Assembly (NCBI GenBank): GCA_913052655.1
Contig: CAJXFN010000001.1
Coordinates: 1-32,944 of the forward strand
Length of the DNA stretch: 32,944 nt
From: an uncultured Flavobacteriales bacterium
GTDB taxonomy: Bacteria > Bacteroidota > Bacteroidia > Flavobacteriales > BACL11
Direction: 5' to 3'
The notes beneath the pieces are model-generated. The model saw only the letters and a list, made by a program, of their open reading frames with translations. It ran no database searches and was not told the DNA's origin. Shown here one piece after another: positions 1 through 32,944 of this stretch. Numbering within the stretch: the first letter of the stretch is position 1; each line of letters starts with the position of its first letter. A program made the translations under genes and the position numbers.

Positions 1-3000
1 ACTTACATGTTAATGGTGAGAATACTCCGAATCCTCCAATATTAGAGAACGAAGATCCTGGTACATTCTCTCTGTACTGTAATCTCACGAATGAATACGT
101 AGATACAGTATCCCAACAGAATGTTGTCTTTGTAGTATTGTCTGGAGTTGCAGTAACATTTATTACATTATCACACTCAGGTGCTGTTGTAAATGTTCCT
201 CCACCATGCCAGTTAACTGTAGATGCGTTACAGTACCAAATCTTAAAGTCATACTCATACTGAGTATTTGGTGTTAAGTTTAGTACTAACTTAGAAGTAT
301 TTGTAGTATTACATCCACTTCCTACTGGTACACCCATTGTCTTTGTTGAATAAGAATTAGTTCCTACTTCTCTATATCTAAATCTTACTTGGTCAACTTG
401 ACAAGTTGATGAATTCATATCATCCCAGTTAAATACAGCTCTATCGTGGATAATATTATCTACAAAGATACCTGTAATGTTTCCACAAGTAGCAGGGTAT
501 TGACATGAACCATCATCTACAGTAGCGTTAGGATCATAGTTTGTAGCTGTAGGATCTGTACAACCTGAAACTGGAGTCACACATGTTCCACAAGTTCCAT
601 AAGTATTTGTAACATCTCCTGAACCTACCGCCCATAATCTATTAGCATATGACCAGTAGTCTGTAATTGGTGTACAAGACCAGTCTCCAGATGCTGTATT
701 AGCAGCAACTAAGTCTTCCTGAACACCATCTACAACTAACAAGTATTCCATATCAGCTGTCGGTGCTGGATTAAATGTAAATGTCCAAGTACCGTTACCG
801 TTATCTACCGCTACTGGTCCTCCATTAGGATCCCAGTTCCACCATGGACCTGTCATCCTTACAGAACTAGCACTAGTACATACTGTTGTTGTTACATTTA
901 ACACACTAGCGTACACGCAAGAACCATCATCTAGGTTTGCATTTGCGTCATAGTTAGTAGCTGTTGGATCTGTACATCCTAAGAATATACAAGAACCATC
1001 ATCTGTATTAGCCGCAGGGTAGTAGTTAGCAGCAGTTGGGTCTGTACAACCATATAAGAATGGCTCACAAGTTCCATCATCTACGTTAGCATTAGGATCG
1101 TAGTTGAATGCAGTTGAGTCAGTACATCCGTAAACTGGCAATACACAAGAACCATCATCAGTATTTGCTAATGGGTCATAGTTTAATGCAGTTGAGTCAG
1201 TACATCCGTAAATTGCACAACCAGCTCCAATTTGAACAGTAGTATAAGAACCAGCAGTAGCTCCTGATAATGAACCAAAATCAAAAGAGATTTCAGAATC
1301 ATACGAACCACCACCAACAGTTACATCATAACAACCGTCAGCTAAACATAAAGTATCAGAGAATGAAGAACCAGAAGTCATACCTCCTGAAGCAACAACT
1401 AAACCGTTTGCATCAGTAATAGTATAAGTACCTCCGTTCCATCCATCACCCCATGAGTCATATCCAGTAAATACAACAACATTATCAGTACAAGGATACG
1501 TACATGAACCATCATCTACTGTAGCAGCAGGATCATAGTTAGTAGCTGTTGAATCTGTACAACCTGTTATAGCACAAGAAGCACCTATTCCCCAATCATC
1601 TGAACCAGCCGCTCCAGATGGTAATCCACCTGAACCAATTGTTCCAGAAGCATCAGAAATAGTATATGTACCTCCGTTCCATCCATCACCCCATGAGTCA
1701 TACATGTTGAATGTATAACAGTCATCAGGTAAACAAGCTGATACAGAATAAGTACTGAATGAACCGTATCCAGAACCTGAAGCTACAACAGATCCACTTG
1801 AATTAGTTAAGTCCCAAGAAATTTCAGAACCATAGCTAGAAGTGTTAATTGTAATTGTAACATCATTTTCTAAACAAGGGTACACACATGAACCGTCATC
1901 AATAGTAGCTGTAGGGTCATAGTTAGTAGCTGTTGAATCAGTACAACCAGAAACAGCACAAGTTGCTCCACCAATAGAAATATTAGTGTATGTTCCAACA
2001 CCTGCTCCAACTAATGAACCAAAGTCAAATGAAACTTCAGAAGTCCAAGAACCACCACCTACAGTAATGTCATAACATCCAGTTGGTAAACATAAAGTAT
2101 CTGAATCATAAGATCCAGAAAGTAAACCACCTGTTGCAACAACAGCACCATTAGCATCAGTAATTGAGTAAGTACTTCCATTCCATCCGTCTCCATATGA
2201 ATCATACATATTTAGAGCTACTTCATTGTCCGCACATGGATAGATACATGATCCATCATCAGTGTTTGCACAATCATCATAGTTAGATGCAGCTGTATCA
2301 GTACATCCTAAAGTAGTTCCAACTGTAAAGTCAAATGAAGCTGTTGAACCTGTAGGTAATGTACCAACTGTATAAGCAGTTCCTAAAGCATCTGCTAAAG
2401 TTACAGAACCTAATTGTCCAGTAGACCATCCGTCTCCATATGAGTCATAAACATTTAATACATAACATCCATCAGTTAAACATAAAGAATCTGATAAAGT
2501 GTTGTATCCTAATGCATAAGGACCTCCTGAAGCAACAACAGCTCCTGAAGCATCAGTTACATCCCAAGTCATTTCAGACCCGTAGTAATCTGTAACTACA
2601 GTAACATAAACAGAATTATCAGTACATGAGTATAAACATGAACCATCATCTGTGTTAGCGTTAGCATCATAGTTTACAGCTAAAGGATCAGTACATCCAT
2701 AGATAGGACACGCTACAGTTGTTCCAATTTGAACATCAGTAGGACCAAATGGTGCACCACCACTAGCTAATAAAGTTCCTGTTGCATTATCATATAATTC
2801 CCAAGAAACTTCAGATTGCCATGAACCTCCATTACAAGAAACAGAGTAACATCCATCAGAAATACAGAAATATGCAGTATCCTGTGAACCAGCACCTAAA
2901 GTAGCAGTCTCGGTTCCAATTGTGAATACATTACCATTCCATCCATCACCGAATGAATCATACATTACAAGCATTAAGTCATTTGCAGTACAACCAGCAC

Positions 3001-6000
3001 ATGAACCATCATCAGCAGTAGCTGCTGGATTATAGTTTGCATATGCAGGATCTGTACATCCATAAGTAACAGACGTAATATTGATATTATCAACCCATAC
3101 AAAGTCTCCATACGCACCACTACTATAATTTGAATTATATTTACAAGCAGTTTGTATTTCTACGTAAACATTTGATTGACCTCCATAAGCAGATAAATCA
3201 TAAGTAAGAGTTGTTAAAGACTCCTCACCGTGCCATGACACACCATTAACATCAGAAAGAACTGTTCCGTTTACTAATACTCTCATTGTTGAATAAGCAG
3301 TACCTGATAATCCCGGCGCAGTATTTGTGAATCCAGATTGTGTCATATAGTCTAAAGTAAGTGCAACAGATCCAGAAACTCCAGATAAGTCCATACACTT
3401 AGCAGCAGACTGTACGTGTGAAGTATTTGCAAAGGCAGCAGCTTCAGTTGTATAAGCTGTCCATCCTGCAAATCCATCTCCTCCAGTCATTTGAATAGAA
3501 TTAGTTCCATTCATACTAGTAGAGATAGTAGTATAAGATCCTGGATATGTAGAAGTTGCTGATGCTTGAGTAGTATCAGATACTATCCAACCATTAGAAC
3601 CAAATGAATATCCAGAAGTTGTATCCCATGTTGCACTTGACCAGTCTTCAGTAAATGAAGGAACATCACAAATAGTTGTTGAACTAAATGTACAAGAACC
3701 ATCATCAATTGAAGCGTTTGGATCATAGTTTGTTGCAAATGGATGAGTACAACCATCATATAAACAAGAACCATCATCTAAAGAAGCAGCAGGGTTATAG
3801 TTAACCGCAGCTGTATCAGTACATCCTGTAATAGCATCAACGAAACTAGCTAAATCAATACACATATCTGAAGTGTAAGAAGTACCAGTATTTGAAGTTA
3901 TCTTAACATTTACAGATTGTCCAGCGTAAGCCGAAAGATCTACTAGTAAGTTAAACCACTCAGGACCTTGATCTCCAGAAACAGTTGTTTCTAAGTTCCA
4001 AGTAGCTCCATTGTCGTTAGAAACTAATATGTCTAGTGATCCCATAGAAGCTCCATACATATTAACCCAAGCACTAAAGAATGGATTAGTAAGTGCTGAA
4101 ATATCCACACAATGAGATGTCATAGATACATCGTTTCCATAGTTACCAGAAGTTTCAACATACATATAGTATGCACCATCGTATGCGTAACCAGTTCCTA
4201 GATAGTTTGTTGAATAGTTTGGTCCAGTATTAACAGAACCAGTACCTGAAGCATCCCAAATCCAGTCTCCATAAATTGAACTTCCACCAGAGTTATCATC
4301 CGTATTGTTAGTCCAATCAGATGGGTTTAATCCAATTTGAGCTATTCCATCCTCAAAAGATGTAGAGTATGTTAAAGCGTCAAAACAAGGATATAAACAA
4401 GAACCATCATCAAATGTAGCTGTAGAATCATAGTTCTGTGCTGTTGGATCAGTACAACCCATGTTATACATACAAGAACCATCATCAGTGTTTGCTAATG
4501 AATCGTAATTGTTTGCAATAGGATCAGTACAACCAAAGATTTGTGGGAAACATAATGTTCCAGTGTAAGGAGCTCCACCAGATAGTACAATTGTACCATT
4601 GATATCAACTACTTCCCATGAAACTTCAGCTTGCCATGAACCTCCACCAACATCAACTGTATAACAGTCATCTGCTAAACAAAGTGATGCAGTTCCAGCT
4701 GAACCACCAAGTAAAGTTTGTGAAACTAACATCGCACCCGCTGAATTAGTCATAGTAAGAGTATTACCATTCCATCCATCACCGAATGAATCATACATGT
4801 TCAATGTTAAGAAATTATCAGTACAGTATGCACATGATCCATCATCAATTGTTGCTGAAGCATCGTAATTGATAGCAGTTGAATCAGTACATCCTGAAAT
4901 ACATACAGCTCCTCCAATTGAGATTCCGTATGATCCAGAAGATGCAGCGTTTGGTGCAGCATATCCTAGAGTATCTCCATTTGCATCAGTTGCTAATATA
5001 TATCCTTGAGTTCCGTTGAAGTCAGTCCAACCATCTCCCCAAGAATCATACCAGTTAATGATGTAACATCCAGTGTTAGCACAAATTTGGTAGTTGTAAG
5101 TTGTAGATGAAGCAGCGTATCCACCAACAGGAACTCCAGCCATTGTATCACCAGTAGCCACGTTTATTAATTCCCATCCAGCTTCTGCACCGTATAAATC
5201 AGTAAATACTTCAATATTTATTTCATCATCAAAACCATAGTATGCACAGCTATAAGTACAAGAGCTATCATCCAAGTTTGCAGTTGGATCAAAGTTTGTA
5301 GCTAAAGAGTCAGTACAACCAGGGTATGTACAAGAACCATCATCAGTGTTAGCTAATGGATCAAAGTTAGATGCGTTAGGATCAGTACAACCGTTAACTA
5401 CATTTGCAGCAACGAATCCACTCCACGTTGAAGTACATCCATTACAATCAGTTATAGTTACAGCAATTGGACCCATACCTAAATTTGATACATCCTGAGT
5501 TGTAGCTCCATTTGACCAAGCGTAAGTATAAGAACCTCCACTAGTATGTAATAATACAGAAGGATCATATGATGTAGTACCACCTAAATACGCAGCTCCA
5601 CCAAATGCAGGTCCATTAGCACATATTTCACCAGTACTTACTGATAAATTACCATCAGTAGCATGTGTATTTACAAATGGTGCTGAAGCACCTAAAGTAA
5701 AGTAATGTGTTACAGGAGTATGAATAGCTATACCAACAACATCTCCAGGTAGTACAGCGATTGCTGACATTAAAGGAATATAAATTGGATCACCACTAAT
5801 AGTAGCAGGATTTGGTATAGTTGTATTCAATGTCCATCCATTTGAACTTGTAGTATTTCCAGAAGCAGAACCACTTCTTGTCCAAACTTCTATATTACCA
5901 GCTCCAACATATACTCCTTTTTGAGTAATTCCAGTGATACCTACAGCACTTGAAGATGCAGAAATATCAAAGTAATTCGTTGTTCCAGTAGCAGCAGCGG

Positions 6001-8422
6001 AATAAATATATTCCGTAGTTCCATCCCATGAATCTAGTGTATCAGCAGCTCCATTGAAGCATGGTGATCCACCGTTTACAGATAAAGAAACGGCACCATC
6101 AGTATTTATTGGAGAAGTTGCATCTACAACAACAGCAGTAGCTGTAATTGCAGTAGGTTCACCAATTGTAACATTAACTGAAGCAGAACATCCATTTACA
6201 GAATCAGATACTGTACAAGTGTAAGTACCTGCAGTTAATCCAGAAACTGAACTTGAAGTTCCAACAACAGTTCCAGCAGCATCAGTCCATGAGTATACAT
6301 CAGATCCATTTGAATTTACTACAGTTGCAGAAGCCATTCCATCAGCACCTCCATTACAAGAAGCGTCAAATGCATAATCCTCAGCAATACCATAATAAGT
6401 ACATGGAGTTACATTAAATACATTAATATCATCAAGAACTACGTAATTTCCAAATCCTCCAGTAGAGAAACCAGGTCCATACTTACATGAAGCCTCAAAC
6501 TTAATATATACCTGAGACTGACCTGCAAATGCAGATAAATCATAAGTATATGTGTTAACACCAGGATTTACAGTTGTATTGTTAAATACACCAGCTCCAG
6601 AGACAACTTCAGTTAACTGAGTTCCATTAGCAAATACTCTAAACCAAGTATAAGCTGAACCATAGTATGATTGTAAGTCAGCATCAAACGTCATATTAAC
6701 GATTGAAGAAGAATTACTCATATCAATACATACTTGAGAACTTGATACGTAATTAGCGTAGTTTAGTCCAAAGGCATCAGCTTCAGTTAATGGAGTAGCA
6801 CCCCAAGAAACATCACCTCCAGTATGAACTAAAGATACAGTATCAGAAATAACATTTGAAGTACTTAATACAACATCAGACTGTGTACCAGTCAATGTAG
6901 TCCACCCGTTCCCAGCTAGGTTTGCAGCTTCAAAATTATCAGAGAAATCTAATGCATTACACACTGGATATATACATAATGTACTATCATTTACATTACA
7001 TGTTGCACAGTAGTTAGTTGCATTAGGATCCATACAACCAGTGTATAGACATGATCCGTCATCAATAGACGCAGCAGCATTATAATTGTCTGCAAATGGA
7101 TCAGTACATCCAGTTGTTGGTGCTTCCATAAACTGTAGTAAATCTACAGCCATATCAGAAGTATAAGAAGTTCCTGTTAGAGCTTGAACTCTTACTGAAA
7201 CTTGTCCTGTATAACCAGATAAAGAAACAACTGCTTGATTCCAAACATCTCCCTGGTTTCCTGAAAGTGTCCATTCATTTGTCCACGTAGCACCACCATC
7301 TGTAGAAACATCTACATTAACAGTACCCATAGTTGCTCCATACATATGATAAGCAAAAACAAATGCTGGATTAGTCCAAGTACTTAAATCAACACAATCA
7401 ACAGTTATGTCAGCAGTAGAGTTACTACCAGCACCAGAAGTTTCTGTGTAGATATAATATAATCCATCAAACGCAGCAGATGGACCAGTTGAACCTGAAG
7501 TTGTTGTTCCAGTGTTTATAGTCCAATCTACAGTGTTTGTTGATGCATTTGCCCAAGCTCCTAATGAACTAGCTTCAAAACTCTCAGTAGTGTCACTAGC
7601 AATACAAGGGTAAGTACAAGAACCATCATCAACCGTAGCTAATGGATCATAATTTGACGCATTTACGTCAGTACATCCGAATACTGCAGGTAAACAAAAA
7701 GCAGGAGAAGCTCCAGTGTAAGGAGAACCTCCGGAAGCTAATATGTTTCCAGTAGCATCGTCAGTTAGTGTCCAAGATACTTCACTAGCAAAAGATCCAC
7801 CACCACAAGTGATTGAATAACAATCATCTGGAAGTGTACCATAATCATATCCTAGTGAACCTGTTGCTAAAGTTGAAGTCATTACAGCGATACCAGCAGA
7901 ATTTGTTAATACAAAAGTATTTCCATTCCACCCATCACCCCATGAGTCAACCATTGTTAATGTTACAGAAGTAGATGAAGCATATGTACAACTTCCGTCA
8001 TCAACAATTGCATTAGCGTCGTAGTTAGTAGCGTTAGGATCAGTACATCCTAAAGGCCCCCAACAAACAACATCTGTACCATAAGAGCCACCTGTTAGAC
8101 CTCCAGTAGCATAGATCTGCCCTGAAGCAGAATCTGTAATACTGTAAGTTCCTCCATTCCAACCATCACCATATGAATCATACATATTCATATTGTAACA
8201 ACCGTCAGGCGCTGTAATAGTCGTAACAGATGTAGCATAGTTACCGTAACCACTTCCAGAGGCTAAAATTGCTCCAGAACCATCAGTAAGATCCCAAGAA
8301 ACTTCAGACCCCCAATTAGCGGTGTTTACAGTGATGTTTACAGTAGTAGCAAAAGCGGTGGACACCGTAAAAGCTAATGCTGTAACTACAGAAAACATCA
8401 ATTTACTAAATTTGTTTTTCAT
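1..8422 (-). CDS. Giant secreted multidomain cell-surface protein, 3'-truncated by the window edge (>2807 aa); probable T9SS cargo/adhesin
   Basis: Absent from the ORF track, presumably because no stop lies inside the window. Manual translation of the minus frame with codons 8420-8422, 8417-8419 ... 2-4. The ATG at 8420-8422 is the first ATG after an in-frame TAA 18 nt upstream. N-terminus MKNKFSKLMFSVVTALAFTVSTAFA|TTVNITV is a signal peptide (8348-8422). No TAA/TAG/TGA in 2807 codons. Approximate domain map: 9 DS[YWF]GDGW modules (motifs near 8160, 7935, 5035, 4775, 2950, 2435, 2195, 1695, 1455); 21 GCTDxxAxNYDxxAxxDDGSC linkers; canonical MAM domains at 7130-7585 and 3842-4363; divergent jelly-roll/MAM-like domains at 6405-6960 and 3068-3650; SprB-like repeats at 5400-6360; an unknown domain at 560-880 (VRMTGPWWNWDPNGGP...); an FN3-like tail at 2-480 ending ...NIGGFGVFSPLTCK, which aligns with ...NIGGSGVFSPLLCKQKNGL of the 1593-aa neighbour. 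That alignment implies roughly 125 more residues, including a CTD, beyond the edge. Confidence 0.9.
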   Translation of the reverse strand, partial: MKNKFSKLMFSVVTALAFTVSTAFATTVNITVNTANWGSEVSWDLTDGSGAILASGSGYGNYATSVTTITAPDGCYNMNMYDSYGDGWNGGTYSITDSASGQIYATGGLTGGSYGTDVVCWGPLGCTDPNATNYDANAIVDDGSCTYASSTSVTLTMVDSWGDGWNGNTFVLTNSAGIAVMTSTLATGSLGYDYGTLPDDCYSITCGGGSFASEVSWTLTDDATGNILASGGSPYTGASPAFCLPAVFGCTDVNASNYDPLATVDDGSCTYPCIASDTTESFEASSLGAWANASTNTVDWTINTGTTTSGSTGPSAAFDGLYYIYTETSGAGSNSTADITVDCVDLSTWTNPAFVFAYHMYGATMGTVNVDVSTDGGATWTNEWTLSGNQGDVWNQAVVSLSGYTGQVSVRVQALTGTSYTSDMAVDLLQFMEAPTTGCTDPFADNYNAAASIDDGSCLYTGCMDPNATNYCATCNVNDSTLCIYPVCNALDFSDNFEAANLAGNGWTTLTGTQSDVVLSTSNVISDTVSLVHTGGDVSWGATPLTEADAFGLNYANYVSSSQVCIDMSNSSSIVNMTFDADLQSYYGSAYTWFRVFANGTQLTEVVSGAGVFNNTTVNPGVNTYTYDLSAFAGQSQVYIKFEASCKYGPGFSTGGFGNYVVLDDINVFNVTPCTYYGIAEDYAFDASCNGGADGMASATVVNSNGSDVYSWTDAAGTVVGTSSSVSGLTAGTYTCTVSDSVNGCSASVNVTIGEPTAITATAVVVDATSPINTDGAVSLSVNGGSPCFNGAADTLDSWDGTTEYIYSAAATGTTNYFDISASSSAVGITGITQKGVYVGAGNIEVWTRSGSASGNTTSSNGWTLNTTIPNPATISGDPIYIPLMSAIAVLPGDVVGIAIHTPVTHYFTLGASAPFVNTHATDGNLSVSTGEICANGPAFGGAAYLGGTTSYDPSVLLHTSGGSYTYAWSNGATTQDVSNLGMGPIAVTITDCNGCTSTWSGFVAANVVNGCTDPNASNFDPLANTDDGSCTYPGCTDSLATNFDPTANLDDSSCTYSCAYYGFDDEINIEVFTDLYGAEAGWELINVATGDTMAGVPVGGYAASSTTYNYQICANTGCYIINWYDSWGDGWTDFNGTQGYILATDANGDTLGYAAPNAASSGSYGISIGGAVCISGCTDSTAINYDASATIDDGSCAYCTDNFLTLNMYDSFGDGWNGNTLTMTNSAGAMLVSQTLLGGSAGTASLCLADDCYTVDVGGGSWQAEVSWEVVDINGTIVLSGGAPYTGTLCFPQIFGCTDPIANNYDSLANTDDGSCMYNMGCTDPTAQNYDSTATFDDGSCLYPCFDALTYSTSFEDGIAQIGLNPSDWTNNTDDNSGGSSIYGDWIWDASGTGSVNTGPNYSTNYLGTGYAYDGAYYMYVETSGNYGNDVSMTSHCVDISALTNPFFSAWVNMYGASMGSLDILVSNDNGATWNLETTVSGDQGPEWFNLLVDLSAYAGQSVNVKITSNTGTSYTSDMCIDLASFVDAITGCTDTAAVNYNPAASLDDGSCLYDGCTHPFATNYDPNASIDDGSCTFSSTTICDVPSFTEDWSSATWDTTSGYSFGSNGWIVSDTTQASATSTYPGSYTTISTSMNGTNSIQMTGGDGFAGWTAYTTEAAAFANTSHVQSAAKCMDLSGVSGSVALTLDYMTQSGFTNTAPGLSGTAYSTMRVLVNGTVLSDVNGVSWHGEESLTTLTYDLSAYGGQSNVYVEIQTACKYNSNYSSGAYGDFVWVDNINITSVTYGCTDPAYANYNPAATADDGSCAGCTANDLMLVMYDSFGDGWNGNVFTIGTETATLGAGSQDTAYFCISDGCYSVSCNGGSWQSEVSWELYDNATGTLLASGGAPFGPTDVQIGTTVACPIYGCTDPLAVNYDANANTDDGSCLYSCTDNSVYVTVVTDYYGSEMTWDVTDASGAVVASGGPYALGYNTLSDSLCLTDGCYVLNVYDSYGDGWSTGQLGSVTLADALGTAYTVGTLPTGSTASFDFTVGTTLGCTDTAASNYDDCANTDDGSCIYPCADNEVALNMYDSYGDGWNGSTYSITDANGAVVATGGLLSGSYDSDTLCLPTGCYDITVGGGSWTSEVSFDFGSLVGAGVGTYTNISIGGATCAVSGCTDSTATNYDPTATIDDGSCVYPCLENDVTITINTSSYGSEISWDLTNSSGSVVASGSGYGSFSTYSVSACLPDDCYTFNMYDSWGDGWNGGTYTISDASGTIGSGGLPSGAAGSDDWGIGASCAITGCTDSTATNYDPAATVDDGSCTYPCTDNVVVFTGYDSWGDGWNGGTYTITDANGLVVASGGMTSGSSFSDTLCLADGCYDVTVGGGSYDSEISFDFGSLSGATAGSYTTVQIGAGCAIYGCTDSTALNYDPLANTDDGSCVLPVYGCTDSTAFNYDPNANVDDGTCEPFLYGCTDPTAANYYPAANTDDGSCIFLGCTDPTATNYDANANLDDGSCVYASVLNVTTTVCTSASSVRMTGPWWNWDPNGGPVAVDNGNGTWTFTFNPAPTADMEYLLVVDGVQEDLVAANTASGDWSCTPITDYWSYANRLWAVGSGDVTNTYGTCGTCVTPVSGCTDPTATNYDPNATVDDGSCQYPATCGNITGIFVDNIIHDRAVFNWDDMNSSTCQVDQVRFRYREVGTNSYSTKTMGVPVGSGCNTTNTSKLVLNLTPNTQYEYDFKIWYCNASTVNWHGGGTFTTAPECDNVINVTATPDNTTKTTFCWDTVSTYSFVRLQYRENVPGSSFSNIGGFGVFSPLTCK
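911..1207 (-). repeat. Four back-to-back copies of the 23-25 aa Cys-bracketed GCTD...DDGSC linker (coding)
   Basis: Translation GCTDSTALNYDPLANTDDGSCVLPVY GCTDSTAFNYDPNANVDDGTCEPFLY GCTDPTAANYYPAANTDDGSCIFL GCTDPTATNYDANANLDDGSCVY. The roughly 75-nt periodicity is visible in the DNA. Confidence 0.9.
3842..4363 (-). other. MAM domain (second canonical copy) inside the giant ORF
   Basis: Translation TSFEDGIAQIGLNPSDWTNN...NTGPNYS...GAYYMYVETSGNYG...FFSAWVNMYGASMGSLDILVSNDNGATWNLETTVSGDQGPEWFNLLVDLS...GTSYTSDMCIDLASF. It has the same landmarks as the first copy. Confidence 0.75.
7130..7585 (-). other. MAM domain (first canonical copy) inside the giant ORF
   Basis: Translation ESFEASSLGAWANASTNTVDWTINTG..TGPSAAFDGLYYIYTETSGAG...AFVFAYHMYGATMGTVNVDVSTDGGATWTNEWTLSGNQGDVWNQAVVSL...GTSYTSDMAVDLLQF. 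It matches MAM consensus landmarks: FE..W, TGP, Y.Y.E.S, F.YHMYG..MGT..V, G.QG..W, SD.A.D. Confidence 0.75.
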
Positions 8423-8462
8423 AATACAAGTTATTAGTTAATAAATAAGGTTAATTATATAT

Positions 8463-8491
8463 AAAAAAACCCTTACGCTGGGACGTATGGG
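8463..8491 (-). terminator. Intrinsic-terminator-like hairpin plus U7 tract, 41 nt upstream of the giant ORF start
   Basis: Minus-strand RNA is CCCAUACG-UCCCAG-CGUAAGGG followed by UUUUUUUAU. The stem is 8 bp with one A/A mismatch and three closing G-C pairs; the loop is 6 nt. On the plus strand it reads aaaaaaa-cccttacgctgggacgtatggg. It could end the 1593-aa gene transcript or a small RNA, or act as an attenuator for the giant gene. Confidence 0.45.
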
Positions 8492-8517
8492 CCTATTTAT
8501 CGATATTGTATACGGAG

Positions 8518-8550
8518 CTGAGGAACACGTGTGACACGTATTCGATTCAG
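8518..8550 (-). promoter_or_regulatory. 33-nt extended hairpin / imperfect palindrome in the GC-rich intergenic island
   Basis: Minus-strand RNA is CUGA-AUC-GAAUACGU-GUCAC-ACGUGUUC-C-UCAG. It forms a 4-bp outer stem, a 3/1 internal loop and an 8-bp inner stem. The one DNA-level arm mismatch becomes a G-U wobble only in the minus-strand transcript. The core DNA palindrome is GAACACGTGT-g-ACACGTATTC at 8523-8543. Confidence 0.4.
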
Positions 8551-8616
8551 TTTTCCATACCTGATAATTGTAAAAATTTACCATATAAACTCTTTATTTG
8601 CAAAAAAATCAGACTT

Positions 8617-8624
8617 CAAATTTA
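8617..8624 (-). promoter_or_regulatory. Candidate Bacteroidota -7 promoter box (TAAATTTG) for the giant gene
   Basis: The plus strand reads caaattta, which is TAAATTTG on the minus strand and matches TAnnTTTG exactly. It is the only exact match on the minus strand between 8423 and 8769. It implies a 5' leader of about 185-190 nt containing the hairpin and the terminator-like element. Confidence 0.35.
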
Positions 8625-8769
8625 AGAAAAATATTCCATTAAAAATCGAAAAATCGAAAAAAAATGGACTTTATTAACATTTAAATATTGAAAACTCTGA
8701 AACTACCCCTTTCTTTCATGAATTTTAACGAAAAGGTAAATATAAAGTTACATTAAATAGAAAAAGTTC

Positions 8770-11700
8770 TTATTGAACAATAATCTTTTCATGATATTGA
8801 TCCAATTCGGATTTAAATACTACTGTATAAATTCCTTTTGAATAATTTGATAGATCAACGTTATATACAAACTGATCGTGATGCAAATCTATTTCTAAAA
8901 CTAATTCTCCTAGCAAATTATATATATTTAGCGAACTGTTTTCACTTAATTGATCATCAATTGATATTGTAAATTTACCTCTAGATGGATTAGGAAACAA
9001 GTCAAATATTTTATTGATATTATTATTTGATTCCCTAATGTTGGAAGGTGTTGAGAAAAACACAGGCCCATCCCAAGCTGGTGAGCGATACGCTCCTCCC
9101 GTAGAATTACACCACGTTCTGTAAATTAATCGATAAGAAGTATTTGGAACTAAACCGTTCTTTTGCTTACATAACAAAGGAGAAAACACTCCAGAACCAC
9201 CAATATTATAATAAGTAGAACCTACAGAATCAATCCTATACTTAAAACGAACAAAAGAATAGCTATATACAGAATCCCAACAAACCTCAACTTTAGTAGA
9301 TGAAAGTGAATTTACAGACACATTAATCATATTAACACAAGAATCTTTAGTGGAGAATGTATCTAAAGCATGCCAATTAACAACACCTGAGTTACAGTAC
9401 CATATCTTAAATTCATATTCGTAAAGAGTAGATGGAGTAAGATTTAAAACTGTTTTACTAATATTAGATGTATTACATCCACTACCAACTGGAACTCCCA
9501 TAGTTTTAGTTTGCCATGAGGAACTTCCTAAAGATCTATATCGAATTCTTATTTGATCTACTTGACAATTAGAATTATTCATATTGTTCCAATTAAAGGT
9601 TGCTCGATCATGTATAATATTACTTACATAGATCCCTGTCACTTCTCCACAGTTTATTGGATACTGACAAGATCCATCATCAATACAAGCAGAAGGATTA
9701 TAGTTTAAAGCAGTAGAATCTATACATCCTACCACCCCAAAACAACTCCCGTCATCCATGTTAGCTAGGGGATTGTAGTTACATGAAACTGGATCTGTAC
9801 ATCCGTAAATGTAATACAAACAAGAACTATCATCCGAATTTGCAGCTGCATAGTAATTTAACGCTAATGAATCTGTACATCCATAAATATAAGGCTGACA
9901 ACTACCATCATCTGTGTTAGCAAGTGAATCAAAATTATAAGCTGTTGAATCAGTACAACCTAACAGAGGATAAATACAGCTTCCATCATCTATCAATACT
10001 GTTGGATCATAATTTATTGCGTTAGAATCTGTACATCCATAAATTGAATAGATACAACTTCCATCATCTACATTCGCTCCTAAATAATAATTAAGAGCTA
10101 GAGGATCTGTACATCCGTACATAATAGAAACACAACTTAAATCTGGACAAGTCGCACTACTATCATAATTAAATGCAGTGCTATCCATACACCCATAAAC
10201 ACAATAAAGGCAACTTCCATCGTCTGTATTTGCATTTGGATCAAAATTTATTGCAACAGAATCTGTACAGCCATAAATGTTTGGTAAGATCATAGAAATA
10301 TTAATATCATCCAAATCAATTCTCCACATATTAGCAGGACTAATTGCATGCCAACCTATGTAATAAATTCCATCAGAAGGAACACTAAAACTAACAAATG
10401 TAGAATCGTAAGAAATATTAATAATATTATTCATCTGTAATAGAACATTTGTAAGAGAAGAAGCTTGTTGACTGGTTCCAATACAAACATTCATTTGCTC
10501 AGGATAGGCTGCAGAAGCAACTCTATATTTAAATCCTAAAGTATATGTTTTATTAGATTCTAACTCAAAACATTGAGAAATCAACCAATCATCTGCTGAA
10601 GTTGTTCCGTTAAAATTATAATTATAAAACACACCATAAGACTGATTAAAACCTGTGTATTGATTAATATTCCATGTATAAGAATCATTATTAGCATCTT
10701 CAATTTTCCATCCACTAAAATCATGAAAAGGTTCAAATCCCATTTCGTAATCTGAACTATAAAAATCGTGTAAATAGTTTGTAAATACTGATGAGGCAGT
10801 ATCGTTACCAATATTTAAATCAAGTGAATGGGATGTGAATGCATTTAAGGTGTACACACCACCGCTACTGACATTAACAGTATTAGAAAAAGTATATATA
10901 ATACTATCTCCAGGAGGAACGTTAGTAAACACACTATCAGTATAGACCTGACCATTCCAATCAAAAGATACTACAAAATTGGAAGCATCAATAACATTAA
11001 AATTAGTAATCATGACAACTACTTGTTCAGCAGAATCCAAAACACATGAATTAGATGGAGATATTATTGAGGATACTCCAACATCTATACTAAACTCTTC
11101 AATTTCAATAGTATCTATGGCTGTACAACCATTTACATCTATCACCTCAACAATATAAAATCCTGATTCTAATCCAAAAACATCCTGAATATTTGATGTA
11201 AATAAATTAGGACCTGACCAATTATATGAAAGTGGAAATACTCCACCATTAATAGTAATGTCTATACTACCATCAAAAGCATTTGCCATACTTTCTGGAA
11301 CTACTACAGAACTAATACTCAAAGGAGAAGCGTAATCTACAACTTGAAGATTAGTTAAAGTGTCCTTACACAAATTAGAATCTGTAACTATTACAGAATA
11401 AGTACCTACTGATACATTAGTCAAATCTTGAGAATAAGAACCATCACTCCAGTCAAAACTATAAGGACCTACACCACCATTAATATTTAAATTAATATTA
11501 CCATTAGAAGAAACACAATTTGCAGGAACAATATTAGCATTAGCAGACATAGAACAATTTATACTCCAACTAATATCTAATAAATAATCCGCAGAATCAG
11601 AACAAGGTAAGCATGAATATGCAGAAGGAGTTACAAGCAACCAATATGTTCCTGGAGGAATAGTCTGTTGTAAACTAAAGCTATCACACTGTGTGATAAA

Positions 11701-13551
11701 ATCTGAATCTAATATGTTTTGTGTGCCACATCCAGAATTTCCATCTAACAAATAAATATAATAAGGCACCTCTGAAATTGAATGTAAAGTTAAATCACTA
11801 CTATCCGATAAAATAATTTCGTACCAATCTGTATCTCTATAATTGTTCTCCGCAAAAAATGTTCCGTGAACGACAGTATTATTTGACAATGGAGTATAAT
11901 TAGACACAGGTGGATCAATAGTATAATTTACATACGCATTACCATCAGGACCTCCACTAGTAGTTATAGAATAAGTACCTGCAACATAAGGAGTTGGTAT
12001 TACATAAGACCCTATAAAGTCATCCGCACCTAACAAACTAAATGTTCCGTCATCATCATCATACACTCCGAAATCATAAGTATAGGTTAAACCTGTTGTA
12101 GAAGGAGTTGTAAAAATTGAATTAGACTTTAATTCTAAAGGATTTGTAATACTTGGGTTAGCAAACATAGAATAACTTAACGGTTGAGCGGGTGTCTGAC
12201 CATATGAATTAGGACACCATGTATCTAAGTAATAATCTGTGTAGTGATAGAATACATTATTTTCTTGCATGTAGATATAAAAATCAGGAGAAAAATCTGG
12301 ACCTATATTTACATATCCATTAATCGGCCATCCTACATAAGTTATACTCGCTCCAAAAGACCAAGGATCCTCAATTCCAGTTATAGTAAAATTGGAAAGT
12401 TTAAAATTATCATCACAACCGTTATTTACATCAGAACCACATGACTCTCCTTCAGAAATTGCATTACTGGGAATACTAATCTGACACATAGGATTACAAC
12501 TTCCTATTCCACAATGTTCCTGTGCAAAAGTAAAACTACTACCATTTGCTACATTTACTCCATTATAATCAACATTATAAGATCCATTTCCCCAGCCACA
12601 ACAAATTCCATCTCCATAGGAATCTAATATTGTAAAAGTATAACAGTTTGTATCTGGAACACATAAAGACCAAGTTAAAATAGAATTAGCATCAGAACTT
12701 GTTAAAGGTACATTTGTCCATCCTCCCCCATATTGATCCATTAAAAACCAAGAGGTTTCTGTTGGATAATCATCTGTATTAATTGTTATAATAATTTCAG
12801 TCTCTCCAATAGCACAATTAGAAGATGAACAGGAACCAATTGATGAAGTAGTTTCTGAGCTTAGAAATGAACCTCCAGAAGCTATTTGCGAACCTCCGTA
12901 ATTAACAAAATAAGATCCACTTCCCCAACCACAACAAATTCCATCTCCATAGGTGTCTAATATTGTAAAAGTATAACAATTTGTATCTGGAACACAGATA
13001 CTCCAAGTATATGTAGTATTAGATTGAGTCAAATCTCCAGGACTTATAAACCAACCTCCTCCATTTTGATCTACTAATTGCCATGATGTTTCCAAAGGAT
13101 AATTATCTGTAGTTATACTTATAAAGAACTCTTGTTCGTTTGCAGCACAACTAGATGGAGGCAACTGACAACCACCTATATTGTAGGTGGTTTCAGAACT
13201 TTGAAATGAACCTCCAGTAGCTACAGTAATTCCATCTACTAATACAGAATAAGATCCATTACCATAACCACAACAAATTCCATCACCCCAAGTATCACTT
13301 ATTGTGAATACATAACAGTTAGTATCTGGAACACAGTAAGTATAAGTATATGTAGTATTCGATTGTGTTAAACCTCCAGGATTAATAAACCAACCTCCTC
13401 CATTTTGATCTGTTAGACTCCAAGAAGTTTCTGATGGATAATTATCTGTAGTAATAACTACAGATATCTCTACTTCATTTGAAGCACATTGAGAAAGTGC
13501 TTGAAAAGAAATAAAAAACAATGAAATAAAGGCAATAATCTTATTCCTCAT
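8770..13551 (-). CDS. 1593-aa secreted multidomain surface protein with T9SS type-A C-terminal sorting domain
   Basis: ORF track. Signal peptide MRNKIIAFISLFFISFQALSQ|C. Domain order: three GDGICCG modules; a PPC-like region (DTDWYEIILSDSSDLTLHS...YIYLLDG); two SprB/HYR-like repeats (NINGGVGPYSFDWSDGS..., TINGGVFPLSYNWSGPN...); a choice-of-anchor-J/cleaved-adhesin-like domain (GFEPFHDFSGWKIEDANNDSYTWN...ADDWLISQCFEL); 8 DDGSC linkers; an FN3-like tail; a CTD ending in ...IIVQ. Confidence 0.95.
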   Translation of the reverse strand: MRNKIIAFISLFFISFQALSQCASNEVEISVVITTDNYPSETSWSLTDQNGGGWFINPGGLTQSNTTYTYTYCVPDTNCYVFTISDTWGDGICCGYGNGSYSVLVDGITVATGGSFQSSETTYNIGGCQLPPSSCAANEQEFFISITTDNYPLETSWQLVDQNGGGWFISPGDLTQSNTTYTWSICVPDTNCYTFTILDTYGDGICCGWGSGSYFVNYGGSQIASGGSFLSSETTSSIGSCSSSNCAIGETEIIITINTDDYPTETSWFLMDQYGGGWTNVPLTSSDANSILTWSLCVPDTNCYTFTILDSYGDGICCGWGNGSYNVDYNGVNVANGSSFTFAQEHCGIGSCNPMCQISIPSNAISEGESCGSDVNNGCDDNFKLSNFTITGIEDPWSFGASITYVGWPINGYVNIGPDFSPDFYIYMQENNVFYHYTDYYLDTWCPNSYGQTPAQPLSYSMFANPSITNPLELKSNSIFTTPSTTGLTYTYDFGVYDDDDGTFSLLGADDFIGSYVIPTPYVAGTYSITTSGGPDGNAYVNYTIDPPVSNYTPLSNNTVVHGTFFAENNYRDTDWYEIILSDSSDLTLHSISEVPYYIYLLDGNSGCGTQNILDSDFITQCDSFSLQQTIPPGTYWLLVTPSAYSCLPCSDSADYLLDISWSINCSMSANANIVPANCVSSNGNINLNINGGVGPYSFDWSDGSYSQDLTNVSVGTYSVIVTDSNLCKDTLTNLQVVDYASPLSISSVVVPESMANAFDGSIDITINGGVFPLSYNWSGPNLFTSNIQDVFGLESGFYIVEVIDVNGCTAIDTIEIEEFSIDVGVSSIISPSNSCVLDSAEQVVVMITNFNVIDASNFVVSFDWNGQVYTDSVFTNVPPGDSIIYTFSNTVNVSSGGVYTLNAFTSHSLDLNIGNDTASSVFTNYLHDFYSSDYEMGFEPFHDFSGWKIEDANNDSYTWNINQYTGFNQSYGVFYNYNFNGTTSADDWLISQCFELESNKTYTLGFKYRVASAAYPEQMNVCIGTSQQASSLTNVLLQMNNIINISYDSTFVSFSVPSDGIYYIGWHAISPANMWRIDLDDINISMILPNIYGCTDSVAINFDPNANTDDGSCLYCVYGCMDSTAFNYDSSATCPDLSCVSIMYGCTDPLALNYYLGANVDDGSCIYSIYGCTDSNAINYDPTVLIDDGSCIYPLLGCTDSTAYNFDSLANTDDGSCQPYIYGCTDSLALNYYAAANSDDSSCLYYIYGCTDPVSCNYNPLANMDDGSCFGVVGCIDSTALNYNPSACIDDGSCQYPINCGEVTGIYVSNIIHDRATFNWNNMNNSNCQVDQIRIRYRSLGSSSWQTKTMGVPVGSGCNTSNISKTVLNLTPSTLYEYEFKIWYCNSGVVNWHALDTFSTKDSCVNMINVSVNSLSSTKVEVCWDSVYSYSFVRFKYRIDSVGSTYYNIGGSGVFSPLLCKQKNGLVPNTSYRLIYRTWCNSTGGAYRSPAWDGPVFFSTPSNIRESNNNINKIFDLFPNPSRGKFTISIDDQLSENSSLNIYNLLGELVLEIDLHHDQFVYNVDLSNYSKGIYTVVFKSELDQYHEKIIVQ
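8773..9012 (-). other. T9SS (Por) type-A C-terminal sorting domain of the 1593-aa protein
   Basis: IFDLFPNPSRGKFTISIDD...LNIYNLLGELVLEIDL...VDLSNYSKGIYTVVFKSE...KIIVQ. It matches the usual pattern: PNP..g.f.i, i.i.n..G..v, l..l..G.Y.v. Confidence 0.85.
9661..10272 (-). repeat. Eight tandem GCTD...DDGSC linker repeats (coding)
   Basis: GCTDSVAINFDPNANTDDGSCLY, GCMDSTAFNYDSSATCPDLSCVS, GCTDPLALNYYLGANVDDGSCIY, GCTDSNAINYDPTVLIDDGSCIY, GCTDSTAYNFDSLANTDDGSCQP, GCTDSLALNYYAAANSDDSSCLY, GCTDPVSCNYNPLANMDDGSCFG, GCIDSTALNYNPSACIDDGSCQY. Confidence 0.9.
12487..13488 (-). repeat. Three tandem ~111-aa modules with the motif D[ST][YW]GDGICCG[YW]G.GSY (coding)
   Basis: These are aa 22-134, 135-245 and 246-355 of the 1593-aa protein. 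Each begins CA..E.E and contains TTD.YP.ETSW.L.DQ.GGGW, C(V)PDTNCY.FTI.D.[YW]GDGICCG. Copies 2 and 3 share long near-identical nucleotide runs, for example around 12600-12670 versus 12935-13005. Confidence 0.9.
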
Positions 13552-13816
13552 CCCTTTTTTTATTAATGTTATATTTTGATTTCTTCAGCTTCTTTTCTTT
13601 GAGTGGCTTCTTTTTTTCAATCAACTTATTATTAGATGAATGGGAGATTATAGATACAGGAATCGCCTTCACCTTTTTTGAAACTGGAGTAACTTTTATC
13701 CCATATACAATTTGGTTTTTTGCTCTTTTCTCTAATATTTTAGTTGATTGAGACAACACATTTTTCGATAGAAAGAGAAACAAGACAATTAATAATATCG
13801 TATATGTTTTATTCAT
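13541..13816 (-). CDS. Small (91 aa) secreted Lys-rich hypothetical protein, overlapping the start of the 1593-aa gene by 11 nt
   Basis: ORF track. N-terminus MNKTYTILLIVLFLFLSKNVLSQ|S resembles a signal peptide. The remainder is strongly basic (KKKPLKEKKLKKSKYNINKKR). An exact TAnnTTTG box lies 26 nt upstream of its ATG. I recognise no homology, so coding status is uncertain. Confidence 0.45.
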   Translation of the reverse strand: MNKTYTILLIVLFLFLSKNVLSQSTKILEKRAKNQIVYGIKVTPVSKKVKAIPVSIISHSSNNKLIEKKKPLKEKKLKKSKYNINKKRDEE

Positions 13817-13842
13817 AAATCTTAATTTTTAATTTAAGAAGA

Positions 13843-13850
13843 CAAATATA
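13843..13850 (-). promoter_or_regulatory. Bacteroidota -7 box TATATTTG (minus strand) for the 91-aa ORF / 1593-aa gene
   Basis: The plus strand reads caaatata, which is TATATTTG on the minus strand and matches TAnnTTTG exactly. It lies 26 nt upstream of the ATG at 13816. Confidence 0.45.
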
Positions 13851-13917
13851 ATAATTTCAATTACAAATAACAAATTACTTAGAGATCACGATATTAGTAA
13901 AGAAGTAAGTATTTTAT

Positions 13918-13925
13918 TATATTTG
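13918..13925 (+). promoter_or_regulatory. Bacteroidota -7 box TATATTTG (plus strand) for the 2197-aa gene
   Basis: tatatttg matches TAnnTTTG exactly and lies 31 nt upstream of the ATG at 13957. The octamer is identical to the divergent box at 13843-13850. Confidence 0.45.
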
Positions 13926-13956
13926 CCAATTATAGATAAAAAACAAGTCGAATAAT

Positions 13957-16900
13957 ATGAAAAAATCTTTACTTTCTTTAATAATTATATTTAGTGGAAT
14001 TTTAAGCTTTGCTCAACATCCTACAAACCTTATTTCTTCCAATATCACATCTAATTCAGCTGACTTAGACTGGGATGACGCTGTGTGTTCAGGTAATGTT
14101 AATTTTAAGTATAGAGTAACTGGATCTGGATCTAACTGGATTCAAACAAATAATGTAACGTCTATATACTCGTTGAGCGGTCTAAGTCCAAATACTTCAT
14201 ATGATTGGACAGTAAAATGTGTAGGGAATAGTGGATGGGCTAATAACGCTACTTTTATTACATCAAATAATTGTAATTTGACATCTTCTGTATCTGTTAC
14301 AGACGCTTCATGTAATAATACTTTGGATGGATCTGCTACATTATCAGTAAGTAATGGATTTTCACCTTACATATTTAATTGGGACAATGGAACAACTACA
14401 CAAAATTTAAACGGAGTAAGTTCAGGAACCTATGTTGTTCAAATAAGCGATAACTCGGGATGTACAACATCAGACACAGCTATAATTGGATCTATTGGAA
14501 CCCAGTCAATAAATCAACAACTAACACAATTCTCACCTAATCCCATTACAGCTTACCACCAATGGTCTTATGACACTTTGAGAATAACCAATACTGGATG
14601 TGATGTTAGAATTCGTCCAGAATTTACAATTAACTGTTCTAATGGACCTATCCAACAAGGAGATATTGTATTAAAATGGCAAAACCCATTAGGATTTAAT
14701 CAAAATATAAATTACAATATTGACGCTAACGGAAACGCATATGGGTTTTGGAGCTTCACTTCTGGTGATTCATCTGGAACTGACGTTACTTTCGGTCAAA
14801 TTCAAGATGTAGTAATTCAAGTTAAGTTTGTTAATCCTGCTCAATTTGGTACTTACAGCGCTACTTGGGAGACATATAAAGTAGATAATTTGGGCAACAA
14901 ACTTGGTTTATTAGCTGGACCAAACACGGTTTCACTAACTTTAATTGATTGTTCTTCTTTAACAATTGATGGTTTTAGCTCGACAAATCCAAATTGTGTT
15001 GGCGGTACTGATGGAACAATAAATATAAACAACATTTCTAATGGAAGTGGAAACTTTTCTTTTAATTGGTCTAATGGAAGCTCACAAGCCAATATCAGTG
15101 GTCTGAGCGCAGGGACCTATACTTTAACAGTTACAGATAATAATACTGGCTGTATAGCTGTAGATTCTGTTACTATTACAGATCCCTCTCCATTATCTGG
15201 AACCCTAACAGGTACAAATATTACATGTAATGGACTATCGGATGGTACTTTATCAGCGATTGCAAGTGGAGGGTCTTCTGTATATAAATATACATGGAAT
15301 CCATCTATAGGACAAAATGCAAACATAAACAATCTTTCTGCTGGCACTTATGATTTAACAATAATTGATTTGGTTTGCAACAATAATATATCCGGTTTGT
15401 CATTTACAATAACAGAGCCAGATTTATTAACATCCACTAGTTTTAACTCAAACAATACTTCATGTGACACTTCAATTTGTAATGGTACATTTGGAATAAT
15501 ACTATCTGGAGGAACAACACCTTATACTTACACTTGGACCAATGGAGACACAGTTAATTCTCAAAGCAATTTATGTGCTGGTAGTTTTTCTATAACTGCA
15601 ACTGACGCAAATTCATGTAATATATTTACAGAAAATGTTATAGTATATGATAGTTCATTTACTCCATCTACATTATTAACATCCACAAATATTAGTTGTT
15701 TTGGATTGAATGATGGTAATGCAGAAGCAATAATTTCTAGTGGAAGTAATACTTCTGGAGGAAACATATCTACACTTGCTTATTGTTCATCTAGCCCAGG
15801 ATCGAATTTATACAATACAATTGACGTGGTGAATTTAAATGGAGATGGAGACGCTATTAATAATAATACATCTGGTAGCTGCGATACATACGAAGATTAT
15901 TCATCACAATACACGACCCTAAGTCCAGGAACTACATATACTCTAAGTATTGACTTGGGGACATGTAATTCTGGAAATTTTTTCTATCCTGATAGTACGG
16001 GCGTATTTATTGACTGGAACATCGATGGTGATTTCGATGACATTAATGAGAAAATCGGTGTTTTCTATAGTGACATACCTACCACTCATAATATCAATAT
16101 AACTGTTCCAAATATTGCATACGGTCCTACAAGAATGAGAATTGTATCTCAGATTCAAAGTACTAATCCATCATTTCCTAGTAGCCCTGTAAATCCTTGC
16201 TTAGTAGGGACTTATGGTCAAAATGGAACATATATACAACCATGGTTTGGAACAACTGAAGATTATTCTTTAGTAATTAATGGTACAATTCCCGCTACCT
16301 ATCTTTGGAACACAGGAGATACAACATCTTCTATTTCTAATCTTATAGCAGGAACATACTATTGCGAAGTAACCGATACGAATAACTGTACATCAATAGA
16401 TACTGTAACAATTGTTGAACCTTCATTAATATCTAGTTCAGAAAATATAACAAATGTAAGTTGTAATGGTCTTTTAGATGGAAGCGCTATACTCACAATC
16501 TCTGGAGGAACACCTGGATACACAGCAGATTGGGGGACTAATAATCCTAACGCATTATCGGCTGGAACTTACAACTATTCTATTACAGACACAAATGGTT
16601 GTAACTATAATGATTCTATAACTATTACAGAACCTAATGAACTTAGTATAAATTCTATAACAACAAATGTTCTTTGCAATGGAGACACTACAGGATCTAT
16701 TGATATTACAATTAGTGGAGGTGTAAGTTCTTACTCTTTCTTGTGGAGTAACGGAATTACAACTGAAGATTTATCAAATGCTCTAGCAGGAACATATTAT
16801 CTTCAAGTAACAGACGCAAACTCTTGTATATTATTAGACACATTTGTTATTACAGAGCCATCTTTTATCACTGTTTTTTCTACAACCACCGACGCTACTT

Positions 16901-19900
16901 GTAACGGATTTTCAGATGGTAGTGCTTCACTAACAATCTCTGGTGGAACACCTGGATACTCAGAGGACTGGGGAACTAATAATCCTAACGCATTATCGGC
17001 TGGAACATACAACTATTCTATTACAGATAATAATTCATGTGTTTATACAAATTCTGTTCTTATAAATGAGCCAAATATAATTTCTACTGTAAATTTCATA
17101 ACAAATGTAAGTTGTAATGGATTATCAGATGGTAGTGCTTCAATAACAATTTCTGGAGGGACACCTGGATACTCTCAAGATTGGGGAACTAATAATCCTA
17201 ACTCTTTATCTGCTGGAACTTACAACTATACTATTACAGACACAAATGGTTGTAACTATAATGATTCTGTAACAATTACTGAGCCTCAAATATTAAACGC
17301 TACTTATTCTAAAACAAATGTTAGTTGTAATGGATTTATAGATGGATCTGCATTGGTTAATATTACTGGAGGTACTACTAATTATGTTCTTTCTTGGGAC
17401 ACATTAAATTATCCATTATTAGGAGGAATTAACGTATTCAGCACTCCGATTGGTGTACCTGCGGGTGTCTATCCATTTGGTATTATAGATGATAATGGAT
17501 GTACTTTTACAGATACTATTACTATTACAGAACCAGATTCAATATCTGTATCTCAAACTACTACAAATGTAAGTTGTAATGGACTTTCAGATGGAAGCGT
17601 TACATTGATAATTTCTGGAGGAACACCTGGATACTCAGAGGACTGGGGAACTAATAATCCTAACTCATTATCGGCTGGAACCTACAACTATACTATCACA
17701 GATACAAATGGTTGTAACTACAATAATGTTGTGACTATTACTGAACCTATAATATTATCTTCAACAATTAATGCAACAGATTTAACATCTTGTTTAGTTT
17801 CAAATGGTTCTATTGATTTAAATGTATCTGGAGGTACTTCTCCTTATGTTTATTTGTGGAATAATTCAGATACAACAGAAGATTTAACTAATTTATCTGC
17901 TGGTAATTATTCTGTTACTATTACAGACAATAACGGATGTACAACAACTAACAACACAACTGTTGGTCAACCTTCAAATGGTTTATCATTATCTTTGAGT
18001 TCTACTACTTATAATGGGTATGAGGTTTCATGTAATGGAGGATCTAATGGAAATATTACTACAACAGCTGTTGGAGGTTTGGGAAGCTTAAGCTTTGTAT
18101 GGAGTAATGGAGATACTACACAAAATCTTTCAAATCTGAGTGCGGGCTCTTATTCAGTCACTATGACAGATTCTGTAGGATGCTCATTATTTGATAATAT
18201 TACATTAAATCAACCAACTGAAATCTCTTCTTATTTTGTTACTTCAGATGTTCTATGTAATGGAGACAGTACAGGAACTGCTTCCGTAACATTTAACGGG
18301 GGAGTTACAGATTACTTATTAAGTTGGACAGGATACAACTATCCACTACCTAACGGATTAAATACTTTTATTACGCCTATTGGAGTGCCAGCCGGAATTT
18401 ACCCATATTCTGTTACCGATAATAACGGATGTATGCATTTTGATACAATAACTATCAACCAACCAAACGCTATTAGTTCATCATACACTATTACAAATTA
18501 TAATGGATATAATGTCTCTTGTAATGGAGCAAACGATGCAAGTATAGACCTTCAATGGACTGGAGGAACATCTCCATATCAAAATTGGTTTGATGGATCT
18601 ACAACAACAGACACTATACAAAGTAACTTGTCTGCAGGAACATATATTGATTCTTTAGTAGATGCAAATGGATGTTCTTATTCACAATCTATTACAATTA
18701 ATGAGCCATCTGCGCTGTCTTTAAATTTAATTCCAACAAATTTAAGTTGTTATAATTCTTGTGATGGTAGAATCTTAACTCAGATTAATGGAGGAGTTTC
18801 ATCATACACCTTCTCTTGGAGTGACGGATCATCATTAGACAGTAATACTAACTTATGTAGTGGCATGTACAATGTTACAGTAACTGATGATAATGGATGT
18901 ATAATATCTGATAGTATCTTTTTAACTCAACCTAATGATATCATCATTAATATTGATTCAATTTTTGACGTAAGTATATATAATGGAAATGATGGAGAAA
19001 TTTATATAACTCCAAGTGGAGGGATATTAAACTATTCTTACTATTGGACAGGTCCGAATGGATTTAATTCAACAAATGAAGATATTACTGGATTACAATC
19101 AGGAACGTATACTATAACTGTTACAGATTCTACAAATTGTTCTTCTTCATATTCAATTTACGTCGACCAACTATCATCGCTTTCTATAAACCTAGACACC
19201 ATAATTAACCTATCATGTTTTGAGGAATGTAATGGACAAATTCTGATTACAGCAGATGGAGGAGACTCCGTGTATACCTATCTATGGATTGGACCTAACG
19301 GATTCAGCTCAACAGATGAAGATTTAGATAGTCTATGTGCTGGTAACTACGAACTTATTCTTTCTGATTCTACAAGTTCTGTTTCAACAACTTTTACAGT
19401 ATCTCAACCTTCACAATTACAAATAATTACTAATGCAGATACTGCTCTATGTTATGGGGGACTAGCTCAAGCGTCTGCCTTTTCCTTTGGAGGTCAAAAT
19501 CCATATGTAACTAGTTGGGATATTGGATCTAGTTCTATTACCACATATTTAAATGCAGGAACACACTATGTGAATGTAATTGATGCGAATGGTTGTTCTT
19601 CTACTGATTCTGTATTAATTGTACAGAATGATTCAATAAGTATTTCATCAACAGAAACTGATATTAGTTGTTATGGACTTTCAGATGGATCTGTACAAAT
19701 AGATGTTTTATCTGGTGGACTTCCTCCATTTGAATATTCTGAAAATAATGGACAAAACTTTCAAACTTCAAATATATTTAATGGATTATCTTCAGGAACT
19801 TCAACGTATATTGTTAGGGATGCAAATGGATGTACAAACTCTATCTCAGCATCTATTGCAGAACCAAATGAATTAATTGTCTCATTAAATGCAAGTTCAG

Positions 19901-20550
19901 CTAGTTGCTTTGGAGAATGTGATGGAACAGCTAGTACAACAATTTCTGGTGGAACGGGCACCTACTCAGAAGATTGGGGAGGACTAGATCCAAATAATTT
20001 ATGTGCTGGATTAGTAAATGTTATTGTAGAAGATGATAATAACTGTTTAGCAACAAACTCTGTTTTAATAACTGAACCTAATCCTGTAATAGTAATAATT
20101 TCAGCAAATGGCATCAGTCTTGAAGCTACTCAAGGGTTCCTATCCTATCAATGGTTAGATGGTAATGGGTCAAATATCATAGGAGCTACCTCCCAAAGTT
20201 TCACTCCAAATAATGGAGGAATATACTCCGTTGAAGTAACAAATCAAGATGGGTGTGTTGGAGTTTCAAATTCTATAAACTTTGTTATCGAATCTGTAAA
20301 TTCCGAAAATAATATCTTTACTATTTATCCAAATCCAACATCAGATTGGATTACTCTTGAAACAAATACAAATATTGATTCGGATATTAAGATAATCAAT
20401 ATCTTTGGAGAGATTATTTATACTATATCAAGTAATGATTTACTAGATAATTTTGAAAAAATTAACCTTGGAAAAATTTCTAAGGGAATGTATATTGTTC
20501 AACTTATTAACAATAACACTATTATTAACCGAAGAATCATTGTGCAATAA
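13957..20550 (+). CDS. 2197-aa SprB-repeat surface protein with T9SS type-A C-terminal sorting domain
   Basis: ORF track. Signal peptide MKKSLLSLIIIFSGILSFAQ|H. An N-terminal FN3-like domain follows (ADLDWDD...NFKYRV...LSPNTSYDWTVKC). Then about two dozen ~75-aa repeats of the SprB type (C.G..DGS....isGG..PY...W........L.aGtY...vtD.nGC......i.eP); this count is an estimate, not exact. An unknown ~150-aa domain lies at about aa 180-330. A GEVED-like insert and a C-terminal CTD complete the protein. Confidence 0.95.
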   Translation: MKKSLLSLIIIFSGILSFAQHPTNLISSNITSNSADLDWDDAVCSGNVNFKYRVTGSGSNWIQTNNVTSIYSLSGLSPNTSYDWTVKCVGNSGWANNATFITSNNCNLTSSVSVTDASCNNTLDGSATLSVSNGFSPYIFNWDNGTTTQNLNGVSSGTYVVQISDNSGCTTSDTAIIGSIGTQSINQQLTQFSPNPITAYHQWSYDTLRITNTGCDVRIRPEFTINCSNGPIQQGDIVLKWQNPLGFNQNINYNIDANGNAYGFWSFTSGDSSGTDVTFGQIQDVVIQVKFVNPAQFGTYSATWETYKVDNLGNKLGLLAGPNTVSLTLIDCSSLTIDGFSSTNPNCVGGTDGTININNISNGSGNFSFNWSNGSSQANISGLSAGTYTLTVTDNNTGCIAVDSVTITDPSPLSGTLTGTNITCNGLSDGTLSAIASGGSSVYKYTWNPSIGQNANINNLSAGTYDLTIIDLVCNNNISGLSFTITEPDLLTSTSFNSNNTSCDTSICNGTFGIILSGGTTPYTYTWTNGDTVNSQSNLCAGSFSITATDANSCNIFTENVIVYDSSFTPSTLLTSTNISCFGLNDGNAEAIISSGSNTSGGNISTLAYCSSSPGSNLYNTIDVVNLNGDGDAINNNTSGSCDTYEDYSSQYTTLSPGTTYTLSIDLGTCNSGNFFYPDSTGVFIDWNIDGDFDDINEKIGVFYSDIPTTHNINITVPNIAYGPTRMRIVSQIQSTNPSFPSSPVNPCLVGTYGQNGTYIQPWFGTTEDYSLVINGTIPATYLWNTGDTTSSISNLIAGTYYCEVTDTNNCTSIDTVTIVEPSLISSSENITNVSCNGLLDGSAILTISGGTPGYTADWGTNNPNALSAGTYNYSITDTNGCNYNDSITITEPNELSINSITTNVLCNGDTTGSIDITISGGVSSYSFLWSNGITTEDLSNALAGTYYLQVTDANSCILLDTFVITEPSFITVFSTTTDATCNGFSDGSASLTISGGTPGYSEDWGTNNPNALSAGTYNYSITDNNSCVYTNSVLINEPNIISTVNFITNVSCNGLSDGSASITISGGTPGYSQDWGTNNPNSLSAGTYNYTITDTNGCNYNDSVTITEPQILNATYSKTNVSCNGFIDGSALVNITGGTTNYVLSWDTLNYPLLGGINVFSTPIGVPAGVYPFGIIDDNGCTFTDTITITEPDSISVSQTTTNVSCNGLSDGSVTLIISGGTPGYSEDWGTNNPNSLSAGTYNYTITDTNGCNYNNVVTITEPIILSSTINATDLTSCLVSNGSIDLNVSGGTSPYVYLWNNSDTTEDLTNLSAGNYSVTITDNNGCTTTNNTTVGQPSNGLSLSLSSTTYNGYEVSCNGGSNGNITTTAVGGLGSLSFVWSNGDTTQNLSNLSAGSYSVTMTDSVGCSLFDNITLNQPTEISSYFVTSDVLCNGDSTGTASVTFNGGVTDYLLSWTGYNYPLPNGLNTFITPIGVPAGIYPYSVTDNNGCMHFDTITINQPNAISSSYTITNYNGYNVSCNGANDASIDLQWTGGTSPYQNWFDGSTTTDTIQSNLSAGTYIDSLVDANGCSYSQSITINEPSALSLNLIPTNLSCYNSCDGRILTQINGGVSSYTFSWSDGSSLDSNTNLCSGMYNVTVTDDNGCIISDSIFLTQPNDIIINIDSIFDVSIYNGNDGEIYITPSGGILNYSYYWTGPNGFNSTNEDITGLQSGTYTITVTDSTNCSSSYSIYVDQLSSLSINLDTIINLSCFEECNGQILITADGGDSVYTYLWIGPNGFSSTDEDLDSLCAGNYELILSDSTSSVSTTFTVSQPSQLQIITNADTALCYGGLAQASAFSFGGQNPYVTSWDIGSSSITTYLNAGTHYVNVIDANGCSSTDSVLIVQNDSISISSTETDISCYGLSDGSVQIDVLSGGLPPFEYSENNGQNFQTSNIFNGLSSGTSTYIVRDANGCTNSISASIAEPNELIVSLNASSASCFGECDGTASTTISGGTGTYSEDWGGLDPNNLCAGLVNVIVEDDNNCLATNSVLITEPNPVIVIISANGISLEATQGFLSYQWLDGNGSNIIGATSQSFTPNNGGIYSVEVTNQDGCVGVSNSINFVIESVNSENNIFTIYPNPTSDWITLETNTNIDSDIKIINIFGEIIYTISSNDLLDNFEKINLGKISKGMYIVQLINNNTIINRRIIVQ
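15766..16284 (+). other. GEVED-like domain inserted in the SprB-repeat array
   Basis: The region reads ...CDTYEDYSSQYTTLSPGTTYTLSIDLGTC...GVFIDWNIDGDFDD...GPTRMRIV...PWFGTTEDYSLVING. The paired xxEDY motifs and the DWN.DGDF loop are typical of the GEVED domain found in T9SS cargo. Confidence 0.6.
16285..20080 (+). repeat. Main uninterrupted SprB-type repeat array (roughly 16-17 units, coding)
   Basis: CNG[LF]SDGS...ISGGT.(P)Y...W motifs recur about every 225 nt. Several units are near-identical at the nucleotide level (see findings). Confidence 0.85.
20311..20547 (+). other. T9SS (Por) type-A C-terminal sorting domain of the 2197-aa protein
   Basis: NIFTIYPNPTSDWITLETN...IKIINIFGEIIYTIS...INLGKISKGMYIVQLINNN...RRIIVQ. 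Confidence 0.85.
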
Positions 20551-20601
20551 GTTTAAAATAAATACTTAATTTGGCAATATTAAAATTGAAATAAAAAAAT
20601 T

Positions 20602-22206
20602 ATGTTCAAGAAAATAATTAAATTAAATTTACTACTAGCAACTTCATTTTTCTTAATGACAAGTTTAATTTACGCAAATTCAACTTTAGATAGTTTAAAC
20701 AGGTCAGATAACTTAAAAGCTTTTGACTGGGAAGTAATCTCTGGAGTAGAAAAACTAGTTCCAAACAAAGATATGTCTAAGAATTCAATAAAGAAATTAG
20801 AGGAAGCGAATTTACTCTATTCTAAGGGAGTAGAATTAATGCGTTCTAAAAATTATTCTGGAGCTATTGAACAATTTATGCTTGCTAGAAAAAGCTATAA
20901 AAGAGCAAAAATCACTCCAAATGATTATAATTATATTAACATAAATCAGGCTTTATGTTACGCAAATTCTGGAAAAGAAAAAGATTTTGCTGTAGCTAGT
21001 AGATATCTAAGTTTGGTTACAAACAAAATTGAAAAAGAAAAAGAATGGCTCTATAATCTATCGATTGCTTATAACCTTATTGGAGATCACACTTCTGCAA
21101 CTTCTAATTTGAGTAAAGCAATTAGATTAGACATCAATTATTTTCAAGCTTATATTACTTTAGAAGCAATTTATAGAAATACAAATAATAAAAATAATGC
21201 AGATAAGGTAAGAGATCGAATGGAAACTGCTGAAGCTAAATTGATAAAAAAGGAACAAAAAAATTCTAAAAAAGAACCTAATTCTAAAAAAACAAAAGAT
21301 GTCTTCACAATTGAAGGAGTTCAACCAGATGTAACAATCTTGAAAATTGTAAAAAATGATGATAATTTACAATTTAACAAAGTATCTCAGATTAAAGAAA
21401 GATCCATGACATTAGTTCAAGAAGGAATAGGTTCATATAATAATGGTGTAAAAGAGTTAAGTAACGGTAACTATGAAAGAGCTATTGAAGAGTTAAAAAT
21501 TGCTGAGAAAAAATTAAAAAGAGGAAAGATAAAAAATCATGGATTAAATTTTTCTAGAGCACAATTAACTATTGCCTACTTATGTACTGAGGAGAAAAAT
21601 AAATTAGGACAAGTAAAAAGAAATCTTAGAAATATTTCTAACAAACTTTACGAAACTAGAGATTGGACCTATAATATGGCAGTTGCAAACTACACTTATG
21701 GGGTAAGAACAGTTAGAGGAGATAAATCTACTGATAAATGGAAATCTAAAGCAAAACAATCTTCATTTATAAAAGATGCGATTAAATTATTTAAATTAAC
21801 TATAAAACACGATAAACTTTATTTAAACCCTTACCAAAACCTAGTATACTTGTACCAGGAACTTGGAGACATAAATAAGGCTGAAAAATATCAGAAATTA
21901 TATAACAAAAGAAGAGATGAGTTAATTCGTTCATTTGACAGAGAGGAACAAATAAAAATGGGAGTTGCGAATGAATATGTATTTAGAGTAAATCTTGGAA
22001 CTTATGGAGAGTATGAAGCTCCAGCTGATATGTTTGATGAAGAATATCTTATTACAGTTCCTATAAATGAAAGAATGAGCGCATACCTAGCTGGAATGTA
22101 TTACAGTTTAGATGATGCTATTGCATACCAAAAGGAGATGATTAAAAAAGGTTATACTGAAGCATTTATAGTCGCATATAAAGATGGGGATAAAATTGAT
22201 TTTTAA
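20602..22206 (+). CDS. Secreted/periplasmic TPR-repeat protein with C-terminal SPOR-like domain
   Basis: ORF track. Signal peptide MFKKIIKLNLLLATSFFLMTSLIYA|N. Two internally duplicated TPR-like halves (…KNYSGAIEQFMLARKSYKRAKI… and …GNYERAIEELKIAEKKLKRGKI…) are joined by a Lys-rich linker (KKEQKNSKKEPNSKKTKD). The C-terminal ~75 aa (YVFRVNLGTYGEYEAPADMF...YLAGMYYSLDDAIAYQKEMIKKGYTEAFIVAYKDG) fits the SPOR peptidoglycan-binding fold pattern. Confidence 0.8.
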   Translation: MFKKIIKLNLLLATSFFLMTSLIYANSTLDSLNRSDNLKAFDWEVISGVEKLVPNKDMSKNSIKKLEEANLLYSKGVELMRSKNYSGAIEQFMLARKSYKRAKITPNDYNYININQALCYANSGKEKDFAVASRYLSLVTNKIEKEKEWLYNLSIAYNLIGDHTSATSNLSKAIRLDINYFQAYITLEAIYRNTNNKNNADKVRDRMETAEAKLIKKEQKNSKKEPNSKKTKDVFTIEGVQPDVTILKIVKNDDNLQFNKVSQIKERSMTLVQEGIGSYNNGVKELSNGNYERAIEELKIAEKKLKRGKIKNHGLNFSRAQLTIAYLCTEEKNKLGQVKRNLRNISNKLYETRDWTYNMAVANYTYGVRTVRGDKSTDKWKSKAKQSSFIKDAIKLFKLTIKHDKLYLNPYQNLVYLYQELGDINKAEKYQKLYNKRRDELIRSFDREEQIKMGVANEYVFRVNLGTYGEYEAPADMFDEEYLITVPINERMSAYLAGMYYSLDDAIAYQKEMIKKGYTEAFIVAYKDGDKIDF

Positions 22207-23285
22207 ATCATAGATTTTAGGAAATCTTCATACTCTTTTAAAACTTTTCCCCAAGAATATTGATTTTTTATTTTTTCTATATTATTAGATGTAAATAAAT
22301 CTCTCTCTGTCAAATTTTCTCTATTAAGTAATGATGTTATACATTTATTACAATTAAAGTAAAAAGCATCATTTTCTAGTATGGCTTTATTGAACTCATT
22401 ATTATGTGCACAAATTAAAGAGGAAGAACTCATTGCTTCTAACAAAGATGGATTTGTTCCACCAACTGTATGTCCATGAAAATATAAATAAGAATTTTTT
22501 CTAAGAACATTTAACTTTTCAAGTTCAGAAATATACCCTAAATAAACTATTCTATCATCATTAAACTTATTTTTAATCATCTCTCCGTATCTATTTTCTG
22601 TATTACCAATTACTAAAAATTTTCTATCAGTATCAGAATTTAAAAAACCCTCTAAGATTGTTTCTATACTATTCTCTGGTTCCATTCTTGCAATGATCAT
22701 ACTATAAGATCGTTTCTCTAAATTAAGATGAGCTAAAATAGAATCGTCAGTGCTAGAAATTAAATTTGCTCCATAAGGGATATACTTAGAATCTACAGAA
22801 TATTTATCTTGTAAATACGATTGAATTCCAGTTGAATCTGAAATAAGATAATCACTAGATTTTACCGCTAATCTTTCGGCAAACAATAAAAACTTCTGAA
22901 CTGGTTTAGAATATTTACTTCTTTTCCATTCTAAACCATCCATATTTGTTACAATTTTAGGTTTTTTTGGTAATAACCAATTCCAGATACTTGAAGATGT
23001 ATATCCTAATTGTAGTATTACATCAAAATCTCTTTTTCTAGAATCTATAATACAATTTAAATCATAAATAAACTGACCTACTGTCCCAATAATATATTCA
23101 GGATCTTTACAATGTATAATTTTTACTCCATTCCATTCTAGCTCTTGATAAATATGATTGTGAGAATTATAAACATAAACCTCATGGCCCTTCTTGACAA
23201 ACTGCTCAGATAAATATTGAGCAAATTGCTCAAATCCACCATAATAATTAGGCACTCCTCTAGTTCCTAAAACTGCTAATTTCAT
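22203..23285 (-). CDS. Glycosyltransferase, GT4 family with DUF1972-type N-terminal domain
   Basis: The N-terminus MKLAVLGTRGVPNYYGGFEQFAQYLSEQFVKKGHEVYVY matches the DUF1972 signature (iiGtRGiP..YGGFEtf...L...GheV.Vy). The C-terminal half is GT1/GT4-like (FHGHTVGGTNPSLLEAM). It is the last gene of the operon. Confidence 0.85.
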   Translation of the reverse strand: MKLAVLGTRGVPNYYGGFEQFAQYLSEQFVKKGHEVYVYNSHNHIYQELEWNGVKIIHCKDPEYIIGTVGQFIYDLNCIIDSRKRDFDVILQLGYTSSSIWNWLLPKKPKIVTNMDGLEWKRSKYSKPVQKFLLFAERLAVKSSDYLISDSTGIQSYLQDKYSVDSKYIPYGANLISSTDDSILAHLNLEKRSYSMIIARMEPENSIETILEGFLNSDTDRKFLVIGNTENRYGEMIKNKFNDDRIVYLGYISELEKLNVLRKNSYLYFHGHTVGGTNPSLLEAMSSSSLICAHNNEFNKAILENDAFYFNCNKCITSLLNRENLTERDLFTSNNIEKIKNQYSWGKVLKEYEDFLKSMI

Positions 23286-25135
23286 TAATCCTGAGGTTTA
23301 TATCCATTTACATTTTTTAGTAGAAGATCTTTTATTAAAGAATCATTTTGATTATCTCTAAGATCAGAAATTTCTTTTACCATCTTTTCAATAATATTTA
23401 AAGGAAGTTTTTCTTCTCTGGCTTGCATTATTCTTGGATGTTCAGATTGTATTACATCATCACCAATAAGCAATTCTTCATAAAGCTTTTCTCCAGGTCT
23501 CAATCCTGTAAACTTTACTTTTATATCTCCATCAGGGTTTGTGGTATCAATTGGCTTTAATCCACTTAAATGAATCATTCTGTAAGCTAAATCTAAAATT
23601 TTAATCGGATCTCCCATATCTAAAACAAACACATCACCCCCTTTTGCCATAGCTCCTGCTTGCAACACTAGTTGTACTGCTTCAGGAATTGACATAAAAT
23701 ATCTAGTGATATTTCTATGAGTTACAGTAACAGGACCTCCATTTTTTATCTGACTACGAAAAAGAGGAACAACAGATCCTGCTGAATCCAATACATTTCC
23801 AAATCTAACCATAGAAAAACAGGTAGAACTTATTTCTTCAGCATAAGCTTGCAAAATTAGTTCTGAAAATCTTTTAGAAGCACCCATGACATTAGTAGGT
23901 CTGACCGCCTTATCTGTACTAATTAAAATCATGTTTTCAACTTTGTTTTCTTTCGCAGATTTTGCTACATTATATGTTCCAATAACATTATTATAAACAC
24001 CTTCTGATATATTCATTTCTACCATTGGAACATGTTTATATGCCGCTGCATGATAAATAGTATCAATATTATAACTTGAGATAACCTGATTTACATGTTG
24101 GGAATTAGTTACTGTTGCAAGTTTTGGTATTATTTCTGCTCTCTTCTTACTCCTTAAAAGTTCTTGGTGAACTGAGTACAAATTATATTCTGAGTTCTCT
24201 AATAGAACAATCTTTTTTGGACTTAACTCTAAAATCTGTCTACACAACTCTGAACCAATACTTCCTCCAGCTCCCGTAACTAAAACATTTTTTCCTTTTA
24301 TATTCTTCTTTAACAAACTTTCTTGCGGAGATACAGGAGTTCTTCCTAATATATCTTCAACTTGAACATGTTTTATACTATCAATCGTTACCTCTCCGTT
24401 TACAATACTATCAACTGAGGGTAAGACTTTTACCTCTATTGGGAATTTAGAAAGTTTTTCTATAATCTCTTTTCTTCTATTTTGTGTGATAGAAGGCATA
24501 GCTAATAATATTAATTTAGCATCAAACTTCTTAATTACTTTATCTAATTTTGAAAATGAAAAAATCTGAATAAAATTTATAATAGTACCATGTTTTTGTT
24601 TATCATCATCTATAAATGCAACCGGAGCATAATCCATACTTTTCTTCAAACTTTCAACTATTTGCACACCTACACTTCCAGCTCCATATACAATGATCTG
24701 TTTTCTTTTATTAACTTGAGTATCCCAAGAATACATAAATCCTTTTAGTAAAAATCTAGAAGTAATAATAAAGGTATTTGACACAAACCAAAAAATTGGC
24801 ATAATAGATCTTGGCAAATCATCTTCTTGAAAAAAATACATGAAAAATGTAATAACAAAACACGCAATAGTTGTTGCTTTAAAAGAAGTAGTTATTACTT
24901 TAATCCCTGTATATTGTAAAACAGAACGATATAATCCTAATTTAATAAATAGAGGTGTCGCAACAATAGGAATAAGTATAAATAGCCAAAAATTCTCATT
25001 CAGATATGAATTCCAAGGTTCACCAAAACGAAGAGCAAATGATAACCATAATGAGAAAATTAAAATAACTATATCAAAACTTAATGTAATTATCTGCTTG
25101 TATATTCTATTTAATGTAAGTAATCTACTTTTCAA
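23285..25135 (-). CDS. Membrane-anchored UDP-GlcNAc 4,6-dehydratase, PglF/CapD/WbpM family
   Basis: There are four N-terminal TM segments. The Rossmann motif is VLVTGAGGSIGSELCRQI. The catalytic region ISTDKAVRPTNVMGASKR carries the M-x-x-x-K variant typical of PglF/FlaA1-type dehydratases. Confidence 0.9.
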   Translation of the reverse strand: MKSRLLTLNRIYKQIITLSFDIVILIFSLWLSFALRFGEPWNSYLNENFWLFILIPIVATPLFIKLGLYRSVLQYTGIKVITTSFKATTIACFVITFFMYFFQEDDLPRSIMPIFWFVSNTFIITSRFLLKGFMYSWDTQVNKRKQIIVYGAGSVGVQIVESLKKSMDYAPVAFIDDDKQKHGTIINFIQIFSFSKLDKVIKKFDAKLILLAMPSITQNRRKEIIEKLSKFPIEVKVLPSVDSIVNGEVTIDSIKHVQVEDILGRTPVSPQESLLKKNIKGKNVLVTGAGGSIGSELCRQILELSPKKIVLLENSEYNLYSVHQELLRSKKRAEIIPKLATVTNSQHVNQVISSYNIDTIYHAAAYKHVPMVEMNISEGVYNNVIGTYNVAKSAKENKVENMILISTDKAVRPTNVMGASKRFSELILQAYAEEISSTCFSMVRFGNVLDSAGSVVPLFRSQIKNGGPVTVTHRNITRYFMSIPEAVQLVLQAGAMAKGGDVFVLDMGDPIKILDLAYRMIHLSGLKPIDTTNPDGDIKVKFTGLRPGEKLYEELLIGDDVIQSEHPRIMQAREEKLPLNIIEKMVKEISDLRDNQNDSLIKDLLLKNVNGYKPQD

Positions 25136-26255
25136 AAGATCTTTTTATATTGGTAATTATTCTTCTTAAATCAGTTTCTGTCATATTAGAACCCGAAGGT
25201 AAACATAATCCATATTTAAACAAATATTCTGCATTATTAGTACCATAATACTTACATGAAGAAAAAATAGGTTGTAAGTGCATTGGTTTCCAAAGAGGTC
25301 GAGACTCTATATTATCAAATTGTAGATTCAATCTTAAATCCTCCCTACTCACTTTTGAATCTTCTGAAAGAAGAATTGTCGTTAACCATCTATTAGAATA
25401 AAAACCATTAGGCTCATCCACAAATGATATTTCTTTAATATCTGATAGTTCTTTCTTATAATAATCAAATATTTCCCTTCTTTTTTCCACTCTTTCCTGT
25501 AAAACTTCTAACTGTCCTAATCCGATTGCCGCCGAAACATTACTTAACCTGTAATTATAACCTATATGAGAATGTTCATAATGAGGAGCATTATCTCTAG
25601 CTTGTGTAGCTAAAAACTTTGCCTTTTTTATAGAATCTTCATTAGAAGAAATTAGAGCCCCACCTCCAGAGGTTGTTATTATTTTATTTCCATTAAAAGA
25701 ATAAACTCCAAACTCTGTTAAAGTGCCTAGGGGTTGATTAAAATAATTAGAGCCAAGCCCTTCTGCAGCATCTTCAATAATAGGAATATTATACTTTCTT
25801 GCAACTGCTATTATTTCATTCATCTTTGCCGGCATTCCATATAAATGAACTATAACAATTACTTTTGGCTTGATTCCGTTTTGTAACCTATCTCTGATAG
25901 CTATTTCTAAAGATTCGGGGCACATATTCCAAGTATCTATCTCTGAATCAATAAAAACAGGTGTAGCTCCTTGATAAACTATAGGATTTGCAGAAGCAGA
26001 AAATGTAAAGGAAGAACAAATCACCTCATCATTTCTTTCTACCCCTAATAAAATTAATGCTAGATGTATAGCTGAAGTTCCAGATCCAAGAGCAGCTACA
26101 TGTTTATTATCAGAAATCTTAGATAAATTTGTTTCAAAGTCATTTAAATGAGGACCCACGGGAGCAATCCAATTTAAATCAAATGCTTCTGTAACATATT
26201 TAAATTCATTATCTCCCATATGAGGAGACGATAACCATATTTTTTTGTTTTCCAT
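25125..26255 (-). CDS. PLP-dependent sugar aminotransferase, DegT/DnrJ/EryC1 family, PglE-like (UDP-4-keto-6-deoxy-GlcNAc C4 transaminase)
   Basis: Family motifs run throughout: LSSPHMGDNEFKYVTEAF..NWIAPVGP, the PLP-lysine region YSFNGNKIITTSGGGALIS, HYEHSHIGYNYRLSNVSAAIGLGQLEVL, SNRWLTT, ESRPLWKPMH and GLCLPSGSNMT. As far as I recall the C. jejuni PglE sequence, the resemblance is close. Confidence 0.9.
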   Translation of the reverse strand: MENKKIWLSSPHMGDNEFKYVTEAFDLNWIAPVGPHLNDFETNLSKISDNKHVAALGSGTSAIHLALILLGVERNDEVICSSFTFSASANPIVYQGATPVFIDSEIDTWNMCPESLEIAIRDRLQNGIKPKVIVIVHLYGMPAKMNEIIAVARKYNIPIIEDAAEGLGSNYFNQPLGTLTEFGVYSFNGNKIITTSGGGALISSNEDSIKKAKFLATQARDNAPHYEHSHIGYNYRLSNVSAAIGLGQLEVLQERVEKRREIFDYYKKELSDIKEISFVDEPNGFYSNRWLTTILLSEDSKVSREDLRLNLQFDNIESRPLWKPMHLQPIFSSCKYYGTNNAEYLFKYGLCLPSGSNMTETDLRRIITNIKRSFEK

Positions 26256-26843
26256 TTAATATGATGTTCTAAATATTGTTGCAAAGATAATTTTAATGTC
26301 TAACCAAAGGGACTGATTTTCATAATAATCTAAATTCAGTTTTACTTTATCAGGGAAAATAACCTCATCATTATATTTTTGAGGATTATCCTTAGTAGCT
26401 AAAATCTCTTCTTCATTTGCATATTTTAAACTTGCAGTTCCAGTTACACCTGGTCTGAGTTTAAGAACATTTCTATCTTTTCCCACTAATTTATCTGCAT
26501 ACCCAGGAACATCAGGTCTTGGACCTACTAAGCTCATTTCACCTTTTATAACATTCCACAGTTCAGGCAATTCATCTAATTTATATTTTCTTAAGAATAC
26601 TCCTATTTTAGTTATTCTTACATCTCCAAGAACAGTAGCAGTACTGTTTGATTCTTGTTGTACTGTCATGGACCTAAACTTTATCAAAGTAAAAAGTTTA
26701 CCATCCTTCCCTACTCTCTTTTGACAGAATAACACTGGACCAGATGAACTAATCTTAATGGCAATAGAAATTAGTATCAATACAGGCATTAACAGAATAA
26801 GTCCTATTAAAGAAGAACAAAAATCAAATAATCTTTTTGTCAT
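26256..26843 (-). CDS. Small monotopic phosphoglycosyl transferase (initiating sugar-phosphate transferase), PglC/WcfS-like
   Basis: It is 195 aa with a single N-terminal re-entrant helix (LIGLILLMPVLILISIAI). It carries the bacterial sugar transferase motifs KFRSM and LDELPELWNVIKGEMSLVGPRP. Confidence 0.9.
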   Translation of the reverse strand: MTKRLFDFCSSLIGLILLMPVLILISIAIKISSSGPVLFCQKRVGKDGKLFTLIKFRSMTVQQESNSTATVLGDVRITKIGVFLRKYKLDELPELWNVIKGEMSLVGPRPDVPGYADKLVGKDRNVLKLRPGVTGTASLKYANEEEILATKDNPQKYNDEVIFPDKVKLNLDYYENQSLWLDIKIIFATIFRTSY

Positions 26844-27596
26844 CTATATTCTTTTTTTAATAGCATTATAAACGTAACTAACAAAACATATTGTACTATA
26901 CAACAAATTTAATTTTTCTATTGTTCTATACACACCCCAAACCTCTTTTGCAGCTTTCCACTTTTTAGAGGTATTTGAAGTTGATACAATTCTATAATAT
27001 GCTAAGTTTTCATTTAAACCATAAGCAGTAAAGCCTCTCTTCATTATTAATAACCAAAGCGCCATATCATGAGAAGATCTAATATTTGGCATATAAAAAT
27101 CTCCAGTTTTTTCTCTGTCAATTATAACAGTCAAGCAACCAATAATTGTATTTTTTAAATAAGAGTGGTAATCAATTTCTTTAGGAGCTACTATTTTAGA
27201 ATATTTTTCCACTCCATTTTCGGAAATAGGCTGGTATGAGGTAAAAGAAAATGCAACATCATTTTTACTCATAAATTTTAGTTGCTTTTCTAACTTATTT
27301 TTCTTCCATAAATCATCTGAATCTAGAAATGCAATGTATTTTCCTTTTGATTCTTTGATCGCAATATTTCTAGCTTTTGCAGCTCCAACATTCTCTTCCA
27401 AAAGAATTACTTTGATACGATTATTCTTTTTAGCATATTTTGTAACTACCTGAATTGAATCATCTGTAGAACAATCGTCTACAATAATCATTTCCCAGTC
27501 TTTATATGTTTGAGAAGTAACAGAATTAATACACTCTTCAATAAATTTTGAAGAGTTATAAGAAGGAGTAATAATAGAAACTAAATTATTTTTCAT
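26844..27596 (-). CDS. Glycosyltransferase family 2
   Basis: VSIITPSYNSSKFIEECINSVTSQTYKDWEMIIVDDCSTDDS plus the DSDD (DXD) motif are a classic GT2 (GT-A) N-terminus. Confidence 0.9.
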   Translation of the reverse strand: MKNNLVSIITPSYNSSKFIEECINSVTSQTYKDWEMIIVDDCSTDDSIQVVTKYAKKNNRIKVILLEENVGAAKARNIAIKESKGKYIAFLDSDDLWKKNKLEKQLKFMSKNDVAFSFTSYQPISENGVEKYSKIVAPKEIDYHSYLKNTIIGCLTVIIDREKTGDFYMPNIRSSHDMALWLLIMKRGFTAYGLNENLAYYRIVSTSNTSKKWKAAKEVWGVYRTIEKLNLLYSTICFVSYVYNAIKKRI

Positions 27597-28515
27597 CTAA
27601 CATTGATTTTATTTTCTTTGCGTCCTCATCATCTGTTTTCTGAATTATATTATAGTTAAATGAAGTAGGGATATTATCTAAATTTAAATTTAAATCAATA
27701 TCATGTTTTTTAACAAATTCCTTCACATCTTTCAGAAATTGATGAGGATTACAGCATATCTCCTCATATCTAACTACCAAAGTATCTTTTTCTGAAATTG
27801 AAGTTTCTATATTTTTTTGTACAGTTTTAAATTGCCAAAATGTTTTATCAATAACATCTAGATCTTTCCTTTCCTTCCATCCCTTTGGTTTTACAGACAT
27901 CCATTCAAATTCTATTCTATTTTTATCAAACTCTCTATATGTTTTCACCATTGAATATATGTTTGACAACTCATCTCTCTTCAAATAAATAAAAACACTA
28001 CCCGGAAAAAAATTTCGTAGGAATCTAATTGAAAAAACATGTCCTAGATACCCACTAATCAGTGGTTTTTTATTATTTACTAAAGTTGAAAAAACTGACT
28101 GTATATATTTTATTCGATTCTCAGCTATTGTATTTCTAGTTTGTTCCAAACCTTGGCCTATCCAATAGCTCCAGAATTTCATTCCCTCGGATTCTCCTGA
28201 AACACCCGACACTAATCCTATATCAGATTTAAAATCATTATTTTTATAGGAATCATTTACCTTCTTACCACCAAAAAGAGGTAAAGCATACAATAAATTC
28301 CAGAAATTTGAAATATATAAACTTTTAGTACCTCTATTTAAAATCTGATAAGTAAGAGTAGAACCACTTCTTGGGGTAGCAACTAAAAAAATGATTGGAA
28401 ATTTATCTCTTCTCTTTTTCTTGAAAAAGAACTCTATCCAAGTTAAAAACAAAGGTGGTATAGCTTGAAAAAATCTAGCTGTTTTAAGTAATATTGGATT
28501 AGTTCCTTGTCTCAC
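27586..28515 (-). CDS. Sulfotransferase family protein (Sulfotransfer_3-like)
   Basis: The 5'-PSB loop is VATPRSGSTLTYQIL. The 3'-PB-like motif is YLKRDELSNIYS. The C-terminal region VVRYEEICCNPHQFLKDVKEFV is typical of bacterial PAPS-dependent sulfotransferases. Confidence 0.75.
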   Translation of the reverse strand: MRQGTNPILLKTARFFQAIPPLFLTWIEFFFKKKRRDKFPIIFLVATPRSGSTLTYQILNRGTKSLYISNFWNLLYALPLFGGKKVNDSYKNNDFKSDIGLVSGVSGESEGMKFWSYWIGQGLEQTRNTIAENRIKYIQSVFSTLVNNKKPLISGYLGHVFSIRFLRNFFPGSVFIYLKRDELSNIYSMVKTYREFDKNRIEFEWMSVKPKGWKERKDLDVIDKTFWQFKTVQKNIETSISEKDTLVVRYEEICCNPHQFLKDVKEFVKKHDIDLNLNLDNIPTSFNYNIIQKTDDEDAKKIKSMLDEK

Positions 28516-29311
28516 AACTTCTTCTAATAAATTCTTGATTTAACAATATATTTAGTTTTACAATGAGTCCAAAACTAAATATTGAAAGGATATGTCTTAA
28601 TGGGTATAATATTTGTATTAATAACTTAATCTTCTTACTATAGTGAATATGTAAATTGCAATAGGCTTTTCTAAAACAGAATTTCTCAATAAGAAAGTCT
28701 TGTATATTAGTTTTATGAGATATACTTCTAGCTCCATCATTCACATATTTAAATTCTTTTTCATTTAAATAATACTGATTCATTGTATAAAACAATGCAT
28801 AACTAGGGTAAAACTTTAAATAGTTTGGATGAAACTTTATTGTTGAATAATCACAATAGTTATTAATTATCTTATTTTGACTATATCCTATCATTAGAGA
28901 CCCCTTATAGATAGCCCAGAAATCCCAATTCCCTTTTAAATTTTCAATCTCAAATTTAAACTCAGATTCAGATTTTGGCACTAAATGGGTATTATAATTA
29001 TTAAAAGCAGAAACATATGAATAAAATCCTTTATTTATTATTTCTTTCTTTTCAACTTTTTTCACCTTACAATGTTTCAGTCCTCTTCTAATCTTACTTC
29101 TGGTATTTCTACTATAGTCCTGCAAATCCATTATTCTATCACAAATAACATACCAAAATTCTGTTTTTTTCTCTTGATCAAAATTTGAAACCCAACGCGC
29201 AAAAAAAGCGTTATGAGACTGAATCTGATTATCGATATCATGTATATCAATATCTTCATGTGGTAGACACTTAGGTATAATCGCTCCATTATATTTTCTC
29301 CAAGAACTCAC
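28499..29311 (-). CDS. FemAB / Acetyltransf_6-like (GNAT-fold) acyl- or aminoacyl-transferase, putative
   Basis: I recognise no strong named motif. The basic segment SRNTRSKIRRGLKHCKVKKVEK resembles the conserved k.R.niRkaek.gv element of FemABX/BioF2-like transferases. A second-half pattern follows (WDFWAIYKGSLMIGYSQN...YDYSTIKF...YPSYALFY...DGARS). The assignment is tentative. Confidence 0.5.
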   Translation of the reverse strand: MSSWRKYNGAIIPKCLPHEDIDIHDIDNQIQSHNAFFARWVSNFDQEKKTEFWYVICDRIMDLQDYSRNTRSKIRRGLKHCKVKKVEKKEIINKGFYSYVSAFNNYNTHLVPKSESEFKFEIENLKGNWDFWAIYKGSLMIGYSQNKIINNYCDYSTIKFHPNYLKFYPSYALFYTMNQYYLNEKEFKYVNDGARSISHKTNIQDFLIEKFCFRKAYCNLHIHYSKKIKLLIQILYPLRHILSIFSFGLIVKLNILLNQEFIRRSCETRN

Positions 29312-30106
29312 TTATTCTATACTAAATAAATTTCTTCTCAATCTAAAAGTAATATAATACAAAAATTTAAAAACTAATGATGTATTAAATTTATCAATTC
29401 TACTAATATCATTTAATTTCCTATTAGAGAAGAACTTCTTATAATTATCAATATTTCCCTCCCTCAATAATTTAACCCTACCCTTTTTTACCGTAGAATA
29501 ATATTTAGTTTTACCTCTAGCTATGTCATCTCTCATATTGGCAATAGAGGTTTTTTCTTTAATTACTAACAGTTCATCATCTGTTAAAGGATTTAACTTT
29601 AAAACTTTAGCGATTCTTTGTGCAGATTTATCAAAATCCGTCTTTAAATCAGAAAAATGAATGAAATTTTCCTTATTAAAAGCTTCTTTATATTTCTGAT
29701 TAAACAATACAATCTCATAAGATTTCAATCTTCCAATTGTCCAATAATAGACACTGAAGTTTCTTATAAACGAATATTTATTTTTTAAATGAAAGAAATG
29801 AGAAACAATAGAATCTTTAATATTTCTTTCTGAAAAAAGGAATACTACTGAATCAGGATACTTTCTGTTAATAGTATTGTTCTTAAAAAAATGAGATTTA
29901 TTTATATAATAATTATTGTCATAATCTTCATTTACTAAGAATTCCCAGAATTTACTTTCAATAATAGGTGTAGGAGAATCTATATTATTAGTATATCGCT
30001 CATCTATCTCTGAGGGTATAATATTTCTAGATTTTAAAATTTCTATAGTAATAGCATGAAGCCAACTTGACCCCGATTTAAAAACTCCATTACATATAAT
30101 TAACAT
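29312..30106 (-). CDS. Sulfotransferase (Sulfotransfer_1-like)
   Basis: The 5'-PSB loop is GVFKSGSSWLH (cf. PKSGTTW). The 3'-PB motif is SERNIKDSIVSHFFH (R..D..vS). The C-terminal LLREGNIDNYKKFFS resembles RKG..GDWKN.FT. It is not paralogous to the other sulfotransferase. Confidence 0.75.
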   Translation of the reverse strand: MLIICNGVFKSGSSWLHAITIEILKSRNIIPSEIDERYTNNIDSPTPIIESKFWEFLVNEDYDNNYYINKSHFFKNNTINRKYPDSVVFLFSERNIKDSIVSHFFHLKNKYSFIRNFSVYYWTIGRLKSYEIVLFNQKYKEAFNKENFIHFSDLKTDFDKSAQRIAKVLKLNPLTDDELLVIKEKTSIANMRDDIARGKTKYYSTVKKGRVKLLREGNIDNYKKFFSNRKLNDISRIDKFNTSLVFKFLYYITFRLRRNLFSIE

Positions 30107-30110
30107 CTTA

Positions 30111-31112
30111 TTAAATTAAAAACATTCTTGAACTACTAAAAACTAACACAGGTACACTGAAAGTTATCAGCAAAAATAATCTAAAAATCATTCTATTACC
30201 ATAATTGGTAATTGAATTTGAGTATCTATATAAATCAAAGAGAAAAAAGACGAGAAACATCATACCTAATCTTTCTGAAATCATGTCATATTTCAAAGTA
30301 GCTAATCCTGTCATTAACAGAATAATAATGATTAAAGAAGGGGTCTTTTTGAATAAATCGATAATATTAAACTTAAATTTTATTAGATAAAGAATAAATG
30401 AAGATAAGAACATAAATAAATATATCATACTCATATCAACACCTGTTGACCTAGCTGACTTAAACTGAGAAGCATAATTAAATAAGAAAACAAATAAGAG
30501 CGATATTGTGAGAGAAATCAATATTCTGAAATAAATATTAAATCTTAATAATTTATTAATTGCAAAAATTGGCAATAATATTATAGATGTATTATGAATA
30601 AAAATAGAAATTATATAAAAGAAAATAGATCTTGAATAACTGATCTTTATAATTGAATACGCATACAAAGAAAATATTGTAGCAAATAATTGTCTATAAA
30701 TATTTTCATAACCAAAAAACAATGGAAAACTAGTGGATAACACTACAATAAGTCCTACGGATAGTTTATTAGTAATTACAGATTCTTTTGATAAATTAAT
30801 AGAAGCTCTAATTAAAGTTATTATCCAAATAAGATCCATGAAAAGAAATACAGCTATTTCATTATTAAGAATACTATAAAAAAATCTTAAACTATACCAA
30901 AATACAAATTCCCTTAAATAATATAAATTATTTCCTGTAGATGACATCTCTTTAGCATACGTAATCATATCTGTATCAAAACCTGAAGTTCTTACCACTA
31001 CCATAAAAACAAGGAGACAAGGAATATAAAACAACCACATTACATATTTATTCTCAGAAAGTATTGTAATTACTCCTATTAGGATTAATAATATATAGAA
31101 GGATAATTCCAT
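30111..31112 (-). CDS. EpsG-family / Wzy-like polytopic membrane protein (putative glycan polymerase), copy 2
   Basis: It is 333 aa with about 10 hydrophobic segments. Its size and topology are typical of EpsG/O-antigen polymerases. It is clearly paralogous to the adjacent 331-aa ORF; shared blocks are listed under that entry. Confidence 0.65.
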   Translation of the reverse strand: MELSFYILLILIGVITILSENKYVMWLFYIPCLLVFMVVVRTSGFDTDMITYAKEMSSTGNNLYYLREFVFWYSLRFFYSILNNEIAVFLFMDLIWIITLIRASINLSKESVITNKLSVGLIVVLSTSFPLFFGYENIYRQLFATIFSLYAYSIIKISYSRSIFFYIISIFIHNTSIILLPIFAINKLLRFNIYFRILISLTISLLFVFLFNYASQFKSARSTGVDMSMIYLFMFLSSFILYLIKFKFNIIDLFKKTPSLIIIILLMTGLATLKYDMISERLGMMFLVFFLFDLYRYSNSITNYGNRMIFRLFLLITFSVPVLVFSSSRMFLI

Positions 31113-32108
31113 TTAAATTAAAAATTGTTTTGAACTATCAAAAAAAAGTGTTGGTAATGTAAATAATAACATTAAAGATAATCGAACTAACGCTCTTATG
31201 CTTTTTATTCTTATCTCAGACGAGTATAAATAAAGATCATATGTAAGAAAACAAATAAACATCATTCCAAGCCTTTCAGCCACCATATCTACATTTAAGC
31301 TTACAAGTCCTGTCATCAAAACCACAATAAATAACAATGAAGGAACTTTTTCAAAAAGATTATAAATATTTTTCCTGAAAACTAATAATCCTATTAACAA
31401 AAGCATAACAAATATCAACAAATAGAATACTCCCATATTTAAACCTGTCTGTTCTGCTGATTTTAGATTTGATAAGATACTTAAGCTAGCAACAAATAAT
31501 AATGAAACAATTAGTGAGATCTGTATTCTGTCAGAAAAATTGAACTTATAAAATCTTTTAATAAAAAATAATGGCAGTAATAGAGCAACAATATTATGCA
31601 TGAAAAATGAAATGACAAATATACAGATAGAACTATAATATTTCTTTTCTATTAAAGAGTAGGAGTAAAGAGAAAAAACAGTAGCATAAAATTGTCTATA
31701 TATATTTTCGTAACCAAATACAAATGGAAATGATGTAAGTAACACAAGTAATAATGCATTATTAATATTTTCCTTATTATTTTTCGACATTCTATTACCT
31801 GTTCTTATCATTACAAGGATCCATATAAGATCCATAAACAAAAATGAATAAAGTTCATCTTGAATCACAAAATAAACAAATCTACTTCCGAACCAAAAAA
31901 TAAATTCTCTTAGATAATATAGATCCATTCCAGTAGCATGCATTTGTCTAGCATAATCTATTATATCAGTATCAAACCCTTCGTTTCTAACGATATATAG
32001 AAAACAAAATGTGAATGGAATAAATATCCACTTAAAAAGCCTTCTGCTTTCCGTCAATATTGTTACTGTAGACAAAAAAATCAAAAATATGTAAGCAGAT
32101 AATTCCAA
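31113..32108 (-). CDS. EpsG-family / Wzy-like polytopic membrane protein (putative glycan polymerase), copy 1
   Basis: It is 331 aa and a paralog of 30111-31112, about half the residues identical by eye. Shared blocks are GFDTD.I.YA..M..TG..LYYLREF.FW, FLFMDLIWI, TSFP..FGYENIYRQ..AT.FSLY.YS, PSL..I.LMTGL and ERLGMMF. It abuts both neighbours with no intergenic bases. Confidence 0.65.
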   Translation of the reverse strand: MELSAYIFLIFLSTVTILTESRRLFKWIFIPFTFCFLYIVRNEGFDTDIIDYARQMHATGMDLYYLREFIFWFGSRFVYFVIQDELYSFLFMDLIWILVMIRTGNRMSKNNKENINNALLLVLLTSFPFVFGYENIYRQFYATVFSLYSYSLIEKKYYSSICIFVISFFMHNIVALLLPLFFIKRFYKFNFSDRIQISLIVSLLFVASLSILSNLKSAEQTGLNMGVFYLLIFVMLLLIGLLVFRKNIYNLFEKVPSLLFIVVLMTGLVSLNVDMVAERLGMMFICFLTYDLYLYSSEIRIKSIRALVRLSLMLLFTLPTLFFDSSKQFLI

Positions 32109-32944
32109 TTACTTGTTATTTTTTAAATAATAATTATAGGAAAATATAGATAAAATCAAAGTTACTATAGTAGTAGAATATATCATTATTAGAGATTCTG
32201 TAATTACCGAATGATGCATTATAATAGAATAAATAAAACCAAATACAATAGATAAAATAAATATAATTGAAATATTTCTTCTGACTTTTCTACTAGATTC
32301 AATAGGTAAAGAGAAAAATGGCTGAAATAGAGTGGTTGAAATAAAGATTAAAACAAAAGCATAGCTTAAATCTTGAATAAAAAGAGTTGTATTTTGCACA
32401 TCTTTTAAGTTAAATTCACCCCTCATGTAAACCAACTTTATTAACTCAAAACCATAGAATTCTAAACAAAATACTAAACTCACGCCCACAAAAACAGATA
32501 TTAACAAAGAGTAAAACATAAAAATACTATTTTTTCTTATAGAAACCTTTCTAAGAAGAAGAGTGCTAATATTTCCGATAATTGCGGTTAACATGGCGTT
32601 TAGTATAAAAACCGAATAAGTATAATATGTAATAGATATTCCACCATCAGAACCAGATACAAGACGAGATGAAATAATAATGATATTTGCAAAATTCCCT
32701 AATATTAAAGTTGGGATATTTAAATCTCTTCTAGATATCGGGATTTCATATCCATCTGTCTTTTTATTCATAGGAATTATGTAAGCAATTGTTAATGAAA
32801 GAATTCCTATTAATCTACTTATCACTAAACCAAATACATTAAAAAACAAGGTTAATGGATATATAAAAACTGCAACTAAGAAAGAATTGAGAGTTGTTGC
32901 TAATGAATATGAATAGAATTTTGCTTCAGCCTGCATTATTGTTA
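32109..32944 (-). CDS. Wzx/MurJ-like (MOP superfamily) flippase, C-terminal part; probably N-terminally truncated by the window edge
   Basis: The visible 275 aa are polytopic membrane sequence. The frame stays open beyond the Met at 32936 to the window end (32937-32942 read Thr-Ile), and flippases of this type are usually 400-500 aa. The position upstream of polymerase-like genes fits a Wzx/Wzy-dependent locus. Confidence 0.55.
   Translation of the reverse strand, partial: TIMQAEAKFYSYSLATTLNSFLVAVFIYPLTLFFNVFGLVISRLIGILSLTIAYIIPMNKKTDGYEIPISRRDLNIPTLILGNFANIIIISSRLVSGSDGGISITYYTYSVFILNAMLTAIIGNISTLLLRKVSIRKNSIFMFYSLLISVFVGVSLVFCLEFYGFELIKLVYMRGEFNLKDVQNTTLFIQDLSYAFVLIFISTTLFQPFFSLPIESSRKVRRNISIIFILSIVFGFIYSIIMHHSVITESLIMIYSTTIVTLILSIFSYNYYLKNNK

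What the first reader, a model, noticed from the sequence alone, without database searches (positions are those of the whole stretch)
1380..8347. Nine copies of an unrecognised DS[YWF]GDGW module in two alternating, apparently permuted subtypes
Type I modules place [ST]E[VIM]SW.[LV].[DN]..G...A[ST]G before ..C....GCY.[FLM]N[MV]YDS[YW]GDGW. An example is VNTANWGSEVSWDLTDGSGAILASG...APDGCYNMNMYDSYGDGWNGGTYSITD. Type II modules start with M.DS[FWY]GDGWNG[NS]...[IL]T[ND] and end ..C[LF]..[DG].CY.[IV]..GGGS[WFY]..E[VI]S[WF]. An example is MVDSWGDGWNGNTFVLTN...PDDCYSITCGGGSFASEVSWTLTDD. Reading 5'->3' the order is I,II | I,II | II | I,II | I,II. A single GCTD...DDGSC linker separates almost every module; two linkers follow module 4 and one linker precedes module 5. 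I cannot assign these modules to a named family. The invariant Asp/Gly/Trp and paired Cys suggest a compact disulfide- or metal-stabilised binding fold.
Basis: seen in the sequence. Interest (0 to 1): 0.65.

Follow-up and report, generated by a model that had tools for sequence, protein, structure and literature searches.

The report
Uncurated two-half beta-sandwich surface module
A giant secreted protein of an uncultured marine flavobacterium carries nine copies of a compact, disulfide-stapled domain that no curated database or solved structure covers. The domain is built from two related halves that occur in both orders, and it belongs to a very large family shared with Vibrio nucleases, microalgal proteases and giant viruses.

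Summary
The minus-strand gene 8422..2 runs off the window; the full protein is 2900 aa on Tara Oceans contigs. It has nine DS[YWF]GDGW modules in the order I,II | I,II | II | I,II | I,II, separated by GCTD..DDGSC linkers (9 motif matches seen, 8e-5 expected).

Each module is two homologous ~50-aa half-units, each apparently closed by its own disulfide:
- an "E" half carrying SE[VI]SW
- a "D" half carrying DSxGDGW

Type I is E-D and type II is D-E. A register shift cannot explain this, because linkers frame the modules and I-linker-II reads E-D|D-E. AlphaFold2 folds both types confidently (pLDDT 93-95) as 4+4-strand beta domains.

Pfam (2025), NCBIfam (2026) and PDB sequence searches give no significant match, and PDB fold matches are weak. 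The family is nevertheless huge, with 13,662 50%-identity clusters. A GDG-I/L-CC variant is fused to endonuclease I, M43, subtilisin, caspase and dockerin, and occurs in diatoms, haptophytes and giant viruses. Type II was seen only in the GDGW branch, mostly in marine Flavobacteriales.

The function is inferred, not shown. I favour a Ca2+- or ligand-binding knob on a surface adhesin. This is a new, uncurated domain family of a familiar kind and is moderately interesting.

The parts
2..8422 (-). Gene for the giant secreted protein. It is partial in the window (2807 aa here). The full length is 2900 aa on contig locus L081:15130-23832.
8345..8422 (-). Sec-type signal peptide MKNKFSKLMFSVVTALAFTVSTAFA|T (read from the sequence, not predicted by a tool)
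8051..8344 (-). Module 1, type I (E half then D half). It lacks the first Cys pair.
7679..7987 (-). Module 2, type II (D half then E half), sub-variant IIa. It lacks the first Cys pair.
4895..5257 (-). Module 3, type I, the most divergent copy (AEAGW; GDGWTDFNGTQGY)
4535..4831 (-). Module 4, type II (IIa)
2699..2998 (-). Module 5, type II (IIa), standing alone after the second MAM/X block
2309..2635 (-). Module 6, type I
1949..2245 (-). Module 7, type II, sub-variant IIb (SEVSFDFGSL..., with a 5-residue deletion after the E loop)
1565..1885 (-). Module 8, type I. AlphaFold2 model m25bfbc3b0ff0: pLDDT 94.6, 8 strands.
1208..1501 (-). Module 9, type II (IIb). AlphaFold2 model m0d2779489182: pLDDT 92.8, 8 strands.
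7988..8047 (-). Linker CTD..DDGSC between modules 1 and 2
7616..7675 (-). Linker after module 2
6974..7108 (-). One linker (7049-7108) plus one degenerate linker (6974-7036) after MAM 1
5258..5389 (-). Two linkers before module 3 (5330-5389 and 5258-5317)
4832..4891 (-). Linker between modules 3 and 4
4397..4531 (-). Two linkers after module 4 (4472-4531 and 4397-4456)
3692..3823 (-). Two linkers after MAM 2 (3764-3823 and 3692-3751)
2999..3058 (-). Linker before module 5
2636..2695 (-). Linker between modules 5 and 6
2246..2305 (-). Linker between modules 6 and 7
1886..1945 (-). Linker between modules 7 and 8
1502..1561 (-). Linker between modules 8 and 9
917..1204 (-). Four consecutive linkers after module 9
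503..562 (-). Last linker in the window, before the fn3-like C-terminal region
7124..7582 (-). MAM domain 1 (Pfam PF00629). It is part of the duplicated I-II-MAM-X super-repeat.
3827..4390 (-). MAM domain 2 (approximate limits)
12520..13491 (-). Three tandem type-I modules of the GDG-I-CC variant, with no linkers between them. They sit at the N-terminus of the neighbouring T9SS cargo gene 8770-13551(-).

Best explanation
SHOWN.
- The nine modules are copies of an uncurated extracellular domain of about 100 aa.
- Each copy is an internal duplication of a ~50-aa unit predicted to have four strands.
- One unit carries the loop DSxGDGW(NG) (the D half). The other carries the loop [GT]xx[YWF]xSE[VI]SW (the E half).
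- Both orders exist as discrete domains framed by linkers: E-D is type I and D-E is type II.
- Both orders are predicted with high confidence to fold as a 4+4-strand beta domain.

INFERRED.
- Each half is closed by its own disulfide (from Cys covariation).
- All eight strands are joined by short loops. Both chain ends should therefore lie at one pole. The two conserved acidic/aromatic loops, and the conserved Gly loops, should lie at the opposite pole.
- The modules would then hang off the disulfide-stapled 20-aa linkers like knobs rather than stacking end to end.
- The conserved pole (invariant D, D, E plus aromatics) most likely holds Ca2+ and/or contacts a common ligand such as a glycan.
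- In this protein (signal peptide, MAM, SprB-like and fn3-like domains, 8.5% Asp, under 1% Lys+Arg, next to two T9SS cargo genes) the array would act as a multivalent surface adhesin. Its host is an uncultured marine flavobacterium.
- In other proteins, single copies would target secreted nucleases and proteases to their substrates.
For: Motif and order:
- nine motif matches against 8e-5 expected
- order and linker frame

Half-unit relations:
- hhalign gives D-D 6.6e-25, E-E 3.3e-15, first-first 3.8e-8 and second-second 3.7e-7
- half-length cross-type alignments
- the half swap improves cross-type HMM scores in 8 of 9 modules

Fold and disulfides:
- AlphaFold2 gives pLDDT 92.8 / pTM 0.83 and pLDDT 94.6 / pTM 0.85, each with 8 strands in a 4+4 pattern
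- conserved residues lie in the strand1-2 and strand5-6 loops
- C1 and C2 co-occur, phi = 0.87

Family size and the two orders:
- 13,662 clusters match the profile
- in 147 full-length proteins, discrete blocks are ED(W) 209, DE(W) 125, ED(CC) 41 and DE(CC) 0

Partner domains are extracellular enzymes and adhesion domains:
- endonuclease I, M43, S8, trypsin, dockerin, MAM and Por_Secre_tail
- caspase, LRR, Laminin_G and M8

Context and composition:
- the neighbours are T9SS cargo with SprB repeats
- the protein is acidic
Against: - No binding or metal data exist.
- I could not read model coordinates. The position of the loops, the closeness of the termini and the equivalence of the type I and type II folds come from secondary-structure strings and loop lengths only.
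- The conserved loop is identical in proteins with very different partners and hosts. That fits a structural role (fold or Ca2+ site) at least as well as a ligand site.
- The DSxGDG loop is not a canonical DxDxDG/EF-hand or Asp-box motif when read against the sequence.
- The target's own C-terminus gives no Pfam T9SS CTD hit, so its surface attachment is inferred.
Confidence: 0.5

Rival explanations
1. The modules are purely structural extender or spacer beads. They lengthen and stiffen a surface fibre, and the invariant acidic loops only bind structural Ca2+ or define the fold. They have no ligand of their own. The MAM, X, SprB-like and fn3-like domains do the binding.
For: - The array is a tandem of many copies with rigid-looking disulfide linkers.
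- The loop is invariant whatever the partner domain or host.
- The protein is very acidic, which suits Ca2+-rigidified marine adhesins (the comparison with such adhesins is from my own knowledge).
Against: - An even number of strands joined by short loops puts both termini at the same pole. That is a poor geometry for end-to-end extenders.
- Single copies are appended to small secreted enzymes such as Vibrio endonuclease I, where an extender has no obvious use.
Confidence: 0.3
2. The module is a divergent member of an already characterised family, such as a CBM, an Ig-like/PKD domain, a PPC or P-domain, or a beta-gamma-crystallin. The tools here were not sensitive enough to detect it.
For: Weak Foldseek matches to small beta-sandwiches:
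- MmpS5, E = 2.6e-4, TM 0.46-0.54
- alpha-toxin C-terminal domain
- the CBM entry 2xhh

The distribution, as an add-on to secreted hydrolases, resembles CBM and PPC domains.
Against: - No Pfam or NCBIfam hit even at E <= 10 for 52 modules.
- No PDB sequence hit with a profile.
- The type II model has no PDB fold match better than E = 0.07, and all TM scores are below 0.55.
- High TM scores (0.72-0.79) occur only to unannotated regions of predicted viral proteins.
Confidence: 0.12
3. There is no real permutation. Types I and II are the same ordinary tandem repeat of ~50-aa units read in two registers.
For: - The two halves are homologous to each other.
- In linker-less arrays (EDED...) the register would be ambiguous. 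A few such arrays exist.
Against: - Linkers and the Cys frame fix the register.
- I-linker-II reads E-D|D-E, a mirrored order that no register shift can give.
- Isolated DE blocks flanked by linkers or other domains occur 125 times in 147 proteins.
- Both orders fold as single confident domains.
Confidence: 0.04

Closest known systems
CBM36 / CBM60 calcium-dependent carbohydrate-binding modules (PDB 2xhh, entry titled 'Circular permutation provides an evolutionary link between two families of calcium-dependent carbohydrate binding module')
   Same: - Both are small beta-sandwich add-on modules of secreted proteins.
- A natural permutation links two subtypes.
- A conserved acidic loop is a candidate Ca2+/ligand site.
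- 2xhh appears among the Foldseek hits of both models.
   Different: - The matches are weak: E = 0.011 and 0.14, TM 0.35-0.39, identity 10-16%.
- There is no sequence relation.
- Glycan and Ca2+ binding are untested here.
- Here the permutation swaps two homologous halves inside a constant frame.
Beta-gamma-crystallin domains (two Greek-key motifs; both motif orders are known in microbes and vertebrates). This comparison is from my own knowledge and was not tested with a tool beyond Foldseek.
   Same: - One domain is built from two homologous ~40-50-aa four-strand units.
- Both unit orders occur in nature.
- These domains are often Ca2+-binding and extracellular.
   Different: - The [YFW]xxxx[YF]xG signature plus Ser is not present in the sequence.
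- No crystallin is among the top 50 Foldseek hits of either model.
- The disulfide frame is absent from crystallins.
MmpS5 soluble domain (PDB 8em5, 9mvz), the best solved-structure match
   Same: It is a small, all-beta sandwich of similar size. Foldseek gives E = 2.6e-4 to 4.8e-4 for the type I model.
   Different: - TM is only 0.46-0.54 and identity 7-11%.
- The type II model matches it only at E = 0.14-0.18.
- Its biology is unrelated (a mycobacterial efflux accessory protein).
- It lacks the motifs and the Cys frame.
PPC (pre-peptidase C-terminal) and P-domains of secreted proteases; PKD and Big domains of T9SS cargo
   Same: They have the same kind of distribution. All are promiscuous beta modules appended to secreted subtilisins, metalloproteases, nucleases and adhesins of marine bacteria.
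   Different: - None of these Pfam families is matched significantly: PKD reaches only E = 0.054 in 1 of 52 modules, the Big domains 0.0075-0.19, and PPC/P-domain are not hit at all.
- When PPC or PKD_6 is present in relatives, it is a separate region.
Unannotated regions of predicted viral proteins in BFVD: Fadolivirus 'caspase' A0A7D3UU47, Virus NIOZ-UU157 A0A7S9XDT1, and uncultured-virus proteins A0A218MM41 and A0A218ML01
   Same: The predicted fold is the same: TM 0.72-0.79, rmsd 1.8-4.2 A, 19-30% identity. These are very likely true family members.
   Different: They are predictions, not solved structures. Their names come from other domains in the same proteins, and nothing is known about the module's role there.

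Membership tests
Any Pfam-A family (copy with models up to 2025) | An hmmscan match of the module at or near the family's gathering score | tested here: not met
   - The whole protein matches only MAM, outside the modules.
- Of 52 type-I modules scanned singly at E <= 10, no family is matched by more than 3 members, and the best E is 0.004.
Any NCBIfam model (release 20.0) | An hmmscan match covering the module | tested here: not met
   - The target has 0 families at E <= 1.
- The cassette, the CC-variant modules, Vibrio endonuclease P0218 and diatom subtilisin P0161 give hits only on other domains, or weak hits below cut-off (best on a module region: TIGR04226, 20.2 bits against a cut-off of 30).
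Any protein with a solved structure (PDB) | Sequence similarity of the module to a PDB chain | tested here: not met
   - phmmer with the whole protein finds only MAM-containing chains.
- The profile of 52 modules has a best E of 0.13, which is spurious (AMA1).
Any solved fold (PDB, Foldseek) | A structural match with TM >= 0.5 on both normalisations and a significant E-value | tested here: inconclusive
   - Type II: best E = 0.074, TM <= 0.47.
- Type I: MmpS5 at E = 2.6e-4 to 4.8e-4, TM 0.46-0.54.
- This shows a generic small beta-sandwich likeness only.
CBM36/CBM60-type Ca-dependent CBM | The shared beta-sandwich fold | tested here: not met
   2xhh matches at TM 0.35-0.39, E = 0.011 and 0.14.
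CBM36/CBM60-type Ca-dependent CBM | Ca2+-mediated glycan binding | not testable with these tools
   This needs ITC, glycan arrays or a structure.
Beta-gamma-crystallin | The Greek-key signature [YFW]xxxx[YF]xG with a conserved Ser in each half, and the crystallin fold | tested here: not met
   - The signature is absent from the consensus of both alignments.
- No crystallin is among the top 50 Foldseek hits.
T9SS type A cargo (for the target protein as a whole) | A C-terminal Por_Secre_tail domain (PF18962 / TIGR04183) | tested here: not met
   - The full C-terminus was recovered from L081. It gives no Por_Secre_tail hit even at E <= 10.
- Both neighbouring giant proteins do have it.
- The 40-aa tail ...VDVLGREV...LFYIYDDGTVEKKIIIE looks like the last strands of a CTD, but that is only a reading of the sequence.
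The family defined here (two-half DSxGDG / ExSW module) | - A D loop D-[ST]-aromatic-G-D-G and an E loop E-x-[ST]-[WF], each between strands 1 and 2 of a four-strand half
- A C..C frame per half
- A total of about 100 aa and 8 strands | tested here: met
   All nine window modules and the three neighbour modules meet these features. Supporting results: conservation and secondary structure, Cys covariation, models.

The most novel reading that the evidence does not exclude
The module founds a cross-kingdom extracellular domain superfamily found in bacteria, diatoms, haptophytes and giant viruses. It has more than 13,000 sequence clusters and no curated model or solved relative. Evolution has fixed both orders of two homologous half-domains, often alternating within one protein. 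The invariant Asp/Asp/Glu-aromatic pole is a new kind of Ca2+-dependent ligand (glycan) binding site. Marine microbes would use it for adhesion and for targeting secreted nucleases and proteases.
Probability: 0.3. Interest if true: 0.65.

Novelty: new variant of a known kind. Interest (0 to 1): 0.5.

Why it matters
- Scale. A domain present in more than 13,000 50%-identity protein clusters is invisible to current annotation. Its carriers include Vibrio endonucleases, microalgal subtilisins, giant-virus caspases and the giant surface proteins of abundant uncultured ocean Flavobacteriales. These proteins are named only after their other domains or called hypothetical.
- Annotation. Defining the domain would improve annotation of marine metagenomes.
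- Experiments. It would give a concrete target for binding and structure work on how particle-attached Flavobacteriales and secreted marine enzymes recognise their substrates.
- Protein evolution. It offers a natural, abundant pair of half-order variants (E-D and D-E) for studying permutation and pseudo-symmetry in protein folds.

Tried and rejected
- Literature. Full-text searches for the motif strings DSYGDGW, GDGWNG, YGDGW, GDGICC and YPSETSW found nothing relevant. Searches for MAM/T9SS marine flavobacterial proteins and for crystallin motif order also found nothing usable.
The 5-sequence alignment A3 worked.
- Known calcium or repeat motifs. Read against the sequence, the DSxGDG loop does not fit DxDxDG/EF-hand spacing or the Asp-box (SxDxGxTW). 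I did not file it under either.
- Trp versus Cys-Cys. I considered that the Trp of GDGW and the vicinal Cys-Cys of the GDG-I-CC variant are interchangeable hydrophobic platforms. The alignment places W opposite I/L/M and NG opposite CC, so I dropped the idea.
- Viral origin. IMG/VR hits are mostly T9SS cargo genes on contigs called viral, so I did not treat the module as a phage receptor-binding domain.
- Model superposition. Model coordinates are not exposed, so I could not superpose type I on type II, measure loop-loop distances or read disulfide geometry.
- Linker. The Pfam PsaN hit on linker-only proteins does not extend to the window's linkers, and I did not pursue it.
Full report
WHAT IS THERE.

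The finding lies in one long open frame on the minus strand. It starts at the ATG at 8422 and runs off the left end of the window. The same contig occurs in Tara Oceans and other marine metagenome assemblies. There the gene is complete and encodes 2900 aa (locus L081:15130-23832).

The protein starts with a Sec-type signal peptide. It is rich in Thr, Gly, Ser, Asp and Cys and almost lacks Lys and Arg. The only Pfam families above their score cut-offs are two MAM domains; the C-terminal region gives a weak fn3 match below cut-off. NCBIfam finds nothing.

CHECK OF THE OBSERVATION.

DS[YWF]GDGW occurs nine times. The expectation from composition is 8e-5. The partner motif [SA]E[VIMA][STG][WF] occurs once per module, before the D motif in four modules and after it in five (the stricter reader-style pattern finds seven).

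Twenty CTD..DDGSC linkers and one degenerate copy frame the modules. The modules span 1208-8344, not 1380-8347.

The first two I-II pairs belong to a ~700-aa super-repeat, I-linker-II-linker-MAM-linkers-X, that is duplicated at 40% identity over 741 columns.

The '+3' copies are three type-I modules of a variant (TDNYPxETSW ... GDGICCGxGxGSY). They open the neighbouring gene 8770-13551(-), which ends in a T9SS sorting domain.

ANATOMY OF A MODULE.

Each module is two ~50-aa half-units. Profile-profile comparison gave these results:

| Comparison | E-value | Columns |
|---|---|---|
| D half, type I vs type II | 6.6e-25 | 47 |
| E half, type I vs type II | 3.3e-15 | 30 |
| First half, type II vs type I (D vs E) | 3.8e-8 | 51 |
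| Second half, type II vs type I (E vs D) | 3.7e-7 | 47 |

So D and E are diverged copies of one unit. The position-specific frame is the same in both types. That frame is the N-terminal C-x-D-N, the junction C-L-x-D-G-C-Y and the C-terminal Cys.

Three further results support the swap:
- Pairwise alignments between types cover only half a module, at up to 71% identity. Within a type they cover the full length.
- Swapping the halves in silico raises the best single-domain score against the other type's HMM in 8 of 9 modules. Examples are 35.8 to 60.1 bits for module 4 and 47.7 to 77.1 bits for module 1.
- The first two Cys are present or absent together (phi = 0.87). The last two are nearly always present. 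This suggests one disulfide per half.

A register shift of a simple repeat cannot explain the two types. The linkers fix the register, and I-linker-II reads E-D|D-E.

PREDICTED STRUCTURE.

I used alignments of 56 type II and 52 type I modules. AlphaFold2 gave pLDDT 92.8 / pTM 0.83 for module 9 and pLDDT 94.6 / pTM 0.85 for module 8. Each model has eight strands in a 4+4 pattern. The D loop or the E loop (the latter with a short helical turn) lies between strands 1-2 and 5-6.

All connections are short, 1-9 residues. By inference both termini lie at one pole, and the conserved D and E loops and Gly loops lie at the other. I could not read coordinates, so this geometry and the equivalence of the two folds remain inferences.

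COMPARISON WITH WHAT IS KNOWN.

- No Pfam family is matched by any of 52 modules, even at E <= 10.
- No NCBIfam model covers the module in the target, in the neighbour, in a Vibrio endonuclease or in a diatom subtilisin.
- No PDB chain matches by sequence, even with a profile.
- Foldseek against the PDB finds nothing better than E = 0.07 (TM <= 0.47) for type II.
- For type I it finds only the MmpS5 soluble domain (E = 2.6e-4, TM 0.46-0.54), the alpha-toxin C-terminal domain and a CBM. This is a generic small-sandwich likeness.
- Against predicted viral structures the type I model matches unannotated regions at TM 0.72-0.79. These regions are in a Fadolivirus 'caspase', a Virus NIOZ-UU157 protein and two uncultured-virus proteins. 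They are very likely family members.

DISTRIBUTION.

A profile of the type I modules finds 13,662 cluster representatives at E <= 1e-3 among 1.84 billion. Of these, 4,468 score at or below 1e-10.

The GDGW form is mostly in uncultured marine Flavobacteriales. It also occurs in Marinimicrobia, Chitinophagales, Saprospiraceae, rumen Bacteroidales and a few others.

The GDG-I/L-CC form is broader:
- endonuclease I of Vibrio neptunius and Halioxenophilus
- M43 metalloproteases, subtilisins, trypsins and dockerin proteins
- a Ditylum (diatom) subtilisin, a Pleurochrysis (haptophyte) protein and other eukaryotic catalogue entries

IMG/VR contigs add caspase, LRR+Hint (a giant-virus MAG), Laminin_G and M8+dockerin partners.

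I annotated 147 full-length proteins with half-unit HMMs. The discrete two-half blocks were:

| Block | Count |
|---|---|
| E-D, GDGW form | 209 |
| D-E, GDGW form | 125 |
| E-D, CC form | 41 |
| D-E, CC form | 0 |

The motif spacing in 120 CC-form relatives agrees. Type II is therefore common, usually sits beside type I in the same protein (40 of 49 proteins), and was seen only in the GDGW branch.

HOW IT MOST LIKELY WORKS.

Shown: this is an extracellular, Cys-framed, confidently folding two-half beta module that exists in both half orders.

Inferred: it acts as a knob displayed on short disulfide-stapled linkers. Its conserved acidic/aromatic pole holds Ca2+ and/or contacts a ligand. Here that would give a multivalent adhesin. 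Supporting context is the presence of MAM, SprB-like and fn3-like domains, and two neighbouring T9SS cargo genes with SprB repeats. On secreted enzymes a single copy would act as a targeting module.

The main rival is a purely structural, Ca2+-stiffened spacer. The invariance of the loops across very different proteins supports that rival. The same-pole termini, and the single copies on small enzymes, argue against it.

The target's own tail gives no Por_Secre_tail hit, so its route to the surface is inferred from context.

VERDICT.

The refinement is that the 'permutation' is a swap of two homologous half-units inside a constant frame. The module is a large family that is uncurated in every library tested here. 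Its kind, a beta-sandwich add-on of secreted proteins, is familiar. It is useful and moderately surprising. Its function is open.

Noticed in passing
window 503-8047 (-) and 9700-10290 (-): The 20-aa linker GCTDxxAxNYDxxAxxDDGSC occurs 20 times (plus one degenerate copy) in the target and 7 times in the neighbour. Elsewhere whole proteins consist of tandem copies (P0108, P0111). In those proteins Pfam PsaN (PF05479) matches above its cut-off over profile positions 73-104. The window's own linkers give no PsaN hit. The linker may be an uncurated mini-domain in its own right.
   Followed up: partly
window 8770-13551 (-): The neighbouring 1593-aa gene has three linker-less GDG-I-CC modules, an SprB repeat, seven linkers, an fn3-like region and a Por_Secre_tail domain. 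Its residues 1086-1462 are 48% identical to the C-terminal part of the target.
   Followed up: partly
window 4895-8344 vs 2999-5257 (-): There is a ~700-aa super-repeat (type I - linker - type II - linker - MAM - linkers - unassigned ~200-aa 'X' domain). It is duplicated within the target at 40% identity over 741 columns. The X domains (about 6368-6973 and 3059-3688) have no Pfam match.
   Followed up: partly
L081:23473-23832 (the target's C-terminus, outside the window): The target ends ...KLLKMVDVLGREVNPHKLINKTSLFYIYDDGTVEKKIIIE. It gives no Por_Secre_tail hit, unlike both neighbouring giant proteins. This may be a shortened T9SS signal.
   Followed up: partly
window 13957-20550 (+): A third giant protein (2197 aa) has fn3, GEVED, 16 SprB repeats and a Por_Secre_tail domain. 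It is transcribed divergently from the two module-bearing genes.
   Followed up: no
window 22203-32936 (-): This is a polysaccharide-synthesis cluster. It encodes glycosyltransferases, Polysacc_synt_2, a DegT aminotransferase, Bac_transf and a sulfotransferase (27586-28515). The sulfotransferase hints at a sulfated surface glycan next to the adhesin genes.
   Followed up: no
window 1-8000 vs 20000-32944: G+C falls from 0.37-0.39 in the target gene to 0.25-0.30 in the polysaccharide cluster. The Gly/Ala/Thr/Asp-rich composition of the giant protein may explain this. I did not test for foreign origin.
   Followed up: no
window 1208-1501 and 1949-2245 vs 2699-2998, 4535-4831 and 7679-7987 (-): Type II comes in two sub-variants. 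IIa has SEVSW-x-L-x-D..G...SGG.PY (modules 2, 4, 5). IIb has SE[VI]SFDFGSL.GA..G.Y, with a 5-residue deletion (modules 7, 9). Both recur in relatives.
   Followed up: partly
L103:2722-3912 and BFVD A0A7D3UU47: The module is fused to a caspase (Peptidase_C14) domain, both on an IMG/VR contig and in the Fadolivirus 'caspase'. On a giant-virus MAG it is fused to LRR and Hint domains (L093).
   Followed up: partly

Follow-up and report, generated by a model that had tools for sequence, protein, structure and literature searches.

VimA, which belongs to the Wbp/Vim linking-sugar pathway of Porphyromonas gingivalis and Tannerella forsythia, governs the choice between Ser and Gly as the amino acid amide-linked to a sugar amine (PMC7468200). 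Orf11 uses Gly-tRNA to attach Gly to streptothrisamine, and its relatives Sba18 and Sbb17 have been crystallised with that amino-sugar substrate (PMC12945691). N-acetyl-alanyl and N-acetyl-glycyl groups are known on 3- or 4-amino-6-deoxy sugars (PMC3210612). As to sulfation of bacterial polysaccharides, PAPS genes lying within the cluster are regarded as its hallmark (PMC11641403).

Here we analyse a window of 32,944 nt (the whole stretch of DNA considered) from an uncultured Flavobacteriales bacterium, in which a FemX-fold putative transferase, FEM, is encoded between two sulfotransferases, ST-A and ST-B. FEM resembles VimA in being a GNAT/Fem-like protein of a Bacteroidota glycan pathway that needs a DegT-type aminotransferase, but it has no significant match to the VimA family model TIGR03019 and its locus has no VimE deacetylase; the proposed acceptor is a 4-amino-4,6-dideoxy-HexNAc rather than the 2,3-diamino uronic acid of VimA, and a sulfotransferase partner, none being known for VimA, is present. 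FemX/FemABX proteins (PF02388) and the Orf11/Sba18/Sbb17 group are the best structural matches to FEM and of similar size (285 against 270 aa). However, FemX/FemABX proteins show no significant sequence similarity to FEM, in which the first GNAT lobe is reduced, and while the FemABX and Orf11 types act on peptidoglycan or an antibiotic, the acceptor proposed for FEM is a glycan precursor.

Like the PglF-PglE-PglD-PglC cassette for diNAcBac and the WcfR/WcfS system for AATGal in Bacteroides fragilis PSA, the window has a dehydratase, a DegT aminotransferase and a small Bac_transf phosphoglycosyl transferase (PGT), but in place of a left-handed beta-helix PglD it has a FemX-fold protein, accompanied or not by a capping enzyme; the assignment to diNAcBac/AATGal-type pathways stops at the family level, with NCBIfam scores under the equivalog cut-offs. 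Sulfotransferase genes embedded in a polysaccharide cluster are a feature shared with synechan (xss), Vibrio sp. KMM 8419 and Cobetia marina. What sets the window apart is that its sulfotransferases are coupled to a putative transferase of FemX fold, with which they form single proteins in relatives. In-cluster PAPS genes are present at a related locus, L054, and absent from the window.

Results

Organisation of the operon

The three genes belong to a minus-strand operon at 22203-32944 (Table 1), and all three are read from that strand at the positions previously given for them. The flippase frame is open up to base 32944; the partial protein shares 86% identity with the flippase of locus L010 (425 aa), and its orthologue in locus L003 has a weak precomputed MurJ match. 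The two EpsG paralogues lie side by side and are 48% identical to each other, and the GT4 orthologue in locus L001 carries Glycos_transf_1/DUF1972 domains. With a flippase, Wzy-type polymerases and an initiating PGT found within one operon, the best explanation of the gene content is that the operon builds a Wzx/Wzy-dependent surface glycan. The preliminary description was right about this context, for which we find a part-flippase, two EpsG-type Wzy genes and a small Bac_transf gene, and counted correctly two glycosyltransferases (GT2 and GT4) and one initiating transferase (the small Bac_transf). The overlapping gene ends that it reported at 28499-28515 are real: the stop of FEM and the GTG start of ST-A overlap by 17 nt, the L001 orthologues share the overlap, and ST-A is translationally coupled to FEM through it.

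The 4,6-dehydratase, the C4 aminotransferase and the small PGT are present by family only and, as LegC-type scores lie under their cut-offs, the identity of the sugar rests on sub-threshold NCBIfam matches. Neither the window nor loci L001-L004 hold an LbH/PglD-type acetyltransferase gene.

Table 1. Genes of the glycan operon, in order of position in the window
Feature	Position	Strand	Evidence and remarks
GT4 glycosyltransferase (Cps2T-like)	22203..23285	-	NCBIfam Cps2T 218 bits, under cut-off 500
Membrane-anchored UDP-HexNAc 4,6-dehydratase (PglF/WbpM/CapD type)	23285..25135	-	PF02719 Polysacc_synt_2 406 bits + N-terminal CoA_binding_3
DegT-family sugar 4-aminotransferase (PglE/LegC-like)	25125..26255	-	PF01041 317.7 bits; NCBIfam LegC 392, under equivalog cut-off 420
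Small (195 aa) initiating phosphoglycosyl transferase, PglC/WcfS size	26256..26843	-	PF02397 Bac_transf 206.5 bits
GT2 glycosyltransferase (TuaG-like)	26844..27596	-	PF00535 143.9 bits; NCBIfam TuaG 375 bits, under cut-off 400
ST-A, Sulfotransfer_3-type PAPS sulfotransferase, 309 aa	27586..28515	-	PF13469 (Sulfotransfer_3) 47 bits, cut-off 27; PF00685 (Sulfotransfer_1) 27.3 bits, cut-off 22
FEM, 270-aa FemX-fold (1.5-GNAT) putative transferase	28499..29311	-	AF2 model + Foldseek
ST-B, Sulfotransfer_1-type PAPS sulfotransferase, 264 aa	29312..30106	-	PF00685 (Sulfotransfer_1) 41.5 bits, cut-off 22
EpsG-family (Wzy-type) polymerase, paralogue 1	30111..31112	-	Pfam EpsG 45.8 bits
EpsG-family (Wzy-type) polymerase, paralogue 2	31113..32108	-	Pfam EpsG 31.7 bits (cut-off 30.1)
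Wzx-type flippase	32109..32944	-	C-terminal ~278 aa only; N-terminus beyond window end

Two sulfotransferases of different families

In the PF00685/PF13469 profile search both ORFs score above the thresholds. The residues of ST-A assigned to PAPS binding (P48, R49, G51, S52, T53, R180 and S188) are invariant among 25 homologues down to 30% identity, and the 5'-phosphosulfate loop (PxxGxT/S) and the 3'-phosphate motif (R-x7-S) are both kept and align with the TPST motifs. In ST-B, K10/G12/S13/W15, K70-x-H72, R94...S102 and R215-x-G217 are invariant among 14 homologues, K70/H72 being the K-x-H catalytic dyad. The AF2 model of ST-A (pLDDT 87.2) has PAPS sulfotransferases or retinol dehydratase as its top 41 Foldseek PDB matches (TM 0.24-0.5), with CurM, a polyketide sulfotransferase, and protein tyrosine sulfotransferases among the closest folds. 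Taken together, the HMM scores and motifs and, for ST-A, the fold confirm by computation that both are genuine PAPS sulfotransferases. The PAPS signatures that the preliminary description quoted are indeed present, at invariant positions of each family, and its assignment to two different sub-families holds: the proteins belong to distinct Pfam families, no pairwise alignment is possible and no pairwise similarity is detected (BLASTP E=0.73).

Neither cysC nor cysD is found in the 33-kb window, and no PAPS-synthesis gene occurs in any Flavobacteriales locus retrieved. We can only infer that PAPS is produced by the window's own genome and that the glycan is sulfated at two positions.

FEM has a FemX-like fold and a divergent sequence

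The window protein has zero Pfam or NCBIfam matches. Its AF2 model (pLDDT 91.9) places FemX_Wv and Sba18/Sbb17 at Foldseek ranks 1-8, with E-values of 3e-8 to 1e-6 and TMq of 0.54-0.59. The best match is FemX 7z6a (E 3e-8, TMq 0.58), 9wqy reaches a TMq of 0.59, and Sba18/Sbb17, which are aminoacyl-tRNA-dependent amino-sugar aminoacylases, match at 0.57-0.59; aminoacyl-phosphatidylglycerol synthase domains are also among the top matches. By Foldseek the model is a double-GNAT, FemX-like fold with a truncated N-terminal lobe, this first GNAT lobe being shortened to about 57 residues. The FemAB-like assignment, which had been made tentatively, thus gains support at the fold level, where a FemX-type fold is recovered for the 270-aa ORF, while HMM support for the window protein is absent. 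Similarity to FemX is moderate by TM-score (about 0.58), and the donor is therefore not readable from the fold alone.

At the sequence level, PF02388 (FemABX) matches neither FEM nor any of its 36 relatives, and hhalign comparisons with FemA and FemX_Sa are nonsignificant (E 0.07-0.36). Locally, these nonsignificant alignments are best at two Fem landmarks, one being the RNxRSKxRxxLK helix and the other the F-K region. There, again in a nonsignificant alignment, the invariant F213-R214 of FEM lies over the Fem F-K pair, and the near-invariant K210 stands four residues upstream; R214 and K210 are accordingly, on nonsignificant alignments only, the candidate equivalents of the catalytic Lys305 of FemX_Wv.

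A conserved core with exchangeable partners

The family to which FEM belongs comprises 1330 representative clusters across many phyla; it is large, unnamed and new here. We compared 80 species loci for the partners of FEM and used the 66 with at least 3 kb downstream for cassette linkage. A PGT is found in 61 and a DegT gene in 58 of the 66, mostly within 6 kb and on the same strand. As judged from these neighbourhoods, FEM is tied to a PglF/DegT/small-PGT cassette predicted to make a 4-amino sugar, without a PglD-type acetyltransferase.

A sulfotransferase adjoins FEM or is fused to it in 31 of the 80 species loci, and the sulfotransferases recruited alongside it stem from at least three lineages. 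Fusions to Sulfotransfer_3 occur in L009, L010, L014, L023 and P0122, and fusions to the ST-B type, Sulfotransfer_1, in L012, L018, L026, L027 and P0126 (a cluster of 92 members); ST-A orthologues of 30-34% identity directly follow FEM in several phyla. At other loci FEM is accompanied by a small GNAT, either as its own gene or fused, by a SAM methyltransferase (L037), by a fused ATP-grasp domain (L074) or by a further FEM arranged in tandem (L011), and many Flavobacteriales loci have FEM without a capping enzyme. In Marinobacter (L054), one strand carries in succession GT4, FEM, an ST-A-like gene, PGT, DegT, DHH, CysD, CysN, CysC and a DASS transporter. FEM is, on this gene-content evidence, the conserved core of a cross-phylum module whose partners differ between genomes, by exchange or by fusion. 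Adjacency and fusion show that the encoded enzymes belong to one pathway, which is short of proof that a single atom is the target of all.

Discussion

We consider it somewhat probable that FEM aminoacylates or otherwise acylates the 4-amino group of an initiating 4-amino-4,6-dideoxy-HexNAc, and that the sulfotransferases modify the product or the repeat unit; the acyl donor, the identity of the sugar, the positions sulfated and the sequence of reactions are inferred. To judge from the enzyme families, the PglF-like dehydratase and the DegT aminotransferase would yield a UDP-2-acetamido-4-amino-2,4,6-trideoxyhexose of the bacillosamine/AATGal type, and FEM, instead of a PglD-type enzyme, would acylate its free 4-amino group, most likely with an amino acid from an aminoacyl-tRNA. 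This step could take place on the UDP-sugar or right after the small PGT has loaded the sugar onto undecaprenyl phosphate. ST-A would then sulfate the FEM product using PAPS. Since the sugar has one free ring hydroxyl (C3), which is needed for chain extension, the likeliest target of ST-A is the new acyl or aminoacyl group, the site being a side-chain hydroxyl or the alpha-amine. ST-B would add a second sulfate, either on the same acyl or aminoacyl group or on the sugar added by GT2 or GT4. The partners found beside FEM all act on a fresh nucleophile, and as an aminoacyl group offers one and an acetyl group does not, they favour aminoacylation.

The donor might instead be an acyl-CoA, FEM replacing PglD as an N-acyltransferase for acetyl or another small acyl group and the sulfotransferases O-sulfating other hydroxyls of the repeat unit independently. 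FEM does have a GNAT fold, its sole sequence-level PDB matches are the CoA-dependent acetyltransferases PaiA and RimI (E 0.005-0.014), and the CoA-using tandem GNATs VipF and 3frm appear among its Foldseek matches. PF13480 (Acetyltransf_6, a BioF2/FemAB-like GNAT family labelled 'Acetyltransferase (GNAT)') matches 6 of the 36 relatives weakly (best E 6.6e-6), though not the window protein, and some of the fusion proteins at 20-33 bits. The locus contains no other N4-acetyltransferase, and it is on sugar hydroxyls that bacterial polysaccharides are known to be sulfated (PMC11641403). However, the CoA-pyrophosphate motif A (Q/R-x-x-G-x-G/A, in the beta4-alpha3 loop) is not kept: aligned to RimI and PaiA, FEM reads Y-L-K-x-Y-x-S-Y (Y-L-K-x-Y-P-S-Y) and has no glycine there. 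All of the best structural matches use aminoacyl-tRNA, and VipF scores lower (TMq 0.44). Furthermore, an acetyl group would leave the recurrent partners (second GNAT, methyltransferase, ATP-grasp and tandem FEM) without a target, and independent fusions of FEM to two sulfotransferase families are hard to square with unrelated target residues. We regard a CoA-dependent FEM as unlikely, though still a serious contender.

A different role for the glycan, as the surface anchor of type IX secretion (T9SS) cargo in these marine Flavobacteriales, would have FEM act in the manner of VimA and add an amino acid whose amine takes the C-terminus of the cargo from the PorU sortase. Bacteroidota offer a precedent in the linking sugar produced by the pathway of VimA and PorR (DegT) (PMC7468200). 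In 25 species loci gldM-gldN stand immediately upstream of the locus, at GldN identities down to 36%, and its neighbours in the window are three giant cargo genes that carry SprB repeats and C-terminal Por_Secre_tail domains; the Flavobacteriales loci in which FEM has no capping enzyme would keep the amine free. On the other hand, the synteny may merely mirror conserved gene order in streamlined genomes, the FEM module is present in phyla that have no T9SS (Campylobacterota, Desulfobacterota, Planctomycetota, Pseudomonadota and Chlorobiota), and no relation to the VimA family is detectable, TIGR03019 (VimA/pepcterm_femAB) matching only one of the 36 relatives, at E 0.022. The sugar pathway is of PglF/DegT type, not Wbp, a VimE-type deacetylase is absent, and the sulfotransferase after FEM in the window might block the amine. 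A T9SS anchor is, on balance, improbable. Least probable is that the glycan is no substrate of the sulfotransferase-fold proteins, which would modify something else, for instance a lipid or a small molecule, or serve as inactive structural partners. It is true that the acceptor is not readable from sequence, that polyketide and protein sulfotransferases are among the near folds of ST-A and that the window has no PAPS genes, but the sulfotransferase genes belong to a closely packed glycan operon in which gene ends overlap, neither family shows variation in its PAPS-binding and candidate catalytic residues, a sulfotransferase recurs beside, or fused to, a glycan-pathway enzyme, and in L054 an ST-A-like gene co-clusters with cysDNC.

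The reading that we prefer, acylation of the 4-amino group by FEM and modification by the sulfotransferases, points to an undescribed decoration of the glycan's first sugar, probably an amino acid together with sulfate; we know of no description of a sulfated amino acid substituent on any bacterial glycan and found none in the literature searched. In its most specific form, which is speculative and against which we would sooner bet, FEM transfers an amino acid from aminoacyl-tRNA and the coupled sulfotransferase then places an N-sulfo or O-sulfo group on it, giving a two-step module; elsewhere FEM with acetyl, methyl, ATP-grasp or second-FEM partners would provide a combinatorial decoration of the first sugar, with a possible T9SS use in marine Flavobacteriales. 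If true, this would amount to a widespread and so far unrecognised combinatorial system that decorates the first sugar of surface glycans, and in marine Flavobacteriales the module of FEM and sulfotransferase could also serve the attachment of T9SS cargo.

Results

ST-B, FEM and ST-A (two sulfotransferase ORFs and, between them, an ORF modelled with a FemX-type fold) lie tightly packed on the minus strand (table). The ST-B stop adjoins the FEM start, while ST-A, with a GTG start codon, overlaps the FEM stop by 17 nt, as the preliminary description had noted, and the next gene by 11 nt. Its identification of both flanking ORFs as sulfotransferases is borne out by Pfam scores above the gathering thresholds. 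The ST-A family is invariant at P48-R49-x-G51-S52-T53 and R180...S188 and the ST-B family at K10-x-G12-S13-x-W15, K70-x-H72, R94...S102 and R215-x-G217, and the motifs quoted in that description all fall on such positions. The ST-A model (pLDDT 87) matched solely PAPS sulfotransferases in the PDB (CurM ST, TPST1/2, Stf9, Stf1 and 3-OST). As ST-A and ST-B cannot be aligned pairwise (E 0.73), calling them unrelated was accurate at the subfamily level.

Features of the window
Feature	Position	Strand	Length	Content
Giant ORF	2-8437	-	>=2812 aa	MAM domains; extends past left end
Giant ORF	8770-13551	-	1593 aa	SprB repeat, Por_Secre_tail
Giant ORF	13957-20550	+	2197 aa	13 SprB repeats, GEVED, fn3, C-terminal Por_Secre_tail
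TPR-repeat protein	20602-22206	+	534 aa	Convergent with glycan operon
GT4	downstream of ST-A			Cps2T-like
4,6-dehydratase (PglF-like)	downstream of ST-A			Polysacc_synt_2, 406 bits; membrane-anchored
DegT (sugar 4-aminotransferase)	downstream of ST-A			Best NCBIfam LegC family, 392 bits vs cut-off 420
PGT (small phosphoglycosyl transferase)	downstream of ST-A		195 aa	Bac_transf
GT2	downstream of ST-A			TuaG-like
ST-A	27586-28515	-	309 aa	Sulfotransfer_3 (47 bits) and Sulfotransfer_1, above gathering scores
FEM	28499-29311	-	270 aa	Middle ORF, between ST-B and ST-A
ST-B	29312-30106	-	264 aa	Sulfotransfer_1, 41.5 bits, above gathering score
EpsG-type polymerase	30111-31112	-		Tandem paralogue, 48% identical to next
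EpsG-type polymerase	31113-32108	-		Tandem paralogue
Flippase	upstream of ST-B	-		Cut by window end

Searched as a single sequence, the FEM protein has no match in Pfam, NCBIfam or the PDB, and an NCBIfam search of its relatives identified no family either. It is strongly conserved, with 338 relatives in a 90%-identity clustered database, every one named 'hypothetical', and 1330 clusters at 50% identity in a profile search at E<=1e-3 (518 at E<=1e-30); a tblastn search of the PLSDB plasmids gave no match. The AlphaFold model (pLDDT 91.9, pTM 0.85) consists of a reduced N-terminal lobe followed by a complete C-terminal GNAT domain, and Foldseek ranks 1-8 against the PDB were Weissella FemX (E 3e-8, query TM-score 0.58) and Sba18/Sbb17 (0.57-0.59), after which came aminoacyl-phosphatidylglycerol synthase domains. 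Sba18 and Sbb17 are aminoacyl-tRNA-dependent peptide synthases whose structures were solved with the amino sugar streptothrisamine. Orf11, a FemX-like enzyme, moves glycine from Gly-tRNA onto streptothrisamine, and the key FemX residue is Lys305 (PMC12945691). As modelled, FEM is of the FemX-type fold; membership of the FemABX family is not supported at the sequence level. The hhalign comparisons of FEM profiles with FemA, FemX_Sa and a FemA+FemX_Sa alignment gave nothing significant (E 0.07-0.36), the FemA query being 100% identical to 1lrz and FemX_Sa being rebuilt from that comparison's output. The best local stretches of these non-significant alignments coincided with two Fem landmarks, an RNxRSKxRxxLK helix and an F-K region at which FEM has an invariant F213-R214; R214 and K210 are candidates for the position of Lys305. 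The tentative 'FemAB-like' call thus holds for the fold, for which Foldseek ranks FemX first, but not for sequence membership. The basic pI of FEM (9.4) was rejected as evidence of tRNA binding, since nearly all proteins of this AT-rich operon are basic.

Together, dehydratase, 4-aminotransferase and small PGT presumably constitute the well-known cassette that makes a 2-acetamido-4-amino-2,4,6-trideoxyhexose of the bacillosamine or AATGal type, an assignment that follows the established PglF/PglE/PglC and WcfR/WcfS systems; we infer the first sugar from family-level matches that lie below equivalog thresholds. Both EpsG paralogues are also found in a close relative (locus L010), two polymerases per small operon being unusual. 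A scan of the operon for promoters and terminators, uninformative for Bacteroidota, gave promoter counts at shuffle level.

A scan at one genome per species recovered 80 FEM loci, spanning Flavobacteriales, Bacteroidales, Campylobacterota (Sulfurovum, Sulfuricurvum), Desulfobacterota, Pseudomonadota (Marinobacter, Polaromonas), Chlorobium, Spirochaetota, Planctomycetota, Verrucomicrobiota and others; cultured carriers include Polaromonas sp. DSP2-3-2b2 and Chlorobium phaeovibrioides BrKhr17. Where at least 3 kb was available downstream (66 loci), a PGT was present in 61 and a DegT in 58, mostly at <=6 kb from FEM and on the same strand; outside Flavobacteriales, a GT4 usually lies upstream of FEM. 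FEM is also fused with a WecA-type PGT (protein cluster P0139) and with LicD (P0124). This linkage and these fusions tie FEM to the initiating amino sugar, and we consider it probable that this sugar is its substrate.

The gene adjoining FEM differs by locus, in each case encoding an enzyme that modifies a nucleophile. In 31 of the 80 loci, it is an adjacent or fused sulfotransferase (16 Sulfotransfer_3-type downstream, 10 Sulfotransfer_1-type downstream, 8 Sulfotransfer_1-type upstream). ST-A orthologues (30-34% identity, full length) lie directly 3' of FEM in at least five phyla, and L009, L010 and L014 repeat the layout in which Sulfotransfer_1 lies upstream and Sulfotransfer_3 downstream. 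Single ORFs join FEM to Sulfotransfer_3 in four species (L009, L010, L014, L023) and to Sulfotransfer_1 in four further species (L012, L018, L026, L027), and FEM::sulfotransferase fusions also occur in metagenomic clusters with up to 92 members; a cluster look-up of FEM fusion proteins returned only uncultured entries with no informative name. An assembly artefact was rejected, the fusion being present in eight species-level genomes and the 92-member cluster. The Sulfotransfer_3 domain of the fusions has only a remote relationship to ST-A, which brings the number of independently recruited sulfotransferase lineages to at least three. Other partners are a small GNAT (separate in 10 loci; fused in clusters P0158, P0191, P0204, P0209 and P0232), a SAM methyltransferase (L037), an ATP-grasp domain fused to FEM (L074 9707-11875, 722 aa, a Planctomycetales MAG) and a full second FEM in a tandem protein (L011 10001-11620, 539 aa, hhalign E 2e-85), which is followed by a small GNAT. 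In some Flavobacteriales, ST-B is replaced 5' of FEM by a conserved protein of ~245 aa (L003 9267-9998, L017, L021, L025, L032) without Pfam or NCBIfam match, a further variable, unannotated member of the cassette.

The closest genome is that of the Flavobacteriales MAG EAC33 (NZRO01; L010), whose flippase, one EpsG, GT2, PGT, DegT, dehydratase, GT4 and TPR-gene products are 85-92% identical to those of the window. Across window 27586-30106 and L010 9207-11728, identity falls to 57% in ST-B and 52% in FEM, and the downstream sulfotransferase of L010 is of a lineage other than ST-A and is fused to FEM. Given this drop and the swap of lineage, the ST-B/FEM/ST cassette looks like a variable core replaced in the manner of a serotype locus. 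At 0.24-0.285, its G+C lies below that of the genes for PGT, DegT and dehydratase (about 0.30-0.32), although GT2 and GT4, which are conserved, are low as well (0.27-0.28). The TPR-repeat gene separates the SprB-like gene from the glycan operon; related loci conserve it with 57-92% identity.

Neither cysC nor cysD was found in the window or in any of the Flavobacteriales loci. In a Marinobacter MAG (L054 8645-19685, + strand), co-directional genes encode GT4, FEM, an ST-A-like protein, PGT, DegT, a DHH-family protein (320 aa, possibly a pAp phosphatase), CysD, CysN, CysC and a DASS anion symporter; CysD, CysN and CysC each exceed their NCBIfam cut-off. A complete predicted sulfate-activation kit thus adjoins a FEM/sulfotransferase pair, which supports real sulfation, and clustering of PAPS genes with sulfotransferases is regarded as the hallmark of sulfated polysaccharide synthesis (PMC11641403).

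Three giant ORFs take up the 20 kb at the window's left end, and by their domains, the 2197-aa and 1593-aa proteins are predicted type IX secretion (T9SS) cargo or adhesins. In 25 species-level Flavobacteriales loci (L006, L008-L013, L015, L016, L018-L020, L023-L025, L027-L029, L031, L032, L034, L043, L044, L053, L062), the glycan locus lies directly 3' of gldN in gldM-gldN, genes of the T9SS core; an unannotated gene of ~290 aa follows gldN in 25/25 and then, in most, a UDP-sugar dehydrogenase. As this synteny is kept with GldN identity down to 36%, T9SS core and glycan locus have stayed together over deep divergence.

Discussion

We hold the gene identities and folds with high confidence, and propose the following pathway. 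The dehydratase and DegT would produce a UDP-4-amino sugar, whose N4 FEM would acylate; the acyl group would most likely be an amino acid supplied by aminoacyl-tRNA, a donor on which our judgement is evenly balanced. ST-A, translationally coupled to FEM, would sulfate the FEM product; PGT, GT2 and GT4 would assemble a roughly trisaccharide unit, to which ST-B would add further sulfate, and Wzx and the two Wzy paralogues would export and polymerise the glycan. In a 2,4-diamino-2,4,6-trideoxyhexose, the sole free hydroxyl is the C3-OH, normally used for chain extension, and on these chemical grounds, the acyl or aminoacyl group is the more plausible target of the FEM-coupled sulfotransferase; that the group installed by FEM is itself sulfated is a tentative proposal, held at somewhat less than even confidence. 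A partner that acetylates, methylates, sulfates, ligates through an ATP-grasp domain or performs a second Fem-type transfer requires a fresh amine or hydroxyl, which is supplied by an aminoacyl group and not by an acetyl group. The partner pattern fits known O-antigen chemistry, in which N-acetyl-alanyl, N-acetyl-glycyl and N-(3-hydroxybutyryl)-alanyl groups are carried on 3- and 4-amino-6-deoxy sugars (PMC3210612).

FEM could instead be a CoA-dependent stand-in for PglD, with the sulfotransferases acting on ordinary sugar hydroxyls. Compared with the PglF/PglE/PglC pathway, the usual PglD-type acetyltransferase is missing from the window's operon; CoA-using tandem GNATs such as VipF (query TM-score 0.44) appear lower among the Foldseek matches, and the only PDB matches of the FEM profiles are marginal ones to the GNATs PaiA and RimI. 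In place of the CoA-pyrophosphate motif Q/RxxGxG/A, however, FEM has YLKxYxSY, and we regard this explanation as rather unlikely. Action of the sulfotransferases on some target besides the glycan is very improbable, their genes being packed around FEM within the glycan operon.

The glycan might also anchor T9SS cargo, with FEM as an analogue of VimA. The VimA precedent exists, the FEM locus follows gldM-gldN in those 25 species and, in the window, adjoins the three giant Por_Secre_tail cargo genes, but the FEM module is also present in phyla that have no T9SS, and FEM has no match to TIGR03019; we consider such a role improbable.

Sulfotransferases in polysaccharide clusters are already known, and Fem-like enzymes are known to aminoacylate an amino sugar (Orf11) and, by genetics, a glycan precursor (VimA; PMC7468200). 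Our literature searches found no description of the FEM-sulfotransferase module, of this FemX-fold family, of its near-obligate link to PglF/DegT/PGT or of sulfotransferases recurrently coupled and fused to it. The family is probably the missing enzyme for the N-(acyl)aminoacyl amino sugars long known in O-antigen chemistry, and its repeated coupling to sulfation had gone unnoticed. Should FEM use aminoacyl-tRNA as its donor, the range of tRNA-dependent non-ribosomal chemistry, so far a matter of cell walls, lipids and antibiotics, would come to include the repeat units of polysaccharides in many phyla. In abundant ocean bacteria, sulfated and amino-acid-decorated surface glycans shape charge, recognition by phages and grazers, and attachment to particles.
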